In this document: positions 1 through 64,000 of the stretch, in pieces
How positions within the stretch are numbered: position 1 is the stretch's first letter
How the letters are laid out: each line of letters begins with the position of its first letter
DNA from: an uncultured Christensenellaceae bacterium
Lineage (GTDB): Bacteria; Bacillota; Clostridia; Christensenellales; UBA3700
Reading direction: 5' to 3'
DNA length: 64,000 nucleotides
Assembly (NCBI GenBank): GCA_944381365.1
Contig: CALWKW010000002.1
Location: 257,952-321,951, forward strand
Notes under the pieces: model-generated
Told to the model about the DNA's origin: nothing
What the model saw: the letters and a program-made list of their open reading frames with translations, nothing else
Database searches by the model: none
Made by a program: the position numbers and the translations under genes

Positions 1-1
1 A

Positions 2-997
2 AAAATGCTCAACTATGAAAAATTTATCATCAAAAACACAAAGATGACAAATTCTTTAAAAGGTTATGGCAATATGTGTTTTAACATACTTTCGCTCTTC
101 GGTCTGAGATTTTTCAGATTTTTGCACAAAACAACTTTCAGAGGTGCGACAAAGGGAGTGCTAAAGTATTTTGAAAGCGTGTGCCCCGACATTATTGTAA
201 GTACTCATTATTATATGACCTATTGCGGACTCGAGTACAAAAAGACTCATCCAGATACGCAAGTCATTACTTACAATCCCGATACGAATGTGCACATGTG
301 GTGGGACAATCGCAAGGGCGGTGTCTTTTTTGTCAACAACTCTCTTGCCTATGAAGAGGCTATCAAAAAACATTTTGACAGAAAAAACCTATATCTTGTA
401 TCTTACACCACAAGACAGTGCATTCTTGACAGCACTTTTGACAAGGAGTTTTATCGCAAAAAGTTTGGTTTGCCCGTTGACAAATTCACCGTCATAATCG
501 CTGACGGAGCTTATGCAAAAGCCAAATCTGATATCGTGACAAGCTATTTGCTCGATACCGACCGTCAGATTTCCATAATTTTTGTCGCAGGCAAAAACAA
601 AAAATTGTACGATAAATACACCGCCTTAAAAGATAATCTGCCAAAAAACATTACCCTCACGGTTTTGCCTTTTATGCAGAATATTCACGAATACTATTCG
701 GCAAGCGATGTGTTTGTCTGCAAAGGCGGACCAAACGCCGTCCTCGACAGCGTTTATATGCACACTCCTGTAATAATCGACTATTATGCCCACCCGATAG
801 AGAAGGCTACTATAAATTATTTTGTAGACAAATTGGGTTGCGGCGAGGCTATCTTCAATCCTCTTAAAATCAAAACTACGATTGAAAGCTGGATTGACAA
901 CCCGTCTCTTATCGACAAGTACACTATCAATACTTTTAAGATAGACAAGACGGACAACGGTGCCGACAAAATCGCATCGTTTATAATGAATTGTTAG
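2..997 (+). CDS. Glycosyltransferase, MGDG/diglucosyl-diacylglycerol-synthase-like (GT28-type). The 5' end is probably cut by the window edge.
   Basis: ORF 5..997, with the frame open back to base 2. The C-terminal half has a GT-B pattern ('VFVCKGGPNAVLDS...HPIEKATINYF...GCGE') typical of MGDG-synthase/UgtP-like enzymes. The usual N-terminal ~50 aa are absent. Confidence 0.55.
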   Translation, partial: KMLNYEKFIIKNTKMTNSLKGYGNMCFNILSLFGLRFFRFLHKTTFRGATKGVLKYFESVCPDIIVSTHYYMTYCGLEYKKTHPDTQVITYNPDTNVHMWWDNRKGGVFFVNNSLAYEEAIKKHFDRKNLYLVSYTTRQCILDSTFDKEFYRKKFGLPVDKFTVIIADGAYAKAKSDIVTSYLLDTDRQISIIFVAGKNKKLYDKYTALKDNLPKNITLTVLPFMQNIHEYYSASDVFVCKGGPNAVLDSVYMHTPVIIDYYAHPIEKATINYFVDKLGCGEAIFNPLKIKTTIESWIDNPSLIDKYTINTFKIDKTDNGADKIASFIMNC

Positions 998-1005
998 GTG
1001 TTAGT

Positions 1006-2055
1006 ATGGAAAAGGAAAAGAAAATGACAAGAAAAGATTACGACCAGCTACATGCAAACTATGCTCGTATGGAAGCTTTTGACCACTGGTCTCACCCTTT
1101 TGATGACAAAAACGCAATTACCGTAGACAAAAATTATGTTTTCCAGCCTGATACAGTAGGTTTCAAAATAGGAAAATTCTTTATCAAGGGTGCTTTGCGT
1201 ACTATGTTGCCTCTTGCAAACAAAATTCTCTTTGATCTCAAAATCGAAGGAAAAGACAATCTCAAGAAGGTTGACAACTGCATCAGAGTTTCCAATCATG
1301 TATTGCTCCTCGATACCATGATAAACTTTCAGGTAGCTTTCGGTCACAGACACTTTATGACCGGTGCTTACTTCAATATCAAAAAAGGTTTGAGCGGAAA
1401 AATTTTCCGTTGCGGCGGTTTTTTGCCTCTTGCAAACTCTATCAAGGGCATGAGCAATCTTGACAAGACAATAAGCGATATCTACAAAAAAGGCAATTCA
1501 ATCGTCACTTTTTATGCCGAGCAAGCAATGTGGGAAAACTACGAAAATTCTCGTCCCCTCAAAAAAGGTGCTTTCCACTATGCTGTCAAAAACAATGTTC
1601 CTATCGTCATGACGGTTATACTTTTCAGAGATCCTAATTGGCTGAGAAGAAAACTCGGCGTCAAAAAGGATGTCACGGTAAAAATCTGCCCCGCTATTTA
1701 CCCCAAACAAGGTATCAGCGACAAGGAAAATGTAGAATATCTCCAAAAAGCTACTCAAGAGGTCTATGACCGTACTATCTGCGAATTCTACGGCTATGAC
1801 TATGACCAATACGATATGAGATTGACTCCTTTGGAAAACAAACTCGTGGCTCAAGGACTTATCAACAAGACAGAAGCTCTCTCGAGAAAACCCAATGACA
1901 ACGAATTGAGACAAAAGGTTTTGCTTGAGATGACAAAAAACAATATGGCTCCTCAAAAGCCTGAGTATGAACAAGAGATTTCTCAAGAAGATCTCGAAGC
2001 ATATTATGATTTAGACTTATACGACGAGGAAATGATGACAAAACATACCGTTTAG
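1006..2055 (+). CDS. 1-acyl-sn-glycerol-3-phosphate/lysophospholipid acyltransferase-like protein (PlsC family)
   Basis: HX4D acyltransferase motif 'SNHVLLLD' and 'FYAEQAMWEN' block. ATG at 1006 is preferred over the TTG at 991. Follows the lipid glycosyltransferase gene. Confidence 0.6.
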   Translation: MEKEKKMTRKDYDQLHANYARMEAFDHWSHPFDDKNAITVDKNYVFQPDTVGFKIGKFFIKGALRTMLPLANKILFDLKIEGKDNLKKVDNCIRVSNHVLLLDTMINFQVAFGHRHFMTGAYFNIKKGLSGKIFRCGGFLPLANSIKGMSNLDKTISDIYKKGNSIVTFYAEQAMWENYENSRPLKKGAFHYAVKNNVPIVMTVILFRDPNWLRRKLGVKKDVTVKICPAIYPKQGISDKENVEYLQKATQEVYDRTICEFYGYDYDQYDMRLTPLENKLVAQGLINKTEALSRKPNDNELRQKVLLEMTKNNMAPQKPEYEQEISQEDLEAYYDLDLYDEEMMTKHTV

Positions 2056-2107
2056 TCACTTTTCTCAAAACATAATTTTTTCACTTCCACATTATTGGTT
2101 TTTTACC

Positions 2108-2142
2108 GAACAAAGGTCGCCTCAAAAAGGCGACCTTTGTTC
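2108..2142. terminator. Bidirectional rho-independent terminator hairpin
   Basis: Perfect 14-bp stem GAACAAAGGTCGCC / GGCGACCTTTGTTC with a 7-nt loop, between convergent genes. Confidence 0.8.
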
Positions 2143-2203
2143 TTATCTTCTTATCAATATTTTCAATTCAATTTATTTTTATCTTTCATCAAATACAATC
2201 ACT

Positions 2204-3664
2204 TTATTTTTCTCTGTATGAAGTAAGCTCTTTGATATATTCTCTCAGCTCTTTTGTGTTGTATTTGTCTTTCATTCTCCATGTCCAATTCTCGCCCATG
2301 GTAGAAGGTGCGTTTATTCTTCCCTCTTCTTTGAGTCCGAGATAATCTGCCATACCTATAATTACCCTGTCGCCCGATGTCGACATAGCTGTTCTTATCA
2401 TACAATGCGTGAGATCTTCTCCTTTAAAAGGCTTGCACACTTTTTTGAAAAATGCCATTTCCTCTTCGCTTATTTCTTCAAGCCACTGAGGTGTGGTCAT
2501 ATTGTCGTGCGTACCCGCATATACGATACAGTTTCCGTCCTTAATATTTTTGGGAAGATATGAGCTGTTTTTATCGCCAAAGGCAAATTGCAAAACTTTC
2601 ATTCCGGGATATCCCGTCTTTTTCAACAAAGCTCTCACTTTATTTGTTATAATTCCCAAATCTTCGGCTATTATTTTGGCATTGGGGATTGCTTCATCGA
2701 GTTTTTTAAAAAACGCCATTCCCACGCCTTTGCACCACTTGCCTTCTTTTGCGGTCTTTGCATCTCCGTCTACTACATAATAACTTTCAAATGCTCTGAA
2801 ATGGTCTATCCTTATGATGTCATACAATTTGTATGCACACTCCAGTCTTTTCATCCACCACGAAAAGCTCTGCTTTTTCATCTTGTCCCAATTATATATA
2901 GGATTTCCCCAAAGCTGACCTTCCTCAGAAAACAAATCGGGAGGCACGCCTGCCACCAAGTAAGGTTTGAGTTCGCTATCCAAAAGATAGTTTTCGGGTT
3001 TTGCCCACACATCTACACTGTCGTATGCCACATATATAGGCATATCTCCGATAATCTCTATACCCTTTTTGTTGGCATATCTTTTTAATTTTGCGAATTG
3101 TTTATAGAATTCATATTGCACAAAGCACCAAAACTCAATGCTGCCCAGATATTCTCTTCTCAATTTTGAGATGTCTTTTCTGTATTTTTCCTCTTCTTTC
3201 CACTCACTCCAAGGCATATTGCTTCTGTATTCTTTTATTGACATAAACAAAGCATAGTCGTCAAGCCAATAGGAGTTTTCTGCCTTGAATTTTTTGTATT
3301 TGATATTGTTGATATCAAATTTTTCAAAAGCTTTTCTCAACAAAAAATGTCTGCTTTCAAACAGATATCCGTAATCTATTCTTTCATCTTTTCTCTCAAA
3401 TCCTTTTGCGTATTCTTTGTCGAGAATTTTTTCTTCGATAAGCATATCTATATCTACAAAATAAGGATTGCCCGCAAACGCAGAAGGCGATTGATAAGGA
3501 GAATCTCCGTAAATAGTCGGATTAAGAGGCAAAACCTGCCAATATTTTTGTCTGCATTCTTTCAAAAAATCTACAAACTTATATGCACTTTTGCCAAAGC
3601 TTCCAATTCCGTATTTGTTTGGCAAAGAAAATATAGGCAATAATATTCCTGCTTCTTTTGTCAT
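2204..3664 (-). CDS. malQ: 4-alpha-glucanotransferase (amylomaltase)
   Basis: 486 aa. N-terminus 'GILLPIFSLPNKYGIGSFGK', plus 'RIDHFRAF' and 'WGNPIYNW' blocks characteristic of GH77 MalQ. Confidence 0.9.
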   Translation of the reverse strand: MTKEAGILLPIFSLPNKYGIGSFGKSAYKFVDFLKECRQKYWQVLPLNPTIYGDSPYQSPSAFAGNPYFVDIDMLIEEKILDKEYAKGFERKDERIDYGYLFESRHFLLRKAFEKFDINNIKYKKFKAENSYWLDDYALFMSIKEYRSNMPWSEWKEEEKYRKDISKLRREYLGSIEFWCFVQYEFYKQFAKLKRYANKKGIEIIGDMPIYVAYDSVDVWAKPENYLLDSELKPYLVAGVPPDLFSEEGQLWGNPIYNWDKMKKQSFSWWMKRLECAYKLYDIIRIDHFRAFESYYVVDGDAKTAKEGKWCKGVGMAFFKKLDEAIPNAKIIAEDLGIITNKVRALLKKTGYPGMKVLQFAFGDKNSSYLPKNIKDGNCIVYAGTHDNMTTPQWLEEISEEEMAFFKKVCKPFKGEDLTHCMIRTAMSTSGDRVIIGMADYLGLKEEGRINAPSTMGENWTWRMKDKYNTKELREYIKELTSYREK

Positions 3665-3690
3665 CTTCCACCTTCAAGTTATCGATTTTA

Positions 3691-4464
3691 TCAATTTGTC
3701 TTAACCGATTTGATTATACCATCCAAAAAACTTATTATTTCACTTGTTATCTCAAGCTGAATTTCCTTTTTATCTCTCGTGTTTTCTCCATCGACATTTG
3801 ACATAAGATTGCTCTCGCCATAGCACATGTGATTTGCTCCTTCAAGCAAGACATATTGACACTTATCATTCATGCGAGACTTCACTTCGTTCTTTTGCTC
3901 GCTGCTTAGAATTTTGTCATTCTCTGCTTCAAAAAACAATACGGGCAGAGTGCTGTCTTTTAGACTTGAACTATTTGATATCATAGGCGATAATAATACG
4001 CAAGCTTTAACGATTTCCATATTCTCCTCTGCTCTTCTTATTGCCGCACCGCCGCCCTGTGAATGTCCGCCGATAATATAGTTTTTGCAATCAAACATAA
4101 AAAAAGCCTTTTCTTCTTTTTTATATCCCAGATCAGCTATCTTGTTGTCGGGCACTACTACACTTATTCCGTGCGATGCCACCTTGGTCAAAATTTCGTC
4201 ATAGTTGTTGACGCTCATTGCTGTTCCCAAATAAAAAATAAATACCCACTCTGTATTCACCTGCGGTTGGTATACTTTGTATCCGTCAGCGATAAAAGTC
4301 TTTACTTCGTATTGGTTTGAAGATATTCCGCTATCATAAGATGCGTCATTAGCATACTGATTGTTGTAAATTTTGTTGTCTTCTTTTGTACAACCTGCAA
4401 ATATGCTTGCCAAAATTATTGTTGCTAAAACCGTTATTAAAAAAATTTTATATATCTTTTTCAT
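3691..4464 (-). CDS. Lipoprotein, alpha/beta-hydrolase fold (dienelactone-hydrolase/chlorophyllase-like)
   Basis: Start moved to MKKIYKIF (ATG 4464). Lipobox 'IFAGC'. Nucleophile elbow 'GGHSQGG'. Confidence 0.55.
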   Translation of the reverse strand: MKKIYKIFLITVLATIILASIFAGCTKEDNKIYNNQYANDASYDSGISSNQYEVKTFIADGYKVYQPQVNTEWVFIFYLGTAMSVNNYDEILTKVASHGISVVVPDNKIADLGYKKEEKAFFMFDCKNYIIGGHSQGGGAAIRRAEENMEIVKACVLLSPMISNSSSLKDSTLPVLFFEAENDKILSSEQKNEVKSRMNDKCQYVLLEGANHMCYGESNLMSNVDGENTRDKKEIQLEITSEIISFLDGIIKSVKTN

Positions 4465-4569
4465 AGGATAATTATATCTCATTTCTTTTTGACTTGCAAT
4501 AGCATACAAAGATTTATTGCCTAAAGATTGGTTTTGTGATATACTTTGCTTGTTTTAAAGGAGCGTATT

Positions 4570-5739
4570 ATGCCTTATAGTGTTTATCTTAAAAAGAATG
4601 AAGAAAAAAGAATTGTCGCCGGTCATCCTTGGGTATTTGCCAATGAAGTAGCAAAAATCGAAGGAAAGGACAAAAACGGTGCTCTCGCCACCGTCTATGA
4701 TTACAACGGAAGATATATAGGAAAAGGATATATCAATCATTTATCAAAGATTCTTGTAAGAATATTCATAAGAGACAACTCTGTTCCTGATTTTGAATAT
4801 TTTAAAAACGCTATTTCAAAAGCCAATGAATATAGAAAAAACTTGGGATTTGACAACTGCTATCGTGTAGTGTTTGGCGAAAGCGACAATCTACCTGCCT
4901 TGATAATCGACAAATACGCAGATATATTGTGCGTACAATTTTTGTCATTGGGCATGGACAAAAACAAAGATATCATAGTCCGTGCTTTAGTAGAAATTTT
5001 CAATCCCAAAGGCATTTATGAGCGTAGCGATGTCGCTGTGAGAGAAAAAGAAGGCTTGCCTCTTGTCAAAGGAAAATTATATGGAGATTTCGATACAAAA
5101 GTCATTATCGAAGAAAACGGGCTTAAAATGCTTGTCGATATAGAAAACGGACAAAAGACAGGATATTTTCTTGACCAGAAAGAAAATAGATTTGCTTTAA
5201 GACGATATGCAAACAAAGGCGAAGTATTGGATTGCTTTTGCAATTCAGGCGGCTTTTCTCTCAATTCTGCCGTGGCAGGAGCAGAAAAAGTCACGGCTTT
5301 GGATATATCTCGTCTTGCCCTTGACAATGTCGAAGAGAATGCAAGACTCAACAATTTGACCAATATTTCCACTCTTCAAGGCGATGTATTCGAAGTATTG
5401 AGAGATTTTAAAAGACAAGGCAAAACTTTTGACACAATCGTGCTTGATCCCCCTGCTTTTTGCAAAAGCGTGAGCGAAGTCAAAAATGCTTATAAGGGCT
5501 ATAAAGACATAAATATCCTTGCCATGAAGCTTGTGAAAGAAGGCGGATTTCTCATTTCTTCATCTTGCTCTCACTATATGACTTTTCCTCTTTTTATGAA
5601 TATGCTCACAGATGCAGCCCATGAAAGCGGCAAAAAAGTGAGAATTGTAGAAATGCGTACTCAATCAAGCGACCATCCTTCTATGCTATCTACTGAAGAA
5701 AGTCTTTATCTCAAATTACTTGTTTTGCAAGTATTCTGA
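4570..5739 (+). CDS. Class I SAM-dependent rRNA methyltransferase, RlmI/YwbD-like (PUA domain plus MTase)
   Basis: Start at ATG 4570 after AAAGGAG. N-terminus 'YLKKNEEKRIVAGHPWVFANEV' (PUA-like). 'VLDCFCNSGGFS' SAM motif and 'DTIVLDPPAF' motif IV. Confidence 0.8.
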   Translation: MPYSVYLKKNEEKRIVAGHPWVFANEVAKIEGKDKNGALATVYDYNGRYIGKGYINHLSKILVRIFIRDNSVPDFEYFKNAISKANEYRKNLGFDNCYRVVFGESDNLPALIIDKYADILCVQFLSLGMDKNKDIIVRALVEIFNPKGIYERSDVAVREKEGLPLVKGKLYGDFDTKVIIEENGLKMLVDIENGQKTGYFLDQKENRFALRRYANKGEVLDCFCNSGGFSLNSAVAGAEKVTALDISRLALDNVEENARLNNLTNISTLQGDVFEVLRDFKRQGKTFDTIVLDPPAFCKSVSEVKNAYKGYKDINILAMKLVKEGGFLISSSCSHYMTFPLFMNMLTDAAHESGKKVRIVEMRTQSSDHPSMLSTEESLYLKLLVLQVF

Positions 5740-5794
5740 TAAATATATACTTTTTTATTTTTAAGAAAATTGCTTTTAAATTATTATTGCAAAC

Positions 5795-5828
5795 AAAAAA
5801 ACGCACCTAAAAAAGGTGCGTTTTAATT
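5795..5828. terminator. Bidirectional terminator hairpin
   Basis: ACGCACC-TAAAAAA-GGTGCGT flanked by A-runs and T-runs, between convergent genes. Confidence 0.7.
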
Positions 5829-5838
5829 TTTAAAAAGA

Positions 5839-6477
5839 TTATTCCTCTTCTTCTTGTACTATCTCTGCATTAACAGCTGCCTTAGCGATAGCTTGCATAC
5901 CGTTCTTGCATGCGGGCTTTGACAAATATCCATCGTTTGTGATACATACAATATTGCCGTTTGAAGCTTTGAGTCTGAATCTGTATTCGCCCTTTGCATC
6001 GAGATATACTTCCCACTTAGGACACTTCTGTTCTACTACTTTCTTCAATGTCTGATCTTCTACAGGTGCGTCTGCTGCATTTTTGATTATGCTTTGGATG
6101 CCTGTCTTCATGGATGCCAAAGATGAGTAGGGTTCTCCGCCGATTGCGATTACTCTGTGGTTGGAAGAATAAAGCTTATATACATAATTGCCTTTATCTG
6201 TCTTTCTGTATACAAATCTTGCTTTCTTTGCATTGTCAGCTGCAGCTTTGGGCTCAGCTTTTTTAGGAGCTGTTTTCTTTTCTGCCGAAGCCTCAACAAC
6301 TTCCTTTTCGGGAGCCGTTTCAGCTTTTGCAGGAGTAGCCTTGGGTTGTTCTGCTACAGGAGCCTTTTCCTCAACTACAGGTGCCTTTTCTTCCTTGCTC
6401 TCTGCTTGTACCTTAACTTCTTTTTGCTCTACCGCATTTGTTTGTTGTTGCTTCTTTTTCTTTCTAAAAAAACACAT
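5839..6477 (-). CDS. YegP/DUF1508 double-domain protein with a Lys/Ala/Glu/Pro-rich N-terminal region
   Basis: Two YegP-like repeats ('KGNYVYKLYSSNHRVIAIGGEPYSSLASMKTGIQSI' and 'KGEYRFRLKASNGNIVCITNDGYLSKPACKNGMQAI'). Start at MCFFRKKKK (ATG 6477) after AAGGAG. Confidence 0.75.
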   Translation of the reverse strand: MCFFRKKKKQQQTNAVEQKEVKVQAESKEEKAPVVEEKAPVAEQPKATPAKAETAPEKEVVEASAEKKTAPKKAEPKAAADNAKKARFVYRKTDKGNYVYKLYSSNHRVIAIGGEPYSSLASMKTGIQSIIKNAADAPVEDQTLKKVVEQKCPKWEVYLDAKGEYRFRLKASNGNIVCITNDGYLSKPACKNGMQAIAKAAVNAEIVQEEEE

Positions 6478-6815
6478 ATCAATTACTCCTTGTTTGTAAT
6501 CTAAATATAGTTTAGCATAAAATAAACTTAAATTCAATGAAAAACGACAACTTTTTTATTCTTTTTTACAAAAGTAAAAAATTTGCTATTTTTTAGCTGT
6601 CTGACAAAAATATACTTTTGTGCCCACAAAATTACATTTCTTTTCAAAAGCCTTTTGAGATATAAATTAAAAAAACTATAAATATTAAAAAATATTTTGA
6701 CAAGACACAAAAAGTATGATATTATACATATTGCAACAAGCAAATAGTATATCACTATCCTATCACTTAATTTCATTGATAAGATGCTGAAATACACAAT
6801 TTTACACTTCAGTCT

Positions 6816-6906
6816 GGAGAAATACCCAAGAGGCCGAAGGGGCTCCCCTGCTAAGGGAGTAGTACGGGAAACCGTAGCGAGGGTTCAAATCCCTCTTTCT
6901 CCGCCA
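6816..6906 (+). tRNA. tRNA-Ser: tRNA-Ser, anticodon GCU, with encoded CCA
   Basis: Hand-folded cloverleaf. Acceptor GGAGAAA/TTTCTCC, anticodon stem CTCCC/GGGAG with loop CTGCTAA, 19-nt long variable arm, T-arm GAGGG-TTCAAAT-CCCTC, discriminator G plus CCA. Confidence 0.95.
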
Positions 6907-7047
6907 AACAGAGTTGCGTTTGAACCCGCGGCTCTGTTATTTTTGTATTAAGGGGGTTGCCGGCATCATAATCGATACCGAAGTTTATGTTCCTCAATTG
7001 TCAGACTTCTACTTGACGCAGAAAAGAGATGAACACGGCAACTATAC

Positions 7048-7075
7048 AAAATAGACGGCACAAACCGTCTATTTT
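7048..7075 (-). terminator. Terminator hairpin downstream of the HEPN-like gene
   Basis: AAAATAGACGG-CACAAA-CCGTCTATTTT immediately after the stop of 7080..7844 (minus strand). Confidence 0.65.
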
Positions 7076-7079
7076 ATGT

Positions 7080-7844
7080 TTATCCTACAACAAAATTATC
7101 AATAATTTTCTGTAAATTTTGTTTTAGTCTTAAAAGAGCCTCTAAACAATTTTTAATTTTATTATAAAGTTCATTGTTTTGAATTGCATGAGTAAAATTT
7201 ATTGTCAAATATTGTCCGTGATTTATTTCCATCCTATCGGTATAATTATCCAAACACGATTCGTTATGTATTTCGTCATTTCTAACCTTATTGATAAAAC
7301 GTACGGAACTATTTATCTTGTATCTTTCAGCCTCATCATAAAATTCCTTAACATGGTTGTTACTTCGAGCGCATTCTTTAAGCGCATTCATAAAATCGCT
7401 ATTTCTTTCAGTTTTTTTCGGATCTAAATTCAGAATACTTCTTACTAAACTTTTTACTTTTTCCACATACATAAAAATTTCACAGCATACGCATCTGGCC
7501 TCATATCTCTGCCACACATTTAACAGCAATTTATTTATTTCTTCGTCACTCTCACTCCATAGCTTACAATAATGAATATAACTATATAATGAGTTTCTCA
7601 AATAGAAGATCGAGTTGTTGAATTTCCTTACTTTTTCTCTTAAATCTTTATTTATCAAATCACAGCTATCTTCACATTCTATATCAGAAACAGAAATTAG
7701 TTCAGTCAATCCATTCTTGGCGCAAAATTTTTTTGTGTCAATAAACAGTGAGTTTACATCAAAATAATTGACCTTAGTTTCTTGCCTATCCTCATTACTT
7801 GGCAAAGATTGTGCCGAAAACATATCATTTTGCATCATTATCAC
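7080..7844 (-). CDS. Hypothetical protein with a C-terminal HEPN-like Rx4H motif (candidate abortive-infection RNase)
   Basis: 254 aa, very low GC. 'FINKVRNDEIHNES' fits the HEPN R-x4-H signature in a predicted all-helical context. Single gene at the element edge. Confidence 0.4.
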   Translation of the reverse strand: MIMMQNDMFSAQSLPSNEDRQETKVNYFDVNSLFIDTKKFCAKNGLTELISVSDIECEDSCDLINKDLREKVRKFNNSIFYLRNSLYSYIHYCKLWSESDEEINKLLLNVWQRYEARCVCCEIFMYVEKVKSLVRSILNLDPKKTERNSDFMNALKECARSNNHVKEFYDEAERYKINSSVRFINKVRNDEIHNESCLDNYTDRMEINHGQYLTINFTHAIQNNELYNKIKNCLEALLRLKQNLQKIIDNFVVG

Positions 7845-7938
7845 CTATAAAAAATATTAACATTAAAATTTTCTCCTGAATTCAATTCAAAATTTTTATA
7901 AATAGTATATCATAATTATTGTAAAACTCAAATCAACG

Positions 7939-8217
7939 CTCCAAATTTTGCCGTTTCGTTGCGGCTATCGTAGCACAGATTTCGCAGAAGTCAATGCGAA
8001 AAAATATCGCTTAAAAATCAAATATCTCTTAATTTAAAAGCCGGGAAGAAATTTCTTCTCGGCTTTTTCTTTTGCTTTGAAAATCTAACAACTCCAACTC
8101 AATATTTTTTCGTGGCCGTTTGACTTCTGGTTTCTTTACTTCCAATAAACAGACCTATGCTCAATCGGTGCTGCTCAGCTACTGCCGAAAGGCAAAATAA
8201 ATTTGGAGGTAAATCCT
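7939..8217 (+). repeat. Conserved non-coding leader, copy A (homologous to 33913..34189)
   Basis: The 78-nt block 7939-8016 differs at only 5 positions from 33913-33990. A conserved hairpin with T-run lies at 8040-8068 (GCCGGGAAGAA-ATTT-CTTCTCGGC-TTTTT). A conserved block lies before the RBS. Confidence 0.8.
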
Positions 8218-8481
8218 ATGGAAAACAAAGTTTCCCAAATTCCTGAATTCAAGAGATATTATCTCTCAGAATTCGAACTCTATGACGGTGAAGAATTCAT
8301 CACCTTCAACATCGTAGGAATCGATGCTGCCAAGAATGAAATCCGGATAGCCGTTACCAACAGAGGCAAAATAAGCGTTATCACTTACGACCTTCTGACG
8401 GATAAAAACGGCAGACTGTATTTCGAGTACGGCGCCATGTTTGAACACGTCCATCTGGACGACTTCGAGGAGGTGGCGTAA
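8218..8481 (+). CDS. Small conserved hypothetical protein (module A gene 1; paralog of 34190..34453)
   Basis: ATG 8218 sits 8 nt after GGAGG. 87 aa, about 70% identical by eye to the module B copy. Confidence 0.7.
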   Translation: MENKVSQIPEFKRYYLSEFELYDGEEFITFNIVGIDAAKNEIRIAVTNRGKISVITYDLLTDKNGRLYFEYGAMFEHVHLDDFEEVA

Positions 8482-8894
8482 TGAAGCTTACTCTTGCAAA
8501 CATCAAAGAACTGAAACGTAACTCAAGCAGTCCGCTTATTAAGCGGGTTTGCAACTACGTTATAGGCGAATGGAGCGACTATTCCGATAAGAAAAGCATC
8601 TTTACCGACGTGCTTTATCACGGCTGTCAATCCGGTATTGTCGGAGAACTTATCTACTACACAGACACCGTGCGCTTCTACAAACAGTACAAGGAAGAAA
8701 TCAACAGCCTTCTGTACGACGCAATGGACGGTACAGGACTTTACGCTCCTTCCGAGCTATTCGGCGACAAGTGGGACAAAGAAGATCCGCTGGCGCAGTA
8801 CGACTACAATCAAAACCTTCTGGCGTGGTTCGGTTTCGAAGAGACGCTTAGGAACATCGCTTACAAATTTGAATCATTAGAAAACTACATTTAA
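8481..8894 (+). CDS. Conserved hypothetical protein (module A gene 2; paralog of 34453..34866)
   Basis: 137 aa. TAATG overlap with the upstream gene. High by-eye identity to the module B copy ('GELIYYTDTVRFYKQYKEEINSLLYD', 'SELFGDKWDKEDPLAQ'). Confidence 0.7.
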   Translation: MKLTLANIKELKRNSSSPLIKRVCNYVIGEWSDYSDKKSIFTDVLYHGCQSGIVGELIYYTDTVRFYKQYKEEINSLLYDAMDGTGLYAPSELFGDKWDKEDPLAQYDYNQNLLAWFGFEETLRNIAYKFESLENYI

Positions 8895-8906
8895 GGAGAA
8901 AAGACT

Positions 8907-9317
8907 ATGAAAACGACAATTACCAAAAAAGAAAAAGCAATCGAAATCATGAAGAAAATGGATATCTACAAGCCTTATATAAACGGATTTGAGCAGAAAG
9001 ATAAAGTATGCTTCTTTGAACAATTCGGCGGCTTCTGGATCGACCAAGAGCCTGAACTTTACGAAAAGATGAAAGCCCTCGAAGAAAAGCACAAGTGCAA
9101 GGTTTACGCCGTTACGCACGAATACACGGAATTCGGAGAACTTTACGACTTCCTTATCGTAACCGACTATCCCGAAGAATGGGATACCCTCGTATACAGT
9201 CAGGGCAACCGTCATACGGCTTTTGCTTACGTCTGGAACAAAGACGACGACTGGTGTTCGGAATTCGGCAGCGTTACCGTACAAAGCTTCGGGGGCGGTA
9301 TCAGAAGAATTGCGTAA
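8907..9317 (+). CDS. Conserved hypothetical protein (module A gene 3; paralog of 34880..35290)
   Basis: 136 aa. Starts 'MKTTITKK.KAIE.MKK.DIYKPYI.GFE.KDKVCFFEQFGGFWI.QEPELY' in both copies. Confidence 0.7.
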   Translation: MKTTITKKEKAIEIMKKMDIYKPYINGFEQKDKVCFFEQFGGFWIDQEPELYEKMKALEEKHKCKVYAVTHEYTEFGELYDFLIVTDYPEEWDTLVYSQGNRHTAFAYVWNKDDDWCSEFGSVTVQSFGGGIRRIA

Positions 9318-9325
9318 GGTGAAAT

Positions 9326-9628
9326 ATGAAAATTTACTTAGTAGTATTTGAATGGTCTACCGAAGATGACTCGGACGTAGATATTGAAGCTTTTTACACC
9401 TATGAAAAAGCTGCTCTAAGGTTTCAAGAACGCATAAACGAGGAAAAGACGGATATGTCTTGGGTGCATGAAGCTTTCGATGAAAACGGCGATATTCTTG
9501 ACGGATATGATTTCGATGAATGCCAGCCCGATACGCGTTTAGAAACTTATGCATATTGGAACATCACGAACAAATATAACTGGCAGATGCACGATTACAT
9601 CGCCATCATACAGTTGGAGGTGAAATAA
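9326..9628 (+). CDS. Small acidic hypothetical protein (present only in module A)
   Basis: 100 aa, rich in D/E ('EWSTEDDSDVDIEAFY', 'DENGDILDGYDFDECQPD'). Tightly packed in the operon. No counterpart in module B. Confidence 0.55.
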   Translation: MKIYLVVFEWSTEDDSDVDIEAFYTYEKAALRFQERINEEKTDMSWVHEAFDENGDILDGYDFDECQPDTRLETYAYWNITNKYNWQMHDYIAIIQLEVK

Positions 9629-9820
9629 ATGAAACCCTATAAAACAACAGCTCATATCCATTCCCGGAACGGTGAAATGGACGAAATAACGATAATCGAT
9701 AAAATCGGAGATAACGACTACATCGTGGACTATAAGGGCGTGAAATGTCACGCCCTTTTTAATTGGTTCAACTGCACCTACTACGCAGACGACCTCTACG
9801 GGAGAATCAACAATGACTAA
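9629..9820 (+). CDS. Small hypothetical protein (module A only)
   Basis: 63 aa. TAAATG junction with the upstream gene. Confidence 0.45.
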   Translation: MKPYKTTAHIHSRNGEMDEITIIDKIGDNDYIVDYKGVKCHALFNWFNCTYYADDLYGRINND

Positions 9821-10028
9821 CATCCAAAAACTTGCCGCAGAAGGCAATAAAAATCATAGGATTTTCGCGGCAACGGTCGTAGACCTTATGAATTCGCAAG
9901 GATTTTACGGTCGGCTTTACCGCTCCATCAACGAAATGGACGACGACAGATACGAACAGTTTTTTGAACTGATCGGCGAGCAGAATTTCAAAGATTCGCT
10001 GGATGTCGTACTCTGGCTCGAATGTTAA
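9813..10028 (+). CDS. Small hypothetical protein (module A only)
   Basis: 71 aa. 8-nt overlap with the upstream ORF. Same strand and operon. Confidence 0.45.
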   Translation: MTNIQKLAAEGNKNHRIFAATVVDLMNSQGFYGRLYRSINEMDDDRYEQFFELIGEQNFKDSLDVVLWLEC

Positions 10029-10048
10029 ATTACAGGAGGTATAACACT

Positions 10049-10423
10049 ATGGCTAAATTAGCAGAACTCAAAAAGTATCTGAATTACGAATTTTCATCCG
10101 GCTGTTATACGGGCGAAGATTACAAATCCTTTCAGACCAAATATATCAACTACCTGAAAGCAATGTGCCGTGAAAATCACTGGCAGCTTGTAAACGTCGG
10201 AAAAAATCATTACTGCTTCTCCGCTTTTATCAAGAGTGCGGATAACAAATGCGTTTACATCTCTGTAAGCGACGTCAGGTATTTCAACAACGAATGGCAC
10301 GACCATATTCTCATTCGCACGGCGCAAAACGAAGTCGATTACAAAGGCGGTTTTAACCATTACACCACACTCGACGGGTTGGAAGGAAAAGCCGCCGAAC
10401 TGCTCGACGATATGCCGTTTTAA
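10049..10423 (+). CDS. Conserved hypothetical protein (module A; paralog of 35305..35679)
   Basis: Start at MAKLAELKKY (ATG 10049, after AGGAGG). 124 aa in both copies. Shared blocks 'YTGEDYK.FQTKYINYLKAMC..NHWQLVNVGKNHYCFSAFIKS'. Confidence 0.7.
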   Translation: MAKLAELKKYLNYEFSSGCYTGEDYKSFQTKYINYLKAMCRENHWQLVNVGKNHYCFSAFIKSADNKCVYISVSDVRYFNNEWHDHILIRTAQNEVDYKGGFNHYTTLDGLEGKAAELLDDMPF

Positions 10424-10434
10424 GGAGGCGCAAT

Positions 10435-10704
10435 ATGAAATCAATCATTGAAGAACTGTATTACGGAAATATCTATGCAAAAGACATTGTATTACCCGAA
10501 AAGAAACGCAAAAAAGAACTTGCGCTTTACGACAAACTGAAAGCAACTTTGTCAAAAGAAAGCGACGAACTCTTTGAAAAATTTATCGAGCTTATAGATG
10601 ATCATTACGACGAACTGATGCTAATGATTTACAAACGCGGCGTTTCTACGGGAATTATGATTGCTGCCGAAGCATTTATCGAAGGAGAAAAACTATGCGA
10701 TTGA
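10435..10704 (+). CDS. Small hypothetical protein (module A only)
   Basis: 89 aa. RBS AAGGAGG upstream. No counterpart in module B. Confidence 0.5.
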   Translation: MKSIIEELYYGNIYAKDIVLPEKKRKKELALYDKLKATLSKESDELFEKFIELIDDHYDELMLMIYKRGVSTGIMIAAEAFIEGEKLCD

Positions 10705-11693
10705 ATCTTGAAACCAAAACAAAAGAACAGGAACTCGTAAAGGCATACCTTGAAGAGAACGCAAGCGAAACTCTTGTAGAGAAAATCAACAACGGCACGC
10801 CTTTTGAAAAGGACGGAAAGCAACTTATCAACCGCAAAACGCTGGACGGCTTTATGCGATACGCCTGCGACGAAGCGAGAAAGCTCGCGGCAAAAGGCGC
10901 AAACTCCGCTTGCGTGGAAGAAAAAGTCGTGTACGGCTGGGCGGTGCATTACTTCGAGGAGGAGTCCATAGAAGGCACGCTCTTTAACGAAGACGGTACA
11001 GAGTATAATCCTGCTCCGAAACCGACGCCTGCTCAGGTCAGGAAAGTAGAAGCGAAAAAGCCGGAACAGCGTCAACCTACGCTCTTTGATTTTATGGAAC
11101 CGGAATCACCCGAACCCGAAGTCAACGATGAAAACGGCGACGATGAGGACGAACAGCCTTCACAAGAAGAAATCGACGAAATCCTTGCCGAAATTGCCGA
11201 AGAAGAAAAATCCGATGCGGAACCGGAAAAGCTCGTTTCACCGATCTGGCAAAAATATCAAGAACTTCAAAAGGAACACTCCGACCGTATTCTCTTGTAT
11301 CGCTTGGGCGATTTTTATGAAGTTTTCGGGGATAATGCCGTAACTCTTTCCGATGAACTCGGCTTAACCCTTACAGGCAGAGATGTAGGACTTGAAAGCC
11401 GTATTCCGATGATAGGTTTTCCTTATCACGCAGCGAACAACTATCTCCCAAAAATAACTCAAAAACACAAAATAGCCGTCGCCGAAACGCCCGACGACGT
11501 AAAGCTGCTCCCTGAACCCGAAGACGACTTCGATGAGCTGACGGAAGAAGAAATGCGGGAGTTTGACGGCGATATAGAAGAACCGAAAGACCTTGACGAC
11601 GAACCCGATAACGGTTTCGACACTTCCGCTTTCGATAAAAACGCTCTCTGCAAACTCGATGAGATCTTCGGCGATAAACTTACTTTGAGGTGA
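10695..11693 (+). CDS. PcfK-like/AcrIIA9-family-like N-terminal domain, an acidic linker, and a MutS-domain-I-like insert (fusion protein)
   Basis: N-terminal ~115 aa match the module B paralog and, from memory, the PcfK-like family. Residues ~185-265, 'SPIWQKYQELQKEHSDRILLYRLGDFYEVFGDNAVTLSDELGLTLTGR...IPMIGFPYHAANNYLPKI', resemble the MutS N-terminal mismatch-binding domain. Long D/E-rich stretches are present. Confidence 0.55.
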   Translation: MRLNLETKTKEQELVKAYLEENASETLVEKINNGTPFEKDGKQLINRKTLDGFMRYACDEARKLAAKGANSACVEEKVVYGWAVHYFEEESIEGTLFNEDGTEYNPAPKPTPAQVRKVEAKKPEQRQPTLFDFMEPESPEPEVNDENGDDEDEQPSQEEIDEILAEIAEEEKSDAEPEKLVSPIWQKYQELQKEHSDRILLYRLGDFYEVFGDNAVTLSDELGLTLTGRDVGLESRIPMIGFPYHAANNYLPKITQKHKIAVAETPDDVKLLPEPEDDFDELTEEEMREFDGDIEEPKDLDDEPDNGFDTSAFDKNALCKLDEIFGDKLTLR

Positions 11694-11697
11694 AATT

Positions 11698-13017
11698 ATG
11701 AAAGTTACAGTCATCAAACCCATTCCAAAATACATATTGGAGAGAATCCGAAAGACGGACAACAAAAACTATCCGAACCCTGACGGTCACGTTCGCTGTT
11801 ATGCCTATCTTACCACTTGGAAAAACGAACTTGTGAAGGTGACCGTTGCCGTAAAGCACCGTTATAAAAAATGGTACTGCAAACAGGTTGCCGTACATGG
11901 ACTGAACTCGGATAAGTGCTTCGTAAAGGATATGGAATACTGCTACTGCGCAAGCATGGGCTTTCGTTTCGGCTGGTACGAAGAAGGCTTGCAAAAATAC
12001 AAAAACTGGTACGAACGCGGTTGGTGCTGGGCGGACGATAAATATTACGATCCATACGCTACGCTTATCAATCCCGACTTTATAGACCGCTTGCCGGAAT
12101 TCAAATTCAGCGCATATAAACTGTATCAGGGCTGCGATATTTTCAAGTATTTACGGCTTTATCGGCAGTATCCCCAGATTGAAATGCTGATGAAACTCGG
12201 CTTTTCGAGAATTGCCATGAGCACCACCATTCTTAAACGCTGCGGAACGGATAAAGCCTTCTGCAAATGGCTCATTTCCAACAAAGCGTTGCTTCAAAAC
12301 AGACACTACTATATCGACGTCATAATCCGTGCATATAGGACGAAAAAACCGCTTGAACAGTTGCAATCATATAAGGAAGAGAAGCTCAGACTAATCCATG
12401 ACAGCAGTCTTACTCCCATTAAAGAACTGTTCAAAGGAAAAGACCTTGAACGGCTCTTCGACTATATGCTAAAACAACAGACCAACCCGAACACTTATCT
12501 CGACTATCTGAAAGCCTGCCAACATCTCGGTCTGGATATGACAGAAGAAAAGGACCGTTTTCCCCACGATTTCAAACGCTGGCACGATATCCGAATCGAC
12601 GAATACGCCACGAAAAAGGCTATGGAAGACGAAGAAAAACGCAAGGAACTGTATATTCAATTTGCCGCCGTTGCGGAAAAATACCTGTCTTTGCAACACG
12701 CAAAACGAAGCTCATTTATCTGCATTATCGCCCACAGCCCGGCAGATCTGATTCGAGAAGGCGAAATGTTGCATCACTGCGTCGGCAGAATGGGTTACGA
12801 CCAAAAATTTGTCCGCGAAGAAACGCTCATTTTCTTTATCCGCAACAAGCAGGAACCCGATACGCCGTTCGTTACAGTCGAATACTCCTTGAAAAACCGG
12901 AAAATCCTGCAATGCTACGGAGAACACGACCACAAACCGAGCGAAGACGTACTGCATTACGTCAACAAAGTATGGCTGCCTTACGCCAACAGAACACTCA
13001 AACAAATTGCCGCATAG
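11698..13017 (+). CDS. PcfJ-like protein (paralog of 36319..37641)
   Basis: 439 aa. C-terminal 'EGEMLHHCVGRMGYDQKFVREETLIFFIR...PFVTVEYSL' block, as I recall for the PcfJ-like domain of conjugative plasmids and ICEs. Confidence 0.6.
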   Translation: MKVTVIKPIPKYILERIRKTDNKNYPNPDGHVRCYAYLTTWKNELVKVTVAVKHRYKKWYCKQVAVHGLNSDKCFVKDMEYCYCASMGFRFGWYEEGLQKYKNWYERGWCWADDKYYDPYATLINPDFIDRLPEFKFSAYKLYQGCDIFKYLRLYRQYPQIEMLMKLGFSRIAMSTTILKRCGTDKAFCKWLISNKALLQNRHYYIDVIIRAYRTKKPLEQLQSYKEEKLRLIHDSSLTPIKELFKGKDLERLFDYMLKQQTNPNTYLDYLKACQHLGLDMTEEKDRFPHDFKRWHDIRIDEYATKKAMEDEEKRKELYIQFAAVAEKYLSLQHAKRSSFICIIAHSPADLIREGEMLHHCVGRMGYDQKFVREETLIFFIRNKQEPDTPFVTVEYSLKNRKILQCYGEHDHKPSEDVLHYVNKVWLPYANRTLKQIAA

Positions 13018-13030
13018 GAGGAATTAAACA

Positions 13031-13315
13031 ATGGCAAACTATTTCAGAATTACAGCTTATCACCCGACCGAAAATCTCTCGGTCATTATGGATTCAAACG
13101 GACTGTTTGAAAAACTCTGGCAATTTTCATCCTTTATGGTATCCAAAGGCTTCAAAATCATAGAAGTCGGAGGCGAAGACAAATTCGATGATGGAGATAT
13201 GCCGAAAGCAGAATACGATAACGTCCACGTTATTTTGCGTGCATGCAAAAGCGGTGAAGCGGAAATTACAGGAAACCGCATTACGGTGGAAGGTAAATCA
13301 TACACTACACTATAA
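13031..13315 (+). CDS. Small conserved hypothetical protein (paralog of 37657..37941)
   Basis: 94 aa. 'YFRITAYHPTEN.SVIMDS.G.FEKLWQFSS..VSKGFKII.VGGEDKFD.GDMPK' is shared between both copies. Confidence 0.65.
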   Translation: MANYFRITAYHPTENLSVIMDSNGLFEKLWQFSSFMVSKGFKIIEVGGEDKFDDGDMPKAEYDNVHVILRACKSGEAEITGNRITVEGKSYTTL

Positions 13316-13317
13316 AA

Positions 13318-13346
13318 AGAAAAAGCCGCTTAATTGCGGTTTTTTC
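13318..13346. terminator. Terminator hairpin between convergent genes
   Basis: AAAAGCCGC-TTAATT-GCGGTTTTT. Confidence 0.7.
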
Positions 13347-13350
13347 GCTT

Positions 13351-14766
13351 TTAATCTCCTTTTATATCAAACAATTGTTTTAACCTTCTTGAATTACTAA
13401 GTACGACTTGCTTCAATTGAATTTGAGGCAAACCTGCTCTTTCAAAAATCATAAAATATATCATTTTTTGCAATATTAGAGTGTCCAACATTACTGTATG
13501 ATAATCAATATTATTCTTTAATAAATGCGCTATGTCATTACGAGCATCCGTTATTCTATTAGCTAAATTAGTCATATCATAGCCAGTATATTTGGTCCCA
13601 AAACTGCTGGAGATTTGTGCTTTTGTTTTATCTAAACATTTTAGCATTTTAGCAAATACAAATTTTAGACGTGACCTTAAAGAACTTAATATTTTATCGA
13701 CACGATCTTTTTCACTCTTAATTATAGCTTTTTCAAGTTCTGTTTCTCCATCTGAATAATGAATTACACGCTTATAAGCAACCTTATAATCTTGTTCTTT
13801 AACACAATAATCCTCAATTCCTGCTTTTAGATTTTCCCTATACTGATTTTCAAACATGCTTGCACACCGCAATATATCTAATGGTTCACAAGTATTTGAT
13901 TTAGAATAATACAATTCTTTCAAATCAAAATTATCTATCAAAAACATTTTCATTATATTAGAAAAAACAGATTTTATAGTATCAAAATTAAAAATACTTT
14001 CTGTTAAAATACTTTTGGTGTCTTGTATAAAAAAAATATTTTCTATCAAAAAATTATTATCATTCGCTAAGTTCACATAGTTAATAAAATTCCCAGCATC
14101 ACAAAGCAAAAATTCACAATATCTATTAACCGCATTTACAATTCTTACAACCAAATCATCACTTATACTTTTATTCGCTTCAAACACAAACCCGCCAACA
14201 ATTTCTTTAGGGAATTTTATTTCCATAGATTGTTGGTTATGATTAAAATGGATTGCTGTGGATTTATATACTTTAATATGTATTTCATCGATATCAAACT
14301 CAGCGCATACTTCATTATCAATAAATCCGTTAGTATTATAATCAAAGCTATTGGGGGCAAAAAAATGTTCTAATAAGCATGGAGAAAAAACCTCTACTTT
14401 GAATATTGGAGAATCATTTCTAATTTTGCTTATTATTGATTTGACATAAAAACAAATTTCATAGCCATTGGTATAGCCATATTCTAAAAACGCAGTAAAG
14501 CCTTGCGAAATATCAACTTCCGAATCAAAATGTCCATACTCATGATTTCTATATTCATCAAAGCAAATCCATTTCTTATTTAAAGCTCTTATAACAACTA
14601 CATTTATATCATATCGCGAAATAAATCTAAAACTTGCAACGCCATTGTGAAAATTGTAACTTAAACGATTTCCGTCAATAGTTATTTCGCCTCTCGCAAT
14701 AAAATTATTAATGCGCTGAGCATCATTAAGTAAAAACTCACGAGCTATTTTCATAAATTTCTCCAC
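13351..14766 (-). CDS. HEPN-domain protein, ApeA-like (candidate single-gene abortive-infection defence)
   Basis: 471 aa, low GC. C-terminal 'ITDARNDIAHLLKN' is an R-x4-H HEPN motif. A large uncharacterised N-terminal region gives an architecture like ApeA (N-terminal domain plus HEPN). Confidence 0.45.
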   Translation of the reverse strand: MEKFMKIAREFLLNDAQRINNFIARGEITIDGNRLSYNFHNGVASFRFISRYDINVVVIRALNKKWICFDEYRNHEYGHFDSEVDISQGFTAFLEYGYTNGYEICFYVKSIISKIRNDSPIFKVEVFSPCLLEHFFAPNSFDYNTNGFIDNEVCAEFDIDEIHIKVYKSTAIHFNHNQQSMEIKFPKEIVGGFVFEANKSISDDLVVRIVNAVNRYCEFLLCDAGNFINYVNLANDNNFLIENIFFIQDTKSILTESIFNFDTIKSVFSNIMKMFLIDNFDLKELYYSKSNTCEPLDILRCASMFENQYRENLKAGIEDYCVKEQDYKVAYKRVIHYSDGETELEKAIIKSEKDRVDKILSSLRSRLKFVFAKMLKCLDKTKAQISSSFGTKYTGYDMTNLANRITDARNDIAHLLKNNIDYHTVMLDTLILQKMIYFMIFERAGLPQIQLKQVVLSNSRRLKQLFDIKGD

Positions 14767-14811
14767 GACTATAATGTAAACATTAAGCTTCTATATATCC
14801 AATCTAACTTT

Positions 14812-15315
14812 CTATAACTTAGGAATTATAGTATGATTATCTATTGTTTTACGGGAAATATCCCATTTAGCGACTTTGATTTTTTTGATTCTTTTACCAT
14901 CGCCAAAATCTAACAAGTCTTCTCTATGTAAGATATTTAGTACTTTATTTAAACTCCCAAGTCCAGCCGACGAAAGCAGATAGGCATCTTCCGGATCGCA
15001 AAGTTTGCAGTAAATCTGTAACTGCCCTAAATTGGGTAAAGTAAGGGGTGTCTTTTTTGCTTCAATAAAGTAAAGATGTGCTTTATTGCTCCATATTACC
15101 ATACCTAAAACATCTATTTCTATCTTTAAACCTACTACTTGAGGATAATAATTTATTATACCGTATTTTTCAAGTACGGAATCTAAATAGACTGAATGAC
15201 AATCGACAACTTTAATGTCACAATTTTGGCGTTTATATTTGTCAACTAGATATATTTCAAGCCATTTGCACATATCGGCATAAAGCTCAACTTCTTTAGC
15301 TACATTATTCTCCAT
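14812..15315 (-). CDS. Small PD-(D/E)xK-like nuclease-fold protein (candidate restriction subunit)
   Basis: 167 aa. 'KIEIDVLGMV...LYFIEAKK' gives a D...ExK arrangement. 11-nt overlap with the upstream gene in the MTase operon. Confidence 0.45.
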   Translation of the reverse strand: MENNVAKEVELYADMCKWLEIYLVDKYKRQNCDIKVVDCHSVYLDSVLEKYGIINYYPQVVGLKIEIDVLGMVIWSNKAHLYFIEAKKTPLTLPNLGQLQIYCKLCDPEDAYLLSSAGLGSLNKVLNILHREDLLDFGDGKRIKKIKVAKWDISRKTIDNHTIIPKL

Positions 15316-16183
15316 ACCCTAAATCCCTTGCCAAATCTGTCCATGAGTCATAATGTTTACCTCTAATGACTGCCGGTAGTGATTCATCATTTTCCATAGG
15401 ATGAATCGGTTTATGTTCTCTCCTTCTTATTGTTTTTTCCCAATAAAATTTATGCGTTTTGTTTTCGTCCAAATATTCTAAAAGTTCTTCCGAGTATTTT
15501 TCCAACGCGCGTTGTTTGTGAAGAATATTAAATCCTATTGGCATAAACTCATTAGCACATATTTTTACTTGGTGTTCTTTTTTCCAATAATAGGGTTTTC
15601 CTTGATTATACATTTTCAAATTTGAATCTCTAAAATTTGGATGTCCGAAATCTATAGTCTGCACCGGAATATCTAAGCTTTTTAGCATATTAGAGATGTC
15701 TATAACCATTTGCCAATTGCCTGGAATTTCAATGTAAACTCTATGGAATCCTTCTTGCCCATATGCCATATTACTACGTCGAATATAACCTGTCACATCA
15801 GCAATTCCGCGTAACAGCTCTTTTTTTTCGTCATTTGATAACGAGAACAATTCGCTATTCATTGTCATTGTAGAATGATGAACACCGTTTCCAATAAATC
15901 GCATAATTTCTCGCATCGTATAATCGGCATTTGGCTTGGTAAAAGATATTTGCGTAACTCTTTTCCCTTGAACAATAGGTAATGAGTGCCCAATCAATGG
16001 TTCAACAACGCACCGTATATCTGCTAAACTGCTTTTTACATATACGGAAACTTCACGCCCTTCATCGTCCCTTAAATTTTTATGAGGCAACTCTATCGTA
16101 ATTGTAGTTGTATCTTCTTTACGTTGCACCTCGCCGTTTCCTAAAATCATTCCAATTAAATATGCCATTTGCGCATTCATCAT
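15305..16183 (-). CDS. Double-motif LAGLIDADG-like protein with both catalytic acidic positions substituted (candidate DNA-recognition subunit)
   Basis: 292 aa. 'AYLIGMILGNGEV' aligns to LAGLIDADG with N at position 8. 'LLRGIADVTGYI' is a second motif with T at position 8. ATGA overlap with the C5-MTase gene. Confidence 0.4.
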   Translation of the reverse strand: MMNAQMAYLIGMILGNGEVQRKEDTTTITIELPHKNLRDDEGREVSVYVKSSLADIRCVVEPLIGHSLPIVQGKRVTQISFTKPNADYTMREIMRFIGNGVHHSTMTMNSELFSLSNDEKKELLRGIADVTGYIRRSNMAYGQEGFHRVYIEIPGNWQMVIDISNMLKSLDIPVQTIDFGHPNFRDSNLKMYNQGKPYYWKKEHQVKICANEFMPIGFNILHKQRALEKYSEELLEYLDENKTHKFYWEKTIRRREHKPIHPMENDESLPAVIRGKHYDSWTDLARDLGYGE

Positions 16184-17274
16184 TGTTCTCCTTGCTCGTC
16201 AACTGTATCATTATATATTTTATCAGCTATCGCCTTTGCCATCAATGGTGGAACAGCATTTCCTATTTGAGTACGCACTGCGACTTTTGTACCGTAAAAA
16301 ATATAGGTATCATCAAAAGATTGAATGCGTGCTGCCTCACGAGGAGTAATAGCGCGGTTCAATACCGGATGATTATTGGTTCCGTTAGAGGCCGCATCAA
16401 ATCTGGTATCTATCGTCGGAGAAGCTTCGTCCCATTTTAGGCGTCCCCAAGTTGAATGAAATTTTTGTTTGCCGAGAAGCTCTTCGGGTAAAAACTCTTT
16501 TCCTTTCTCAGGGGGGATCATCTGTAATTTTTGTATCGCAATTTGAGCATGATTGGAAGCCTTATGATTATATAGTTTTGCGCTATTTCTCCTCATCATT
16601 TTTTGATAATCAGTCGATGCTGGCAACCTATAATCTTGCTCAAAAGCTCCTTCTCCCGATTCCAAATATGCCAAATCACTTATTGCTTCACGAACAGTAA
16701 CAGTTTTACTGCAAGTCGGTAATGGCAAACATATTTTTTTATTCTTACAGCAAATGAAGATTGTTCTTTCTCTTGTTTGAGGAACGCCAAAATCACTTGC
16801 TTTTAATACGCCGACATCAACATTGTAACCGAGTTTATTTATTGCAGATATAATCTCTTCTTTAAACCAACCTTTAGATGTAGAAAGCAGAGTTTTAACA
16901 TTTTCAATAACAAAAACTTCCGGCTGTAACCTTTCTACCAATTTCAAATACTCAATGAAAAGAAAATTACGAGGATCCTTAAGTCCAAGTTTTTTTCCTT
17001 TCATAGAGTAACCCTGACACGGTGGCCCGCCAATTATCATATTGACTTTATATTTAAGAGATTGCTCTATTACTTCATTCTTCACTTCTTGCGTTTTAAT
17101 ATCGCCAACAATAACATGGACATCCGGCATATTCTTCTTAAGAGTAATAGCTAGTTTATCATTTATGTCTAAAGCGACAACTGTTTTGAAGTGGGGATTC
17201 AAATGCATCCCATAAGACATTCCACCTGCGCCACAAAACAAATCAAGTATTCTATAATTGACATCTATGTTCAT
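16180..17274 (-). CDS. DNA (cytosine-5)-methyltransferase
   Basis: Motif I 'DLFCGAGGMS', motif IV 'GGPPCQGYS', motif VI 'FVIENV', motif VIII 'QTRERTIFI', motif X 'QIGNAVPP'. Confidence 0.92.
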   Translation of the reverse strand: MNIDVNYRILDLFCGAGGMSYGMHLNPHFKTVVALDINDKLAITLKKNMPDVHVIVGDIKTQEVKNEVIEQSLKYKVNMIIGGPPCQGYSMKGKKLGLKDPRNFLFIEYLKLVERLQPEVFVIENVKTLLSTSKGWFKEEIISAINKLGYNVDVGVLKASDFGVPQTRERTIFICCKNKKICLPLPTCSKTVTVREAISDLAYLESGEGAFEQDYRLPASTDYQKMMRRNSAKLYNHKASNHAQIAIQKLQMIPPEKGKEFLPEELLGKQKFHSTWGRLKWDEASPTIDTRFDAASNGTNNHPVLNRAITPREAARIQSFDDTYIFYGTKVAVRTQIGNAVPPLMAKAIADKIYNDTVDEQGEQ

Positions 17275-18299
17275 TTAATCTTCTTCCTGATAAGTATTCT
17301 TTTGAAAATATCTTTTCCTTTGATTCTTGGCTTAAATAAGTCGAACTCATTATCGGAGCCATGATTTGCCTCACCAATTATTTCAAACTGAGAATCATTA
17401 TGATACTTTAGATAAGTAAGAGGAACTCCCATTATTCCCGTATAATCTGATGGAATTTCCAAAACTCTAGAAACATTTATAGCGTCAAAATCATCATACT
17501 TAGGATATTTTTCCGGATCGTACTTACAGGTTAAGACTAATTGCTGATGCTTACGTTCATTATCTAAATTGGTAAGCCACATTGCATTTCCTAAGCTACG
17601 CCATTTCTGCCCGGTTTCGTCGACCCAAAATCTATATTTTCTAGGTTGTGTATCATTCGGGACTTTAAAAGCCATATCGCCAAAACGGTAACCAATCCAA
17701 GCTTGCCCACTTTTAATGAAAGGAAAAATCTCTTTATAAGTTATAGCATTTTGATTGCCAATTAACAAGTATTGTTTCTTATATTTTACCAACAATGAGA
17801 ACAAGTCTATGAATTTAGAAAAAGGTGGATTTGTGACTACTATATCAGCCTCCTTAAGATATTCAACACATTCCTCACTTCTAAAATCGCCGTCACCTTT
17901 TAATTTCTTAACAACCTTTAATTTATTTATTAGATCTGTTATACTGTCACCATGAAGTAAGACTTCCTCAATATTAGGAAATTGTTCTACAACCATTACA
18001 TAAGCAGCATTATCTACTAGCGGAGAATAATTGTCATCTACTATAGTCGACTGAGCAACAATTCTTGATCCCTTATAAGAGGTACAAATTAATTTTTTTA
18101 GTTTCAGTGTATTAAAATTTTTCAAAAAATAGGTTGTAAAAGCAGATTTGTAAGGATCATCACAATTACATAAAACAACCTTTCCTTGAAATTGTTCAGA
18201 ATAATGAGAAATCTCCGACTCTACAGTTGCATAGTCGGTGTACCATTCGTCTGTGTTTTCAGTATATCTAGCTTTATTAAGTATAGAATTGTTTGCCAC
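17271..18299 (-). CDS. N6-adenine DNA methyltransferase, EcoRI-methylase-like family
   Basis: 'DEWYTDYATVE...GKVVLCNCDDP...GDFRSEE...ADIVVTNPPFSKF...LLIGNQNAITYKE...YPKYDDFDAINV' matches my recollection of the EcoRI_methylase family. NPPF catalytic motif. Confidence 0.75.
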   Translation of the reverse strand: MANNSILNKARYTENTDEWYTDYATVESEISHYSEQFQGKVVLCNCDDPYKSAFTTYFLKNFNTLKLKKLICTSYKGSRIVAQSTIVDDNYSPLVDNAAYVMVVEQFPNIEEVLLHGDSITDLINKLKVVKKLKGDGDFRSEECVEYLKEADIVVTNPPFSKFIDLFSLLVKYKKQYLLIGNQNAITYKEIFPFIKSGQAWIGYRFGDMAFKVPNDTQPRKYRFWVDETGQKWRSLGNAMWLTNLDNERKHQQLVLTCKYDPEKYPKYDDFDAINVSRVLEIPSDYTGIMGVPLTYLKYHNDSQFEIIGEANHGSDNEFDLFKPRIKGKDIFKRILIRKKIK

Positions 18300-18328
18300 T
18301 CCAAATACCTCTAAAACATATTGTCAAA

Positions 18329-18520
18329 TTAGTCATCAAACTGAATACCATTTTGTGCACAAAATTCATAAAACTTACGTTGCAATGCATAAGTAGGCTT
18401 TCGGACACCAAGCTCCCAACGATTTAATGAAGAGTGAGCTACACCAATCGCATCAGCAAATTCTTTTTGACTCATATGTATAGTCTCGCGTGCGCACTTG
18501 ACTTTGTCTTTAAATTCCAT
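18329..18520 (-). CDS. XRE-family helix-turn-helix regulator (C-protein-like controller of the MTase operon)
   Basis: 63 aa. 'MSQKEFADAIGVAHSSLNRWELGVRKPT' is a classic HTH_3. First gene of the operon, behind a strong promoter. Confidence 0.8.
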   Translation of the reverse strand: MEFKDKVKCARETIHMSQKEFADAIGVAHSSLNRWELGVRKPTYALQRKFYEFCAQNGIQFDD

Positions 18521-18533
18521 AGTTTAACCTCAA

Positions 18534-18600
18534 TGCAAGGATATTGCAAACATTATAGCACTTTTTTCAAAAAAAATCAATACCTACAAGGATATATCGC
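18534..18600 (-). promoter_or_regulatory. SigmaA-type promoter with two flanking operator-like repeats for the XRE/MTase operon
   Basis: On the minus strand: TTGATT (18580-18575), 17-nt spacer, TGcTATAAT (-10 at 18557-18552). 'TGCAAGGATATTGCA' (18534-18548, 5-bp inverted arms) and 'ACAAGGATATATCGC' (18586-18600) share CAAGGATAT. Confidence 0.65.
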
Positions 18601-18667
18601 TTGACTATTATTATTTCGCACCAACAACATTTGCTCTCACTCTATTGATAGAATCTCAATTTGCAAC

Positions 18668-18835
18668 CGCGGCGTGTGCTTGTCTTGATACGAGAGCGGC
18701 GTCGCTCCGCTCCGCCGCGACAAGCACACGCCACGTAAACTTAACTCGACTGAAATACGGAAAAGCGGAGTGCTGACGGAAGCGGAGTCGCCCGCTGAAC
18801 CGCTTGGGCGATCTTCCGCTTTCACCGTCACACAT
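18668..18835. other. GC-rich hairpin plus iteron-like region (candidate rolling-circle origin or nick site for the adjacent HUH protein)
   Basis: 14-bp perfect inverted repeat GGCGTGTGCTTGTC (18671-18684) / GACAAGCACACGCC (18719-18732) with a 34-nt GC-rich loop. Direct repeats ACGGAA(AA)GCGGAGT at 18757-18771 and 18776-18788, plus an inverted partial copy CTTCCGCTT at 18813-18821. Lies directly 3' of the Rep gene. Confidence 0.45.
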
Positions 18836-18870
18836 TTTCCGTTTTTTGACCGTATTTTACCATTCGAAGT

Positions 18871-19920
18871 TCAGTTACATTTGCGCATTTGCTCGATGAC
18901 GGCTTTACTCACTTTGCCCATATAGCAGCCTTCGTCCCAGCACGAGAAATCGTCAAAAAGAAGCAGTTTCTTATCTTCAAGACCTATCGGACAGACGACA
19001 TCTTCGTCCATAATGTCCGAGATAAAGAATTGCGGCAATCCCTTAGAATAGACCATCTTTTCGCCTGTTTTCTCCATGTACTTTGTAAGATAAGCTATTG
19101 CTTCACCCAACATAGAACGATCGTCTACCGTTTTGAAATCGGATCTACCGAACCGTTTATTGAAATACGAGTTCTGTATTGTTGTCTGTACCTTCTTTTT
19201 GATAGGAGAATAGTCCTTGACTTCAACGAGTTCGCCCGGCATCGAGCCTTCGGGGATATAGAACAACCCGTGGAAATGCAGACGCTGTTTTTCGGGAGAG
19301 CGTTCCCATACGCCGACATACTTCCAATCTTTACGGTGGCACATCATTTTGAAACAGCCTTGAAGCTTCTTTTTGAAACTTTCTTCCGTGTGCTTTTCGC
19401 CGTCGTAGGTAAACGTGCAGAAATAGTTAAACTCCTGCAAATTAACCTTGCGGGTAAGCCTTACACGCCGACAAACAAGATTGCGTAATTTACGTTCAAA
19501 TTGCTCATTCACATACATTACCGTGCTTTTTTCGTCCTTAAAATACGGGTTCATGTTGTGAATGATAAATTTCTTCCTATCACTTCTGGTCTTTCCTGCA
19601 GTGGATTTATATAATTCCTCAAACAATTCCTTTCTTGTCATTGTCCTTACCTTCGGCTGTGATTCGGATTGCGGTTCAGACTCAGACTCTGACGATTCAA
19701 TATTTTTCTCAAGTGCAATAGGCGCATCGTCATTCTCCGACGGTGCGCTTTTAGTTGCCTTGCTATTTTCTTCTGTTTCGGTGGGCGGTTCGGCTTCTTT
19801 TTCCGTTACAACGATTTCTTCTTCCGGCGGTTTTTCCCGCCGCCTTGACGGCCTTGTCGTGTGCGGTATTCCTATGTAATGACTGCCGTCAAAGTAGATT
19901 TTACATTCGCCGTATGGCAT
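18871..19920 (-). CDS. HUH-superfamily rolling-circle replication initiator or relaxase-like protein
   Basis: Start at MPYGECKIY (ATG 19920 after GGAGG). Motif 1 'FCTFTYD', HUH motif 'LHFHGLFYI', Tyr motif 'AIAYLTKYMEK'. Acidic/Ser-rich linker near the N-terminus. Confidence 0.7.
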   Translation of the reverse strand: MPYGECKIYFDGSHYIGIPHTTRPSRRREKPPEEEIVVTEKEAEPPTETEENSKATKSAPSENDDAPIALEKNIESSESESEPQSESQPKVRTMTRKELFEELYKSTAGKTRSDRKKFIIHNMNPYFKDEKSTVMYVNEQFERKLRNLVCRRVRLTRKVNLQEFNYFCTFTYDGEKHTEESFKKKLQGCFKMMCHRKDWKYVGVWERSPEKQRLHFHGLFYIPEGSMPGELVEVKDYSPIKKKVQTTIQNSYFNKRFGRSDFKTVDDRSMLGEAIAYLTKYMEKTGEKMVYSKGLPQFFISDIMDEDVVCPIGLEDKKLLLFDDFSCWDEGCYMGKVSKAVIEQMRKCN

Positions 19921-19952
19921 AGATACCTCCTTTACAGGAGTACCGACCATCT

Positions 19953-22079
19953 TTACGCAGAACCCGTTTCGTCGGTATCCCTGTACAATGAATTGATAAA
20001 ATAACTGTTCTGCATTTTGAGCTCGTCAACGCTCGCTTTTTCGGTTACGTATTCGAGATAATCGCCGAGTCCGATATTTGTTTTCTTCGCCATATCGTTG
20101 AAATAATCGCTGAAACAGTCCGTCGAAAAACGGCGGCTGTAAATCTTCTTATTCATCAGATAATACTTCTTGTTTTCCGGCTTTCCGTCCATCGTGCCGC
20201 GCTCTTTTTCTATCTTCAAAACCGAATAGCCGAATCTGTTGAATATCCTTACGTTCCTGCGCCATATCCACGACGTTACGCATTTCAGCAAATGCACAAG
20301 CAACGTATTGTCGCCCCTGCGGAAACGGAAATCGTAGTACATGGCAATGAACCGGTTGAACGTCCATTCGCTTATCATTTCTTCTATCGTGTAGAACGGC
20401 AGCGCAAGTCTTTGCTCTCCCGATTGCACGATATGGATTATGTCGCACAGATCTCTTGCGTCGGCGCCCCAGCTTTCGGGCCGCTGTTCGTCCGTAAAGA
20501 CTTTGATGAACGGGAAATTATCCACCGTTGCCGAGTGACGGCACATTTTGAGCCACGCATTGAACAAGTCGTTTTTCTGATTTGTTTCTTCCGTTCCCTT
20601 CTTGACCTCTTTGAGCTCCAGATTATTGCCGCGCTCTTTGCCTATCTCCGAAATCGCCACAACGCCGAATTCAAAGCTGCCTGCCTTCGGGTTATTTTCT
20701 ATGACCTTTTTTCCGAGCCTTAACACATCGAAATCGAGGATATGCGCGTGCCTGCCTTCGGTAATCCCTTCGGGAAAAAAATCGGACGCCCAGATGGGAA
20801 AATTGCCTTCGCTTACAAGCTCGTTATCCTCTCGAATAGAATAGTTCGCCACGATAAGGCTGCTTTCGATAACATAGATGAAGTACGCCTGAGCGTATGT
20901 TTCCAACACTTCGAACAGAGTACTTACTTTCAGTCCGTCGTTAAAGGTCTGACCGTAACGGCAAATATCGTAGCCGTATAATTGCAGGTCCGTTCTGCCA
21001 TTCCTAAGGTAGCGATTTTCTTTCAGCTTTACCCATTCCTTGACCGTTGCAAGATTGTACACGGTGCCGTGTTCCATACAAAGCCTCAGTTCGTCCTCAA
21101 AAGCTATCCACGGGAACATAGGGAATTTCATATCGTTGTTTTTCAGAATGTCGTATGCCTTTTGTCGGAACATAACTTCCTGCGAGAGAGTCATATCCGT
21201 AATGAGCGTTGTCTTTTTCTTTCCCATACTTCCGCAAGAGATAGACACGATGGGTACTTCGTTGATAAACCCGCAATTACGGGCTTCGAAATGCCGCAGT
21301 CTGTTCAGGGCGATTGACTTTCTCCAACGGTTGAAGATGAGCCACGCTATCGTTGCAATACTCCACCACGGGAAGTGTCGGAAGATGACCTGCAAGTCGA
21401 TAAGTAGCTTGCACACCTGCGTATATATAGACGCGACGTCGAAGGACGCCGAAAAGTAAAAGTAATAGGCAAAGAATCCTAATACGATACTTACGAGATT
21501 GAGATGGAACGCCCACAGTACGAGCCAGCATATCCACAGCCAATTCGTGTGTTTCAGAAAATCGATATAGCCGAGTACGAACCGTTTTACAGGCTGATAT
21601 GTAGCACGAGATACCGATTTGAACACTTTAAGAGGCAGCGTATCTTTGTTGTGCTTCGTGTTTCCGCTTGCATAGAGCCGTTTCAACGCAAAGACAAATA
21701 CGAGCACGCAAGGGAGCGCAATCGCAATCACATTTGCCGCAACCGCCGATTTATCTCCGACCACCGACCAATAGCCGATGAAATTTTCCTTGTCTACAAA
21801 GAGTTCAAAAAACCGTGCCGCCGAAACCTTGAACGTATCAAAGTCCGAAGGGAGCAAGATATCCCACTTCATAACTTCCGACCAAGCATTTACGGCGGGA
21901 GCGGTATTGTGTGCGATGCCGAAGATCTCCGCGAAGTAAAACTTGATTGAATCTATCAGGTTGCCGCCTGCCTCGAACGCTCTGAGATAAGAAGACGAAA
22001 AGACGAAGAAGCCGAGAAGGACAAAGCCTACCGACACGATTGCCGAAAATATGATATTGACTGTTTTTCGTCTGTTCAT
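19953..22079 (-). CDS. Polytopic membrane protein with a C-terminal Zot/pI-like P-loop NTPase region
   Basis: 708 aa. The first ~260 aa contain several hydrophobic helices. These are followed by a deviant Walker A 'SCGSMGKKKTT', 'FGVVAISEIGKE', and 'WLKMCRHSATVDNFPFIKVFTDEQRPESWGADAR', which by eye parallels Ff pI 'LLVLDECG...FLHARKLGWDIIFLVQD...KQAR'. Confidence 0.45.
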   Translation of the reverse strand: MNRRKTVNIIFSAIVSVGFVLLGFFVFSSSYLRAFEAGGNLIDSIKFYFAEIFGIAHNTAPAVNAWSEVMKWDILLPSDFDTFKVSAARFFELFVDKENFIGYWSVVGDKSAVAANVIAIALPCVLVFVFALKRLYASGNTKHNKDTLPLKVFKSVSRATYQPVKRFVLGYIDFLKHTNWLWICWLVLWAFHLNLVSIVLGFFAYYFYFSASFDVASIYTQVCKLLIDLQVIFRHFPWWSIATIAWLIFNRWRKSIALNRLRHFEARNCGFINEVPIVSISCGSMGKKKTTLITDMTLSQEVMFRQKAYDILKNNDMKFPMFPWIAFEDELRLCMEHGTVYNLATVKEWVKLKENRYLRNGRTDLQLYGYDICRYGQTFNDGLKVSTLFEVLETYAQAYFIYVIESSLIVANYSIREDNELVSEGNFPIWASDFFPEGITEGRHAHILDFDVLRLGKKVIENNPKAGSFEFGVVAISEIGKERGNNLELKEVKKGTEETNQKNDLFNAWLKMCRHSATVDNFPFIKVFTDEQRPESWGADARDLCDIIHIVQSGEQRLALPFYTIEEMISEWTFNRFIAMYYDFRFRRGDNTLLVHLLKCVTSWIWRRNVRIFNRFGYSVLKIEKERGTMDGKPENKKYYLMNKKIYSRRFSTDCFSDYFNDMAKKTNIGLGDYLEYVTEKASVDELKMQNSYFINSLYRDTDETGSA

Positions 22080-22210
22080 AATACACCTCCTACCTGAGAG
22101 ATAATCGCTTGACCGTCGGTCAATCGGCTACCCGTATAGACGAGATAGCCGACGACCAAAACGGTCACGATTAAGAGGCATACGACAAGTATTCTCTTAA
22201 CCGTTTTCAT
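22076..22210 (-). CDS. Unannotated 44-aa single-TM protein, translationally coupled to the ATPase gene
   Basis: Hand translation: MKTVKRILVVCLLIVTVLVVGYLVYTGSRLTDGQAIISQVGGVL. Its TGA overlaps the ATG of 19953..22079 (ATGA). Below the ORF-track length cutoff. Confidence 0.55.
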   Translation of the reverse strand: MKTVKRILVVCLLIVTVLVVGYLVYTGSRLTDGQAIISQVGGVL

Positions 22211-22213
22211 TTG

Positions 22214-24229
22214 TTATTCCTCCTTTTTCTCACTTCGCTTTTTCTTTGCCTTGTCGATACTCTTGAACAGTGCGGCAATAGCCTTGAACGGCAACGAGAT
22301 AATCCAGAACAGTCCTTTAATGATCCACGGCAATACGGGGAACAGTAAGACTATCAAAAGGATAATCAGTAAGACCGCAAGCAGGATTTTCCACCACTCG
22401 GTATCGTCCGGCATCTGCACGGGCGGAGTAATCGAATTGACGATATCCATAGGACTTGAAACAACGGGTATGGCTTTGTACACACCGTCACGGTTAAAAG
22501 TGAGCTGAATAATGTCAAAATCCATAAACACGCTTTCCCATGCACGATACGCCTGTCCGCTCGTGTGTTTGTCGGGCAGAATGGTTCTCAGCTCCATAAT
22601 ATCGACCGCTGCGGAATAATAGTCGCTCGTCGCAAATCGGAACAGCACGACAACCTTTTCTTCATCGTCCTTGCCGCTTACCGTTACGGCGTCGTTGTAA
22701 TAGCTTTTCAGAGCGGGTACGTCCGCTGCGTTGATGAGCAGGCGTTCGGCAATTTCCTCGTCGCTTCCGTTCAGATCGCTTGCCTTGAGAGTATAAATGG
22801 GCGAAATCGTGCGGCTTTCTTCTTCCGGAATCTTACCGAATATCGTATCCCACAGCCCCCAGTTCAGCCAATTATCCCAGAACGATGGATTGCCTTCCTG
22901 CCAGCTCGTCAGCTTTTGCAAATCAACGTCCGCGTCAAAATCGTAATACGAATAGCCTTGCTGTATCTTGCCGAATTCCGTATCCATTTTGCGGTAATCG
23001 TCAATATCGTCGGCGAACAAGTCTGCGCTGATCGTTCCGTCTTTTATCGGCAACGTGCCTTTGTCGAAGGTCTTGTTGTAGTTCTTGATATACTCGTACA
23101 GGGCATTGCTTTCCACGCTGCCGATAGACACGATATCCGCATAGGGATCGTACTCCTCGATGTTGTTTACCTTGAACAGGTAATACAGCGTTTCGCAGGG
23201 GACGTGAAGATAATTCGTGCCGAGGTTCCAACCCCATTTTGCGACCATAACTCCGCCACCGCCGTCGCCTGCCTGTTGTCCGAGAGAAAGCACGGAATTG
23301 TAATAATCGTATCCGACGTGCTTGCCGACATAAGAGGACGCCTGATTGTAAAAATCCTGATTGCTCGTCACGACGATATCGTTGGTCTTGTACTCATACC
23401 ACTCAGCCTTGATGCGTTGCAGTCTGCCGTATGTATCGAAGAACCTCTGCGGAACGGCAAAATATACCGTGTCGAGCTGGTTCTGATAACCCGCGCCCTT
23501 AATGGAAGTCTTTGTACGGTAGAACGTGTGCTTGACGTCCAGCGTTATCGTTTCGAGGTATTCCACGGTACTTGTAAGCGTACTCTTAGCCGAAGCGTCG
23601 GGACCGTAGCCTTGCGAATAGCCCGTAAACCTAAATGTTCCGTTGACCGCATACTCGGTGGCGTTGTTGGCGCCGTATGTCATAAGCTCGATTCCGGAAA
23701 CGTCGTATCGGCGTTCGTTGCTGTTTACTCGGTCCGCAAAAGTCGTTCCGTTGATCTCTTTGTCAACCACCTTGAACTTGTAGAACAGGTTTTTATAGTT
23801 GCTGTCCTCGGACTTACTCAAAAACTGCAAGTCAAACTTCACATAGTCGTTTGGGTTGCCGTCTGCGTCATAAGAGGACGCCATTTGTATCTTATTGCTC
23901 TTGCTGCTCGTGGAGATGTTCAGACCTTTCGGATTGTAAACGTAGACGTACAACCCGTAGTTTCCACACATATTCGCTTTGTACGAATAGCAATACTCCA
24001 CGAAATTGATGATTTGTATATCTTTGCTTTCGTCGAAAGGATAGTCGTTGAGATCGAATGCCTCACCGCCGTCGGACGAAGATTTCAGATCGTCCAAAAC
24101 ATTGGTGGTATCGAAGTTCAACGCTTCCTCCGCATAAGCAATATTCGGCGCCGCCGTAGTGACGACGCCGAACAAAACCACGATGACAATAAGCAAAGAC
24201 AACGCTTTTACTTTAATTGCCGTGGTCAA
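22214..24229 (-). CDS. Large secreted protein with an N-terminal signal peptide and a C-terminal membrane anchor (function unknown)
   Basis: 671 aa. Signal 'LLIVIVVLFGVVTTAAPNIAYA/EE'. C-terminal hydrophobic 'WWKILLAVLLIILLIVLLFPVLPWIIKGLFWIISLPF' followed by a K/E-rich tail. 4-nt overlap with the upstream gene. Confidence 0.6.
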   Translation of the reverse strand: MTTAIKVKALSLLIVIVVLFGVVTTAAPNIAYAEEALNFDTTNVLDDLKSSSDGGEAFDLNDYPFDESKDIQIINFVEYCYSYKANMCGNYGLYVYVYNPKGLNISTSSKSNKIQMASSYDADGNPNDYVKFDLQFLSKSEDSNYKNLFYKFKVVDKEINGTTFADRVNSNERRYDVSGIELMTYGANNATEYAVNGTFRFTGYSQGYGPDASAKSTLTSTVEYLETITLDVKHTFYRTKTSIKGAGYQNQLDTVYFAVPQRFFDTYGRLQRIKAEWYEYKTNDIVVTSNQDFYNQASSYVGKHVGYDYYNSVLSLGQQAGDGGGGVMVAKWGWNLGTNYLHVPCETLYYLFKVNNIEEYDPYADIVSIGSVESNALYEYIKNYNKTFDKGTLPIKDGTISADLFADDIDDYRKMDTEFGKIQQGYSYYDFDADVDLQKLTSWQEGNPSFWDNWLNWGLWDTIFGKIPEEESRTISPIYTLKASDLNGSDEEIAERLLINAADVPALKSYYNDAVTVSGKDDEEKVVVLFRFATSDYYSAAVDIMELRTILPDKHTSGQAYRAWESVFMDFDIIQLTFNRDGVYKAIPVVSSPMDIVNSITPPVQMPDDTEWWKILLAVLLIILLIVLLFPVLPWIIKGLFWIISLPFKAIAALFKSIDKAKKKRSEKKEE

Positions 24230-24825
24230 AATACAATCACCTCCTGATCAAGTTCGACTCCTGCGACTTCTTCTATCACCGAGAAGTACAGCGTTACGCT
24301 GGATTCTCCGTTATAGGAAGTCACGATGAGCGAATACATATCGGTATAGCCTTTACCTTCGCATCCGCTGATCTCATTGTTGGGATAGACCGCCTGCAAC
24401 ACGTCGGTCACGGTACCTTTGGGGGTAAGCGTAAACGAGTTTTCTCCGTATTCGATATCGAAACCGGGCGTCAGATTTGTTTCCGCCTGAAACGAATAAA
24501 TTTGTCCGTCAAGCGAAAAATCAAAGTCCTTGCCGTCCACGACATGAGGTACAACCTTGACCGTATAGCCGCTGACGCCGCCTCCGGCTGAACCGAACGT
24601 ATATTTGACGTCAACATTTAACGGTTTTTCATTGGTTACCTCATAACCGCCTGCCGATGTAAGAACATCTTTACCGTCCACGGAGACGTAGAACGTCTTG
24701 AAACTGCTTGTAAAGCCACCCGTAAAACGAACGATTACGCCTATCACGCCCGCAAGAACCAAGACAACGAGAATATAGGCAATCACTTTTGCTACTGTTT
24801 TTCCTGTCTGTTTTGCGGAACTCAT
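24226..24825 (-). CDS. Membrane-anchored beta-rich protein (function unknown)
   Basis: 199 aa. N-terminal TM 'VIAYILVVLVLAGVIGVIV'. RBS GGAGGTG upstream. Confidence 0.55.
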   Translation of the reverse strand: MSSAKQTGKTVAKVIAYILVVLVLAGVIGVIVRFTGGFTSSFKTFYVSVDGKDVLTSAGGYEVTNEKPLNVDVKYTFGSAGGGVSGYTVKVVPHVVDGKDFDFSLDGQIYSFQAETNLTPGFDIEYGENSFTLTPKGTVTDVLQAVYPNNEISGCEGKGYTDMYSLIVTSYNGESSVTLYFSVIEEVAGVELDQEVIVF

Positions 24826-24840
24826 GGTTCACCTCCGTCA

Positions 24841-25857
24841 TCAGAATTTTAATGAACCCGATAAATTTACGCCGGTAACAACATTGTCATCAAAGCGCAA
24901 ATAAAATTTCTCGTACAAATTGGAGTTTTGTTCTATAACGGTTATTTCAAAATAAGCGTCTGAATCAACGGACTTTACCTTATCGTAATAATAAGTATTA
25001 CGCCCGCCGTCCAATCTCTGAGAATAACGATAATACCCTTCAATGGATTTCTTCGTTTCAACTACAAGACTGTTACCGGTCAAGTTCACGGATATAAGCT
25101 GATCTTTCAGTTCATTGACATTCGAAGTGTACTCATCGTGCCAGTCATCTCGAAGCGTCAAATTATTATGGTGCAACTCGCCCATAGTCAAATCGCCGTA
25201 TCCCACAACGAAAAATGAGTAATTGTTATACGATGAACCGACCTGATTAAAAGCGTTTTCGCATGCAACAGTAAACGTATAGGTAGTACCTACACCAAGC
25301 TTATACGAGGAACCAAGCGTATCATCGGACGTAGGAGAAATAGATCCGGAAAGCGAAATCGAACTCGGCAAGCCGACGAATTCAACAGAGCATTCGGCGC
25401 TATAGCCCCCTTCACGCGTAGTGCAGACAATCAAAATGACACCCGTAAAAGGTTTATGACAGGTTACCGTTGCTTCTGTGCTGCCGTCACCGGAAGGAGT
25501 TACGGTAATGTATTCCGACACGTCCGTTTCATTGCTTTCGTCGCCCCATTCGACAGACCAGTCAACAAGTTTGTTGGAGGCTGTTGCAGGAGTGACGGTA
25601 GCGGTAAGCGTTTTACTGACACTGCCGTTCTCCGAGTTCGCAACTGCCGCACTCATAGCGAGTTTTATGAACTCGGTATTCTGAATTTCGGCGGTAAAGT
25701 CATAAACCGGTGCTTGTTCCGCCGTTATTTCTCCGCTTGACGTTTCGGATGAATCTTTCGTTCCGCAAGCTACAAGTGTGACGGAAAGAATTGCTACAAG
25801 AACGACTGCGAGAATCGCAACCGCCCGTCTTTTCTTAGTTATAATGTTCGTATTCAT
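24841..25857 (-). CDS. Lipoprotein with a Big_2-like Ig domain (paralog of 25873..26943)
   Basis: 338 aa. Lipobox 'LVAC'. 'LTATVTPATASNKLVDWSVEW' is a Big_2-like signature. Shares 'VTVTP..DG...ATVTC..PF.G.IL' blocks with the neighbouring gene. Confidence 0.55.
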   Translation of the reverse strand: MNTNIITKKRRAVAILAVVLVAILSVTLVACGTKDSSETSSGEITAEQAPVYDFTAEIQNTEFIKLAMSAAVANSENGSVSKTLTATVTPATASNKLVDWSVEWGDESNETDVSEYITVTPSGDGSTEATVTCHKPFTGVILIVCTTREGGYSAECSVEFVGLPSSISLSGSISPTSDDTLGSSYKLGVGTTYTFTVACENAFNQVGSSYNNYSFFVVGYGDLTMGELHHNNLTLRDDWHDEYTSNVNELKDQLISVNLTGNSLVVETKKSIEGYYRYSQRLDGGRNTYYYDKVKSVDSDAYFEITVIEQNSNLYEKFYLRFDDNVVTGVNLSGSLKF

Positions 25858-25872
25858 GTTTTACCTCCTGTA

Positions 25873-26943
25873 TTAAAATCCGATTTTGACGTTGTTGAGA
25901 GTGACCGAGGACACCGAAACTTCCGGACGGAACCTTATCTTTTGGGTTGCTCCGCTGTTGGATTCGGTTACCGTAAGCTCGTAATACCAGTTGTCGTCCT
26001 CGTATGCTTTGAAGCTGTCGTAATAGGTAACCATTTGTCCGCTGCGCTGAGAGGAAGAATAATAACTCGTAAGCGTTGCGTTCGATTCGATAGACAGCGT
26101 ATTCCCGGAAATGGAATAGGCAAACACATAGGGAATGTAATTGGAAACCTTGGTGATATCGTTGATGGCAAGCGTCGCTTCCGTGCCGTCCACAAAAGTG
26201 TTAGTGTCCGTCAGACCGTTGTACTTTCTGTCTGCGGTGATGATGTTGCCGTACGCTCTGACGCTGTAAGTATAGTTGCAATCGGTACGCACGTCGTTAA
26301 ATCCGTTTTCACCGGAAAGCGTAAACGTATAGGTGCTGCCCGTAGGAAGCTTATAATACGCGCCGATGCTCGCATGGGAAGTCGTGCTGATGCCGTTCGC
26401 CGTAATTCTCAATGTTTCGGGTGCTCCGACATAAGACACAAGACACGTTGCAGACTTCTTGCCGCTGCGAGTTACGACCGTTACGAGGATATCGCCGTCA
26501 AACGGCTGATAGCAGGTTACGGTCGCCTTTAACGCTCCGTCCGAAGCGGGGGTGACGGTAACATAATCGGTTACGGTGCCGCTCGCCTGAGAGTCCGACC
26601 ATTCGATATACCAATCGACCGTTTTGTCCGCCACTTCTTCAGGGAAGATTGTAGCCGTCAGGTCTACCGACTTTGTATAACCGTTTACCGCAAGCGGAGA
26701 AGCCATATAATAGGGCTCGCTCACACGAAGCGTCATCACTTCGGTATTCTGCGGAATAACGGACAACTTATCGCCATCGCCTTGAACGTCGGTTATCTCC
26801 TGATCCTCAGGCGTGTTTTCTTTGTCGGGCAAAGCCATCACAAGCGCCGCAATCATACCCGCAAAAAGCACCGCGATCAGTATGAAAACGACAGCCCATT
26901 TGATGGCGTCCGACTTTTTATGTTGATTGAATTCGTTGTACAT
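25873..26943 (-). CDS. Membrane-anchored protein with a Big_2-like Ig domain (paralog of 24841..25857)
   Basis: 356 aa. N-terminal TM 'WAVVFILIAVLFAGMIAALVMAL'. 'LTATIFPEEVADKTVDWYIEW', 'VTVTPASDGALKATVTCYQPFDGDILV'. Confidence 0.55.
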   Translation of the reverse strand: MYNEFNQHKKSDAIKWAVVFILIAVLFAGMIAALVMALPDKENTPEDQEITDVQGDGDKLSVIPQNTEVMTLRVSEPYYMASPLAVNGYTKSVDLTATIFPEEVADKTVDWYIEWSDSQASGTVTDYVTVTPASDGALKATVTCYQPFDGDILVTVVTRSGKKSATCLVSYVGAPETLRITANGISTTSHASIGAYYKLPTGSTYTFTLSGENGFNDVRTDCNYTYSVRAYGNIITADRKYNGLTDTNTFVDGTEATLAINDITKVSNYIPYVFAYSISGNTLSIESNATLTSYYSSSQRSGQMVTYYDSFKAYEDDNWYYELTVTESNSGATQKIRFRPEVSVSSVTLNNVKIGF

Positions 26944-27032
26944 ATTAACCTCCTGTTTTTTTGTCTGATACTCACAACTGCGGTTTAATAGAATAAACCG
27001 CAGCCGTAAAGTATCCGTTGTGAAATTGCTTG

Positions 27033-27389
27033 TTATCTGAGAAGCATATTCAGAAGCGATTTATCCGAGCTTCTGTAAGGCTTGACGGCACATTCGTAAA
27101 TCCCGCCGTCCTCGTCCACGGTCTGCACGGAATAGGTGTTGCCGGAAATGATTTTGCCGGTCGCTTCGTCCTTGATCTCGAAAGGCTTTGCAACGAGCTC
27201 GGCCACCATCTGATCCCCGAATACGATGTCGAGTACGGTATAGCCGCCTCTGTCGGGCGGAACGACGGCTACTTTGACGTCTTTGCCGCGGATATTGCCT
27301 TTGATGAAATATGAGAAGAAAGTTCTGCCGTTCTTCTCAAACGTCTCTCTTTCGACGAAAATCTGATTGTTTTGGTTGTTCTTTGCCAT
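27033..27389 (-). CDS. Small soluble protein of unknown function (ssDNA-binding or structural role is only a guess)
   Basis: 118 aa, predicted beta-rich, no TM. Followed by the hairpin CTGCGGTTTA/TAAACCGCAG at about 26978-27006. Confidence 0.4.
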   Translation of the reverse strand: MAKNNQNNQIFVERETFEKNGRTFFSYFIKGNIRGKDVKVAVVPPDRGGYTVLDIVFGDQMVAELVAKPFEIKDEATGKIISGNTYSVQTVDEDGGIYECAVKPYRSSDKSLLNMLLR

Positions 27390-27407
27390 TATCTGAAATC
27401 CTCCTGT

Positions 27408-27671
27408 TTATCCTTTTTTCTGCGAAATGGCTTTCGCTTCTGCTTTGCTTTTTCCTTCGGAAATTGCTTTCTTGTACTTGTAGATACCTGCGTGGTCGGT
27501 CTGGCACTGCAAATAGCCCGAACGCATACCGGCTTCGTAGTCGGTCAGTTCCTTGCCTTCCTTGGGACCGTAGGTATGTACCTTTGCTTTTCTGTCTGCC
27601 GCATATCCCTTTGCTCTTTTCGAGGGAACGGACCAACGACGTTTGTTGTACTTACTGTTTTTCTCTGCCAC
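27408..27671 (-). CDS. Small highly basic protein (unknown; possible nucleic-acid binder)
   Basis: GTG start at 27671, 8 nt after AGGAGG. 87 aa, rich in K/R ('KYNKRRWSVPSKRAKGYAADRKAK'). Confidence 0.5.
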   Translation of the reverse strand: MAEKNSKYNKRRWSVPSKRAKGYAADRKAKVHTYGPKEGKELTDYEAGMRSGYLQCQTDHAGIYKYKKAISEGKSKAEAKAISQKKG

Positions 27672-27863
27672 AGTAAAATCCTCCTGTAAAATGTGATTTG
27701 TTTTGCCCGTCACGCCGTTAGCACAGCTATTAAGTTGTATATGGTAACGAACGCTTCCACTTGGACCGCTGTCCTATGCGATTTCTTGCGGTGAGTGGCC
27801 ACTCTTATCCTTCGAAGTACCGCATAGGTTTCGCCAAATTTCACTGCGTTCGGTTACGCCGGT

Positions 27864-28106
27864 TTAGTCGATATAGGTACGGATGTACGTATTCGACGGA
27901 AGCCTTTTGCCATCTATGTGCTTACGGTCTTTATACAGAAGCAAATACTTGCTATCGCGCAAAAGCGTTCTGCGATAATAGGTGTCCACACTCAAAACGG
28001 CATTGTTCTGTTCGGCGTTTACAATAAGGTAAAGCTCTTGCTTTACTATGTAATCGCGCGTCCGATATACGTTCTCAAACAGTTTTTCGTTCTTTGCCTT
28101 GGCCAT
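27864..28106 (-). CDS. Small hypothetical protein
   Basis: 80 aa, same strand within the operon. Overlaps the upstream ORF by 32 nt. Confidence 0.45.
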   Translation of the reverse strand: MAKAKNEKLFENVYRTRDYIVKQELYLIVNAEQNNAVLSVDTYYRRTLLRDSKYLLLYKDRKHIDGKRLPSNTYIRTYID

Positions 28107-28329
28107 CTTTGCTTTCTCCTTTTTCTTTATTTTTTATGAACTCAGCTAGTTGCTGTTCATAACGTCGTATCATACATTCGGAAACGCGATGGATCAGATC
28201 TTCCTGTTCTGCCGGTAACGGACTTCCTTCTTCCGCGCGAACCTTGATATATAAAGGCACGGTCACCATTTCTTCGGATTCGCTTTTTCTTAGCCCGATA
28301 CAAGCTACCATTTGATATCTTTCAACCAT
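28075..28329 (-). CDS. Small hypothetical protein
   Basis: Start moved to MVERYQ (ATG 28329 after GAGGAG). 84 aa. Confidence 0.45.
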   Translation of the reverse strand: MVERYQMVACIGLRKSESEEMVTVPLYIKVRAEEGSPLPAEQEDLIHRVSECMIRRYEQQLAEFIKNKEKGESKDGQGKERKTV

Positions 28330-28405
28330 GTAACGCTCCTCTTTTAGTGAGGTTTTGAATAACCCCTTCACTTATAAGGGAATGAAAAAAGCAAAAGTCC
28401 ACGGT

Positions 28406-28804
28406 CTAATTCAAAAATTTTTTTATTTTTTCTAAAATTCGAGCAATTCTATTATTCAGTGCTTGTTTACAAATGGATAATTCAGCCGCTACTTCCGACT
28501 GCTTCCGTCCATAATAAAAGATCTGCTTAATAAGCCATTTTTGATCTTCGGTTAAAGTTTTTATAGCTTTACTTAATTGCTCAATATCGTACTTTTCAAA
28601 AAGTTTTTCTTCAACATTGCTGTTTGGATCAGCAACCTGAAACCCGGCTTCAACCATTCTCTCCAACGAACTGTCTTTTCGCTTCTTATCACGCCATATT
28701 TGACGGGCTTCTTCCGCCTCAATCTGTTCATACTGCCTTGCAAATTCGTCCGAAACTTCAACTTCGACAAACGTGCCATTGACTTCATACTTAATAGTTT
28801 TCAT
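28406..28804 (-). CDS. Sigma-70 region-4-like HTH regulator (conjugative-transposon/prophage type)
   Basis: Start at MKTIKYEVNG (ATG 28804). C-terminal 'LTEDQKWLIKQIFYYGRKQSEVAAELSICKQALNNRIARILEKIKKF' is a region-4 HTH pattern. Confidence 0.6.
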   Translation of the reverse strand: MKTIKYEVNGTFVEVEVSDEFARQYEQIEAEEARQIWRDKKRKDSSLERMVEAGFQVADPNSNVEEKLFEKYDIEQLSKAIKTLTEDQKWLIKQIFYYGRKQSEVAAELSICKQALNNRIARILEKIKKFLN

Positions 28805-28940
28805 TTGATTTCCTTTCCCCTTGTGCTCAATGGGGGGCGAGCGATTTTTCGTAAATCGCTGTCGGAAATCTCTGAAAATAAAAAAAGACCCGACAGCAGT
28901 GAACCAAATCACTGCCATCGGGAGAGAAAGCCTATTTTTG

Positions 28941-29003
28941 GGTATAAAAAAACCCTGACAACAGGCTAACCACTTTTACTGTGATTTGGCTCTATTGTCA
29001 GGG
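28941..29003 (-). terminator. Long imperfect hairpin plus T7 run (minus-strand terminator) splitting the operon
   Basis: Stem CCCTGACAA (28953-28961) / TTGTCAGGG (28995-29003) with partial inner pairing. On the minus strand it is followed by TTTTTTT. Confidence 0.6.
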
Positions 29004-29206
29004 CTCTTGGCGGTTCTTGTTTCAACCTTATAGGTTTGCCGGATCCAGCCTCTACGCTAAACTAAATATGTTCAGCTAACAATCTTTTGGAACAGGTAGT
29101 ACCTCATAACGGTTCGCTTCGATACTCTACGGTATGCCGAGTACAGGTTTTATTCTTCCGTTCCTCAATACAATTAAGTTTTAATTTTCCTATATTTTAC
29201 GCTGCA

Positions 29207-29386
29207 TTAAGCTTTCTGCTTCTTCTGCTTAACTGCGAGCGGCAATGCGTAAACGCCTCCGTCTTTATCTACCGTGCCTTGAACTACAGTCTTGCAAACA
29301 TGACAATGTAATTCGACCTCGCTTCCGATTTTCGCACGGCACAATAATTTTCCGCATTGAGGACAAGTAATGGGTTTTAATGTCAT
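29207..29386 (-). CDS. Unannotated 59-aa zinc-ribbon protein, Mu Com-like
   Basis: Hand translation: MTLKPITCPQCGKLLCRAKIGSEVELHCHVCKTVVQGTVDKDGGVYALPLAVKQKKQKA. RBS GGAGGA upstream. The CxxCxKLL...(E/I)xLxCxxCK pattern resembles the phage Mu Com translational activator. Confidence 0.5.
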   Translation of the reverse strand: MTLKPITCPQCGKLLCRAKIGSEVELHCHVCKTVVQGTVDKDGGVYALPLAVKQKKQKA

Positions 29387-29523
29387 ACTTATAATCCTCC
29401 TTTCCCCATAGTCACTTCACGGGTATTTGACAACTGTATTGTGAGGGAGGGGATTCCCGTCACACAGTAATGTCACGCTTATTGACCGACCCTTGTTTCC
29501 GTAGGGCATCCGTTCTTAAATTG

Positions 29524-29700
29524 TCAGTCTTTGATTATTTCTCCCAAATCGGGATACTTTGCCAACATCGTTTCTTTGTCTAAAACTTTGATTTCATTTT
29601 TTGTTCCACATTTGCTGCATACAAAACTCAGCTCATTTCCTTTTCTCTTTACATTTTCATTTTCCCTCCCGCACTTAGAACAATAAACTTTTTCCAGCAC
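29524..29700 (-). CDS. Small zinc-ribbon protein
   Basis: GTG start at 29700 after AAGGAGG. 58 aa with 'CSKCG...CSKCG'. Confidence 0.5.
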   Translation of the reverse strand: MLEKVYCSKCGRENENVKRKGNELSFVCSKCGTKNEIKVLDKETMLAKYPDLGEIIKD

Positions 29701-29728
29701 AAATAACACCTCCTTATTCGCTGAATAC

Positions 29729-30001
29729 CTACACAAATTGAACGACAGGTTTTTCGATGAACCATCTTCTCGGCTTATCCTCAAGATATAAAGCCCGTTC
29801 TTGACCGCGCATCTTTACCAAATATTTAATCGTACTGCTACTGCCTACATATTGAGGCGGTGCCATCAGTATCTTTACAACGCTATCTATCTCAAACTCT
29901 CTATCATCCCACATAACTTTGACCGGAATGAAAGTCCCATCTGTGCGCATTTTTACCAACACGTCAACATAAGTTTTGACATATTTAACCGAACTCGCCA
30001 T
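29729..30001 (-). CDS. Small hypothetical protein (first gene of the leftward operon)
   Basis: 90 aa, immediately downstream of the LexA-like repressor gene on the same strand. Confidence 0.45.
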   Translation of the reverse strand: MASSVKYVKTYVDVLVKMRTDGTFIPVKVMWDDREFEIDSVVKILMAPPQYVGSSSTIKYLVKMRGQERALYLEDKPRRWFIEKPVVQFV

Positions 30002-30016
30002 CGTTCATCTTGACCT

Positions 30017-30625
30017 CTAAACAACGTCCTTGATAACCTTTATCACTATGCCTTGAATATCTATACTGTCGAAGAACATATCTTCCATTTTATCGTTTTC
30101 GGGATGCAGTCTTACTCTGTGTTTCTTCTTATCTAAATAAAAACGCTTTAACGTCGCTTCATCGTCAATCAAAGCAACGACAATTTGTCCTTCTTCGGCT
30201 GTATTCTGTTGCCTTACGATAACAAAATCCCCGTCCTCTATGTTTGCGTTAATCATACTGTCGCCGCAAGCGTGAAGAGCAAAGAACTTGCCGGGACCGA
30301 GTATCGAAGAAGAAATCGGGATATAACTCTCAATATTTTCTTCTGCGAGCATAGGGGTGCCGCAAGCAATGCTTCCTACTATCGGAACTCTCACGGTATC
30401 GGCTAATACCTTTGACATTTTTTTCGTTCTGATACCACGCCAACCTCCCGTTGTTTCAATCAACCCACGCTCTTTCATTGCTTGGAGATTGCGACTGACA
30501 TTACTTTTGTTTAACTTTATCGCGTCCGCTATCTCCTGCATTGTAGGCACTGTATTGTTGGCAAAGTAGTATTCGTCTATAAACTCAATAATCGAGTTAA
30601 AGACCGATTCGCTCATTACCTTCAT
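30017..30625 (-). CDS. LexA/CI-like repressor (winged-helix N-terminus plus S24 self-cleaving peptidase)
   Basis: 'MQEIADAIKLNKSNVSRNLQAMKERGLIE' HTH. S24 catalytic 'ACGDSM' (Ser) and 'EATLKRF' (Lys). Start chosen at ATG 30625. Confidence 0.8.
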   Translation of the reverse strand: MKVMSESVFNSIIEFIDEYYFANNTVPTMQEIADAIKLNKSNVSRNLQAMKERGLIETTGGWRGIRTKKMSKVLADTVRVPIVGSIACGTPMLAEENIESYIPISSSILGPGKFFALHACGDSMINANIEDGDFVIVRQQNTAEEGQIVVALIDDEATLKRFYLDKKKHRVRLHPENDKMEDMFFDSIDIQGIVIKVIKDVV

Positions 30626-30664
30626 AAAAAAATCCTGCTCTTTTGATTTATTACGCAATTTTTG

Positions 30665-30708
30665 TTGCGTTATGATTATATTTTAGCTATAATAGAATCG
30701 AAAGTCAA
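30665..30708. promoter_or_regulatory. Overlapping divergent promoter pair between the repressor and recombinase genes
   Basis: Minus strand: TTGACT (30708-30703), 17 nt, TAAAAT (30685-30680). Plus strand: TTGCGT (30665-30670), 17 nt, TATAAT (30688-30693). Palindrome TTTGCA-TTT-TGCAAA at 30871-30885 lies nearer the recombinase start. Confidence 0.45.
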
Positions 30709-30926
30709 GCCTTTTATCTGACAAATAGGTGAATTGACAAAAATTTTTTTGCTATTGCCTTTTGTCGGGAAGGTGTCTCCCTCAGCGAAAAAGCTCAAGG
30801 GGCAATGTTTATCCCTCGTTAAGCATAAAGCATTGCCTGTTTCCTTGACCTTTTTCTACTGAGGTAGAGTTTTGCATTTTGCAAAAGGCAACAGCTTGAA
30901 CAAAATCTCTTATAAAGGAGTTTAGT

Positions 30927-32465
30927 ATGGAAAATTGTGTTATATATGCAAGATTCAGCTCCCACGGACAAAACGAACAAAGTATTGAAGCGCAGGTGCG
31001 TATTTGTAAGGAATATGCCGAAAACAAAGACTTTGACGTTGTCAATCTCTATACCGATAAAGCCAGAACGGGAACAAACGACGCTCGACCTGCTTTTCAG
31101 AAAATGATTGCGGACGCCAAAACCGGCGCTTTCCAGTACATCTTAGTTTATATGTTCGATAGGTTTGCCCGAAATCGCAGGGACAGCATTATCTATAAGG
31201 AAATGCTGAAAGACAAATACGGCGTCAAAGTCATATCCGCTTTGGAGCCGATTGCCGAAGACGAAGGCGGCGAATTTTATGAAATGTTCCTCGAATGGAA
31301 TGCCGAAAAATACAGCAAACGTCTTTCCAAAAGAGTACGCGATGGTCTTGACACTAGCATTGCAAATGGAACTTTTTGCGGAGGTTTTATCATTTACGGG
31401 TATAAACTCGAATTAGAGCCTGTCCCCGGAAAACAAGGCAAGTTTATCAAACGTGTTGTTATCAACGAAGAAGAAGCCAAAGTCATCCGCTATGTATTCG
31501 AACAATACGACAAAGGCGTAAGCAAAAAGCAAATTGCCGCCAATCTGAACGCACAAGGAATTCGTGTTAAAGGCAAGTCCATTTCGCACAAGACTTTCGA
31601 CAATTACATGAAGAACACGAAATACACCGGCGAATTCTATTTCGGTGAAAGGCTCTGCACAAATATGTATCCGCCGATCATCGATAAGGAGATGTTTGAA
31701 CGAGTACAACAGCGGCTTGCGAGCAATCGGTATTTTCTGGGCGGAAAGGAAACGGCAAAAGAACCTTACCTTCTGACAGGCAAATTATTCTGCGGACACT
31801 GCGGTACGGAAATGGTAGCCGGTGGCGGTAAAAGCAAGACGGGAAAAAAGTATTACTATTACGAATGCAAACAGAAGAAAAAGAAGCTTTGCACAAAAAG
31901 AATAGAACACAAAGATAAGCTCGAAAAATTCGTGGTACGGAGAGTGATCGATTTCTTGTCCGATGAAGTCAACTTGAATATCGTTACGCAAGACGTGTTG
32001 AAGTATTTTAACTCCCGCACAGACGAAAGAGAAATCAAGTCTATCCGAAAACGGATCGCCGATATACAAGAGGAAGCCGATGCGGCCGCTAATGCGTTCA
32101 TCGAGGCAAAAAGCCCGTTATTGAAACAGCGCATCGAAAAGCGTATGCAAGAATGCGAAGTATTGCTCGCAGACTTGGAAAAAGTAAAAGCCCGCCTCGT
32201 TATAGAGCGCGGACAAAAACTCACCGAACAGGATATCAAAGCATTCGTTAATATGATTTTGCAAGGTGATGTTGAGGACTTGGAATTCAGGCGGCGACTG
32301 ATAGACAATCTGGTCTATAAAGTCTATGTGAGCGATGACGACACCTATATCTATTTTAATATTAAGGGCGGCAATCATATCGAGGAGATTACTTTGGAAG
32401 ATACAAAAGCCGCTCTAAAAGAAGCTAATAGAGTTCAAACGCAACGTGACCCTGCCCGCCATTAG
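30927..32465 (+). CDS. Large serine recombinase (integrase)
   Basis: 512 aa. N-terminal resolvase catalytic domain 'VIYARFSSHGQNEQSIEAQ' and 'DRFARN'. Recombinase domain, zinc-ribbon 'CGHCG...YYYYECKQKKKKLC', coiled-coil C-terminus. Confidence 0.9.
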   Translation: MENCVIYARFSSHGQNEQSIEAQVRICKEYAENKDFDVVNLYTDKARTGTNDARPAFQKMIADAKTGAFQYILVYMFDRFARNRRDSIIYKEMLKDKYGVKVISALEPIAEDEGGEFYEMFLEWNAEKYSKRLSKRVRDGLDTSIANGTFCGGFIIYGYKLELEPVPGKQGKFIKRVVINEEEAKVIRYVFEQYDKGVSKKQIAANLNAQGIRVKGKSISHKTFDNYMKNTKYTGEFYFGERLCTNMYPPIIDKEMFERVQQRLASNRYFLGGKETAKEPYLLTGKLFCGHCGTEMVAGGGKSKTGKKYYYYECKQKKKKLCTKRIEHKDKLEKFVVRRVIDFLSDEVNLNIVTQDVLKYFNSRTDEREIKSIRKRIADIQEEADAAANAFIEAKSPLLKQRIEKRMQECEVLLADLEKVKARLVIERGQKLTEQDIKAFVNMILQGDVEDLEFRRRLIDNLVYKVYVSDDDTYIYFNIKGGNHIEEITLEDTKAALKEANRVQTQRDPARH

Positions 32466-32467
32466 CG

Positions 32468-32507
32468 AATAATACGAACTCTGAATACGAGGTCGTATTA
32501 TTTTTTG
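32468..32507 (+). terminator. Rho-independent terminator after the recombinase gene
   Basis: AATAATACGA ... TCGTATTATT followed by TTTTT. Confidence 0.75.
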
Positions 32508-32721
32508 CCGTCGATTACTTCGGTATCATCGTTAAACGAAAATAGACCATCCAATAAAAGCTTCTTAAATACTACCTACAATCATCCCATATAACATTAC
32601 GAACGTTATTGTATTCTGAACCATTAAAAATAACGTGCGTCGTTACTGGTAAATCTTTGATTGATACGTTATAATATAATAAATTACAACTACGATATTA
32701 AAAGTCTTTTAGAGGTTTTAA

Positions 32722-33900
32722 ATGCCACATTACGATAAAAATCATTATGTGCAATGTAGATTATTAAGAAGTTTTGCACAACAAAATAAAAACGGCAATG
32801 ATGTAATATGTGTTTTAAATCTTATTAATTTTTCAGCGTATTATGCAAAACCTGAAAATGCCTTTTGTGAAAATAATTTATATGATGTCGAATTTGCCGA
32901 TAATAACAAAGATTTAGAACTCAAATTCAAAGCCAACATAGAAGATCCAATGGGCACTTTACTTAATAAGATTGACAATGATAGTGCCCCGACTTTTACT
33001 TTTACACGTGCCGAATTAGAAACAATTAAAAAATATATTTTGCTTCAAATTTACAGAACACCACACAATAAAAAATCTTATACCAATATACCGGACAATA
33101 CTTTTGAGTTAAGCCAATTTAACATAAATCAAAAAGAAAGCAAAGTGGATTTTTGGAAGCGTGAAATGCTTACAATACTTGATTCTGATTGGGATTCTTT
33201 GTTGAAAACCGATATGATCGGCATTCGTAAAAATGCTTTGGAAATCAACTCTTCTTTTTTGATGTTTATAAAAACAGCAGATGAATTCTGCATAAATGAT
33301 TTAGGCTATTGCACAGAAAGACTACCAATAAAAATTCCAGAAGATCAACAAGATGATTTTATAAAAACTGCCCAAATAATCGGACAGGAGTTGTACGGTA
33401 AAGACAATTTCGATGAAATAGCCAAAAAAGAAATAGCAGATGAAAGTAGCTATATTGATAATTATATTCTTTTTCCAATATCATCAAACATTGCAATACT
33501 CGTGGTTTCCCCGTTATGGAAACAATATTTATTGCATCCGGAATTAAGACATAAAGGAATACCGTTCCACTCGCTACTGCTCCAAAATCATTTAAGTATA
33601 CCAATGACAACTTATAAGAATGCAGATAAAATTAAAAACGATGCGGACATTGTCACATATAAAAGTCCTGAGGATCAATACACTTATCAATTACATACAA
33701 TGTCGTGCGAAGAAACCGTTTATTTGAATCACCTGACAATAAATGAGGCATTTTGTTACATTGGTCTAAAAACTCCAGATAAGTTTTTAAAAACAATCAG
33801 AGAATATAATTCTTTAGCTTCTATGCAAACACAAAACATTAAGAAAAATTTATTAGGATATGTGGAACTGCTTTCAAAATTAAGTAAAACCAATCATTGA
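32722..33900 (+). CDS. DUF4238-like protein (defence-island-associated family; function unknown)
   Basis: 392 aa, very low GC. N-terminal 'KNHYVQCRLLRSFA' resembles the DUF4238 'HYVPQFYLRxF' start. Confidence 0.4.
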   Translation: MPHYDKNHYVQCRLLRSFAQQNKNGNDVICVLNLINFSAYYAKPENAFCENNLYDVEFADNNKDLELKFKANIEDPMGTLLNKIDNDSAPTFTFTRAELETIKKYILLQIYRTPHNKKSYTNIPDNTFELSQFNINQKESKVDFWKREMLTILDSDWDSLLKTDMIGIRKNALEINSSFLMFIKTADEFCINDLGYCTERLPIKIPEDQQDDFIKTAQIIGQELYGKDNFDEIAKKEIADESSYIDNYILFPISSNIAILVVSPLWKQYLLHPELRHKGIPFHSLLLQNHLSIPMTTYKNADKIKNDADIVTYKSPEDQYTYQLHTMSCEETVYLNHLTINEAFCYIGLKTPDKFLKTIREYNSLASMQTQNIKKNLLGYVELLSKLSKTNH

Positions 33901-33912
33901 AATAAATAAGCT

Positions 33913-34189
33913 CTCCAAATTTTGCCGTTTCGTAGTGGCTAGCGTAGCACAGATTTCGCTGAAGTCAATGCGAAAAAATATCACTTAAAATTTAATATAT
34001 TGCTTTACCGAAGCCGGGAAGAATTTTCTTCTCGGCTTTTTTATTGTTAAAAATCGTATCGACTATAAGGCAATATTTTTTCGGTGCTCATTGACTTCGG
34101 ATTATCTCACAATAAGCAAACAGACCTATGCCCAATCGGTGCTACTTTGCCTCTGCCGAAAAGGCAAAATAAATTTGGAGGTAAATCCT
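33913..34189 (+). repeat. Conserved non-coding leader, copy B (homologous to 7939..8217)
   Basis: 33913-33990 differs at 5 of 78 positions from 7939-8016. Conserved hairpin AAGCCGGGAAGAATTTTCTTCTCGGCTTTTTT. Conserved block before the RBS. Confidence 0.8.
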
Positions 34190-34453
34190 ATGGAAAACAA
34201 AGTTTCCCAATTTAATGAATTCAAAAGATACTATCTCTCTGAATTCGAAATCTTCGATGGCGAAGAATTCATTACTTTCAATATTGTAGGCATTGACACT
34301 GCAAGAAAGCAAGCTCAGATAGCCGTAACAGACAGAGGTAAAATAAGCGTTATCACTTATGACCTTATGCAAGATAAAGACGGCAATCTGTATTTTGAAT
34401 ACGGCTGTACTTATCAGAAAGTATGGCTCGATGACTTTATGGAGGTAGCGTAA
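34190..34453 (+). CDS. Small conserved hypothetical protein (module B gene 1)
   Basis: ATG 34190 after GGAGG. 87 aa. Paralog of 8218..8481. Confidence 0.7.
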   Translation: MENKVSQFNEFKRYYLSEFEIFDGEEFITFNIVGIDTARKQAQIAVTDRGKISVITYDLMQDKDGNLYFEYGCTYQKVWLDDFMEVA

Positions 34454-34866
34454 TGAAACTTATCCTTGCAAATATCAAAGAAGTCAAAAGAAATACAGAA
34501 AACAAACTTACCAAAAGAGTTTGCAATTATGTAATGTCGAGGTGGAGCGACTACGATGACAAAAAACATATCTTCACCGATGTACTTAACTATGGCTGTC
34601 AATCAGGCGTTGTAGGAGAACTTATATACTACTCTGACACAGTACGCTTTTATAAACAATACAAAGATGAAATCAACAGCCTTTTGTATGACACAATGAA
34701 CGGAACAGGACTTTATGCTCCGTCAGAATTATTCGGAGATAAGTGGGATAAAGAAGATCCGCTTGCTCAGGGTACATACAATCAAAACTTACTTGCTTGG
34801 TTCGGATTTGAAGAAACTCTAAGAAATATCGGCTACAACTTCGAACAATTAGAAAATTACATTTAA
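34453..34866 (+). CDS. Conserved hypothetical protein (module B gene 2)
   Basis: 137 aa. Paralog of 8481..8894. Confidence 0.7.
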   Translation: MKLILANIKEVKRNTENKLTKRVCNYVMSRWSDYDDKKHIFTDVLNYGCQSGVVGELIYYSDTVRFYKQYKDEINSLLYDTMNGTGLYAPSELFGDKWDKEDPLAQGTYNQNLLAWFGFEETLRNIGYNFEQLENYI

Positions 34867-34879
34867 GGAGGACAGAATT

Positions 34880-35290
34880 ATGAAAACTACTATTACTAAA
34901 AAACAAAAAGCAATCGAACTTATGAAAAAGTTGGACATATACAAACCCTACATCAAAGGCTTTGAAGAAAAAGACAAAGTATGTTTCTTCGAGCAATTCG
35001 GAGGTTTTTGGATAGAACAAGAACCCGAACTCTATAAGAAAATGCAAGAGATTGAAAAAGAACATAAATGCAAAGTATATGCCGTAACACACGAATACAC
35101 AGAGTTTGGCGAACTCTATGACTTTCTTATCGTAACAGACTATCCCGAAGAGTGGGACACACTCATATACAGCAAAGGCAACAAACATACAGCTTTTGCC
35201 TATGTATGGAACAAAGACTGCGATTGGTTTTCAGAATTCGGCAGCATTACCCTACACAGCTTTGGTGGCGGTATTAAAAGAATTGCTTAA
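34880..35290 (+). CDS. Conserved hypothetical protein (module B gene 3)
   Basis: 136 aa. Paralog of 8907..9317. Confidence 0.7.
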   Translation: MKTTITKKQKAIELMKKLDIYKPYIKGFEEKDKVCFFEQFGGFWIEQEPELYKKMQEIEKEHKCKVYAVTHEYTEFGELYDFLIVTDYPEEWDTLIYSKGNKHTAFAYVWNKDCDWFSEFGSITLHSFGGGIKRIA

Positions 35291-35304
35291 ACGGAGGATA
35301 ATCT

Positions 35305-35679
35305 ATGGCAAAACTTCAAGAACTCAAAAAATATATCGACTATGAATTCTCCACAGGTATTTATACGGGAGAAGATTATAAGGCTTTCCAAACTAAGTAT
35401 ATCAACTACTTAAAAGCAATGTGCAAAGACAATCATTGGCAACTTGTAAATGTAGGCAAGAACCATTATTGTTTCTCTGCTTTTATCAAAAGCTCACATA
35501 ACAAGTATGTCTACATATCAATAAGCGATGTCAGATATTTTTCTAATGAATGGTACAGACATATACTTGTTCGTACTGCAAAAAACGAAGTAGATTACCG
35601 AGGCGGATTTAACAACTATACTACGCTTGAAAGATTAGCTAGCAAAGTTGCCGAACTGCTCGAAGATGTACCATTTTAA
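35305..35679 (+). CDS. Conserved hypothetical protein (module B gene 4)
   Basis: 124 aa. Paralog of 10049..10423. Confidence 0.7.
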   Translation: MAKLQELKKYIDYEFSTGIYTGEDYKAFQTKYINYLKAMCKDNHWQLVNVGKNHYCFSAFIKSSHNKYVYISISDVRYFSNEWYRHILVRTAKNEVDYRGGFNNYTTLERLASKVAELLEDVPF

Positions 35680-35689
35680 GGAGGCTATT

Positions 35690-36313
35690 ATGAAACTTAA
35701 TCTCGAAGCTAAAACAAAAGAACAAGAACTCGTAAAACAATATCTCGAACATAATGTAAGCCAAACTCTTGCCGATAAAATCAATAACGGTACACCATTC
35801 GAAAAAGACGGCAAGATATTAATCAACAAAAAGACGCTTGACAGCTTTATGAAATACGCATCTGACGAGGCAAGGAAACTTGCCTCCAAAGGTGCTAATT
35901 GTGCGTGTGTCGAAGATAAAGTCGTATTCGGTTGGGCTATCCACTATTTTGAAGAAGACAGTATCGAAGGAACTCTTTACAATGAGGACGGTACAGAATA
36001 CAAACCTGCACCGAAATACACGCCTGCTAAAGTAAAGAAAGCCGAACTAGAAAAACCCAAACAACAGCAAGTTTCCTTATTTGACTTTATGGACTCTGAA
36101 CAAAAAGAAGACTTAAAGACAGACAATACTTCCGAAAACGATGACGAATACGAGGAAATGACAGAAGAAGAAATGCGTGAGTTTGACGGAGATATTGACG
36201 AACCGATGAGTTTGTTAGATAAGATTGAAGACGATTTGCAAAACAATACATCAGATAGCAATATCTTGTCTTCATTAAAACGCATATTCGAAAACAATAT
36301 TATTGTGAGGTAA
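35690..36313 (+). CDS. PcfK-like/AcrIIA9-family-like protein with an acidic C-terminal half (short form, lacking the MutS-I-like insert)
   Basis: Start at MKLNLEAKTKEQ (ATG 35690 after AAGGAGG). The N-terminal ~115 aa and the C-terminal 'EEMREFDGDI.EP' are shared with 10695..11693. Confidence 0.55.
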   Translation: MKLNLEAKTKEQELVKQYLEHNVSQTLADKINNGTPFEKDGKILINKKTLDSFMKYASDEARKLASKGANCACVEDKVVFGWAIHYFEEDSIEGTLYNEDGTEYKPAPKYTPAKVKKAELEKPKQQQVSLFDFMDSEQKEDLKTDNTSENDDEYEEMTEEEMREFDGDIDEPMSLLDKIEDDLQNNTSDSNILSSLKRIFENNIIVR

Positions 36314-36318
36314 CTACT

Positions 36319-37641
36319 ATGACAGAAAAAGATATTAGACCTATACCAAAATACATATTGAAACTAATACAAAAAATAGATAAGTTAAATTACCCTATGC
36401 CTGACGGACATGTCAGATTTTATTCTTATCTCACATCAAAGAAAGGCGAACTTATTAAAGTTACGGTAGCCGTAAAACACCGCTATAAAAATTGGTATTG
36501 CAAGCAAGTAGCTATACACGGATTACATTCAGAAAACTGCTATGTAAAAGACTTGGAATATTGCGGAATGGTAGGTATGGGATTTAGAGTCGGCTGGCAC
36601 GACGAAGGATTGCAGAAATACCGTAATTGGTTTGAAAGCAAAGATTGGTGCTATGCACAAGATAAATATTACGATCCCTATGCTCCGCTAATTAATAGAG
36701 AATATATATCTCGCTTTAAGGAATTCAAATACAGTGCTTACGAGCTTTACTATGGTAACGATATATTTAAGTACCTAAGACTTTATGAGCAATACCCTCA
36801 AATGGAAATGCTTATGAAATTCGGCTTTACCAGAATTGCACAAAGTAAAACAATACTAAAGCTAACAGGCAAAGACAGAAGCTTTTGCAAGTGGCTCATT
36901 AATCATAAAGAACAACTGCAATCTAAGTTCTACTATAACGATGTGATTGTAAAGGCATATAAGACAAACAGACCAGTAGATAAATTGCAATCATATAAAA
37001 GTGCTAAACTTCAGTTGCAGCACGATAGCAACCTATCTCAAATTAAAGAACTATTCAAAGGCAAAGAATTAGAACGCTTTTTCGATTATATCTCTTTTCA
37101 AGATACAAATCCGCATACTTTTTTAGACTATGTTAAAGCCTGTCAATATCTCGGTTTGGATATGTCAATAGACAAAAACCGCTTCCCTCATAATTTCAAA
37201 CGCTGGCACGATATACGAATTGACGAATATGCTACCAAAAAAGCTTTGGAAGATGCAGAAAAGAAAAAGGAACTCTATGCCAAGTTTGCATATGTAGCCG
37301 AAAAGTATATGTCCCTAGAAAAACAAAACAGCAGACAATACATAGCCATCATTGCTCAATCCCCTGCCGATTTGATAAACGAAGGCGAAGTGCTTCATCA
37401 CTGCGTAGGACGAATGAACTATGACCAAAGATTTATTAGAGAAGAAAGCCTTATCTTCTTTATACGCAATAAGCAAACCCCGGATATTCCTTTCGTTACC
37501 ATTGAATACTCTCTTAAAACAAGAAAAGTATTGCAATGCTACGGTGACCACGATAGCAAACCTAGTGAAGACATACTCCACTATGTCAATAAAATTTGGC
37601 TACCCTATGCCAACAAAACACTTAAGAAAATACCATCATGA
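36319..37641 (+). CDS. PcfJ-like protein
   Basis: 440 aa. Paralog of 11698..13017 ('EGEVLHHCVGRMNYDQRFIREESLIFFIR'). Confidence 0.6.
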   Translation: MTEKDIRPIPKYILKLIQKIDKLNYPMPDGHVRFYSYLTSKKGELIKVTVAVKHRYKNWYCKQVAIHGLHSENCYVKDLEYCGMVGMGFRVGWHDEGLQKYRNWFESKDWCYAQDKYYDPYAPLINREYISRFKEFKYSAYELYYGNDIFKYLRLYEQYPQMEMLMKFGFTRIAQSKTILKLTGKDRSFCKWLINHKEQLQSKFYYNDVIVKAYKTNRPVDKLQSYKSAKLQLQHDSNLSQIKELFKGKELERFFDYISFQDTNPHTFLDYVKACQYLGLDMSIDKNRFPHNFKRWHDIRIDEYATKKALEDAEKKKELYAKFAYVAEKYMSLEKQNSRQYIAIIAQSPADLINEGEVLHHCVGRMNYDQRFIREESLIFFIRNKQTPDIPFVTIEYSLKTRKVLQCYGDHDSKPSEDILHYVNKIWLPYANKTLKKIPS

Positions 37642-37656
37642 AAGGAGAATACAACT

Positions 37657-37941
37657 ATGCAAGACTATTTTAGAATTACTGCTTACCACCCTACTGAAAA
37701 CATATCCGTTATTATGGACTCATACGGCAGATTTGAAAAACTTTGGCAATTCAGCTCATATATAGTGTCCAAAGGCTTTAAAATAATTGCAGTCGGAGGA
37801 GAAGATAAATTTGATTTTGGAGATATGCCAAAAGTTGAATATAATACAAATCAAATTTATCTTAGAGCTTGTCAACAAGATGAAGTAAAAGTTTATAGCA
37901 ACTCTATTACAGTACAAGACAATATTTATCGCTTAAAATAA
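37657..37941 (+). CDS. Small conserved hypothetical protein (module B last gene)
   Basis: 94 aa. Paralog of 13031..13315. Confidence 0.65.
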   Translation: MQDYFRITAYHPTENISVIMDSYGRFEKLWQFSSYIVSKGFKIIAVGGEDKFDFGDMPKVEYNTNQIYLRACQQDEVKVYSNSITVQDNIYRLK

Positions 37942-37947
37942 TAATAT

Positions 37948-37975
37948 AAAAAGCCGCAACAAAGCGGCTCTTTAT
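37948..37975. terminator. Terminator hairpin between convergent genes
   Basis: AGCCGC-AACAAA-GCGGCT followed by a T-rich run. Confidence 0.65.
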
Positions 37976-37993
37976 TGACTTTATTAAATATAT

Positions 37994-40861
37994 TTATCGT
38001 ATAATGTCGATAGGTTTACGCTTTGAAACAAAATAGCTTCCTATTAATGACACTAACAATGTAACAGCAAAAGATACCAGCAATATCAACAATATCTGTC
38101 TGATGCCAAACACCGATATGGGAATTAAAATACCTAGTTCATTACTTACCATTGAATTTATTAATAAACCTGCGATACCGCTTAATATCGATGATATAGG
38201 GAATATAATGGCAAAAAGAATAGCCCCTTCACACAAAACAATGTAAAATATATCCCTCGATGTCGCACCGATAGCTCTCAGAACCCCTATTTCTTTTTTT
38301 CTTGCCATGATAGAGTTTATCAAATAGTTTGCAAACATTATAGATGCAAAAATACCTATTCCCAAAGAAATATAATAGAATATTTTTTTCATAATATCCA
38401 TTGTGCCTTTGAGAAAATCTGCCTGTTCCATAATGCTATTTGACGTATAAATTCCTTCATACGCATTATCAAAATATTCAGTTATCGCTTTGACTATGTC
38501 AGATTGATTTTGTGAATCAATTTTTATTATTCCTACTCTTGCGTCGAGATGATTCGACTCCAAAATTGCCTTATCGTGTTCATATGCTACCATATTAACA
38601 AATGCTTTATTTTCCTCATCTACATAATATTCACCAGGATAGGACGAAAACTCTTTTTTTGTAACCCCTGTAGCTTCGCTCGGTATATATACACCAACAA
38701 TTTTAGCATCTATTTGGCTGCCGTCATCTAGTTTAATTTTTATGGCATTAAATTTATCTGCAATATTATAACTATTGATAAGCGACATGTTTGCCTGGGC
38801 AATTATCTGCAGTCCGCTTTTTCCTAAAGGATTATCCAAATAGCCACTTTCTATATCGTTACTGATTGCTATCGATGACAGATAATAAGCAACTGCCATT
38901 GCCAAATCCTCATCGCCATTTGTGTAATTTTGAATAATTTTCGATATATTCTCATCTTCCTTGTAAAGCTGAGCATTTTCAACAGCATATTCATAAATTT
39001 TTGACAATGAATATGCTTTGAATAGCTTGCTGTTTATACTATTAAAATTTTCACTTACCAAAGACAACTTACCAGATATATTTTGTACATATGTCAAATT
39101 CATTTCTCTACCGATACTAGATGATATCCCTGGTATATTAGTCATATTTCCCAATAAAGATGATATGTCCAAATACGAAATTATAGCTTCGTTGTCAGAT
39201 AAAGATGTCTTTTCTTCTCCTATCCACAGAATACTGGTATTACTTTTTCGGAATGTTTCAAAATCAGCAACAAAAGTATTTTTTTTGCTCGTTACCAGTT
39301 CATTCAAAATAGGCATCTCAAACTCATAACTGCTATGCGAAGGCACTCCATAATCAAAATCACTCATTTGCATAAGAGAATTAATATATTCTATACCGCC
39401 TTTGTGCAAGTATAATATAGAATGCCCGTCGGGATTAATATCTCCCACATCGCTTTTATAACCGTTATATTCTTCCGAAAGCGGGTCAATGCTTGCATTC
39501 CTTTCGTAATCGTAACCACTGTCAATAATACCTACAACTGTAAATTTGTTTTCCCAATCCAAAGTGATAGTTTTACCTAAAATACCATTTTCTTCATTTG
39601 TAGGCTCTATCATACTCCCGTCAATATAGATATCGTCAGTCTTATATGCTCCCGCCTTAAAACTTCTATATATATGATATGATATAGCTATTTCGCCATT
39701 TTCCTCAGGATATCTTCCCGCATAAAGTTTAAGTCCTAATTCATCTGCTACCATATCATCGATTTCGACATAGCCGTCTGCATACTTACTATAACAACCG
39801 TAACTTGATTCATTTTCCCTAATTGGCAAATATCTTTCATTTATAAGCACACCCACTTGATTTTTTTTGTATAATAAAGTGTAATTATCCCCCAAAGAAT
39901 AATCTGCATCTGCAAAATTCACCAAGTATTTATCTTCTGAATTAACAATTGCTGTGTATGTATTTTCTACAGAATCCCAAGCCGCCAAGCTATCAGCAAT
40001 TCCAAACAGCCCAAAGCAAACAATACATAGCAGTAAAGTGATAGCTAGCCGAATTTTTTTACTTTTAAGACTGTATGTCGACATCTTTACTACCGCCTTT
40101 GGCGATAATGAATACCTTTTAAAGGTTTTTGGAATTCTATCTTGTTCTTCATTAACATTCACGCTTTCTTCAATATCTTTCGCTACAGTTTCTTTTAAGC
40201 ATTTATCCTCAATTATAGTACCGTCAGCAAGCCTGATTATTCTATCCGCAAAAGAATTAGCAAAACCTTCATCATGCGAAACAACTAGCACCAAGCTGTT
40301 TCTTGATATTTCCTTAAGCAACTCCAATATTGAGCGACCTGTTTTTGCATCGAGCGCACCTGTTGGCTCATCGGCAAGTATTATTTTAGGATTTTTTATC
40401 AATGCTCTTGCAATAGCTACTCTTTGTTTTTGTCCGCCTGAAAGTTCGTTAATTTTCCTCTTAGAAAACGTCGACATATTAACTGCCGCCAAAACTTCTT
40501 CAATTTTGCTCTCTTGACTTTGGTGTTGTAAATTTTGTGCAAGCATTATATTTTCGCCCACATTAAAATTATCCAGCAAATTAAATTCCTGAAAAATAAA
40601 ACCTATGTCCGTATTCCTAAATTTGTCGAGTTTTATTTGACTTATATTTTGAATATCCACTCCATCGACTATTATTTGTCCGCTATCGGCTCTTTCTATC
40701 CCGCCAATAATATTTAGAAGTGTGCTTTTTCCTGCTCCGCTTTCACCAAGTAGAAACACAAGCCCTTTTGATGGTAAATCGCATGAAATATTATTGATAG
40801 CTAAAACACTTTCTTTTGATTTTGAAACATATTGTTTTGTTAGATTTTTAATTTGTATCAT
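37994..40861 (-). CDS. Fused ABC transporter: N-terminal ATPase plus large extracytoplasmic region plus FtsX/MacB-type permease
   Basis: Start at MIQIKNL (ATG 40861 after GGAGGA). Walker A 'GESGAGKS', signature 'LSGGQKQR', Walker B 'ILADEPTGALD'. C-terminal 'RKKEIGVLRAIGATSRDI' FtsX-like motif with TM helices. Confidence 0.8.
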   Translation of the reverse strand: MIQIKNLTKQYVSKSKESVLAINNISCDLPSKGLVFLLGESGAGKSTLLNIIGGIERADSGQIIVDGVDIQNISQIKLDKFRNTDIGFIFQEFNLLDNFNVGENIMLAQNLQHQSQESKIEEVLAAVNMSTFSKRKINELSGGQKQRVAIARALIKNPKIILADEPTGALDAKTGRSILELLKEISRNSLVLVVSHDEGFANSFADRIIRLADGTIIEDKCLKETVAKDIEESVNVNEEQDRIPKTFKRYSLSPKAVVKMSTYSLKSKKIRLAITLLLCIVCFGLFGIADSLAAWDSVENTYTAIVNSEDKYLVNFADADYSLGDNYTLLYKKNQVGVLINERYLPIRENESSYGCYSKYADGYVEIDDMVADELGLKLYAGRYPEENGEIAISYHIYRSFKAGAYKTDDIYIDGSMIEPTNEENGILGKTITLDWENKFTVVGIIDSGYDYERNASIDPLSEEYNGYKSDVGDINPDGHSILYLHKGGIEYINSLMQMSDFDYGVPSHSSYEFEMPILNELVTSKKNTFVADFETFRKSNTSILWIGEEKTSLSDNEAIISYLDISSLLGNMTNIPGISSSIGREMNLTYVQNISGKLSLVSENFNSINSKLFKAYSLSKIYEYAVENAQLYKEDENISKIIQNYTNGDEDLAMAVAYYLSSIAISNDIESGYLDNPLGKSGLQIIAQANMSLINSYNIADKFNAIKIKLDDGSQIDAKIVGVYIPSEATGVTKKEFSSYPGEYYVDEENKAFVNMVAYEHDKAILESNHLDARVGIIKIDSQNQSDIVKAITEYFDNAYEGIYTSNSIMEQADFLKGTMDIMKKIFYYISLGIGIFASIMFANYLINSIMARKKEIGVLRAIGATSRDIFYIVLCEGAILFAIIFPISSILSGIAGLLINSMVSNELGILIPISVFGIRQILLILLVSFAVTLLVSLIGSYFVSKRKPIDIIR

Positions 40862-40918
40862 GTAATCCTCCACATCCCTGGCAAACTACTGTATTGTATT
40901 TGCCAGGGATTATATGAT

Positions 40919-42412
40919 TTAGGTTCTATCTCTACCCTCTACGCCGTCAGCACCTTTTTCGCCGTTTGCGCCAGAAGCATGACGATCCCCGCCTAATAAA
41001 GTTTTACCGCCAAGGCCGCCTTCTCCACCTTCGCCGCCTTCGCCTTTATATCCAATCACACCTTTTGTTCCGTTAGATGTGGAGCAGTTAACGATTGCCC
41101 CTGTAAGATAAACAGCTGAACCGCCTTCGCCGCCCGAACCGCCATTGCCACCAGTACCGCCAGTGCCACCTTTACCGCCAACTGTTCCATAGACAAATAG
41201 TGTTCCGTCTCGGCCTTCACCGCCTTTGCCGCCCTGACCGCCATTGCCACCAGTACCGCCAGTGCCACCTTTACCGCCAACTGTTCCATAGACAAATAGT
41301 GTTCCGTCTCGGCCTTCACCGCCTTTGCCGCCCTGACCTCCTTTACCACCTTGGCCGCCAGCGCCACCATTACCGCCATAAATACTGAATTTAGTGGAAA
41401 TTTCAGTCTGCTCTAAATAACTATTAATACAATATGAATTATTAACCACTTTTATAGCATTATATATACCAATGCCGCCCTTACCTCCTGAACCTCCTGT
41501 TATTCCAGTATTACCAGTGTAACCTTGTAATCCGGGCTTATCTTTTTGTGTTTGTTTTTCTGGAACCGAAATCATTTTTGCGGCTTCTGCCGGCTGTTTG
41601 CCATTCGAGCCATTTCCTCCTCGAACTATTAGTTGTTTCATGTTATTTGTTACATAACCAGTAGCGCTAATGCCGTATCCACCTTGTAACCCATGAATAC
41701 CATTTGTGCCAATATTATTTGCCCCAGCGATACTTAAATTTCCTTCTCCGTAAAAAATAATTTCCTGACAATTAATTACGCTTGTTAAAGTACTGGAACT
41801 AATATTCCCACCCGTCAAAGTATTTGTACCATTAGAAATAATATTTAGTTTATTACACTCGTCTGCCACTAATAAAGTAGAATTAGACTTGCTAATCATT
41901 TTTGAATTTTTAAAAATGATAGTTAAAGATCTACTTCTTTGTTCCACATTTATGTTTACAGTTCTTTGTATATTATTAGTAGTAAACATTACTTGATCAA
42001 CATTACTCTTAATACTAAAACTCACGTTACCTTTGATCGTGAATATTGAATAATCAAGAGTAATGTTATAAACAGAACTTGAAGTGTTTGCAATTACTTC
42101 GTTTGCATACCACCTAGCATTAAGTTTATAATTCCCGTGTGAACCTTTTTGAATTACATTAATTATTTGTCCACTTCCATCTTCCCATCCAAGGAACTTA
42201 TATCCTAATTTTTGAGGGATGGGCAAAACAACAGAATTTTCAATTGTATAATTCCTAATTAGGTTTTGACAATTCTCGTAATTTTCATATGTGATTTCAT
42301 ATTCAATTATATTCCACATAGCTTGAATTGTTATGTCATAAGTATAAAGGAATTGAATATTTTCATCCATCATCACTCCTTCATAATACCATCCTAAAAA
42401 CTCATAGCCCAA
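40919..42412 (-). CDS. Repeat protein: Listeria-Bacteroides-type (Flg_new-like) repeats, a beta-helix-like middle, and a Gly-rich C-terminal repeat region. Lacks a signal peptide, so it is probably N-terminally truncated.
   Basis: Begins mid-repeat ('GYEFLGWYYEG', then 'GYKFLGWEDGSG'). C-terminal 'GGKGGTGGTGGNGGQGGKGGEGRDGTLFVYGTV' occurs twice exactly. Its start overlaps the end of the truncated hsdM. Confidence 0.5.
   Translation of the reverse strand: MGYEFLGWYYEGVMMDENIQFLYTYDITIQAMWNIIEYEITYENYENCQNLIRNYTIENSVVLPIPQKLGYKFLGWEDGSGQIINVIQKGSHGNYKLNARWYANEVIANTSSSVYNITLDYSIFTIKGNVSFSIKSNVDQVMFTTNNIQRTVNINVEQRSRSLTIIFKNSKMISKSNSTLLVADECNKLNIISNGTNTLTGGNISSSTLTSVINCQEIIFYGEGNLSIAGANNIGTNGIHGLQGGYGISATGYVTNNMKQLIVRGGNGSNGKQPAEAAKMISVPEKQTQKDKPGLQGYTGNTGITGGSGGKGGIGIYNAIKVVNNSYCINSYLEQTEISTKFSIYGGNGGAGGQGGKGGQGGKGGEGRDGTLFVYGTVGGKGGTGGTGGNGGQGGKGGEGRDGTLFVYGTVGGKGGTGGTGGNGGSGGEGGSAVYLTGAIVNCSTSNGTKGVIGYKGEGGEGGEGGLGGKTLLGGDRHASGANGEKGADGVEGRDRT
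41141..41338. repeat. Perfect tandem duplication, 2 x 99 bp (33 codons), inside the Gly-rich gene
   Basis: 41141-41239 and 41240-41338 are identical base for base by direct reading. Confidence 0.9.
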
Positions 42413-43463
42413 TCTTTCCGGTATCTTTTAATTTCGATATACCGTTGAGCATAAAAAGCATTTGTCCGTCGGATATAGGTGGCAAGCCTACGCTAAATCT
42501 GCCACCAGCTTTCTTGCTCTCGTTTTCAACGGCGTTTTTCTCCTTCTTCCATTCGATACCGAAAGGCGGATTGGATATTATATAGTCAAAGGTATAATCT
42601 GCAAAATGGTCATTGGACAAAGTGTCGCCGTGTTTCATATTCTCAGCATTACCGCCCTTGATAAGCATATCGGCTTTGGCTATGGCGAAGGTTTCTTCGT
42701 TGAGTTCTTGTCCAAAACATTTTATACTTGCGTCTTTATCCAGCTCAAGCAATCTTTCAGTCATACAACCCAGCATTTGACTTGTACCCATAGCCATATC
42801 GTATACCGTAGCTGTTATGCCCTCTTCTCTGAGTCTGTCTTCGTCTTCGCCGATAAGAATATCTGACATAAGATAAATAATATCTCTTGCCGTAAAGTGC
42901 GCCCCTGCTTGTTCGTCATAGGACTCGCTGAACTTTCGCACCAATTCTTCGAATATATAGCCCATATCGGTACTAGTAACTTTATCGGGACTCAAATCTG
43001 CTTTTTGCGAACAAAACTCCGAGATAACAAGATACAGCAATCCGTTGTCTTCCATCTTCTTGATTTCGTCTTCAAACTTAAAGTTGTTGAGAATATCTAT
43101 TACATTTTCGCTAAAACCTTGCAAATACATCCTGAAGTTTTCGCCGATATTAAATTCGTCGGTCAACAACTTCTCCAACGTCATTTTGCTGGTGTTGTAA
43201 AATAAATAACCTGACGCTCTTTTCAAAAAGCCGTCTTTGACTTCTATCCCCTTGCTCTTCAATTCGTCATATTTATCCCATACAGCCTGTCTTGTGCCTA
43301 CCAACGCATCGCTAAATCTCTTGATTACACACATAGGCAATATAACCTTGCCGTATTCGTGAGGTTTGTAAACTCCTACCAATTTGTCGGCTATTGCCCA
43401 TATTAAGTTAGCCTTTTCTTGCACGTTGATTGTTGTCTGTTTTTGTCTCTCGCTTATCGTCAT
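42402..43463 (-). pseudogene. hsdM: Type I restriction-modification methylase subunit HsdM, 3'-truncated remnant
   Basis: HsdM N-terminal domain ('KANLIWAIADKLVGVYKPHEYGKVILPMCVIKRF'). Catalytic 'YIISNPPFG'. Ends shortly after 'LFMLNGISKLKDTG', whereas full-length HsdM continues ~150 aa. No hsdS or hsdR is nearby. Confidence 0.7.
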
Positions 43464-43624
43464 AAATTTACCTTTTATTGAGTATTTAATTTTTGATTTG
43501 CCTTATCTTTTATTGTATCATAACAAAATATTTTTGAAAAGATATTTTAATAATTTATATTAATAAAAAGTCCCTTAGTTTTTACCTAAGAGACTTAAGA
43601 ATAATTTTTTATATTAATTTGCAA

Positions 43625-44437
43625 TCAATCTAACTTCTTCCATATTTTTCTGTCCGCAAAATATATTTCACCATTGACAGTATTTCTTGCATCTTTCATT
43701 AATACATATCCGTAAAACTTTCCATTCGCATAGGGAGGCTTGCAAATTTTTACCCACTTCAAATCAGGATTCTCTTCGTTTGTGGCCTTAAGATACTTCT
43801 TATCAGCATCTTTCGAACACCACAATTCATATAGAGTCTTTAATTCAGGCTTTTGTGGCATATCAGCATGTTCAAGGTTGTTATTAATAAACTCATTCTC
43901 TTTCGGTTTTTGCTGGCGTTCTTGTACTTTGTGATACTCCTTATTATATTGAGTTACATGTGGTTTAGGTTGATTTACTTGTTTCGTATTAGGCAAAATC
44001 TTTTCGCTAACAGTTTTTTCCTGAGATACTTTAAAAGCATTTTTTACTTTTAAAGCTTTTACTACTGTCCATACTATTAAAACAAAAATAAAAAGTATCG
44101 TTATTGATGATAAAATGTATAAAATTGTTTGACTTATCGATTCTATAAACGCTAACACTGGCGTGACAGCGCTTAACAGTATTATCGAAATCAAAATATA
44201 CAAAGCTATTCTAGTTTTTCCGCCCGCTACCCTGTCTTTTAATATTTTCATTGAGAACAAGGTACCTACGCATATAGTAGCTAATGAAAAAGATACACTT
44301 AATATGCCCTTAATTATAACTTTATCTATAAGAGAAAAACCCGTAATCTCAAATATCTTAGGAACAAACATACCAAATAGCATTGTTATGATAATTGCCT
44401 GAAATGATTTCGCTACTTTTTTCAAATTATCCTCCAA
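43625..44437 (-). CDS. Membrane protein (about 4 TM) with an uncharacterised cytoplasmic C-terminal domain
   Basis: 270 aa. Hydrophobic segments in the first ~130 aa. Starts 12 nt after the stop of the GIY-YIG gene on the same strand. Confidence 0.5.
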   Translation of the reverse strand: MEDNLKKVAKSFQAIIITMLFGMFVPKIFEITGFSLIDKVIIKGILSVSFSLATICVGTLFSMKILKDRVAGGKTRIALYILISIILLSAVTPVLAFIESISQTILYILSSITILFIFVLIVWTVVKALKVKNAFKVSQEKTVSEKILPNTKQVNQPKPHVTQYNKEYHKVQERQQKPKENEFINNNLEHADMPQKPELKTLYELWCSKDADKKYLKATNEENPDLKWVKICKPPYANGKFYGYVLMKDARNTVNGEIYFADRKIWKKLD

Positions 44438-44449
44438 TAAAACTCAATT

Positions 44450-45283
44450 TTATTTGGTTCGATATATTTTATCTAATGTTTTGCCGTCTTTGTTTTTCCA
44501 CTCTGTCCAACCGTTTGTCGAGCCGCCTAAAACAAAATCACTCGCTCCACTAGGAGTATTAAATTCTAATGTAACTTTAAGAAAATACTTATCTACTTCC
44601 TGAACAATATCTCCTTTTTCTACAAGTACTCGTCTTTGCTTATTGTATTTTTCAAGATTAACATCTTTTTGCATATTTATTTCAGAGCCTTCCAATACCT
44701 GGAATTTATCGCCATTGTAAACACCATAAGCAGTAATGCCTAGTCTCGTAGTATGAAAAATTTCCGATTCATTAAGACTTTCTTTTGCATTATCCATCTT
44801 ATAGCCTTGAGTCGCCATAATAAACTGTATCTCTTCATAAACTTCTTCTATTGACGGCAAATCGTATTCGTCAATTTCGTATTGAGGTTTTACAAAATTC
44901 TCAACTTTATAACGATTTGACTCGTGCGCCTTAATTATCGCGTATTCTTCAAGACCGCTTATCATATCAAGGGAAAATGTTTTATTATCTGCAAGAAACA
45001 TAATCGCTTTATTCCAAAAATCTTTCGAACGATTATGATCATCCAACCTAGTAACCCCATTGCGTGTCTGTCCAATGTAAATTTGAGCTATCTTATTCTC
45101 GTCATTTTCGTTTATCAAATAATATATTCCAGGTCTATTTATGCCCGTTATCTTCTTTGCTTCGGATAGTAGGGGGCGAGGAATCACATAAGTTGTCATT
45201 GTTGATAGATGTCGACGTATGGACCTGATTCCGTCTGGTTGCCCGTTTAAATAAATTACTTCAAGTTTTTTGCTTTGTGCCAT
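44450..45283 (-). CDS. GIY-YIG nuclease domain protein with a DUF4357-like C-terminus
   Basis: 'PGIYYLINENDENKIAQIYIGQTRNGVTRLDDH' GIY-YIG motif. C-terminal 'ASDFVLGGSTNGWTEWKNKDGKTLDKIY', as in DUF4357 proteins commonly found next to type I R-M genes. Confidence 0.65.
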   Translation of the reverse strand: MAQSKKLEVIYLNGQPDGIRSIRRHLSTMTTYVIPRPLLSEAKKITGINRPGIYYLINENDENKIAQIYIGQTRNGVTRLDDHNRSKDFWNKAIMFLADNKTFSLDMISGLEEYAIIKAHESNRYKVENFVKPQYEIDEYDLPSIEEVYEEIQFIMATQGYKMDNAKESLNESEIFHTTRLGITAYGVYNGDKFQVLEGSEINMQKDVNLEKYNKQRRVLVEKGDIVQEVDKYFLKVTLEFNTPSGASDFVLGGSTNGWTEWKNKDGKTLDKIYRTK

Positions 45284-45513
45284 TTATACCTCTTTGCTTA
45301 ACATATATTTTCGCGTATATTATAACACAAATAAATATACAATACAAGATTTTACATTAATAATATGCACTTCCTTTTGTAGTGCACTTAATGGCAGAAA
45401 TAATTGTGAAAATCTACTAGTATCACAATTTAATACCTGCAAAATTAACAGAAGTATTGCCAGATATAAAAAATGGGATTATAATATTTATAGTAATAAA
45501 TATCGGTGACAAA

Positions 45514-46266
45514 ATGTTAAAGAAAATAGTTGTTTTTATAATCGTCATTGCAGTAATATCCGTTGGATTTACGGCTTGCGCTCCTACGCCGCCTAGTATA
45601 ATAATGCAAAGATGTTTTCAATCAACAGTAAATATATTTCCTGAAGATGCTCCTGTGCATATCAAGACAATAGATGTACTTAATAACAGCTTTATGTTCA
45701 GATGTATTATCGAAACAGAAGAACTGAACGAATTTGAGCCGTCCAAATATGACATAGGCAATGTTTATTTTATTGCCTATACAGGAAATCTGTCGAGCGA
45801 TCCTTTTGTGATTAGAGGTAAATATTCAATATGCACTGATAACCCCACAGAAGATAATCCTCTATTTGCTAAATTTTTGAAAGACAATCATTGGGGAAAG
45901 GATTATACCGATTATGAAATATTGTACGGTGCAGAAAAACCTGCCGTATTGTTTGAGGAAGAAGATACAGAAGTTTTGAATGAGCTTGCGGGCAAGATGG
46001 CAGAAAAAATTACAGAAAAACAAATCGGCAAAACAAACGAATATGTTCTCGGAGAGATAAGAAGCAACCCTGCAAGCGGAAAATACTATTACGGTGATTT
46101 TAACCTTAAGGATATGACAATGAAGTTTATCCGTATTAATATTACAAAAGAAACGCTGCAGGCTTATAAAGACAGCGGAGAAGTAATATTATCAGGCATA
46201 TCGTCAGAAGATTTTGATCCGTACAGGTATGCAGAATATGCAGATGAGATTATAAGCAATACATAG
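45514..46266 (+). CDS. Lipoprotein, function unknown
   Basis: Start at MLKKIVVF (ATG 45514). Lipobox 'GFTAC'. Confidence 0.55.
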   Translation: MLKKIVVFIIVIAVISVGFTACAPTPPSIIMQRCFQSTVNIFPEDAPVHIKTIDVLNNSFMFRCIIETEELNEFEPSKYDIGNVYFIAYTGNLSSDPFVIRGKYSICTDNPTEDNPLFAKFLKDNHWGKDYTDYEILYGAEKPAVLFEEEDTEVLNELAGKMAEKITEKQIGKTNEYVLGEIRSNPASGKYYYGDFNLKDMTMKFIRINITKETLQAYKDSGEVILSGISSEDFDPYRYAEYADEIISNT

Positions 46267-46364
46267 CAAAATTGCAAAACACGCAAGGACTACCCTATGC
46301 GTGTTTTTTGAAAATAATATAATTTTATTTGACTCTATTTCCTTTTTAATTTTTAATGTTTTTA

Positions 46365-49300
46365 TCAAAGAACATCAAAATCATCAAACATTGATTGCTG
46401 AATTGTAGTAGACTTGTTTTTGGCGGATAGAATTATGTCGGCAATATATTCATATGCTTTTACAAATGAATTTGGAATAAAAATTATTTTTATGTTGTTT
46501 TGTTTGCATATTTCCATTTTCATTCTATCAGACTTCTCTCTTGCCAACACTCCAAAATGTTCGCCCCCATTAACCTCAAAAACAATAACCGGTTTCTTTC
46601 CCCAAAATGTTTTCTCATAAAGTACTAAATCAAATTCCTTAGATGCCAGATTTTGCGGCAAATTGTTTTTGAAAATTTTATTTAACTTAACATTTCTTTC
46701 TGCTTCAAAAGACTTATGGCATGTACAGAAATGAGATACTGTTTTAAAAAATTCATCTTCAGCAACACTACCGTTAGATTTTCCTACTTCTATTTTTACT
46801 GATTCATTAGGAGGTACAACTATTTTTCCGTTATGTTTTGCATATTGAATCAGATTATAAAGATCATCCTTTTTATCTGATAAAATATCCATAATTTCCA
46901 CATCGGCAGCGACAATTAATTTGCTTTTCGCTCTGGTAGTTGCAACATTAATTAATTCGTAATTATTCTTTAGCCATTTGTATGTATTTTTACTAGTCTT
47001 GCTTGATATCGCAGTCGAAAAAATAATAGTATCTCTTTCTGCTCCTTGCAAAGAATGTATAGTGCCGCAATCAATATTTTTGATATTTCTTTCTTTCAAT
47101 AGCTTTTGCAATAAATCTTTTTGGTTTACAAAAGGAGTAATGATATACGCATCGTCGATTTTGTTCCTTTCTATATAATCAACAATAGCTACTGCCTCAT
47201 CTATTGCTTCATTCTTCTGCTTTACATTTTGATTTTTTACATCAATTACTTTTAAGTCGCCTTCAAAATCCACATAAGACAAATTCAATGAATTATTATA
47301 ATATCTCTGATTTGAAAAGCCTATTATTTTCTTTCCGCATCTATAATGATATTTTAATAAAATGTATTTTGAAATATTATCATTTTCTACCATTACATCA
47401 AGGATAGAATTGGTTTTGTAATCATAAATATCTAATATATTATATTGTTCTTTTAAGTCTTCATTGACTTGGTCTTCTAGTATAATAACAGGCTTCAACT
47501 GATTGGGATCTCCAACTAGCAACAAAGATTCGGCTTTTGCTATCGGAAGCAAAGCTGTAGCAACATTGCATTGCCCTGCCTCATCCATAACTACCAAATC
47601 AAACATAAATTTCGGCGAACCTAATCTTCTTGAAGAGATATTAGTCGAGAATATTACAGGAAATACTTCGACCAACTTTTTCATATTCAAATCGTCCTGC
47701 ATCCATTTATTGAAACTTGTAGCACGCTCATCGTCATCTTCGATATTGCATATTCCTATCAATTCCGAATATCTTGGCTTTTTTAGTTTCAATATATACT
47801 GCAACGATTTGAAAAATAAAAATTGCGATAGATAATAGTTTTCAGTTAATGGAGTAAATAATGATGTTATTTCTTCATTAGATATTTCTGGATACTGTTT
47901 TAGTTCATTCTTTAATTGCTCAATCTTTTCTTTTACGATATCGATGATTTTACTGCTATTATCACCAAAAGAATCAATTAATCGACGCGAACTCTCTAAA
48001 CAATTTTCTATTTCGCTTCTTTTTTCTTGGATATTTAACAAATTAATTAATTTTTTATTTCTATCGTCATCAGTAACTTTTATTTTATTCAATAAATCAT
48101 CTTTTGCGATTTTATCTGTTTTATAGTTATATAATTCTCTTATTCTTAATGTAGCCTTCTTTACATCTTCAAAATTACCGAGTCTTAAATAAGGAAAATT
48201 GATTATTTCGTCTCTATATGAAAATTTTAATTTTTCAACTATTCCGTTTACCGGCTTATTGTTTGATGAACAAATCAAAACTGTTTTATCATTATAGAAA
48301 GCACTGAGAGTCACATTTATAATTGTTTGAGTTTTGCCAGTTCCGGGCGGTCCTTGCACAAAGGTTACAGGATATTTCAAAGCATTGTACAAAACTCTCA
48401 TTTGATTAATGTTTATTCTTTTATCGTAAATAATCAAAGATGGTTTTTTCCGCCTGAAATTATTTCTTTTCGTGATATTCCCAAAAAATGATTTTAAAGG
48501 TATAGGCAACTCATTGTCATAATACTTTCTTTCAATAGTATCGTAGGTTTCTGTTAGATCAACAGGGATATCTCTTTGCAAAAGCATTATATCAGGTCTT
48601 GTATCAATGTACTCGCCAGGCTTTAAGTTCTCTTTGATTACAGATTGATAAAAATCAAATTTATCAGCAAATGTTCTGGTAAATTCTTCAACATCCATTT
48701 TTATATAATTGAATAAAGAATGTCTTCGACCGTCTACTATAAAAGATTGATTGAACCTTAATTTATTGTTCAGAACCAAAGCCTTTTTAACTGGATCAAA
48801 TGTAATTGCATAATAACATATTACATATTTATTTTTGCCTTCATCTATGGAAAAACAATTTATTGCCAATGTGTAAAAACTGTTACTGTTATTTTTGAGA
48901 TTGTAGTGGTAAATATCGGCTATTATTTTTTTAGCCTGTTCATCACTTAACGAATAAGTTTTATTTTTTCTTAACTGAATTAAATCTATTCCCGGAATTG
49001 CCGTATATTCTTTCTGACAAGGATCGTTATCTAATATGTTGCATTCGGCATAATAATTTAGCACATTGTGATTAAAATGGTCATAATTTAGCCAAGCACA
49101 TTTACTTAAATTTTTCTCTATTTTATTAATTAAATCATCGGGCACATCATATGATGCCAAATCTATTATTTCCGCTTGCTGAATATTTTCGAAATATATC
49201 CAATATTCAAATGTCTTCATGGATTTTTTATCGTTAAATGCAGTCACATACAATTTATGACTATCCAAATCAATATCTTTTACTGCGATCCAATAATATG

Positions 49301-49385
49301 TATTTTCGCCCTTTTGATTTATATATGATATATTAAGCCATTTGCCTTCTTTTATTGCTTTTGATATCTTATCCCCGATATTCAT
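46365..49385 (-). CDS. SF1 (Upf1/COG1112-like) helicase with a large unknown N-terminal region and a C-terminal Vsr/DUF559-like endonuclease-fold domain
   Basis: 1006 aa. 'QGPPGTGKTQT' Walker A, 'VVMDEAGQ' Walker B, 'LVGDPNQLKPV', 'TIHSLQGAERDTIIFS', 'NVATTRAK'. C-terminal 'EFDLVLYEK...PVIVFEVNGGEHF'. Confidence 0.7.
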   Translation of the reverse strand: MNIGDKISKAIKEGKWLNISYINQKGENTYYWIAVKDIDLDSHKLYVTAFNDKKSMKTFEYWIYFENIQQAEIIDLASYDVPDDLINKIEKNLSKCAWLNYDHFNHNVLNYYAECNILDNDPCQKEYTAIPGIDLIQLRKNKTYSLSDEQAKKIIADIYHYNLKNNSNSFYTLAINCFSIDEGKNKYVICYYAITFDPVKKALVLNNKLRFNQSFIVDGRRHSLFNYIKMDVEEFTRTFADKFDFYQSVIKENLKPGEYIDTRPDIMLLQRDIPVDLTETYDTIERKYYDNELPIPLKSFFGNITKRNNFRRKKPSLIIYDKRININQMRVLYNALKYPVTFVQGPPGTGKTQTIINVTLSAFYNDKTVLICSSNNKPVNGIVEKLKFSYRDEIINFPYLRLGNFEDVKKATLRIRELYNYKTDKIAKDDLLNKIKVTDDDRNKKLINLLNIQEKRSEIENCLESSRRLIDSFGDNSSKIIDIVKEKIEQLKNELKQYPEISNEEITSLFTPLTENYYLSQFLFFKSLQYILKLKKPRYSELIGICNIEDDDERATSFNKWMQDDLNMKKLVEVFPVIFSTNISSRRLGSPKFMFDLVVMDEAGQCNVATALLPIAKAESLLLVGDPNQLKPVIILEDQVNEDLKEQYNILDIYDYKTNSILDVMVENDNISKYILLKYHYRCGKKIIGFSNQRYYNNSLNLSYVDFEGDLKVIDVKNQNVKQKNEAIDEAVAIVDYIERNKIDDAYIITPFVNQKDLLQKLLKERNIKNIDCGTIHSLQGAERDTIIFSTAISSKTSKNTYKWLKNNYELINVATTRAKSKLIVAADVEIMDILSDKKDDLYNLIQYAKHNGKIVVPPNESVKIEVGKSNGSVAEDEFFKTVSHFCTCHKSFEAERNVKLNKIFKNNLPQNLASKEFDLVLYEKTFWGKKPVIVFEVNGGEHFGVLAREKSDRMKMEICKQNNIKIIFIPNSFVKAYEYIADIILSAKNKSTTIQQSMFDDFDVL

Positions 49386-49714
49386 AACACATCCATCTTA
49401 CCTTAACTTTATAAAACTAATAAGATTATAACATATTATTAAAATTTATACAACAAAATCTATAAGAAAAGCCTTAAAAGAGCAATAAAATAAACATTCT
49501 ATTAAATGTATAGGTGTCTCACCAAGCGGTTCCCATAAGAACACCTAAGTTCTTATGGTACTTTATATTAACTGAATATTGGGTTTCAATTATCTAAAAT
49601 TTTTATAAATACATTTATTTGCAAAAAAGTTTAATAAAAAGATTATTTTTTTAAAAATTATAGAAATACTGATATAAATATGTTATAATATGTTATAACA
49701 ATTAGGAGATTTCT

Positions 49715-49984
49715 ATGAAGATAAAAGAAAGAATAATATATTATCTTGATATCTATGATGGCGAAGAACAAGGGACAATCAAGCGTGTTTCGGAAGATTT
49801 AATCTCGTGTTCTCCAAAACGAAACACCTATGAAATACTAAATATGATTTATACTGCTTTTCAAGAATTGGTGGCAGATAAGAAAATTGAATTGATAGTA
49901 TGTGAGAAAATGACTCCAACTCAACTTCATCGATTTAATATGGAAAGCAAAACTTTTTATCGCATAATAGACAGAAACGTGTAA
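49715..49984 (+). CDS. Small hypothetical protein
   Basis: 89 aa. RBS AGGAGA. Followed by the hairpin terminator at 50041-50075. Confidence 0.4.
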   Translation: MKIKERIIYYLDIYDGEEQGTIKRVSEDLISCSPKRNTYEILNMIYTAFQELVADKKIELIVCEKMTPTQLHRFNMESKTFYRIIDRNV

Positions 49985-50113
49985 TTATTTTGCCTTTAAG
50001 TATTATTTTGTATTTACTCAATAAATAATTTTACAATTTAAAATCCCATAAGAGTGAAATATCTTATGGGATTTTATAGATAATTTGGAATTTATTATAT
50101 TTGCATCATATTT

Positions 50114-52159
50114 TTATCTTGTGAGATTTATATTGAAATTTTTCTTAAGCATGTGCATTTTTATAATTGTAATGGCCAAAGTGATGACTATAGATAAAAC
50201 AAGCAAAATCGCATTGCTACCGGCTACTTGACAGACAAAGAAAAGTATATTCTTTTCTATCAATACTTTGGCAATTATGTTTACAATCAAAGCTATAGTA
50301 TTGGCAGACAAAATCACAGGCAGAGCCTGCAAAATCAATATACCGAAAATACTTTTTTCTCCTATTCGCAAAGTCTTGAGTATATACAATTCTCTAGTGT
50401 TTATAATGGCAATATGGCTAAGAACTGCCAGCATATACAAAGACGCCAATATTATACCGACAAAAAGTATTGTGTAGACATATGGCTGCATCGTCTTTTG
50501 TATTATCCGAGCATCTTTGTAGGCATAATAATTTTCATTGTATATATCGACATCTTTGTCCCACCAATAATCAATTTTATCTTTGTCAGCGGTCTTTATA
50601 AAATATCCGTAATATAGTCTTGCCATGCTGATATCATGATAATCCGATGGCGAAACATAGAGAATATATTCCTCAGCATTTTCGTTTGTCCTATCGACAG
50701 ATTGGATTTTATAATCTTTTGAATAAAGAGTCGTGCGATAATCTTTTATTTCCCAAGTAATAGTATTTTTTCTCAAATCTATATACTTAGGCTCATTTTT
50801 CCCCAACGCATAGTATATTCCAAAATTGACAATACACTCTCCTTCTTTTAGAGTATCGTCCATTACGATTTTTGTTTGATTATGAAAGATATTGAATAAT
50901 ACAGATACTTCAGGAGTAAGGATAATTTCCTTGGCGGTTTTATCATTGAGATATACGGCATAATTTAAATTTATTTCCTCGCTAGAAGGTATATCCCTGA
51001 TAAATTCTTTGACGACAAAACTTTTGTCAAAATAATCGAGCATATCCCCTTCTTTTACAGTGTCAAGAAGTTTATTGTCGAGCACCTTTTTAGTGGCATA
51101 ACCCAGTTTTATCTCATTGTCTTTCAGACTGTCATCTACAATTATATATTTGCTTTGTCCTTCTGTCCCATAATAATTGTAATATCTCAAAAGTCCTGTT
51201 GTATCCGCACCTTCTATTTTTTGTGCAAACAAGTTCATATCATCGTCATTATAAAGAGTCGAGTATTCATAAACCTCAATATTTTTGAGATATTCATTTC
51301 TACAATTCATCAAAAGAATTGCAAGGGGAAACGCTATCAACACAAACATTAAAGCAAGGATAAATATCGAGGTCAATTTTTTTGCAAAAGTATTTTTCAG
51401 TTTTGCAAAACAAAATTTGTTGAGAGAAGAAAAGGTCAACTGACGGGGCTTTCCAATTGTATTTTGGGGCAAATCCTTTTCAGTCTTATCGATATTGATT
51501 TTTTCATTGTTAGATGATAATGAATTTTTTTGATAAAGCTCAGAGTCTTCTTGTATATCGCCTTTGTAAATCCTTATTATTCTGTCGGCATACTTATCGG
51601 CAAATTCTACTTTGTGAGTGATGACAAGCACGAGTTTTTGCAAAGAAATCTCTTTGAGAATTGACATAACGTTCTCGCCGTTTTTTTCATCCAGACTTCC
51701 TGTCGGCTCGTCTGCCAAGAGTATCTTGCTGTCGTCAAGCAAAGCTCTTGCTATTGCAACTCTCTGCATCTCTCCGCCGCTCAACTTGGATACCTTGGTG
51801 TTGATATATTTTTTTATGCCAAGGTTTTGCAATATCTCTGTTTGCTTTTGAGTATCGGCAGAGCATATATCGAGATTTTGTTTTACGGTAAGACCGCCCA
51901 AAAGGTTTCCGTCCTGAAAGATTATACCGAAAATGTTGTGCGAGTTTATTTTTTCATCCGTATTGAGAGGTGTGCCGTCATACAATACTTGACCGCTGTC
52001 AGGCTTGACTATGCCCGTAAGGATATTAAATAGCGTACTTTTACCGCTACCGCTCTCGCCTAATATCGCCACAAGTCCTTTTTCGCCGAATGAAAGATTT
52101 ATATCATTTAAAGCGGTAGCGTTTTTGAACTTTTTGTTTATTCCTATGACTTCGAGCAT
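50114..52159 (-). CDS. Fused ABC transporter ATPase-permease (second of a tandem pair)
   Basis: Start at MLEVIGINKKF (ATG 52159). 'GESGSGKST', 'LSGGEMQRVAIARAL', 'LLADEPTGSLD'. TM helices in the C-terminal part. Confidence 0.75.
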   Translation of the reverse strand: MLEVIGINKKFKNATALNDINLSFGEKGLVAILGESGSGKSTLFNILTGIVKPDSGQVLYDGTPLNTDEKINSHNIFGIIFQDGNLLGGLTVKQNLDICSADTQKQTEILQNLGIKKYINTKVSKLSGGEMQRVAIARALLDDSKILLADEPTGSLDEKNGENVMSILKEISLQKLVLVITHKVEFADKYADRIIRIYKGDIQEDSELYQKNSLSSNNEKINIDKTEKDLPQNTIGKPRQLTFSSLNKFCFAKLKNTFAKKLTSIFILALMFVLIAFPLAILLMNCRNEYLKNIEVYEYSTLYNDDDMNLFAQKIEGADTTGLLRYYNYYGTEGQSKYIIVDDSLKDNEIKLGYATKKVLDNKLLDTVKEGDMLDYFDKSFVVKEFIRDIPSSEEINLNYAVYLNDKTAKEIILTPEVSVLFNIFHNQTKIVMDDTLKEGECIVNFGIYYALGKNEPKYIDLRKNTITWEIKDYRTTLYSKDYKIQSVDRTNENAEEYILYVSPSDYHDISMARLYYGYFIKTADKDKIDYWWDKDVDIYNENYYAYKDARIIQKTMQPYVYTILFVGIILASLYMLAVLSHIAIINTRELYILKTLRIGEKSIFGILILQALPVILSANTIALIVNIIAKVLIEKNILFFVCQVAGSNAILLVLSIVITLAITIIKMHMLKKNFNINLTR

Positions 52160-54177
52160 ATGCTTATCTCCTTGTTGAATTTTGCATAGGTAATAAAGTA
52201 TGACAAAATTATAATTGCCGTCATGACTAATACTGAACAAACAACTGCCCAACCACTCAGTACATATAAGTACATAGAGTCGAATTCCAAATCAATAATC
52301 TGACAATGATACATTATTGGCAAGCTTATTGCCATAAAAAGCACCAAAGCTATCGCCAAAATGAAGAAATTGACAAAAAGATTATAGGCTATGAGGCTGT
52401 GCTTGTTGAATCCCGCCTGCCTCATGTTTCTGAAAAGTATTTTTTTTTCATCTGTTTCGAAAAGATTGAGATTGACCAAAAGTATTATGGCAAGCAATGC
52501 AAAAACACCGAATACAGGCATACCGATTTTGATGTTTAAATCATGTCTTTGCATAGCTGTTGTAATAAAAGTAGTATTAAGTTTGTCATGATAAAAATTA
52601 TCTTTTTTTACTTCTTCGATAGGCACGTAATATCCTACAGAAGAATCGAGATATAATTTAGGACCTATTTTGTCCAGACCGATTGCATATTCGTTGTCAT
52701 ATATTCCTACTATCGTAAAATCATATCCGTTGAGCTTAATATCTTTTTGAAGTTTGTTAAAATAACCTTGAAGATTAGCCATTACATCTTCGATTTCGCA
52801 ATCAAAACGAAAACACATATAGCCCGTAGAAGCAAGAACTTCTCTGTCTGTAGCATTTTCGTCTATTGATCTTCCTGCTATTACGGGCTCGCCGATATAA
52901 TTGAATATGCTGATTCCATTGTTGTTTACTCTTCCCATAAAACCGTTCTCTTCATAATACGAGAAAGACCCTATCGATAAGTAAAGTGCAGTAAGAGAAG
53001 GGTAAGGACGATAATCTTCAGGGAGTTTCCATGAAAATTTGTAGTCCAAAACATCGCTTTTAAAAATTCCGCTTATAATAAATTCTGCGTCATATTTAAG
53101 AAATAATTTATCTCCTACTTCTAATTTTGAATATTTTGCATTGAATTCAGAAATAAGTACTTCGTTTTCTTTTGTAGGTAACTTTCCTTCTTTAAGCTCA
53201 AAATGTTCTTTTTCTTTTTCAAAGTCGACAAATATGGTACACATCTGCCAATGGTCAGATTTAATGGCAAAAAAGCTATCCTCTTGTCGTTCCTGAACTT
53301 TGACAAACTCGACACCCAAAAGCTCAGCTTGCTTGCGAATAAGGCTGTCACTGCCGGATATGGCCTGAGTTGTACCAAAACAAAAACCCGTCAAAGCGAC
53401 AAACAGAAAGATTGTGCAAAATATAATTCTAGCAAGTTTTGCCTTTATGCCCCACGAAAATATTTTAAAAAACTTTTTGACACCTATACTTGTTTTTTTG
53501 CTTTGTATAGTACATTCTTTATCGTCTACATGTATATCTTCGGCAAAGCATTTATCCTCACATACTTCGCCTTCTTTCAAAGTAATCATTCTGTCGGCGT
53601 AATTTGCGAGCGTTTTGGGATTGTGTCCTACGCACAAAACAAGTCTTTCATGAGAAATTTCTTTGAGTATTTTATGTACTTCTTCGGCATTTTTAGGGTC
53701 AAGATTTGCAGTAATCTCATCGCAAAGAAGCACCTGTGTATCTCTCAGCAAAGCCTGTGCAATAGCTACTCTTTGTCTTTCGCCTCCGCTCAAATTGCGA
53801 GCCAATTCGTCTTTTTTATCCTCTATGCCGAGTTTCTTAAGAACTTCTAATCTTTTTTGTGCATCGGAGCAAAAAAATGAAAGTCCGTTGTCTACCGTAT
53901 CGTCCTCTATAAGAGCGGTAGACTGCGAAATGTATGCAAATATTTTTCCTCTCATATTCTCTTTGGCAAAAGTATTGAGAGAAGTCAATTTTTTATTGCC
54001 ATACCAAATTTCACCAGATGAGGGTTTTTCGAGAAGTCCTATACACTTCAAAAGCGTACTCTTTCCGCTTCCGCTTTCCCCTATGAGTGCGACAAAGCCT
54101 TTGTCCGGCAATTCAAGATTTATGTCCTGCAAAACCGCAAAATTATAGTTTTTGTTAAGTCCTATTATTTTAATCAT
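52144..54177 (-). CDS. Fused ABC transporter ATPase-permease (first of a tandem pair)
   Basis: 'GESGSGKSTL', 'LSGGERQRVAIAQAL', 'LLCDEITANLD'. C-terminal TM helices. Confidence 0.75.
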   Translation of the reverse strand: MIKIIGLNKNYNFAVLQDINLELPDKGFVALIGESGSGKSTLLKCIGLLEKPSSGEIWYGNKKLTSLNTFAKENMRGKIFAYISQSTALIEDDTVDNGLSFFCSDAQKRLEVLKKLGIEDKKDELARNLSGGERQRVAIAQALLRDTQVLLCDEITANLDPKNAEEVHKILKEISHERLVLCVGHNPKTLANYADRMITLKEGEVCEDKCFAEDIHVDDKECTIQSKKTSIGVKKFFKIFSWGIKAKLARIIFCTIFLFVALTGFCFGTTQAISGSDSLIRKQAELLGVEFVKVQERQEDSFFAIKSDHWQMCTIFVDFEKEKEHFELKEGKLPTKENEVLISEFNAKYSKLEVGDKLFLKYDAEFIISGIFKSDVLDYKFSWKLPEDYRPYPSLTALYLSIGSFSYYEENGFMGRVNNNGISIFNYIGEPVIAGRSIDENATDREVLASTGYMCFRFDCEIEDVMANLQGYFNKLQKDIKLNGYDFTIVGIYDNEYAIGLDKIGPKLYLDSSVGYYVPIEEVKKDNFYHDKLNTTFITTAMQRHDLNIKIGMPVFGVFALLAIILLVNLNLFETDEKKILFRNMRQAGFNKHSLIAYNLFVNFFILAIALVLFMAISLPIMYHCQIIDLEFDSMYLYVLSGWAVVCSVLVMTAIIILSYFITYAKFNKEISICSKS

Positions 54178-54549
54178 AAAATTCTCCTAATGGCTTTTGA
54201 CAGAACCAATAATTTCTATTGTTTATATTGTAGTATAACTATAGATATTTTGCAATAGGCAATTATTAATTCGTGTTCTTTCAAAAACATTGACAAATCA
54301 TAATCACTGGATTTGCTTCTTTAAAGATTTTCATCTTTTTTTTCATATTTGTTTTTTTTAATTTGTATTGTTGAAAATCATCTTGCCGAATAAAATATCT
54401 ATTATTTATTAGACGCAAAATTTGATATATAATGTGACATAAAAAAATAAAAAAGTCGAAAATTTTTCGACTTTTTTATTTTTGATAAACTATCTATCTT
54501 AAAATAATAATGATTTATCTATAAAATTTTCAAATCAAAATGGCAAACT

Positions 54550-55392
54550 TTAATCTTTCATATTGTACCATGATTTGATGTGGTGAATTGCTATACCGAA
54601 ATTTTGAGGCAATTTTTCTTTTAATTTGGACAATTCATTATACATATACACTTCCCCTTCTTCATAAAAAGTCACGATATCATCGTCATTTTCTCCCGTT
54701 TCCACTCCGAGGTTCAAAGTCTTGCCTACACTCAAAGCATAATCTATTTCGTTTTCTGCTGCCTTATAGATTTCTTCTGATGAATCTCTATAACTCATTA
54801 TCGTTATCTTTGACGCATTGTCTATAATATGCTCGTAGACAGGTTTTGCGGTGCCGTCAAAAAGTATCACATCGTCAAACCACAATGGGATATCGTACTC
54901 TATCCATAAATTCGGATAATCGGTTCTTAATACATATGTAAGATTGATAAATTTTTTCAAAAGCTCTGATCTTTTTTCTTCAAACAAAGGATGTTGATGA
55001 GGCTCTATATCAAAATGTATGCCTTTGAATTTATGAGGAGACATCTTTTGAAATTCTAAAAACTCGTCTATTTTCAAAACCAAATCACTGCTATCTTCTA
55101 TCCATTCGTATTTGCCTGCAAGCCATAGTACTTCTATGCCCTTTCTGTTGGCTTCTTTTATGAAATTACTATTTTTTTCTGAAAAAGAAGAAGTGTAATA
55201 GTAAATTTCATTGATGCCTTTTTCGCAAGCAAAATCGAGATATGAAGAGTCAAGGCGGTTATCCCACCACCATAAGCCGAGTGCTCTTTCATTGTCAGAA
55301 TTCTCTTTTAAATAGAAGACACCTATAATTATTCCTATAGCGATAGCTATCGCAAGCACTGCCGCTATAATGATTATTGCAATTTTTTTCAT
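54550..55392 (-). CDS. Membrane-anchored protein, possibly TIM-barrel glycoside-hydrolase-like (uncertain)
   Basis: 280 aa. N-terminal TM 'IAIIIIAAVLAIAIAIGIIIGVF'. No motif that I can name with confidence. Confidence 0.3.
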   Translation of the reverse strand: MKKIAIIIIAAVLAIAIAIGIIIGVFYLKENSDNERALGLWWWDNRLDSSYLDFACEKGINEIYYYTSSFSEKNSNFIKEANRKGIEVLWLAGKYEWIEDSSDLVLKIDEFLEFQKMSPHKFKGIHFDIEPHQHPLFEEKRSELLKKFINLTYVLRTDYPNLWIEYDIPLWFDDVILFDGTAKPVYEHIIDNASKITIMSYRDSSEEIYKAAENEIDYALSVGKTLNLGVETGENDDDIVTFYEEGEVYMYNELSKLKEKLPQNFGIAIHHIKSWYNMKD

Positions 55393-55585
55393 ATCTCACC
55401 TTTTTTCTATTTTTATATTATCATCAAAACCTAAAAATCTCAACAAGCATTCTGAATGATTTAAAGACTTTGATTTTACGATTTTATCCTTTATATATAC
55501 AATTTAAGACTTAGGTAAATTGTATATATAACTATATATTAATACTAATAAATATATAATATATAATATTAAGTAGAAAAATTTT

Positions 55586-56440
55586 TTAATTAAGATTTTT
55601 AGATTTATTTTGTGATGCCAACCAATTTTTGGGAGATAGTCCCGTGAATTTTTTGAACACATTGCTAAAATAATTCTGCTCTGAAAAGCCTGTCTTTTTT
55701 GCACATTCTTTGACGCTTATGCCCATACTTAAGAGTTGTTTTGCATGATTGATTTTTATATTGTTAAAATAATCAATAACGCCCTTTCCCGTAAAAGTAT
55801 TGAACACTTTTTTGAGATTGCTTTCGCTCATTCCGACATTTTCGGCAATAGCTTTTATGGATAAATTTTTATCCAGATTGTTTTTTAAAAAATTTATGAT
55901 ATTTTCAAAATACTTTGTCTTTCCGGAAACGACTACATTATCCGAATAAGACTGATTGTCGTATAAAGATATTATAAAGTTTTCCATTTTGTTTGCAAAA
56001 ATATGTGCTTTTATGTCGGCATTATTTTTGACTGACTTGACAAATATATCATTGAATTCAAAAATATTTTCAGCCATTTTAAGCAAATTGAATATATCTT
56101 CTTTTCTCTCTTTCGAAAGTTTGTAAATAGCTTTTTCTATATCAAACTCTCCCCCGACAGAAAACGAAACAATAAACAAATGCGGCATAGTCGATTTTTC
56201 CGCCCAAAGTCTGTGAAATTGCATGGGCTTTAAAAAAATAGCCTGATTTGCCCCTACATTATAAATTTTTTCATCTATCGAAACACCTATCTCGCCATCG
56301 AGTACGCATACTATCTCCCAAAAATCATGCTCCTCGCCATCAAAATAATAGCCTTTTGGATATTTGTACTCAAACATAGTGTACAATTTTTTTAAAAAAA
56401 ACTTTTTGCTTATATCGGTGCCCAAGCCTTCGTATTGCAT
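55586..56440 (-). CDS. AraC-family transcriptional regulator (cupin N-terminus plus HTH_18)
   Basis: C-terminal 'LSIKAIAENVGMSESNLKKVF...ECAKKTGFSEQNYFSNVFKKFTGLSPKNW'. Confidence 0.85.
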   Translation of the reverse strand: MQYEGLGTDISKKFFLKKLYTMFEYKYPKGYYFDGEEHDFWEIVCVLDGEIGVSIDEKIYNVGANQAIFLKPMQFHRLWAEKSTMPHLFIVSFSVGGEFDIEKAIYKLSKERKEDIFNLLKMAENIFEFNDIFVKSVKNNADIKAHIFANKMENFIISLYDNQSYSDNVVVSGKTKYFENIINFLKNNLDKNLSIKAIAENVGMSESNLKKVFNTFTGKGVIDYFNNIKINHAKQLLSMGISVKECAKKTGFSEQNYFSNVFKKFTGLSPKNWLASQNKSKNLN

Positions 56441-56553
56441 ATTTATCCTTAAATGTCTGATTTTATATAAAATTGACCTAATAGTCTATATACATATAAT
56501 ATCATATATGATAAAATAATTGCAAGACAACAAAATAAAAGGCGGAAAATAAA

Positions 56554-57825
56554 ATGAAAAAAATTGCAGTGCTAGGTTTTGGAGGAAGAGGAACGGGATA
56601 TTCATATCTATGCAAAAAAATGAAAAATGATTTTGAGATAGTAGCCGTCATCGACACTTCAAAAGACAAACTCAATCTTGCAAAAAAAATCTTAAAACTT
56701 GATGACAACCAGCTTTTCTCTTCGCTTGACGAGTATTTAAAACAACAAAAAAATGCAGATTGGATGTTTGTTTGCACGCAGGACAAATTGCATCTAGAAC
56801 ACTCCTTAAAAGCTATTCAAAAAGGATTTAATTTGCTTTTGGAAAAGCCTGTCGCTTGCACGGCAGAAGATTGTATAGAGATAGAAAACCAAGCCCAAAA
56901 ATATAATGTAGAAGTAGCGGTGTGCCATGTCTTGAGATATTCAAAGTATTATTCAAAAATAAAATCCATCATCGACAGCGGCATACTCGGTCAGATAATA
57001 GCAATCGATCAGGTGGAGAATGTGGGATATTGGCATCAGGCACATTCTTTTGTAAGAGGAGATTGGGGAAATTCGCAAAAAAGCAATCCCATGATACTTG
57101 CAAAATGCTGTCATGACCTTGACATAGCTGTATATTTGAGCGACAGCAAATGCGTACGAGTTTCAAGTCAAGGAAAACTGAATTTTTTTAATAAAGAGCA
57201 TGCTCCCGAAGGTGCGACACAATATTGTCTTGGCGGATGCAAGGCAAAAGATAAGTGCCCTTATGACGCAGAAAAACTCTATCTAGACACAATAAAACAC
57301 TTGCCCTCGTTTGCCATAAAATATATGTAGCCCCAATCAAGACTTATGAAAGACGGCGTAGTCACAAGAGCAAAGCTCTATGAAGCAATCAAGTCGACAG
57401 ATTTTGGCAAATGCGTATTCTTGTGCGACAACGATGTAGTCGATTATCAGGTGTCGACTATGATTTTTGAAAACGGCATTACATCTACTCTCACGATGAC
57501 GGCTTTTTCTGATAAAGTATACAGAGAAACACGCATTAGAGGAACTCTCGGCGACTTGCAATGCGACATGACAAAAAACTATATGATATTGAATATATTC
57601 GGAAAAAGAAAAAAGAGAATACTTTTAGGACTTGGCGGAGACCCTCACGGAGGCGGAGATTACGGATTGATAAAAGCACTTGCAAAAGACAACATAAAGA
57701 CAGATATTTCCAAGTCAATAGAAAGTCACCTTATAGCTTTTGCGTGTGAACAATCCCGACAAAACAACGGCATGCCCGTAAATCTTGATTCTCTAAGAAA
57801 AACAATAAGCGAAAAAAACAAATAA
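56554..57825 (+). pseudogene. Gfo/Idh/MocA-family oxidoreductase interrupted by a single in-frame TAG (57328-57330)
   Basis: ORFs 56554..57330 and 57346..57825 are in the same frame (offset 792 = 264 x 3). N-terminal Rossmann 'KIAVLGFGGRG' and an 'EKP' motif. The second ORF continues the C-terminal dimerisation-type domain. Confidence 0.6.
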
Positions 57826-57857
57826 TAAAAATAATTTTGAATTTATTTTTAAAAATA

Positions 57858-57888
57858 GAAAAGACCGGTTTTTGTCCGGTCTTTTTTG
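57858..57888. terminator. Bidirectional terminator hairpin
   Basis: AAAGACCGG-TTTTTGT-CCGGTCTTT flanked by A-runs and T-runs. Confidence 0.75.
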
Positions 57889-57929
57889 TCAATCCCAAAT
57901 TTTAGAGATAGCAATCTCATTTTTTTTGC

Positions 57930-60401
57930 TTAAAAGAGATTTTTTTCTTTGCTTTTTTCATCCAACCATATCAAAGTTTTGAGAGTATTCTTGGCACATC
58001 TTTCCATCTCGCCTCTCGTTATCATATCTTTTTTGCCGATGCTTTTGATGAGCTTTTTGTCTTTTTTATATCCCTTTGTGACATACTTCATATCGCCAGG
58101 CATCAAAACATCTACTTGTGCTCTTATTCTGTAAGCATTGTCCTCTATCTTCTCAAACTCGGGACTCTTGCTTCTTCTCATCCACCAATCGGTAATTACC
58201 GTTCCCTCATATTGCCATTCTTCTCTTAGCACCATAGTGGCCAAATCATAATTGTAATGGCTCCATACGCCGTTTATTTTGTTGTAGCTTGTCATTATAT
58301 TGATAGGCTTGCTTTCCTTGACGCAAATTTCAAAGCCCTTGAGATATATTTCTCTCAATGCTCTTTGAGATAATCTGCTGTCGTTTCTGTTTCGTTTTAC
58401 TTCCTGATTGTTGCAAGCAAAATGTTTGGGACAAGCACCTTTTCCTTGACTTTGAATACCGTTTATAAAAGCTGCCGCCATTTTTCCGCTGATAAGAGGA
58501 TCTTCAGAATAATACTCAAAGTTTCTTCCGCACAAAGGATTTCTGTGAATATTCATACCCGCTCCCAGCAAGATGTCTGACTTATAATATTCCATCTCTT
58601 CTCCTACTTTGGCATAAAGCTTTTCCACAAGCTCTGTATTCCATGTGCTTGCCAATGCCGTACCGCAAGGCAACAATGCAGTATAATATTGAATTCTTAT
58701 ACCCGCAGGTCCGTCCGTGGTAATTGCTGCTTTTACGCCTTTTTCTTCAAGCGAAGGGATTATGCCTCCGTAAGCTCCTGCATTGCCTTTTACTCCCTGA
58801 GGTGCATTCATGGCACCATAGCCTCTTGTCAAAGCCTGAAGCTCGTCATTTGAAAGCACGGACACAAACTCGTCAAGCGTAATTTTTTTGCTGAGGACAT
58901 CTTCAAATTTTTGTCCTTTGTATTCTTTTGGTCCGATGCTCTTTGGCAAAGCTGTTTGTATTCTCTCTTTGAGGCTGTAATCATCCTTTGGTACTTCTTC
59001 CTCTACTGCCATGATTTGTCCGTCAATACATTTTGCTTTTATTCTCATAAAAGGCTCTTTTACTTGACAAACACTGTTGAGCTTTGACAAAACTTCGTCT
59101 TTTTCAATCTCAAACTCTCCTGCTCTCAATTCTGCTCTTACGCTATTGCCGACAAAAACTGTATATTTTCCCTTTTCGAGAATAAAACAATCCTTTGTCT
59201 CACTATCCAAATAATCGTCAAACGATGCAAAATCATAATCGGAAAACTCTATATCGATATTCTGACTATCTCCCGCTTTTAAAAGTTTTGTCTTTTTAAA
59301 AGCCGCAAGCACTCTCGATGCTTTGCCGAGTCTTCCCTGAGGAGCTTTGACATAAACCTGAACTATTTCTTTGCCATCTCTTTTGCCTGTATTTTTTATG
59401 ACAAGACTTATCTTTATCTTGGATTTTGTCCTTGCAAAACTCTGAACTTTTATTTCAAAATCCGTATAGCTCAGTCCGTATCCGAAAGGATAAAGCACCT
59501 TTTCTTTTGCAAAAGTCTCGAAGTATCTGTATCCTACAAAAATATCTTCTCTATAATTGTTGTATTCCAATCCCCCGAAATTCTTTGCCGAAGGATATGA
59601 CTCATAGTCTACGGCAATGGTATCTGTAAGTTTTCCGCACGCACATACTTTTCCCGTGAGGACATCTACTACTGAATTTCCGCTTTCCATACCGCCTTGC
59701 CAAGCATACAGTATAGAAGAGATTTTGTCTTTGTATTTATTCTGCCAAGACATATCTATTACATTGCCTGCATCTATAAGCACCACTACTTGAGAAAATT
59801 CTGCACATACCTTGTCAAGCATATCTTCTTCTTTGTCGGTGAGATAATAGCTTCCCTTCTCAAGTTTGTTTTCTCTGTCTTCGCCTGCGGCACGACCTAT
59901 CACTACCAAAGCTACATCGTTTGTCTTTGCACTTTTTTCCACAAGCTTTTTGTCGAGAGGCATTTCTTCATAACTCATCGGCCAATGTCCCCACCAGCCA
60001 TCGCTAGGCTGATTGTCAGGATTTTTTGTCCATTTGACATATTCTTCTCTCACTTCTTTGTCAAGCAAGATATAGCCATCTTTTTCTGCCTCCAAAAGTG
60101 CATCGTCAAGACTGATTTTGTAAGGAGCATTGATATTTCCGCCGCTTCCGTAACCTACATAAAAATAATTTATCTGACAGCGACCGAATACTGCCACCCT
60201 CTTTTTGTTTTCTAAAGGCAATACCCCGTTGTTTTTGAGCAAGACTATACCTTCTGCTCCCGACTGTCTTATAAGTTTGGGCAAACCTTTTGTGATATAT
60301 CTCTCGCCGACCGCCTGATTCTCATCTTGCATAAGACCATTGCCGGTGAATCTGTCGCTTATTTTTCTGATAAGGTTTTCTATTTTGGTTTTGAGTCTCA
60401 T
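57930..60401 (-). CDS. Glycoside hydrolase family 3 (beta-glucosidase-like) with permuted domain order
   Basis: Start at MRLKTKI (ATG 60401 after GGAGGA). Alpha/beta-sandwich and Fn3-like segments come first ('LYAWQGGMESGNSVVDVLTG', 'VQVYVKAP'). The TIM-barrel segment with 'KHFACNNQE' and the nucleophile context 'GTVITDWW' is at the C-terminus. Confidence 0.8.
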   Translation of the reverse strand: MRLKTKIENLIRKISDRFTGNGLMQDENQAVGERYITKGLPKLIRQSGAEGIVLLKNNGVLPLENKKRVAVFGRCQINYFYVGYGSGGNINAPYKISLDDALLEAEKDGYILLDKEVREEYVKWTKNPDNQPSDGWWGHWPMSYEEMPLDKKLVEKSAKTNDVALVVIGRAAGEDRENKLEKGSYYLTDKEEDMLDKVCAEFSQVVVLIDAGNVIDMSWQNKYKDKISSILYAWQGGMESGNSVVDVLTGKVCACGKLTDTIAVDYESYPSAKNFGGLEYNNYREDIFVGYRYFETFAKEKVLYPFGYGLSYTDFEIKVQSFARTKSKIKISLVIKNTGKRDGKEIVQVYVKAPQGRLGKASRVLAAFKKTKLLKAGDSQNIDIEFSDYDFASFDDYLDSETKDCFILEKGKYTVFVGNSVRAELRAGEFEIEKDEVLSKLNSVCQVKEPFMRIKAKCIDGQIMAVEEEVPKDDYSLKERIQTALPKSIGPKEYKGQKFEDVLSKKITLDEFVSVLSNDELQALTRGYGAMNAPQGVKGNAGAYGGIIPSLEEKGVKAAITTDGPAGIRIQYYTALLPCGTALASTWNTELVEKLYAKVGEEMEYYKSDILLGAGMNIHRNPLCGRNFEYYSEDPLISGKMAAAFINGIQSQGKGACPKHFACNNQEVKRNRNDSRLSQRALREIYLKGFEICVKESKPINIMTSYNKINGVWSHYNYDLATMVLREEWQYEGTVITDWWMRRSKSPEFEKIEDNAYRIRAQVDVLMPGDMKYVTKGYKKDKKLIKSIGKKDMITRGEMERCAKNTLKTLIWLDEKSKEKNLF

Positions 60402-60795
60402 AATTCCTCCCAAGGTTTCTTATAAAATTTCCTGTCTTCATTTTAGCAAATGAATTTTGATTGGTCAATAGCATTTTAAATCAAACATAGCAGCAATTTA
60501 AAATTACCAAATTTATACCAATTTTTATGTTTTATCTAATTCATTGCAAATTCTTTAAATACTGTTTATATCATTAATTTTTCCAATTTTGTTTTATCTA
60601 AATGACATCTAAAAGCTAAAAAATATAATAATGAACAATGTCCTTTGCATACTATGAATATAAAAAACAATAAATAAAGAAGCTGCAAAATCGCAGCTTC
60701 TTTTGTGATGATTTTCGTCCTAAAATTATTGTTTAATGGCTAGTTTTGTATTATCTATTAGATATAATAAAGCTTGAATTTTTATAAATCCAGCC

Positions 60796-61254
60796 TTAGC
60801 TGTTTTTTAAAGACAACACGATTTTTATATCCCCCTTTCCGAGAATGCTTTTTAATTCTTGAGCTGTAATGTCTTTTATCTTGCCTAATCTGGTAAGGCT
60901 CCAACTGTTTGTATCATAATATATTACGAATTGATTGCCTTGATAAAGGATTATATCTCCTGCCTGAGTATTGATATATTTGTCATCGGCAGGCAAACTT
61001 TCAGATAGTCTTCCTACCTTTTCCATATTTGCGTAGTCTTGCATATCCAACTCTATATCGCTTTGCGTCAACATACTCTTTAGTTTTTGAGTGGCAGCAT
61101 TGTCTATCATCTCGGCAGTGAGTATTTTATCTCCTATCTTTATATACATTTCGTAAGACTTTGTCATATCGCCTTCCTCATAATCGTCTATACAGCCTGA
61201 AAATGCCGTCAGAATAATCAAACATATCAGTAAAAATATCGTTGTCTTTTTCAT
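60796..61254 (-). CDS. Lipoprotein, cyclophilin-like-fold family
   Basis: Lipobox 'FSGC'. 'AGDIILYQGNQFVIYYDTNSWSLTRLGKI' is typical of the cyclophilin-like small proteins. Confidence 0.55.
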   Translation of the reverse strand: MKKTTIFLLICLIILTAFSGCIDDYEEGDMTKSYEMYIKIGDKILTAEMIDNAATQKLKSMLTQSDIELDMQDYANMEKVGRLSESLPADDKYINTQAGDIILYQGNQFVIYYDTNSWSLTRLGKIKDITAQELKSILGKGDIKIVLSLKNS

Positions 61255-62426
61255 AGTTCTTCCGATGCAGTCTTAAGAATTGCCATAATATCGTTTTTAT
61301 CCAAAACCTTGTATCCGCCTTGCATAATAAATGTCGCACCTACTATGCCTTCGAGCATTTCGTCTCTTACGCCCAACTCTTTTATGTTCATGACAAGACC
61401 TATTTGTTTCATCCATGCCTGCATTCTGTCAAGACCTTCGTTTGCTATCTCGATATCCGATTTGTCTTTTTCTTCGACATTCCATACATTTATGGCAAAT
61501 CGTCTGAATTTATGCAAGCCGTAATTCATGATATATCTATAATATGCCATAGACACAGCTGACAAAGTCATTCCGTGAGTAGCGTCAGTATAGGCACCTA
61601 TTGCCTGTCCTATCATGTGTACTTCCCAGTCAGTAGTCTTGCCCATTGCCACAAGAGTGTTCAAAGCCATCGTAGCCGTCCACATGATATTGCTTCTTGC
61701 CTCATAATCTTGAGGATTTTCGACAGCGATTTTACTGCTGTGTACAAGCGATCTCATAAGTCCTTCCATGATATAGTCTGAAGTATTGTCGTCATCTCCT
61801 GAAAAATACTGCTCCATAATATGCGACATTATATCGAAAATACCCGACACCATCTGATATTTTGGCAATGTTAAAGTAAACATAGGGTTGAGAATGGAAA
61901 ACTTGGGAAAAACATTGTCCCCGAATACATGACCAATCTTAAGTTTTTGAGAATGATTTGTGATTACCGAACCGCCGTTCATTTCACTGCCCGTGCCTAC
62001 CATAGTCAATACGCAGCCGACAGGTATTATCTTGTTGTCCACATCTTGCATTTTTATAAAATACTTTTCCCAAGGGTCGCTGTCAGAATATGCGGATACC
62101 GAAACGGCTTTTGAATAGTCGCATACCGAACCGCCGCCCACTGCCAATATAAGGTCGATATTATTTTCTTTTGCGATCTTACAACCTTCATAGAGTTTTT
62201 CCACAGTAGGATTTGGCATTACGCCTTTGTCTTCAAAAATGTTTTTGCCGTTTGATTTTAATATTGATACTACTTTATCATAAATACCGTTTTTCTTGAT
62301 TGAATCCCTGCCGTAAACAAGCATTACATTTTTGCCATACAAAGGCAACTCTTTGTTCAAGCCCTCCAATGCGTCTTGTCCGAAATAAATTCTTGTGGGA
62401 TTGCAATATTCAAAATTTCCTAACAT
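61251..62426 (-). CDS. Iron-containing alcohol dehydrogenase (butanol dehydrogenase/YqhD-like)
   Basis: 391 aa. 'AVGGGSVCDYSKA' and the His-rich metal site 'IFDIMSHIMEQYF...HGMTL'. Confidence 0.85.
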   Translation of the reverse strand: MLGNFEYCNPTRIYFGQDALEGLNKELPLYGKNVMLVYGRDSIKKNGIYDKVVSILKSNGKNIFEDKGVMPNPTVEKLYEGCKIAKENNIDLILAVGGGSVCDYSKAVSVSAYSDSDPWEKYFIKMQDVDNKIIPVGCVLTMVGTGSEMNGGSVITNHSQKLKIGHVFGDNVFPKFSILNPMFTLTLPKYQMVSGIFDIMSHIMEQYFSGDDDNTSDYIMEGLMRSLVHSSKIAVENPQDYEARSNIMWTATMALNTLVAMGKTTDWEVHMIGQAIGAYTDATHGMTLSAVSMAYYRYIMNYGLHKFRRFAINVWNVEEKDKSDIEIANEGLDRMQAWMKQIGLVMNIKELGVRDEMLEGIVGATFIMQGGYKVLDKNDIMAILKTASEEL

Positions 62427-62448
62427 AATATTTCTCCTAAAAATGATT

Positions 62449-62991
62449 TTATTTTATGGCTTTGCCCATATCGTAAGCTTTTTTCATAGCCTGAGATTTT
62501 TTGATATCTCCGACTGCCTCTGCTCCTGTGCCGTACACGACATCTTTGAGATAAACCTTGTCAAAACATTCTGCCCAGCCTTTTATGCCGTTTATAGCAT
62601 TGTCGAGTGCGGATTTTGAAGTATCGGCACTTGTGGCAAGAAAATATATCTCTTTGAACTTGTTTTCTTGAAAATACAAAGGATTGAGTCTGTCGAGAAA
62701 AGTCTTGAGCTGTCCGCTCATTTCATAATAATATACGGGAGTGGCAAAGACAAGAACATCGCTGTTTTGCACTTTTCCCAAAATCTCATTAATGTCGTCT
62801 TTTATTGCACAGCCCTTTTTGTTTTGACAATACATACAGCCCTTGCAAAAATTTAAATTTATATTTTTCAAATCCAAAAACTCTGTTGTGTTGTCAGCGT
62901 CTTTTGCTCCCCTTTCGAATTCTTTTGCCAATAAATATGAGTTTCCGTTTGCTCTCATTGTAGATGATACGATAAATACTTTTTTGCTCAT
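62449..62991 (-). CDS. Flavodoxin-like NADPH-dependent FMN reductase / iron-sulfur flavoprotein family
   Basis: 180 aa. 'KVFIVSSTMRANGNS', 'CKGCMYCQ', 'ATPVYYYEMSGQLKTFLDR'. Confidence 0.75.
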   Translation of the reverse strand: MSKKVFIVSSTMRANGNSYLLAKEFERGAKDADNTTEFLDLKNINLNFCKGCMYCQNKKGCAIKDDINEILGKVQNSDVLVFATPVYYYEMSGQLKTFLDRLNPLYFQENKFKEIYFLATSADTSKSALDNAINGIKGWAECFDKVYLKDVVYGTGAEAVGDIKKSQAMKKAYDMGKAIK

Positions 62992-63009
62992 GATTGCCTC
63001 CTTTAAAAT

Positions 63010-63594
63010 TTAATTATTTTTGTCGATATGTCTTATTATTTTTGCAGGCACTCCTGCCACTACCACATTATCGGGTACGCTCTTTGTCACCACAGCTCCT
63101 GCCGCTACGATAGAGTTTTCTCCTATTTCTACTCCCGACAAAATGGTGGCGTGTGCACCTATCCATACATTTTTGCCAATTTTGACAGGTCGAGGATACA
63201 TATCCTTTCTCTTTGACGGCACGATATCGTGATTGAGTGTTGCCAAAACCACTTGCTGACCTATAAGCACATCGTCAGATATTATGACTCCGCCTTGGTC
63301 CTGAAAACAGCAACCCGAATTGATAAACACATTTTTGCCCACCTTTATATTCTTTCCGCAATCGGTATAAAAGGGAGGAAAAAGCACAAAGGTCTCATCG
63401 ACATCTCTTCCCGTAAGCTCAGAAAACAATGCTCTTATTTCTTCATTCGTGTGATATCCGCCATTCAATACACAAGTGATTTTTCTTGCTTCTTCACTCA
63501 ACAAATGCATTGTATTATGAACATCCGATTTTGCCACGACTCTATCCTGATCGTCCATTATTCTTATAAATTCATCGATTTTTTCTCTTTCCAT
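63010..63594 (-). CDS. Maltose/galactoside O-acetyltransferase-like hexapeptide-repeat acetyltransferase
   Basis: N-terminal Mac-like region. Left-handed beta-helix repeats '[33 protein letters not shown]'. Confidence 0.8.
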
Positions 63595-63768
63595 ATTTTT
63601 CTCCTCGATAAAATTATATTTTAAAAACGCTTTTATGTAAAATGCTTTATTTTTATAGTAATGTATGACTTTTGTCTATACATCATCGATAGCCGTATTC
63701 TATTGATATAGCTTTTCTATGGTTGACGGCTATATATATTTGTTGTATATTATAGTAGAGGTATAAAT

Positions 63769-64000
63769 ATGGACATAAGAGAATTAAAATATTTTTTGGC
63801 TATTGCCAAAGAAGAAAACATATCCAAAGCATCAGAATATTTGTTTATCACTCAGCCAAGTCTTACAAGACAAATCCAAAATCTAGAAAAAGAAGTAGGC
63901 CAGCCCCTTTTTGAGAGAAAAAACAAAAAAATGAAGCTTACTCCCGCAGGCGTCTTGCTCAAAACAAGAGCCGAAGAAATAATATCGCTTTATGAAAAGA
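63769..64000 (+). CDS. LysR-family transcriptional regulator, 3' end cut by the window edge
   Basis: 'MDIRELKYFLAIAKEENISKASEYLFITQPSLTRQIQNLEKEVGQPLFER' is a canonical LysR HTH. Confidence 0.85.
   Translation, partial: MDIRELKYFLAIAKEENISKASEYLFITQPSLTRQIQNLEKEVGQPLFERKNKKMKLTPAGVLLKTRAEEIISLYEK

Follow-up and report, generated by a model that had tools for sequence, protein, structure and literature searches.

A candidate mobile Type II restriction-modification cassette that pairs a degenerate LAGLIDADG-fold protein with a small PD-(D/E)xK nuclease

The HNH, GIY-YIG and PD-(D/E)xK folds are common to homing endonucleases and restriction enzymes; to our knowledge, the LAGLIDADG fold is the exception. 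No LAGLIDADG-fold restriction enzyme was found described in the literature searched, and a 2014 review of Type II enzymes never mentions LAGLIDADG. The closest described systems are the Class III heterodimeric Type IIS/IIT enzymes (BtsI, BsrDI, BspD6I/BstNBI), in which a large recognition subunit is combined with a small PD-(D/E)xK subunit of about 18–25 kDa, two methyltransferases serve the asymmetric site, and related single-chain forms exist (PMC3017599, PMC1950550). Modification by m6A and m5C on opposite strands is also known for Type IIS systems (PMC334273, as cited in PMC3526304). The BtsI and BsrDI large subunits bear an N-terminal EcoRI-like D-X13-17-E-X12-QR site and a TRD, the DNA-binding domain of BspD6I is FokI-like, and BspD6I also has a free paralogue of its nuclease domain. 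LAGLIDADG domains without catalysis are known from WhiA/DUF199, a bacterial host protein and transcription factor whose degenerate LAGLIDADG domain shows that such domains need not bind DNA (PMC3384342), and from engineering, where dead I-SceI is the DNA-binding module for the PD-(D/E)xK cleavage module of FokI or PvuII in a Type IIS-like enzyme (PMC2685105, PMC3258161).

We compared these systems with a locus of an uncultured Christensenellaceae bacterium, contained in a window (the whole stretch of DNA analysed) of 64,000 nucleotides. Between 14812 and 18520, the minus strand encodes a controller of the HTH type, two methylases (an EcoRI-like m6A enzyme and a C5 enzyme) and two proteins termed L292 and S167. 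All five open reading frames lie where an initial annotation of this DNA had placed them. The features are, in order of transcription:

18552..18580, minus strand: promoter-like site upstream of the controller (C) gene, TTGATT-17-TATAAT with an extended -10 TG (consensus match only)
18329..18520, minus strand: 63-aa HTH (XRE/C-protein-like) putative controller (HTH_3, 7e-9)
17271..18299, minus strand: M6A, EcoRI-like (gamma-class) N6-adenine DNA methyltransferase, 342 aa (EcoRI_methylase PF13651, 2e-111)
16180..17274, minus strand: M5C, C5-cytosine DNA methyltransferase, 364 aa (DNA_methylase PF00145, 1.5e-70; TIGR00675, 1e-59)
15305..16183, minus strand: L292, 292 aa, putative large restriction subunit (degenerate LAGLIDADG fold of two domains, conserved C-terminal tail)
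16133..16162, minus strand: LAGLIDADG-like motif 1 of L292, YLIGMILGNG, residues 8–17, with N16 at the canonical catalytic position
15788..15808, minus strand: LAGLIDADG-like motif 2 of L292, GIADVTG, residues 126–132, with T131 at the canonical catalytic position
15563..15643, minus strand: invariant cluster H181-P-N183 ... E203-H-Q-x-K207 in the beta3-beta4 insert of L292 domain 2 (family conservation)
14812..15315, minus strand: S167, 167 aa, small PD-(D/E)xK nuclease subunit (AF2 fold and invariant motif)
15055..15114, minus strand: predicted catalytic motif of S167, D68 ... E85-A-K87 (invariance)

The initial annotation had described all five genes as translationally coupled. The three overlaps that it named were recovered from the sequence, ATGA at both 17271/17274 and 16180/16183 and an 11-nt overlap of the L292 and S167 genes at 15305/15315. 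The C gene, however, ends at 18329, without overlap and 29 nt short of 18299, where the m6A methylase gene begins with GTG, so that four genes rather than five are joined by overlaps. The promoter-like site was the top score of a scan (10/12 matches), and no terminator-like site was detected by scanning the minus strand within the operon.

The controller and methylase assignments of the initial annotation are borne out by the profile matches listed above. The controller matches PADLOC Control_protein weakly (7.7e-4), and it is exchangeable, since no more than 6 of the 80 related loci have a detectable homologue. M6A additionally matches PADLOC MTase_II (8e-107) and carries the NPPF catalytic motif; M5C carries the GPPCQ, ENV and QxRxR motifs. 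Thus, both methyltransferases have the intact catalytic motifs expected of a Type II restriction-modification (R-M) system. On plasmid p9 of L. plantarum, M5C and M6A domains are fused in a single 700-aa protein.

The AF2 model of S167 (pLDDT 92.3) has an alpha-beta-beta-beta-alpha-beta core formed by a helix (residues 2–26), three strands (33–38, 69–74 and 79–87), a second helix (93–106) and a fourth strand (110–115). D68 lies just before strand 69–74, and E85 and K87 lie within strand 79–87, which is the core and the placement of D and (D/E)xK that characterize the PD-(D/E)xK superfamily. The D...ExK pattern already recognized in this protein corresponds to D68...E85-A-K87, and across 144 sequences, both split and fused, these three residues and E8 never vary. 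The best Foldseek match in the PDB reached an E-value of only 0.07, in a list consisting mostly of PD-(D/E)xK restriction enzymes; against BFVD, matches were obtained to Cas4/RecB (E 4e-3, probability 0.99) and to Mrr-like proteins (probability 0.97). Almost all named fold matches are PD-(D/E)xK proteins (MspJI, BamHI, XisH, EcoT38I, Cas4, Mrr-like, VRR-NUC). Weak HSDR_N and YhcG_C Pfam matches occur among the scanned members, and UniRef gives a member the name 'Type I restriction enzyme R protein N-terminal domain'. By fold and conserved residues, S167 is predicted to be a PD-(D/E)xK nuclease with an intact active site.

L292 has no family match in Pfam, NCBIfam or PADLOC. Its AF2 model (pLDDT 85.6, pTM 0.87) gave 69 Foldseek matches in the PDB at E<=1e-3, with E as low as 1.9e-7, and the best 50 of the 69 are all LAGLIDADG proteins; the matches include I-AniI, the bI3 maturase, I-Tsp061I, I-DmoI, PI-PfuI and WhiA. 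The LAGLIDADG fold that the initial annotation had proposed is thus predicted, by both the secondary structure of the model and its PDB matches. Both LAGLIDADG-like motifs are present, with N16 and T131 at position 8, as had been read. Among 56 family representatives with identities of only 24–53%, conservation holds, or nearly holds, for Y8, G11, G17, G126, D129 and G132, which argues that the motifs are not due to chance; D129, at position 6 of motif 2, is near-universal. Position 8 is R, K or N in motif 1 and A, T, G or S in motif 2, and D or E in none of the 56, so the catalytic degeneracy proposed earlier extends to both motifs across the family. In LAGLIDADG endonucleases, the penultimate residue of the motif is acidic and binds metal. 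Judged by these residues, L292 lacks a canonical LAGLIDADG active site, family-wide. In an hhalign comparison, residues 5–20 of L292 align with residues 9–24 of I-CreI in the expected register, placing N16 opposite the catalytic D20; at a probability of 1% over 16 columns, this alignment is not significant alone. Searches with Pfam LAGLIDADG models gave no significant match to L292, and LAGLIDADG_3 matches 2 of the 56 family members, at E 0.12.

L292 therefore differs from the LAGLIDADG homing endonucleases (I-DmoI, I-AniI, I-Tsp061I, PI-SceI and PI-PfuI) in the missing acidic position and in having no sequence-level family match, while sharing the motif register of I-CreI. It further differs in two conserved additions, an insert of 26 residues that the model places in the beta3-beta4 hairpin of the second domain and a C-terminal tail of ~55 residues, and in its genomic setting: it is encoded in an R-M operon, always as the third gene of an M-M-L-S cassette, with no intron, intein or free-standing homing context. 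Like L292, WhiA is a host protein of bacteria whose two-domain LAGLIDADG fold no longer has the catalytic acidic residues (PMC3384342), and WhiA chains are among the L292 fold matches (E 2.4e-5). WhiA, however, has a C-terminal HTH that L292 lacks, and the WhiA Pfam family was found neither in L292 nor, for the 56 relatives, among the families listed. Unlike WhiA, L292 is coupled to a nuclease domain and methylases genomically and, in relatives, physically. The WhiA precedent counts against assuming that L292 reads DNA.

The genes recur in the same order in 80 genome loci (M6A in 74, M5C in 78, L292 in 80 and S167 in 77), as expected for the R-M operon initially proposed; of the 80 genomes, which represent many phyla, ~75 have the M-M-L-S order, and the S gene directly follows the L gene in nearly all loci. 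The close clade comprises about 1,900 sequence clusters, and the family, which has no Pfam model, is spread over numerous phyla of bacteria and is also present in Nanoarchaeota, phages and plasmids. At least 212 proteins are natural L-S fusions of ~532–575 aa (~540), L-like in their N-terminal and S-like in their C-terminal part; with S167 as the phmmer query, they match at E about 1e-15. These fusions, the overlap of the two genes and the position of S after L support the view that L292 and S167 form one enzyme, a pairing suggested by the initial annotation. Indirectly, the fusions and the gene overlap also favour a need for both subunits in cleavage, as would apply to a heteromeric Type IIS/IIT enzyme.

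L and S always have two methylase activities as neighbours, also in distant pairs and fusions, where the methylases often belong to other families: D12 and N6_N4 methylases in A. baumannii, Campbellbacteria and locus L096, N6_N4 and gamma-class N6_Mtase in Nanoarchaeota and locus L095, and a fused D12+N6_N4 methylase beside a 35%-identical L with its own S. In loci L007 and L091, the two methylases are joined in one chain. Thus, the genomic pairing of L with S is obligate, both are obligately paired with two methylase activities, and the linkage of methylase and nuclease expected of Type II R-M systems extends from the 80 loci to distant and fused relatives. Two methylase activities, here always of different classes, are also a hallmark of Type IIS/IIT systems, by whose precedent we infer modification of one strand each. 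Besides the fusion protein, the fused L-S systems have another S paralogue (S'), which is free and has lost the ExK residues.

In its general plan, the locus resembles the Class III heterodimers: the predicted subunit masses are about 34 + 19.5 kDa for L292 and S167 and 38 + 18 kDa for BtsI, two methyltransferases accompany the enzyme, single-chain forms exist and, as for BspD6I, the nuclease domain has a free paralogue in some relatives. In contrast, L292 has a LAGLIDADG fold in place of the EcoRI-like site and TRD of BtsI and BsrDI or the FokI-like domain of BspD6I. No conserved motif of the form D-X13-17-E-X12-QR was found in L292; its QR at residues 224–225 is not conserved, and its N-terminus is the LAGLIDADG helix. 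The gene order also differs (M1-S-M2-L for BtsI), and both BtsI methylases are amino-methyltransferases. This comparison covers published descriptions, motif and fold.

We consider it probable that 14812–18520 is a complete, mobile Type II R-M cassette in which the degenerate LAGLIDADG protein L292 positions a separate nuclease, S167. Such a cassette would be horizontally mobile and directed at an asymmetric target site, M6A and M5C each protecting one strand. The restriction enzyme would consist of two proteins, with L292 recognizing the site and, itself catalytically silent, positioning S167, which would dock on L292 and cut the DNA, probably with its nuclease domains paired; the subunit stoichiometry and cut position are likewise part of this model. 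The free S paralogue of the fused systems is consistent with nuclease domains acting in pairs. The result would be a homing-endonuclease scaffold with the architecture of a Type IIS/IIT enzyme, in which a recognition module is combined with one for non-specific cleavage.

If so, the L/S family would fill an evolutionary gap, the LAGLIDADG fold in restriction enzymes. The natural ~540-aa L-S proteins share the design principle of dead I-SceI fused to FokI or PvuII, which nature appears to have reached for a short, methylase-sized site. The engineered fusions are artificial, single-chain and recognize 18 bp, whereas L292 and S167 are separate polypeptides and natural L/S enzymes must read the same short site as the two methylases. 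The family might be a source of new enzymes of the Type IIS or nicking kind, L292-type scaffolds could offer a new view on reprogramming LAGLIDADG proteins, and thousands of 'hypothetical' genes beside orphan-looking methylase pairs would become annotatable as restriction subunits.

A possible, though less probable, alternative is a heterodimer of the BtsI/BsrDI/BspD6I type with two active sites, in which L292 recognizes the site and cuts one strand while S167 cuts the other. The site in L292 would be the HPN / EHQxK / His-Glu cluster on the second LAGLIDADG domain. H181-P-N183 and E203-H-Q-x-K207, located in the 26-residue insert, show little or no variation among the standalone, fused and giant forms, and the full invariant polar set comprises H181, N183, E203, H204, Q205, K/R207, K223, H261, E264 and H277. 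Conservation across clades with different methylases, and so probably different specificities, argues that the cluster does not determine specificity, and it could be a second catalytic site; it may also be a metal site or a docking surface. Class III Type IIS enzymes operate with two sites (PMC3017599, PMC1950550), L292 is conserved at least as well as the methylases (64–85% identity across loci vs 51–74% for M6A), and S' without ExK leaves one obvious active site per unit, so that a second would be needed from elsewhere, which would fit a catalytic L. Against this, we recognized no nuclease motif in the cluster (HNH/beta-beta-alpha-Me, PLD HxK, PD-(D/E)xK, GIY-YIG), and the nearby acidic D178 and D186 are not kept beyond the close clade. 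The four conserved His and one Glu equally resemble a structural metal site, which would tie the C-terminal tail (pLDDT 90–94) to the insert, and FokI-type dimerization of S domains would suffice for double-strand cleavage. That H181-P-N183, E203-H-Q-x-K207, K223, H261, E264 and H277 make up a newly evolved catalytic or metal centre is, in our estimate, unlikely; if true, the degenerate scaffold would do more than read DNA passively, and the family would represent a new structural class of restriction-enzyme subunit as well as an undescribed nuclease active site, nicking one strand while S167 nicks the other.

Small restriction enzymes of the PD-(D/E)xK type, with about 160 aa, are known, and S167 alone might be a homodimeric Type IIP enzyme of PvuII-like size, with L292 as an accessory stabilizer or a regulator like WhiA, in which degenerate LAGLIDADG domains serve regulation (PMC3384342). 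We regard this as very unlikely: L and S are joined in one polypeptide in the fusions, the constant presence of two methylase activities implies an asymmetric site unsuited to a symmetric homodimer, L292 has neither the HTH nor the Pfam match of WhiA, and the operon already has a separate HTH controller. LAGLIDADG genes are typically mobile and the locus lies in a low-GC island with an adjoining HEPN gene, yet the suggestion that L292 is a selfish homing gene invading an R-M operon, or that the pair is the methylation-dependent or otherwise novel effector raised by the initial annotation, is the most improbable of all, because M-M-L-S synteny is fixed across many phyla at 64–85% identity, the catalytic residues needed for homing through a canonical LAGLIDADG site are missing family-wide, there is no intron or intein context, and two methylase activities constantly accompany the pair, which would be suicidal if a methylation-dependent nuclease found its substrate in their products. 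The HEPN gene, which lies downstream, is missing from all 80 related loci and is not part of the cassette.

A characterized enzyme may belong to the fused L-S branch. R.MhoVII of Mycoplasma hominis recognizes GATG/CATC, has 524 aa in which neither a domain nor a catalytic motif is recognizable, cleaves its sites only when they are unmethylated and is partnered by a fused N6_N4(YhdJ)+D12 methylase (PMC12898733). A small S'-like ORF is not reported for this system. The likeness is one of size and methylase partner: R.MhoVII is close in length to the fused L-S proteins, and its methylase families are those found beside these fusions and beside the distant split pair.

We placed the five minus-strand genes of the putative restriction-modification (R-M) cassette on the ORF list of the window, together with their neighbours:

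18329–18520, minus strand: putative C-protein controller gene, 63 aa (HTH_3, 7e-9)
17271–18299, minus strand: M6A, EcoRI-like methylase, 342 aa, GTG start (EcoRI_methylase, 2e-111)
16180–17274, minus strand: M5C, C5-cytosine methylase, 364 aa (C5 DNA_methylase, 1.5e-70)
15305–16183, minus strand: L292, 292 aa, no family match
14812–15315, minus strand: S167, 167 aa, no family match
13351–14766, minus strand: HEPN gene, 471 aa, weak Apea-like HEPN match (PF18739, 1.9e-5, just above the curated cut-off)
10695–11693: PcfK-like protein fused to MutS domain I, flanking the island
11698–13017: PcfJ-like protein, flanking the island
18871–19950: Rep ORF2/G2P-like replication protein, flanking the island

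All five cassette genes lie exactly at the positions of the initial annotation, and the family scans agree with its HTH, EcoRI-like methylase and C5 methylase assignments. The ATGA overlaps between M6A and M5C and between M5C and L292, as well as the 11-nt overlap between L292 and S167, were read directly from the sequence. The sole correction concerns the C gene, which had been described as translationally coupled and which lies 29 nt upstream of the first methylase gene, with no overlap. The best promoter-like site in the scan, TTGATT-17-TATAAT with an extended −10 element, is located just upstream of the C gene, and no terminator-like site was found in a scan of the minus strand inside the operon. 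The GC content of the cassette is ~30–39%, compared with 43–47% in the flanks, and the DNA around it looks like a mobile element (PcfJ, PcfK/MutS_I and Rep ORF2/G2P). An Rfam scan of positions 13000–19200 gave no match, and the five large ORFs at 19953–26943 have no Pfam matches. A 17-nt inverted repeat (18668–18735; 94% complementary, 34-nt spacer, no Rfam match) in the GC-rich DNA that separates the Rep gene from the R-M promoter might serve the mobile element as a replication origin or a terminator.

L292 and S167 have no match in Pfam, NCBIfam or PADLOC and no sequence relatives in the PDB, where sequence and profile searches yielded only chance GFP-like matches or an artefactual one built up from numerous sub-threshold alignments to designer PPR repeats. 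The fold of L292 was assessed from an AlphaFold2 model built on a 138-sequence alignment (pLDDT 85.6, pTM 0.87). The model contains two units, each starting with a LAGLIDADG-like helix (helix 4–16 and strands 17–21, 25–33, 70–72 and 76–84; helix 117–131 and strands 132–137, 146–152, 176–178 and 205–209). Foldseek returned 69 PDB matches at E ≤ 1e-3, and the top 50 are all LAGLIDADG proteins; the matches include I-AniI (1.9e-7), bI3 maturase, I-Tsp061I (TM 0.65 on the target), I-DmoI, PI-PfuI, PI-SceI and WhiA. The LAGLIDADG-like fold proposed from the motifs is thus borne out by the model. At the sequence level the relationship cannot be seen: LAGLIDADG_3 matches 2 of 56 members of the L family (relatives of L292) at E 0.12, and an hhalign comparison with verified I-CreI aligned the motif alone, with N16 opposite the catalytic D20 in the expected register, at a score that is not significant.

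The S167 model (pLDDT 92.3) has the classic core of PD-(D/E)xK proteins, with D68 preceding strand 69–74 and E85 and K87 in strand 79–87. The best PDB structure match has an E-value of 0.07 and none is individually significant, though the named matches in both libraries are almost all PD-(D/E)xK nucleases (MspJI, BamHI, XisH, EcoT38I, Cap4, FokI, Cas4/RecB, Mrr-like, VRR-NUC and UL24), in keeping with the original description of S167 as a small protein of this class.

Both proteins belong to large unannotated families. In a collection of 5.8 billion proteins, L292 has 1,922 matches and S167 has 646; few bear names, and those are called 'hypothetical'. One S167 relative carries the UniRef name 'Type I restriction enzyme R protein N-terminal domain-containing', which denotes a PD-(D/E)xK domain. 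A one-genome-per-species scan yielded 173 relatives, the best 80 of which are 64–85% identical to L292. Their carriers include Bacillota (among them Streptococcus suis, Ruminococcus torques ATCC 27756 and R. albus 8), Bacteroidota, Synergistota, Fusobacteriota, Alphaproteobacteria, Desulfobulbaceae, Treponema, Saccharibacteria and Mollicutes; the cassette also occurs in a Campylobacterota MAG and in two phages. In these best 80 of 173, tblastn detected M6A in 74, M5C in 78, L292 in 80, S167 in 77 and the controller in 6, and the order M6A-M5C-L292-S167 is kept in essentially all loci of sufficient length. Identities range over 64–85% for L292, 65–84% for M5C, 51–74% for M6A and 53–79% for S167, so that L292 is conserved at least as well as M5C and better than M6A and S167. 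In the 6.5-kb plasmid p9 of the cultured strain L. plantarum P9 (NZ_CP060181.1), both methylases are fused into one 700-aa protein. Apart from L, S and the fused EcoRI-like and C5 methylase, this plasmid encodes only rep, a DUF536 gene and a YafQ-type toxin pair; its compact natural gene set makes it well suited to tests of the system. Another cultured carrier is Haloimpatiens lingqiaonensis.

Some loci have an optional ORF of 111–126 aa between the methylase gene or genes and the L gene. It is absent from the window, has no Pfam match, and a gap of the right size is present in ~6 of the 80 loci. The copy in the R. bromii cassette (L001, 4790–5125; 111 aa) and a second one (L091, 2414–2794) share the motifs KWG[IL]ELR[IL]Y ... 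G[FY]R[IL]G.N and come from distant clades with different methylases.

L292 and S167 very probably make up a single enzyme. An exhaustive search of representatives revealed three architectures: standalone proteins of ~300 aa, proteins of ~540–557 aa, and proteins of ~1,000–1,300 aa in which the L-like region is C-terminal. Those of ~540 aa are naturally occurring fusions, whose L-like N-terminal half carries a CxxC...CxxC zinc-ribbon insert in domain 1 and whose C-terminal half matches S167 (E about 1e-15). A profile search identified 212 such fused L-S proteins; the catalytic D, E and K of their S-like half are invariant, and their domain order is the gene order of the window. The fused systems also encode a free S paralogue, S', that lacks ExK. 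Nuclease domains of the S family thus seem to act two at a time, S being joined by S' in the fused systems and, plausibly, by a second S in the system of the window. This pairing resembles BspD6I, the small subunit of which is paralogous to the large subunit's catalytic domain (PMC3017599). In the giant proteins P0304, P0314, P0320, P0348 and P0370, and at locus L092 (4928–8176), the L292-like domain lies at the extreme C-terminus, with I replacing D178 and with HPN, EHQxK and the histidines retained. No Pfam domain was found anywhere in the giant proteins, nor was an S-like domain detected; at L092, the sole giant-protein context examined, an N6_N4 methylase gene is immediately downstream.

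The acidic residues of both L292 motifs had been noted as replaced (N16 and T131), and this extends to the whole family. At position 8, the canonical catalytic acidic position, 56 of 56 representatives of the three architectures have a non-acidic residue (R/K/N in motif 1, A/T/G/S in motif 2). Because this position is never acidic, the canonical LAGLIDADG active site has been lost throughout the L family, as it has in WhiA (PMC3384342). Like WhiA, L292 is a host protein with a degenerate LAGLIDADG fold, but the HTH of WhiA is missing from it; it shares its fold with homing endonucleases but differs from them in catalytic residues, sequence-model matches and genomic context. A family-specific polar set is near-universal (H181-P-N183, E203-H-Q-x-K/R207, K223, H261, E264, R274 and H277) and clusters in a 26-residue β3–β4 insert of domain 2 and in the C-terminal tail, which is modelled with good confidence. 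Its conservation spans clades with different methylases and is therefore not about specificity; the set could hold a structural metal, dock S or constitute a new active site. By inspection, the HPN/EHQxK cluster does not fit HNH/ββα-Me, PLD HxK or PD-(D/E)xK motifs, nor was another known nuclease motif recognised in it. D178, considered as a 'PD' aspartate, loses its conservation beyond the close clade, as does D186. An entropy contrast of close and distant clades showed domain 1 to be variable and domain 2 conserved, with no strand-specific signal. The variability of domain 1 between clades and the zinc-ribbon insertion there in the fusions would suit a role in specificity.

The association of L and S with two methylase activities holds across differing methylase families: D12 and N6_N4 methylases adjoin them in an A. 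baumannii prophage, in Campbellbacteria and at L096, and N6_N4 and gamma-class N6_Mtase methylases do so in Nanoarchaeota and at L095. A standalone L of 35% identity, accompanied by its own S (E 2e-29) in which D...ECK is intact, adjoins an HTH gene and the gene of a methylase that fuses D12 and N6_N4. The presence of two methylase activities that differ in class marks an asymmetric target, and for Alw26I, Eco31I and Esp3I there are documented m6A/m5C pairs that act on opposite strands (PMC334273, as cited in PMC3526304).

We consider it very probable that the cassette encodes an R-M system whose nuclease is made up of two parts, L and S, and favour, with less assurance, the full reading in which L292 reads DNA and is itself non-catalytic. 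Such a system would be Type IIS/IIT-like: L292 would put the enzyme on its asymmetric site, S167 would provide the cleavage chemistry, the two methylases would guard the two strands, and the C protein would set the timing of expression. An S167 homodimer would be sufficient for double-strand cleavage even with a non-catalytic L292. The chief alternative, a heterodimer with two active sites as in BtsI, in which L would also be catalytic, is rather unlikely; one live site per L-S/S' unit would fit it too. The D-X13-17-E-X12-QR motif of the BtsI-type large subunit is not conserved in L292 and the fold is different, and by the motif and fold criteria tested the cassette falls outside the BtsI/BsrDI family. 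The two-part nuclease we prefer would work in a manner analogous to class III heterodimeric Type IIS enzymes (PMC3017599, PMC1950550), and the fused L-S proteins are natural counterparts of the engineered fusions of dead I-SceI to FokI and PvuII (PMC2685105, PMC3258161).

A literature search, with REBASE outside its scope, found no description of a LAGLIDADG-fold component in a restriction enzyme, and the word LAGLIDADG is absent from a comprehensive Type II review. R.MhoVII of Mycoplasma hominis (WP_175950169.1), which has homologues in M. pirum and M. caviae, is a nuclease of 524 aa in which no domain is recognisable; it cleaves GATG/CATC when unmethylated and has a fused N6_N4+D12 methylase as its partner, and its authors recognised neither fold nor catalytic site (PMC12898733, 2026). 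By its published description it is similar to the fused L-S branch in both size and methylase partners and may be a member of it, in which case the split m6A/m5C clade of the window would still be uncharacterised.

The HEPN gene begins 46 nt downstream of S167 within the same low-GC island and is possibly on the same transcript as the cassette, since no terminator lies between them. As a candidate sixth component it was rejected: tblastn found it in 0 of the 80 related loci, and because of this absence it is probably an independent defence or toxin gene placed beside the R-M system. A 254-aa ORF (7080–7844, minus strand) is a possible second HEPN gene nearby; its Cthe_2314-like HEPN match (2.5e-4, 21.5 bits) falls short of the 27.1-bit cut-off. 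The sole terminator-like hairpin of positions 13200–18900, an 11-bp stem followed by a T-run, is at 13319–13346, between the HEPN gene and a convergent plus-strand ORF of 94 aa (13031–13315).

Follow-up and report, generated by a model that had tools for sequence, protein, structure and literature searches.

A membrane-anchored P-loop ATPase outside the Zot/pI family marks an unannotated Rep-encoding element of gut Clostridia

The window, a 64,000-nucleotide stretch of DNA from an uncultured Christensenellaceae bacterium, contains a gene that raises a question of both kinship and function: its 708-residue product (hereafter ‘the ATPase’) carries a nucleotide-binding motif behind a long hydrophobic region, and the first-pass annotation read it as a morphogenesis or translocation NTPase in which the domain order of canonical pI/Zot proteins had been inverted. 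What kind of protein is this, and what might it do for the element that encodes it? The reading frame itself is not a product of chance: clustered at 90% identity its homologues form more than 2,864 clusters, and at 50% identity they still form at least 1,159, of which 606 match at E<1e-30, nearly all of these over their full length. Across 185,579 species-representative genomes we count 481 loci, mostly in human or animal gut Clostridia, and some metagenome-assembled genomes (MAGs) hold two to three copies of the element. Coordinates for all features discussed here are collected in Table 1.

Table 1. Features of the ATPase gene and of the surrounding element (positions within the window)
Feature	Position	Strand	Basis or remark
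Hairpin-rich non-coding end	18656..18870	(-)	conserved; candidate origin or packaging signal
HUH rolling-circle Rep	18871..19950	(-)	PF23343 REP_ORF2-G2P, E 1.1e-11, 45.3 bits vs cutoff 27.8
Membrane-anchored P-loop NTPase, 708 aa	19953..22079	(-)	ATG start; full-length homologues; AF2 model
IKVFTDEQR block, residues 525–533	20481..20507	(-)	hydrophobic strand 525–531, then D530, E/D531, Q532, R533
VVAISEIGKERGN block, residues 473–485	20625..20663	(-)	strand 472–476, then E478, K481, E482, R483, N485
Walker A / P-loop GSMGKKKT, residues 283–290	21210..21233	(-)	between strand 278–282 and helix 289–318
N-terminal membrane domain, residues 1–258	21306..22079	(-)	about six hydrophobic helices; hydropathy (query and family), AF2
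44-aa single-TM protein (tm44), N-anchored	22076..22210	(-)	ATGA overlap with ATPase; conserved motif
p671, 671 aa: signal-like N-terminus, C-terminal TM helix, basic tail; gene III-like position	22214..24229	(-)	sequence
p199, p338 (lipobox LVAC), p356 (p338 paralogue, weak Big_2): membrane-anchored	24226..26943	(-)	sequence, Pfam
p118 and p101 (very basic): small conserved proteins encoded ahead of the membrane-protein genes	27033..27713	(-)	64 and 61 of 88 loci
LexA/S24-type repressor at module head	30017..30658	(-)	Peptidase_S24 E 1.9e-30, LexA_DNA_bind
Large serine recombinase, divergent from repressor	30927..32465	(+)	Resolvase + Recombinase + Zn_ribbon_recom

Starting at the N-terminus of the ATPase, hydropathy analysis of the query picks out hydrophobic stretches at residues 4–33, 109–139 and 180–213, with a further stretch (224–254) revealed when values are averaged over the family; in the AlphaFold2 (AF2) model the whole of residues 1–274 is helical. 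A basic loop (138–178) and a basic stretch (251–262) agree with the positive-inside rule, an arrangement that would place both termini in the cytoplasm (N-in/C-in). Conserved polar residues—R33, N194, Q221 and D228—lie within this domain, which is found in every one of the 124 full-length representatives. The earlier observation that about 260 residues with multiple hydrophobic helices precede the P-loop therefore stands, the Walker A motif lying at residues 283–290. FtsK/SpoIIIE and the type IV coupling proteins are ordinarily built in this order too, membrane helices first and motor afterwards, and the architecture therefore has precedents.

A fold lacking the P-loop, the outcome named beforehand as telling against an NTPase, is not what the AF2 model predicts (full-length pLDDT 94.6, pTM 0.89; domain-only pLDDT 96.4): it has a confident strand–P-loop–helix unit, with pLDDT >95 on either side of the loop, followed by alternating strands and helices. 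The C-terminal 450 residues are probably a cytoplasmic P-loop NTPase of the ASCE division; in the model, its core appears to bear a C-terminal helical/beta-hairpin domain in addition to an insertion placed after Walker A. Long inserts had also been proposed between the VVAISE segment and a second acidic block, where the spacing proves to be 46 residues; the truly long insert, of some 150–180 amino acids, sits between the Walker A helix and VVAISE.

Conservation was counted over 138 family representatives with 32–61% identity to the query, the positions of the three motifs (Walker A, VVAISEIGKERGN and IKVFTDEQR) having been checked by translation. The first-pass annotation had called the Walker A deviant, which is true of the query, with its GSMGKKKT, and not of its relatives: the family consensus is a canonical GxMGxGKT (G283 and M285 each in 120/138, G286 in 116/138), position 288 being G in 83 sequences and K in only 35. 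As judged from these alignments, the odd Walker A of the query is a lineage quirk and no family trait. Nor do the same columns show a loss of conservation across GKKKT, which had been offered as a possible refutation; K289 is present in all 138 and T290 in 130 (94%).

As to which acidic block is kept, a question that the first-pass annotation had proposed to settle by alignment, the answer is both. Alongside K289, E478 is invariant (138/138), as is N485, with K481 in 137; the D530-(E/D)-Q532-R533 series is nearly so, at 131, 135 and 138 of 138 for D530, Q532 and R533 respectively, whilst at position 531 there are 72 sequences with E and 44 with D, so that 116/138 (84%) are acidic there. Two segments fit the Walker B pattern of a hydrophobic strand plus an acidic residue (472–476 with E478, and 525–531 with D530) and, because both blocks are conserved, there is probably no need to choose between ‘Walker B’ and ‘second DE block’. 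From sequence we suggest E478 as a candidate catalytic glutamate and D530 as a candidate Walker B aspartate, accompanied by a sensor or arginine finger. Many of the residues that never vary in the ATPase domain are basic or aromatic (F322, Y370, Y395, R416, R454, K481, R483 and R533). The idea that the protein is a catalytically dead P-loop relic, retained purely as a structural membrane component, could draw on the lysine that the query has in place of the second glycine of GxxxxGK[ST]; as K289, T290 and the two acidic blocks vary little or not at all across the 138, and the G-to-K change is common to 35 sequences whose other motifs are intact, we regard it as highly improbable. The conserved motifs and the predicted P-loop make it very probable that the ATPase works as an NTPase. 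The suggestion that a functional enzyme would represent a distinct family is borne out by the want of a match to any named family.

That last point rests on several kinds of search. Scans of the ATPase against Pfam, PHROGs, NCBIfam and PADLOC gave no match; searches of PDB sequences, with the protein or with a 122-sequence profile, returned nothing meaningful; 63 family members run against Pfam and PHROGs yielded sporadic matches at the level of the Walker A only (AAA_25, AAA_22, T2SSE, DnaB-like, PhoH-like); and ten long members scanned with Pfam contained no additional domain. A literature search turned up inoviruses of gut Firmicutes, each with an ordinary Zot protein, and found the family described nowhere, although absence from a searchable library is no proof. 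The ATPase family belongs to no named protein family.

Foldseek searches of the PDB with the full model and with the domain-only model gave no match at E < 0.01; the top-ranked matches, all weak, are to HerA and the STIV2 B204 packaging NTPase, then to AAA+ proteins (the unfoldases katanin, Vps4 and Msp1 included), F1, EscN and EccC, with TcpA at E 1.8. The best of these are partial, covering 87–111 residues (probability 0.87–0.90, E 0.035–0.3, TM-scores 0.1–0.3), and since the PDB matches are all non-significant, membership of the DNA-pumping clade can be assigned only weakly. Removal of the membrane domain left the outcome of the PDB search no sharper. Only two matches, both in BFVD, come near significance: the viral model A0A894JLK1 (269 aa, E 3.3e-4, probability 1.0, target TM 0.50), which is listed without a name and for which we found no paper that mentions it, and Acidianus two-tailed virus ORF286 at E 0.09.

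Is the protein then an inverted pI/Zot, as first supposed? The description presumes a homology that we do not find. The Pfam Zot profile (PF05707) does not match the query at E<=1, and Zot is absent from the 25 families commonest in the 63 members; in hhalign a profile of 120 Zot sequences pairs with the family over 13 columns of the P-loop and no further, at a probability of 11%; and there is no Zot or pI among the best 50 Foldseek matches listed for either the PDB or BFVD. The profile–profile comparison recommended at the outset, extended by hhalign to phage B5 Orf8, plasmavirus L2 ORF1 and ORF3 and STIV2 B204, likewise recovers the P-loop only. Among 112 B5-type Zot proteins with the motif, none has a hydrophobic segment before the Walker A, which in the five examples listed comes at about residue 20. 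A true Zot/pI member, rearranged so that its membrane part had moved to the N-terminus, would occupy the same module position as B5 Orf8, both being P-loop proteins of Rep-encoding elements, and pI has been assigned to the FtsK-HerA superfamily (PMC6813254), to which the weak best matches HerA and B204 also point. That said, the uniform lack of a Zot relation in profile, hhalign and Foldseek comparisons, together with the ordinary stand-alone Zot domains carried by known Firmicutes inoviruses (PMC8530359, PMC10061712), makes such a rearrangement very unlikely.

The element that the ATPase gene marks is integrated, widespread in gut Clostridia, unannotated and ~14 kb in length. Its order runs: serine recombinase, LexA-like repressor, small regulators, p118/p101, three anchored proteins, the large, anchored and secreted p671, tm44, ATPase, Rep and hairpin-rich end. 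It is the sole P-loop gene of the element. Its ATG, with an AGGAGG Shine-Dalgarno sequence 6 nt upstream, shares 4 nt with the TGA stop of the 44-aa ORF (ATGA), the overlap from which translational coupling had been proposed; similar junctions, of 4-nt overlaps (p199/p671, for example, at -4) or gaps of 2–15 nt, run throughout the operon, so that coupling is a property of the operon and not specific to this pair. The small protein is itself conserved: its MKTxKRI-TM-GYxVYTG motif is kept directly upstream of the ATPase in ~55 related loci, and in relatives at 32–35% identity persists as the N-terminus of 120–124-aa proteins.

On its other side the ATPase is followed after 2 nt by Rep, a member of the PF23343 G2P/ORF2 family, which is named after the Reps of filamentous phages and plectroviruses; the two genes adjoin in 85/88 loci, usually with a gap of <60 nt. 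A p671 homologue lies upstream in 80/88, and p199, p338 and p356 are found in 61–69 of the 88, many of which are truncated by contig ends. Profile scans gave no family match for p671, and none for p118 or p101, candidate DNA-binding proteins by our reading. At the far end, a repressor homologue is present in 23 loci with sufficient upstream sequence, and in about ten related loci a serine recombinase, the probable integrase of the element, has the same position and orientation. The hairpin-rich end is conserved in ~55 loci, homology stopping ~200–215 nt past the Rep stop codon; folded as single-stranded DNA it reaches -68.6 kcal/mol (z = -9.1), with an invariant stem and, by eye only, compensatory changes both where that stem begins to pair and within an inner hairpin.

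Two other identities were considered for the ATPase and set aside: a defence system, given the lack of a PADLOC match and the strict context of Rep and structural genes, and a corticovirus- or tectivirus-like packaging ATPase, our scans having given no capsid-protein match of any kind.

What, then, might the ATPase do? On balance, and with a good deal of reserve, we favour a role as the membrane DNA-export or assembly motor of the element, which would make it comparable in function to pI but laid out like FtsK. This is backed by the membrane domain in all 124 representatives, the conserved and overlapping TM partner, the strict flanking by Rep and membrane-protein genes, and the lack of any other P-loop gene. 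In such a scheme the hairpin end would be the origin from which Rep starts rolling-circle replication; the ATPase, as an oligomer joined by the small TM protein translated with it, would spend ATP on bringing DNA to or through the membrane, its N-terminal domain supplying the channel as pI/pXI (plus pIV) do elsewhere; and the DNA, wrapped at the membrane by the membrane-inserted proteins of the element, would leave the cell. The topology, the oligomer, DNA as the substrate, the role in export or assembly and the viral nature of the element are each things that we infer. Rarity in IMG/VR, where 2 of 2.9 million contigs carry the gene (both within much larger contigs), the lack of a circular contig and that of a coat-protein set all speak against export in a particle.

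The same motor could instead serve conjugation, as a DNA translocase of a non-viral integrative element, a pump resembling FtsK/TraB or a coupling protein that pushes Rep-nicked DNA into a neighbouring cell, the surface proteins acting as adhesins. The TM-first layout shared with FtsK/SpoIIIE and type IV coupling proteins would suit this, as would HerA, EccC and TcpA among the weak Foldseek matches, near absence from viral collections, and the carriage of integrase and repressor as in ICEs and IMEs. That said, the query has no FtsK_SpoIIIE, T4SS-DNA_transf, TraG or TrwB match and none recurs among the 63 members; a VirB4-like or any other additional ATPase is missing from the element, as is anything else recognisable as a type IV secretion gene; tblastn against plasmids found the ATPase gene on none; Rep is of the phage G2P/ORF2 type and not of a relaxase family; and the TcpA match is a poor one. 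We consider a conjugative role unlikely.

Less probable still is that the ATPase energises some other step: insertion, secretion or assembly of the proteins of the element, or the remodelling and budding of an enveloped pleomorphic particle. In its tightly coupled operon the gene does come after four others that encode anchored or secreted proteins, its membrane domain is large with conserved polar residues, and AAA+ unfoldases do figure among the weak structural matches; against this, the best-ranked of those matches are DNA pumps or packaging enzymes and not protein unfoldases, the gene is immediately coupled to Rep, and the invariant basic and aromatic residues could fit nucleic-acid binding.

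Returning to export or assembly of DNA as the preferred role, what sort of element would use it? A LexA-like repressor with a serine integrase is typical of temperate elements. Tentatively, and short of even confidence, we suggest that the ~14-kb elements could be an unrecognised lineage of temperate phages without tails that infect gut Clostridia (Christensenellaceae, Eubacteriales and their kin), either filamentous or enveloped-pleomorphic and probably with ssDNA, exported by a fused, non-Zot channel and ATPase. An export ATPase unrelated to Zot would explain their escape from inovirus detectors and viral databases. Inovirus detection relies on a pI-like (Zot) marker, its criteria including several structural proteins of 30–90 aa with one TM each and a rolling-circle Rep with a structured intergenic region (PMC6813254). 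We find no match to the marker in the ATPase or in the other scanned gene products; of short single-TM proteins there is only the 44-aa ORF, whose charge polarity is opposite to that of known coat proteins, the other anchored proteins being of 199–671 aa; and a PF23343 Rep (E 1.1e-11) is present together with a strongly folding structured end. Among ~200 loci we found no free circular form, with no terminal redundancy and no contig joining the hairpin end to the recombinase end; in a phage collection searched by megablast and tblastn only MT835493 (57-kb, ‘unverified’, unannotated) carries the gene.

Tools based on Zot/pI would miss a Rep-encoding element that uses a different, unannotated membrane ATPase. 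Were the protein an export or assembly motor, this class of element could be mined with a new marker gene; the protein would also be a compact channel and motor in one polypeptide for taking DNA out across a single membrane, and might connect pI-type assembly in phages with pumps of the FtsK/HerA type. A conjugative element, on the other hand, would mean that Firmicutes have a DNA transfer system pared down to a single ATPase, much like the TraB systems of actinomycetes.

Amongst known systems, plasmavirus L2 (enveloped, 12-kb, Mollicutes) resembles the element in size, in its one-strand genes, in having an integrase and in its large envelope proteins, which bear signal peptides and Ig-like domains, but has no annotated Rep, and a Pfam scan of its ORF1, ORF3 and ORF13 gave no Rep match; close kinship was rejected, ORF1 and ORF3 being dissimilar and tblastn of the phage collection giving no L2 match. 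A0A894JLK1 and ORF286 of the Acidianus virus are short, soluble-sized proteins of no annotated function, without a membrane domain. Type IV coupling proteins (VirD4/TraD/TcpA) share N-terminal TM helices, a cytoplasmic P-loop domain, residence on mobile elements and an adjoining nicking enzyme, a likeness of architecture only; they differ in that the ATPase has no HMM match to them, lacks type IV secretion genes around it and is not found on plasmids. The FtsK-HerA pumps (HerA, B204, FtsK/SpoIIIE) are its top-ranked yet non-significant structural neighbours, and its hydrophobic strand with D-E/D, then Q-R, resembles their Walker B plus sensor or arginine finger; set against this are the lack of HMM matches, an hhalign alignment to B204 that covers the P-loop only, and an invariant E478 one strand earlier which, beside a position 531 acidic in 84%, would bring the catalytic geometry closer to the RecA/F1 type.

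With pI/Zot there is no detectable sequence relation beyond Walker A; the domain order is the reverse of that in Ff pI, the membrane domain is a polytopic one of 260 aa as opposed to none or one helix, and the length is 708 aa, with large insertions, as opposed to ~250–430 aa. The likeness is one of setting: a P-loop NTPase gene between anchored structural genes and a Rep of the G2P/ORF2 type, a role at the membrane, and a small partner protein, also of the membrane, encoded at its start (cf. pXI). The Propionibacterium phage B5, a filamentous phage of Gram-positive bacteria, provides the closest parallel, its Orf6 (485 aa), Orf7 (90 aa), Orf8 (Zot) and Orf9 (Rep) lining up with p671, tm44, the ATPase and Rep, and by this analogy the ATPase would most likely do the job of the gene I protein of filamentous phages, though unrelated to it or unrecognisably diverged.

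The 708-aa P-loop ATPase represents a real, conserved gene family that is large, new and unnamed, yet familiar in its general design: a P-loop motor behind transmembrane (TM) helices. Our data fit a motor embedded in the membrane and encoded by a temperate element that replicates by rolling circle, and we lean slightly towards a role like that of pI, in which the ATPase would bring or pump element DNA to or through the membrane for assembly. A profile search of 1.84 billion representatives gives 1,159 clusters at 50% identity, 606 of them with E<1e-30 and coverage nearly always full-length; at 90% identity there are >2,864, with no Pfam domain and no name beyond ‘hypothetical protein’ among them. 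The query finds no match in Pfam, PHROGs, NCBIfam, PADLOC or PDB sequences, and 63 diverse members give just scattered sub-threshold P-loop matches against Pfam and PHROGs; a distinct family, as the first-pass annotation had proposed for the case of a functional NTPase.

Starting at the N-terminus, the query alone is strongly hydrophobic at residues 4–33, 109–139 and 180–213, to which family-averaged hydropathy adds 224–254; in the full-length AlphaFold2 model (122-sequence alignment; pLDDT 94.6, pTM 0.89) residues 1–274 are all helical, bearing out the hydrophobic helical region described ahead of the P-loop. A basic loop (138–178) and basic stretch (251–262) form a positive-inside pattern that, together with an even number of helices, would put the ATPase domain on the cytoplasmic side. 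In that domain (residues 260–708 modelled alone: pLDDT 96.4, pTM 0.92) the strand–P-loop–helix motif is confidently predicted (strand 278–282, helix 289–318), which runs against the refuting outcome named in the first-pass annotation, absence of a P-loop fold; there follow a helical/beta-hairpin insertion, strands 472–476, 525–531 and 546–553 with helices between, and a helical and beta-hairpin C-terminal end. FtsK/SpoIIIE and type IV coupling proteins are usually built this way, with TM helices first and the motor behind, which speaks for a non-viral integrative element whose ATPase acts as a translocase of the conjugation type; we regard this as unlikely. Foldseek returns no significant PDB neighbour of the model: HerA (E 0.035–0.1) and then the STIV2 packaging NTPase B204 (E 0.14) rank best, as partial alignments over 87–111 residues (probability 0.87–0.90), above AAA+, F1, EscN, EccC and TcpA. 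Viral models yield one unnamed 269-aa protein (E 3.3e-4, target TM 0.50) and ATV ORF286 (E 0.09), with pI/Zot absent from the best 50 matches listed.

Conservation was counted over 138 aligned sequences, 32–61% identical to the query. The Walker A motif had been called ‘deviant’, which is true of the query but not of the family, where the consensus is the canonical GxxGxGK[ST] (G283-x-M285-G286-x-G288-K289-T290); since K replaces glycine 288, as in the query, in 35/138, this is a lineage-specific substitution. K289 is invariant and T290 94% conserved; we give next to no credence to a dead P-loop. Conservation extends to both acidic blocks: the first has an invariant E478, followed by K481, E482, R483 and an invariant N485, and the second block keeps D530 (95%), Q532 (98%) and an invariant R533, with E or D at position 531 in 84%. 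As E478 is conserved more than residue 531, the alignment makes plausible a RecA/F1-like geometry, in which the strand bearing the catalytic Glu is followed by one bearing the Walker B Asp. The annotated motifs are all present, but the long insert proposed between the acidic blocks is not; these lie just 46 residues apart, and ~180 inserted residues separate the Walker A helix from VVAISE. The gene also holds a 30-nt direct repeat (20195–20224 and 20627–20656, 83% identity) encoding a peptide motif twice, E-I-G-K-E-R-G (residues 478–484) and E-K-E-R-G (623–627), which may reflect chance or internal duplication.

Features of the ATPase locus (window positions)
Feature	Position (nt)	Strand	Detail
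Non-coding hairpin-rich stretch	18656-18870		~215 nt downstream of Rep; conserved at ~55 loci
Terminal hairpin	18668-18735		invariant stem GCGTGTGCTTGTC/GACAAGCACACGC
ATPase ORF	19953-22079	-	708 aa, ATG start
IKVFTDEQR	20481-20507	-	residues 525-533; confirmed by translation
VVAISE	within 20625-20663	-	residues 473-478; confirmed by translation
GSMGKKKT (Walker A)	21210-21233	-	residues 283-290; confirmed by translation
Small TM ORF	22076-22210	-	44 aa; TGA stop shares ATGA with ATPase start
Sigma-70 region-4-like small protein	28406-28918		TIGR02937, E 1.2e-8; between repressor and structural genes
LexA/S24-type repressor	30017-30658	-	
Large serine recombinase	30927-32465	+	divergent from repressor

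The annotated overlap between the small TM ORF and the ATPase is present, with AGGAGG 6 nt upstream of the ATPase start; intergenic spacings of -4, 3, -4, 15, 15 and 2 nt make tight packing a property of the entire operon. GC content is 0.46–0.48 in the ATPase region against ~0.35 in the flanks. Gene order is all but fixed at 88 related genomic and metagenomic loci (proteins named by aa length: p101, p118, p356/p338, p199, p671, then small TM protein, ATPase and Rep), with Rep at 85/88 and p671 at 80/88; loci missing either are mostly contig ends. Rep is an HUH protein that falls in the G2P/ORF2 family (PF23343, E 1.1e-11). The small TM protein keeps the motif MKTxKRI-TM-GYxVYTG at ~55 loci, and in relatives of 32–35% identity it makes up the N-terminal part of longer proteins. 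p671 has a signal-like N-terminus, a C-terminal TM helix and a basic tail, p338 a lipobox (LVAC), and p356 and p199 are N-anchored. The adjacent p338 and p356 genes (24841–26943) are paralogues with membrane-anchored products and weak Big_2-like signals, present as a single copy in many related elements. We found no second P-loop gene within the element. The repressor/divergent recombinase arrangement recurs in ~10 related loci and is probably a lysogeny and integration module (30017–32465), so that the element would span roughly 18.65–32.5 kb; the sigma-70-like protein, conserved in ~19 loci, may be its own late-gene activator.

At the other end, inter-element homology stops near 18656, a few nt past the terminal hairpin. 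The hairpin-rich stretch folds strongly as ssDNA (z = -9.1), the hairpin loop CT[CT]GTATCAAGAC is conserved, and compensatory changes, judged by eye, occur in the hairpin foot and an inner mini-hairpin, making this stretch a candidate for the origin, a packaging signal or the end of the element. The same hairpin also lies 5' of a Rep homologue, >400 nt off, in metagenomic loci L124, L145, L154, L167 and L169; in several of these loci (11 in all) a serine recombinase adjoins Rep and no ATPase or structural genes lie within reach, and they may represent a second, smaller element type or satellite with the same Rep and origin module. Just outside the element are overlapping DNA methyltransferase-like genes (16180–17274, whose product has the C5-MTase GGPPCQG motif, and 17271–18299) and a small HTH gene (18329–18520), the outer genes spanning 16180–18520; in another host (locus L004) the same side abuts SNF2/DndB-type defence genes, and the elements may sit in or beside defence islands.

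Hosts by record are mostly uncultured Clostridia (Christensenellaceae, Eubacteriales, Gallimonas, Subdoligranulum sp. CAG:314) from human, chicken, rabbit and ruminant guts, with 481 loci among species-representative genomes and 2–3 copies in some MAGs. A few loci (within L058–L089) fall in MAGs labelled Parasutterella, Bacteroidales or Anaeroplasmataceae; the other hosts being uniformly Clostridia, binning contamination is a likelier source of these than true hosts. In viral collections the gene appears in just two IMG/VR contigs and one unverified phage record; a plasmid search found none, nor was any circular contig found among ~200 loci. That nothing has been seen of particles or free circles is the main weakness of the motor proposal.

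In the mechanism we propose, Rep would generate element DNA, and an oligomer of the ATPase and the co-translated small TM protein would spend ATP to bring this DNA to or through the membrane, where the anchored proteins that the element encodes would assemble around it; the large N-terminal domain would provide the channel in a single-membrane host. Action on proteins or membrane budding rather than on DNA seems to us improbable. We found no description of this element type in the searchable literature, and suggest, tentatively and as rather less than probable, that the elements are a new group of gut phages without tails; the ATPase would then stand in for Zot.

Orf8 of phage B5 belongs to the Zot proteins (PF05707), and the ATPase family aligns with a 120-sequence profile built from Orf8 relatives over 13 P-loop columns and no further (probability 11%). 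Among Zot proteins of this type, the examples inspected have Walker A at about residue 20 and not one protein has a hydrophobic segment before it, whereas such segments precede Walker A in 124/124 full-length ATPase members; gut Firmicutes inoviruses in print carry ordinary stand-alone Zot domains (PMC8530359; PMC10061712; PMC9723715). We therefore take ‘inverted pI’ as an analogy, the relationship being undemonstrated, reject membership of the Zot family, and consider a truly rearranged Zot very improbable. The likeness is one of order and task: Orf6–Orf9 of B5 likewise run large anchored protein, small TM protein, ATPase and Rep, and the job proposed for our motor is that of pI in filamentous phages.

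Follow-up and report, generated by a model that had tools for sequence, protein, structure and literature searches.

What does a single gene that joins a Upf1-like helicase to a C-terminal nuclease do for the bacterium that carries it? The gene in question encodes a protein of 1006 residues and lies on the reverse strand of a stretch of 64,000 nucleotides from an uncultured Christensenellaceae bacterium, hereafter the window. Defense against phages, DNA repair, and selfish spread were weighed as answers, using the architecture of the protein, the distribution and mobility of its family, and the genes that surround it.

An intact gene with many homologues

The gene is real and intact (Table 1). 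It is found in DNA of 27 to 31% G+C, which is low relative to its surroundings; with so little G+C, chance would hardly produce an open frame of 3 kb. More than 120 full-length homologues with 57 to 99% identity were found, and the gene is under purifying selection. The protein is composed, in this order, of a WYL-like barrel, a family-specific region, a Upf1-like SF1B helicase, and a DUF2726 nuclease, and its AF2 model had a pLDDT of 81.8 and a pTM of 0.73. None of the PADLOC HMMs spanned the protein end to end, those of MkoC, MkoA, and Hhe matching its helicase core only. All of its NCBIfam scores were far under the cut-offs (the best, IGHMBP2, reached 131 against a cut-off of 349). The homologues have been named "DNA helicase" or "DNA2/NAM7 family helicase" by their depositors.

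Table 1. Features of the helicase-nuclease gene and of the adjoining upstream DNA (coordinates are those of the window)
Feature	Residues	Coordinates	Strand	Basis
Complete CDS, ATG start, 1006 aa plus stop codon	1-1006	46365..49385	(-)	ORF list and translation
WYL-like barrel, predicted five-stranded Sm/SH3-type	1-80	49146..49385	(-)	AF2 model and Foldseek
Family-specific alpha/beta region	81-320	48426..49145	(-)	No match in Pfam or PDB sequence, no convincing one in Foldseek
Upf1-like SF1B helicase core (RecA1 and RecA2)	321-860	46806..48425	(-)	Pfam, Foldseek, conserved motifs
Walker A, GPPGTGKT	344-351	48333..48356	(-)	Sequence; G344, P345, P346, G349, and K350 invariant (n = 69)
All-helical insertion in RecA1, ~170 aa	404-573	47667..48176	(-)	Secondary structure of the model
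Motif II/Walker B, MDEAGQ	599-604	47574..47591	(-)	Sequence; E601 and Q604 invariant, D600 nearly so (n = 69)
DUF2726/Vsr-like PD-(D/E)xK nuclease domain	873-986	46428..46769	(-)	Pfam, PDB profile, conservation
Noncoding upstream stretch moving with the gene (~170 bp)		49386..49554	(-)	Edge of the 98.6% block
Hairpin at the edge of the upstream stretch		49533-49558		

A Upf1-like motor followed by a DUF2726 nuclease

The protein is a Upf1-like (DNA2/NAM7, COG1112) SF1B helicase. The Pfam models AAA_11 (residues 324 to 635; E = 1.3e-30; 107.5 bits) and AAA_12 (residues 660 to 828; E = 2.6e-18; 66.8 bits) both matched above their cut-offs of 27. When the full-length model was compared with the PDB using Foldseek, the top 39 matches were SETX, UPF1, Aquarius, IGHMBP2, Sen1, Dna2, and ZNFX1, with E values from 4.5e-21 to 7e-16. 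Conservation was scored on an alignment of 69 diverse sequences, down to 29% identity. The helicase motifs were invariant across these 69 sequences: Q327, GPPGTGKT (344 to 351), DEAGQ (600 to 604), GDPNQLKPV (624 to 632), HYR (679 to 681), TIHSLQGAE (774 to 782), and NVATTR (812 to 817). An earlier note on this DNA, made from the sequence alone, had described the helicase as Upf1-like with all SF1 motifs intact; the agreement between the Pfam and Foldseek matches bears out the former point, and the alignment together with the two Pfam scores bears out the latter. The insertion in RecA1 is formed, in the model, by long helices at residues 404 to 418, 428 to 470, 478 to 495, and 516 to 573, and it may be an accessory domain comparable to the 1C/stalk of Upf1.

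The same note had proposed a nuclease tail of the Vsr/DUF559 type and had named the lack of a nuclease fold at the C-terminus as the outcome that would speak against its reading. A nuclease fold is present and belongs to the Vsr/DUF559 clan, more precisely to DUF2726. The Pfam model DUF2726 (PF10881) scored 23.8 bits in the full protein, just under its cut-off of 24.7, and 26.3 bits when the C-terminus was searched alone. It matched 42 of 43 diverse family members (best E = 1.8e-16), while MTES_1575 was matched in 11 and DUF559 in 4 of them. A profile of the nuclease domain retrieved a sole solved structure from the PDB, the mobile-intron endonuclease 3r3p (E = 3e-3), and DUF2726 has been classed together with Vsr, DUF559, and 3r3p (PMC3424549). 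The two C-terminal strings previously singled out correspond to residues 917 to 922 (FDLVLY) and 932 to 943 (VIVFEVNGGEHF). Seven residues, E875, D918, E936, G939, H942, D952, and K955, were at least 90% conserved across the 69 aligned sequences, and E875, D918, E936, H942, D952, and K955 are candidate catalytic residues on the basis of this conservation. The nuclease part of the AF2 model had lower confidence (pLDDT of 48 to 83), and the Foldseek search with the full-length model, dominated by helicase matches, gave no information on the nuclease.

An N-terminal module with a WYL-like barrel

The N-terminal third begins with a barrel that was modeled at a pLDDT of 88 to 96. The top 14 matches of the N-terminal model in the PDB were all WYL-domain proteins, including BrxR (7qfz), PafBC, CapW, and DriD. 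These 14 had E values from 2e-3 to 3e-2, probabilities near 1.0, and about 85 aligned columns, the BrxR match being at 2e-3 with a probability of 1.0. The E values behind the WYL assignment were modest overall (2e-3 to 5e-2), and they suggest that residues 1 to 80 are WYL-like. Matches of the same model in BFVD included phage proteins annotated as "WYL domain-containing." The WYL assignment cannot stand on sequence, because the PADLOC WYL models matched just 2 of the 27 members searched, and weakly (E = 1.5e-3, for the protein of the window, and 7e-3); the Pfam model WYL (PF13280) matched none of the 27 at E ≤ 1. By analogy with the matched proteins, the barrel is a putative sensor of a ligand or of single-stranded DNA (ssDNA).

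Residues 81 to 320 always accompany the barrel and are N-terminal in proteins of about 1000 residues. They were modeled confidently except for residues ~100 to 130 and those beyond ~280. Searches of Pfam and of PDB sequences with profiles of the N-terminal region (27 members) gave no match, and Foldseek searches of the PDB and BFVD returned nothing convincing for this part. The long alignments to CapW and DriD (171 to 213 columns, with an rmsd of 15 to 18) were too poor for a WCX extension to be assigned to residues 81 to 320. The earlier description of the first ~70 residues as faintly WYL/SH3-like, with the rest of the N-terminal third unrecognized, is thus consistent with both sets of searches, the likeness of the barrel to WYL structures being that of a predicted model.

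A patchily distributed gene that moves as a single-gene block

At 50% identity, the family sharing this N-terminal module falls into about 320 clusters, and its proteins are nearly all about 1000 residues long. Its spread is patchy, covering Bacillota, Coriobacteriaceae, and one Bacteroidota MAG, with carriers in Clostridia, Erysipelotrichaceae, Acholeplasmataceae, Staphylococcaceae, Coriobacteriaceae, and Cryomorpha. No full-length member was found in the phage and plasmid collections searched, which speaks against a helicase for phage replication or for plasmid conjugation.

An identical protein occupies two unrelated chromosomal sites, the one in the window and the one in L091/L093. The coding sequences of the two copies differ at 23 nucleotides, all of them synonymous, with no amino acid change. 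The block that contains the gene (46350-49554 of the window) is 98.6% identical to its counterpart in L091/L093, whereas the adjoining block reaches no more than 87.8%. The gene moves alone, in one-gene blocks, between defense islands, in which it is often found. The upstream stretch that travels with it is probably the gene's own promoter. A scan for consensus promoters in this AT-rich DNA found 30 against 26.8 expected, which is not above chance, and the promoter and terminator scan performed no better than in shuffled sequence. Records of the flanking ABC-transporter protein, examined for an "empty site," gave the same arrangement only.

Such movement of a tight block, made of one gene and about 170 bp of upstream DNA, could also be that of a selfish mobile gene, whose nuclease would drive its own spread in the way of a homing endonuclease while the helicase would aid the invasion of strands or the repair of the cut site. 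The match of the nuclease profile to 3r3p, the homing endonuclease of a mobile intron, fits this explanation. A 1006-residue protein of three modules with a fully conserved ATPase is nevertheless unlike the known homing endonuclease genes, the loci show no association with introns, inteins, or recombinases, and the gene is inserted at intergenic positions that are unrelated to one another, rather than in a conserved target gene. We consider a selfish gene of this kind highly improbable.

Variable neighborhoods, about half of them with defense genes

At 29 loci, every ORF up to 7 kb away on either side was clustered, and no neighbor family was common to more than 6 loci; the families that did recur were of generic HTH or ABC proteins. 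The helicase-nuclease has no conserved partner gene and constitutes a single-gene unit. A two-gene system with the adjacent 269-residue ORF (45457-46266) was rejected, as this ORF was absent from all other loci; it accompanies PDC-S14 within the block of 87.8% identity, and in L091 a KAP NTPase gene lies between it and the helicase gene.

Defense genes surrounded the gene in 5 of the 9 contexts inspected in detail, as a raw count. In the window, it adjoins PDC-S14 (E = 2e-67) and a truncated type I MTase gene (hsdM). In L091/L093, genes for a KAP NTPase, PDC-S14, ThsB-TIR proteins, an RM system, and a SIR2-STALD ThsA (Thoeris) lie nearby. A homologue with 79% identity adjoins AbiTii, a Ymh HEPN protein, and an AAA/S8 peptidase pair; one with 67% identity adjoins QatABCD, a PLD-DEAD-DUF3427 protein, and an AbiJ_NTD3 kinase; and one with 57% identity adjoins HNH, pEK499_p136, and DUF4238 genes. 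PADLOC identified Drt2, AbiD, BrxA, BrxB, mREase_IV, PsyrT, NsnA, PbeA, and PDC-S01 among the 143 nearest neighbors at the GTDB loci. About half of the inspected contexts (L001, L004, L005, and L008) were plain housekeeping surroundings. Going by raw counts, the gene bears the generic marks of defense genes, namely, association with other defense genes, variable location, and horizontal transfer.

The presence of several homologues among ordinary metabolic genes favors another explanation, a housekeeping or accessory helicase-nuclease of DNA repair or replication. On this view, it would resemble Dna2, RecB, or AddA in resecting DNA ends or 5' flaps to maintain the genome of the cell itself, and its barrel would bind ssDNA as does the WYL domain of some Pif1 helicases. 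The Dna2 motor family and the same nuclease superfamily are among the structural matches, the depositors' names agree with such a role, and WYL domains sense DNA damage through ssDNA. Against it, the 29 loci conserve neither synteny nor a partner, the distribution crosses phyla in a patchy manner, the G+C content of the gene is low relative to its surroundings, and strong defense genes adjoin it in more than half of the contexts inspected in detail. The identical protein at two unrelated sites, within a discrete block more alike than its flanks, also argues against this explanation. A match to a housekeeping helicase family kept in conserved synteny had been named in the earlier note as a finding that would speak against its reading; no neighbor family was shared and no NCBIfam housekeeping equivalog was reached. 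We regard a role in repair or replication as decidedly unlikely.

Proposed function

We lean toward a helicase-nuclease that stands alone, is horizontally mobile, and most probably serves by itself as a defense against phages or other invading DNA, a role that is suggested by genomic context. It would then be an uncharacterized system with a design akin to those of Hhe and Mokosh type II, and a search of the literature on DUF2726 with helicases and on Upf1-like single-gene defense did not find a description of the family. Proteins that couple a motor to a nuclease are already well established in defense, and no new principle is involved here.

In the mechanism that we propose, the N-terminal module would sense a nucleic-acid cue, the likeliest being ssDNA or a small anionic ligand, as with the WYL domains of CapW and DriD, and this cue would recruit or license the helicase-nuclease. 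The SF1B motor would then translocate 5' to 3' with ATP along a single strand of the invader, or along a replication or recombination intermediate, and hand the strand to the C-terminal nuclease, which would cut it in the manner of RecB or Dna2. The outcome would be destruction of the phage genome, or abortive infection if host DNA were also cut. The target, the polarity, and the coupling of motor and nuclease are those expected from relatives; the Vsr-clan nuclease argues for DNA as the target, Upf1-type motors acting on both DNA and RNA. A bolder proposal, tentative and on balance doubtful, is that the N-terminal 320 residues are a new infection sensor built into the effector, which would make the protein a one-chain machine that senses, translocates, and cuts, and that exchange of N-termini on the helicase-DUF2726 chassis retargets it to other phage cues.

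The same architecture and context could also belong to an abortive-infection toxin, which after sensing would degrade host and phage nucleic acid indiscriminately, possibly including RNA, and kill or arrest the cell. This is a variant of the defensive role rather than a true alternative to it, and the sequence does not separate self-sparing from self-killing. The eukaryotic Upf1-like motors are RNA helicases, the cue proposed for Mokosh consists of RNA or RNA/DNA intermediates (Millman et al., 10.1101/2022.05.11.491447), and Abi-type genes (AbiTii, Ymh HEPN, and AbiD) are found among the neighbors, all of which favor such a toxin. The relatives of known activity among Vsr, DUF559, and DUF2726 are DNA endonucleases, which speaks against it, and we consider it rather unlikely.

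If the protein does defend its host against invading DNA, the helicase-nuclease class of Hhe, Mokosh type II, and Nhi would gain an immune system that is abundant in Firmicutes of the gut and rumen and compact enough to fit in one gene. Present defense annotators would overlook such a system or report an incomplete MkoC in its place. The protein would offer one test case for WYL-type sensor domains that control an enzyme directly rather than via transcription, and another for a single helicase-nuclease chassis retargeted by exchange of its N-terminal module.

Comparison with known systems

Eukaryotic Dna2 and bacterial RecB/AddA likewise have an SF1 motor covalently joined to a PD-(D/E)xK nuclease, which in them acts on the strand being translocated. 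The nuclease of Dna2 is N-terminal, however, and Dna2 is a conserved housekeeping gene, whereas the gene described here is sporadic, mobile, and linked to defense islands. The N-terminal barrel, in its predicted model, superposes on the WYL domains of the sensors CapW, BrxR, DriD, and PafBC. These are transcription factors with a wHTH; our protein lacks an HTH, its barrel being attached straight to an enzyme. Two reports (PMC11662680 and PMC13004042) describe the WYL domains of CapW and DriD as binding ssDNA and WYL domains as regulators of defense systems, and by 2014 WYL domains fused to SF1 helicases and to nucleases had already been listed (PMC4012209).

The Mokosh systems combine a COG1112 helicase with a PLD-family nuclease, and defense requires both active sites (10.1101/2022.05.11.491447). 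Mokosh type II (MkoC) resembles our protein in being a single gene with a COG1112/Upf1-like helicase ahead of a C-terminal nuclease, and MkoC was the best PADLOC match (E = 1e-47), on the helicase only, with its best stretch at profile positions 671 to 953 of 1136. It differs in its nuclease, which is of the PLD family instead of the PD-(D/E)xK tail found here, and in the absence of a WYL-like N-terminus. No PLD model was among the Pfam matches of our protein at E ≤ 1. Membership in Mokosh was rejected on these grounds (no PLD domain, a DUF2726 tail, and an MkoC HMM covering the helicase part only), in line with the expectation of the earlier note that a nuclease not of the PLD type would indicate a variant or a different system.

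The same helicase and nuclease core is found in a sister architecture, [short N-terminus]-AAA_11-AAA_12-DUF2726, with proteins of about 840 to 1050 residues in Pseudomonas, Oxalobacter, Nocardia, Clostridium, and an island of E. coli O157. These proteins are alignable over residues ~300 to 970 with 23 to 28% identity, and DUF2726 scored above its cut-off in 9 of 10 of them, the tenth matching MTES_1575. They differ in having neither the WYL-like barrel nor the 240-residue region, their own N-termini (~120 to 345 residues) being without a Pfam match. In databases, they are annotated only as "AAA domain-containing protein." The helicase-DUF2726 core is a widespread architecture with interchangeable N-termini.

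Hhe shares with our protein a single polypeptide in which a Upf1-like AAA_11/AAA_12 helicase is followed by a Vsr-clan PD-(D/E)xK nuclease, and the Hhe models matched the helicase core. On the nuclease side, the matches of MTES_1575 and DUF559 to 11 and 4 of the 43 C-terminal domains are a further likeness. This single-gene defense reportedly has a Vsr-type nuclease, as is said of it in the work of Gao et al. 2020. With 1006 residues against the ~1800 to 1900 positions of the Hhe profiles, our protein is about half as long, its N-terminus is a WYL-like barrel followed by 240 unique residues, and its nuclease belongs to the DUF2726 subfamily. DUF4011 and DUF3320, which in Hhe are N-terminal and C-terminal, respectively, were absent among its Pfam matches at E ≤ 1, and NCBIfam NF042953 (Hhe, DUF4011 anti-phage) scored 86.2 bits against a cut-off of 2000, on the helicase stretch only. 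Membership in Hhe was rejected on the absence of both domains and on this score. By nuclease type, the closest known design is nonetheless that of Hhe rather than that of Mokosh.

Gene and helicase core

The gene was recovered where the earlier note had placed it (46365 to 49385, minus strand), with an ATG start and 1,006 codons by ORF listing and translation. Nowhere else in the window is the DNA as AT-rich as here (27 to 31% G+C; 33 to 48% in the remainder), and a 3-kb open frame in such AT-rich DNA is far from chance. A Pfam scan of the protein revealed AAA_11 (residues 324 to 635, E = 1.3e-30) and AAA_12 (residues 660 to 828, E = 2.6e-18), the two halves of a Upf1/DNA2/NAM7-type SF1B helicase. 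The residues of the SF1 motifs (see the table) did not vary among 69 aligned family members, with identity down to 29%. The full-length AlphaFold2 model (pLDDT 81.8, pTM 0.73) had SETX, UPF1, Aquarius, IGHMBP2, Sen1, Dna2, and ZNFX1 as its best 39 PDB neighbors in Foldseek (E = 4.5e-21 to 7e-16). Pfam domains, readable motifs, and structural neighbors all bear out the initial description of a Upf1-like helicase with intact SF1 motifs.

Helicase motifs (residues of the protein, read in its translation) and other features of the window (nucleotide positions)
Feature	Position	Strand	Remarks
SF1 motif residue Q327	327
SF1 motif GPPGTGKT	344-351
SF1 motif DEAGQ	600-604
SF1 motif GDPNQLKPV	624-632
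SF1 motif HYR	679-681
SF1 motif TIHSLQGAE	774-782
SF1 motif NVATTR	812-817
~440-aa paralogue	11698-13017	+	~71% nucleotide identity to the gene at 36319-37641
~440-aa paralogue	36319-37641	+	Pfam PcfJ in the source contig's annotation
ABC-ATPase/FtsX-type transporter gene	37994-40873	-
497-aa ORF, Listeria-Bacteroides repeat	40919-42412	-	hsdM-like ORF runs directly into it
hsdM-like ORF	42402-43463	-	N-terminal half only of type I methyltransferase; PADLOC MTase_I profile 3-342 of 661, E = 7e-134
~270-aa ORF	43625-44437	-	Flanks PDC-S14; no family match
PDC-S14 (GIY-YIG + DUF4357)	44450-45283	-	Full length, E = 2e-67
269-aa ORF	45457-46266	+	Flanks PDC-S14; no family match
ABC-ATPase/FtsX-type transporter gene	50114-52252	-
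ABC-ATPase/FtsX-type transporter gene	52144-54177	-

C-terminal nuclease

The tail had been read as a Vsr/DUF559-like nuclease from strings that lie at residues 917 to 922 and 932 to 943. In Pfam, DUF2726 (PF10881; cutoff of 24.7 bits) scored 23.8 bits in the full protein, slightly below the cutoff, and 26.3 bits in the isolated tail. When residues 855 to 1005 were excised from 43 diverse family members, DUF2726 matched 42 of these tails (best E = 1.8e-16), REase_MTES_1575 matched 11, and DUF559 matched 4, while a profile of all 43 retrieved one solved structure, the mobile-intron endonuclease 3r3p (E = 3e-3). VSR, DUF559, DUF2726, and 3r3p form a single group within the PD-(D/E)xK superfamily (Steczkiewicz et al., PMC3424549), and DUF2726 is described as a restriction-endonuclease-fold DNase fused to Abi-type N-terminal domains (Anantharaman et al., PMC3710099). 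Across the family, conservation reaches at least 90% at E875, D918, E936, G939, H942, D952, and K955, the pattern that an active enzyme would show. The Vsr/DUF559-like assignment was therefore right, and DUF2726 is the precise family.

N-terminal region

The earlier note had left the N-terminal third unrecognized apart from a faintly WYL/SH3-like start, and both observations held. Searched with residues 1 to 321 in a full HMMER scan, 1.84 billion cluster representatives yielded 321 clusters at E ≤ 1e-3. For nearly all of the full-length hits, the match begins at residue 1 to 30 of a protein of ~1,000 aa, so this region is a fixed component of a single architecture and not a promiscuous domain. 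Pfam models and PDB sequences matched it in none of 27 members. In a separate model of residues 1 to 321 (pLDDT 82.7; ~90 to 96 across residues 1 to 90), the start comprises one N-terminal helix and five strands. Its best 14 PDB neighbors in Foldseek were, without exception, WYL-domain proteins, among them BrxR 7qfz (E = 2e-3, prob 1.0), PafBC 6sj9, CapW 7tb5/9c5g, and BrxR 7t8k, with DriD ranked lower. Among predicted viral structures, it matched small phage proteins, several named "WYL domain-containing." Sequence support for WYL is thin, with one PADLOC WYL model at E = 1.5e-3 and any WYL model in 2 of the 27 members. We call residues 1 to 80 a putative divergent WYL-like Sm/SH3 barrel from the predicted structure.

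Residues 81 to 320, modeled as three helices followed by an alpha/beta unit with a three-stranded meander, had no convincing match in Pfam, PDB sequences, or PDB and predicted viral structures. A WCX-like extension was considered for this part, and the longer CapW and DriD alignments had rmsd values of 15 to 18 Å, insufficient to establish it.

Family and distribution

A word-index search returned more than 120 full-length relatives (57 to 99% identity), mostly unnamed, some called "DNA helicase," "AAA family ATPase," or "DNA2/NAM7 family helicase," from Clostridia MAGs. Among GTDB species representatives, the full architecture was present at 24 loci, in Clostridia, Lachnospiraceae, Erysipelotrichaceae, Acholeplasmataceae, Staphylococcaceae, Coriobacteriaceae, and one Cryomorpha (Bacteroidota) MAG. 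The distribution is patchy and crosses phyla. The phage and plasmid collections searched held no full-length member. The most widespread homologue, P0024, occurs in 114 blocks of the collection. A 998-aa full-length homologue with 61% identity and conserved nuclease residues (P0103) is deposited for Anaeromyces robustus, a rumen fungus, under the name "putative DNA helicase"; its contig spans 150 kb. It reflects either bacterium-to-fungus gene transfer or contamination.

Genomic context and mobility

ORFs within ±7 kb of the gene at 29 loci were clustered all-against-all. Helicase aside, no neighbor family occurred in more than 6 of the 29 loci, the recurrent ones being generic proteins of the HTH and ABC types, so a conserved partner gene is lacking. 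Neighborhoods differ wholly between homologues, and many are defence islands. In the window, the PDC-S14 defence candidate lies 1.1 kb away and half of a type I methyltransferase is nearby. At two other loci, L091 and L093, exactly the same helicase protein occupies an unrelated site, and after it come a KAP NTPase, the same PDC-S14, a gene for ThsB-TIR, a pair of restriction-modification genes, another three TIR genes, and a SIR2-STALD ThsA. A homologue with 79% identity is preceded by AbiTii, a Ymh HEPN protein, and an AAA/S8-peptidase pair; one with 67% by QatABCD, a PLD-DEAD-DUF3427 protein, an AbiJ_NTD3 kinase, and a NUDIX gene; and at a 57% homologue, HNH, methyltransferase, pEK499_p136, helicase, and DUF4238 genes follow. 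The 143 nearest neighbors at GTDB loci included Drt2, AbiD, BrxA, BrxB, a type IV restriction enzyme, PsyrT, NsnA, PbeA, and PDC-S01 (PADLOC), with no recurrent Pfam family (maximum, 4 of 143). Further homologues are flanked by ordinary metabolic genes. At the P0024 locus L001, a HAD_SAK_2 domain protein (13164 to 13673) follows the gene and the remaining neighbors are all housekeeping.

An ENA metagenome scaffold, L090, has the same sequence as the window. The window block 46350 to 49554 (the helicase gene plus flanks of 169 bp upstream and 15 bp downstream) is 98.6% identical to L091, whereas the adjoining block 44445 to 46309, with the 269-aa ORF and PDC-S14, is only 87.8% identical, and in L091 the KAP NTPase gene lies between the two. 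Recent exchange has therefore moved the helicase gene as a discrete one-gene unit. The two coding sequences differ at 23 nucleotides and at no amino acid, a clear case of purifying selection over the whole protein. A look-up of the flanking ABC-transporter protein found no "empty" version of the insertion site. A hairpin with a 10-bp stem (49533 to 49558) falls exactly on the outer boundary (49554) of the 98.6%-identical block; its L091 counterpart has diverged and lost the perfect hairpin. The helicase gene's low-G+C island is enclosed by the three paralogous transporter genes.

The 269-aa ORF and PDC-S14 recur jointly in L091/L093, beside Thoeris genes (87.8% nucleotide identity), so they may be a pair. 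No hsdS or hsdR was seen near the half methyltransferase, so this locus looks like a decayed or rearranged restriction-modification locus. The 497-aa ORF carries internal repeats at 41120 to 41378 (99-bp offset, 92.5% identical). The two ~440-aa paralogues may be left over from conjugative elements close to the island.

Proposed mechanism and comparison with known systems

The computations show a single chain in which a barrel of sensor type is joined to an intact SF1B motor driven by ATP and to a conserved PD-(D/E)xK nuclease. The gene is autonomous, mobile, under purifying selection, and often embedded in defence islands. We regard the architecture itself as secure with little doubt, and the defence reading as a whole as somewhat favored. 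The N-terminal module would recognize an infection cue. In one bacterial Pif1 helicase, the WYL domain binds single-stranded DNA. Such DNA would be the likeliest cue here, given its binding by the WYL domains of CapW and DriD (PMC11662680, PMC13004042). Ligand regulation was proposed earlier for WYL-SF1 helicase and WYL-nuclease fusions (PMC4012209). The motor would then track 5'->3' on the invader's strand, like SF1B enzymes, and feed this strand into the nuclease at the C terminus, as RecB or Dna2 does, either destroying the invader directly or causing abortive infection. Mokosh, the Upf1-like helicase-nuclease system examined by experiment, needs its ATP site as well as its nuclease site (10.1101/2022.05.11.491447).

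The initial interpretation is supported and the finding is real. The protein belongs to a known kind, the single-protein helicase-nuclease defence candidates, and the principle is not new. The literature searched held no description of its family, and no PADLOC or NCBIfam model matched it end to end. The family, a candidate of moderate interest, is abundant, compact, and amenable to experiment. It brings with it an unexplained domain of 240 aa and, plausibly, a sensor of its own.

As in Mokosh type II, helicase and nuclease follow each other in one gene. Unlike Mokosh, the protein lacks the defining PLD nuclease in the Pfam scan, and the PADLOC MkoC model covers its helicase only. It is not a Mokosh member, in line with the earlier "variant, or a different system." In nuclease clan it is nearer to Hhe, which in the work of Gao et al. 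in 2020 is reportedly a Upf1-like helicase followed by a Vsr-type nuclease. Membership in Hhe was also rejected: the protein lacks DUF4011 and DUF3320, is half the size, and scores 86 bits against a cutoff of 2000 with the NCBIfam model that bears the Hhe name. A sister architecture, with the same AAA_11-AAA_12-DUF2726 chassis and shorter, unrelated, unannotated N termini, occurs in Pseudomonas, Oxalobacter, Nocardia, Clostridium, and one E. coli O157 island. The sister gene of E. coli O157:H7 (L102, NZ_CP124741.1, 7522 to 10202; helicase and DUF2726-type tail, 26% identity over residues 306 to 967) is annotated as two ORFs (171 and 722 aa) in an IS-rich island, adjoining a PAPS reductase/ParB-N pair. 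The WYL-like barrel and the 240-aa region set the window family apart from this sister architecture.
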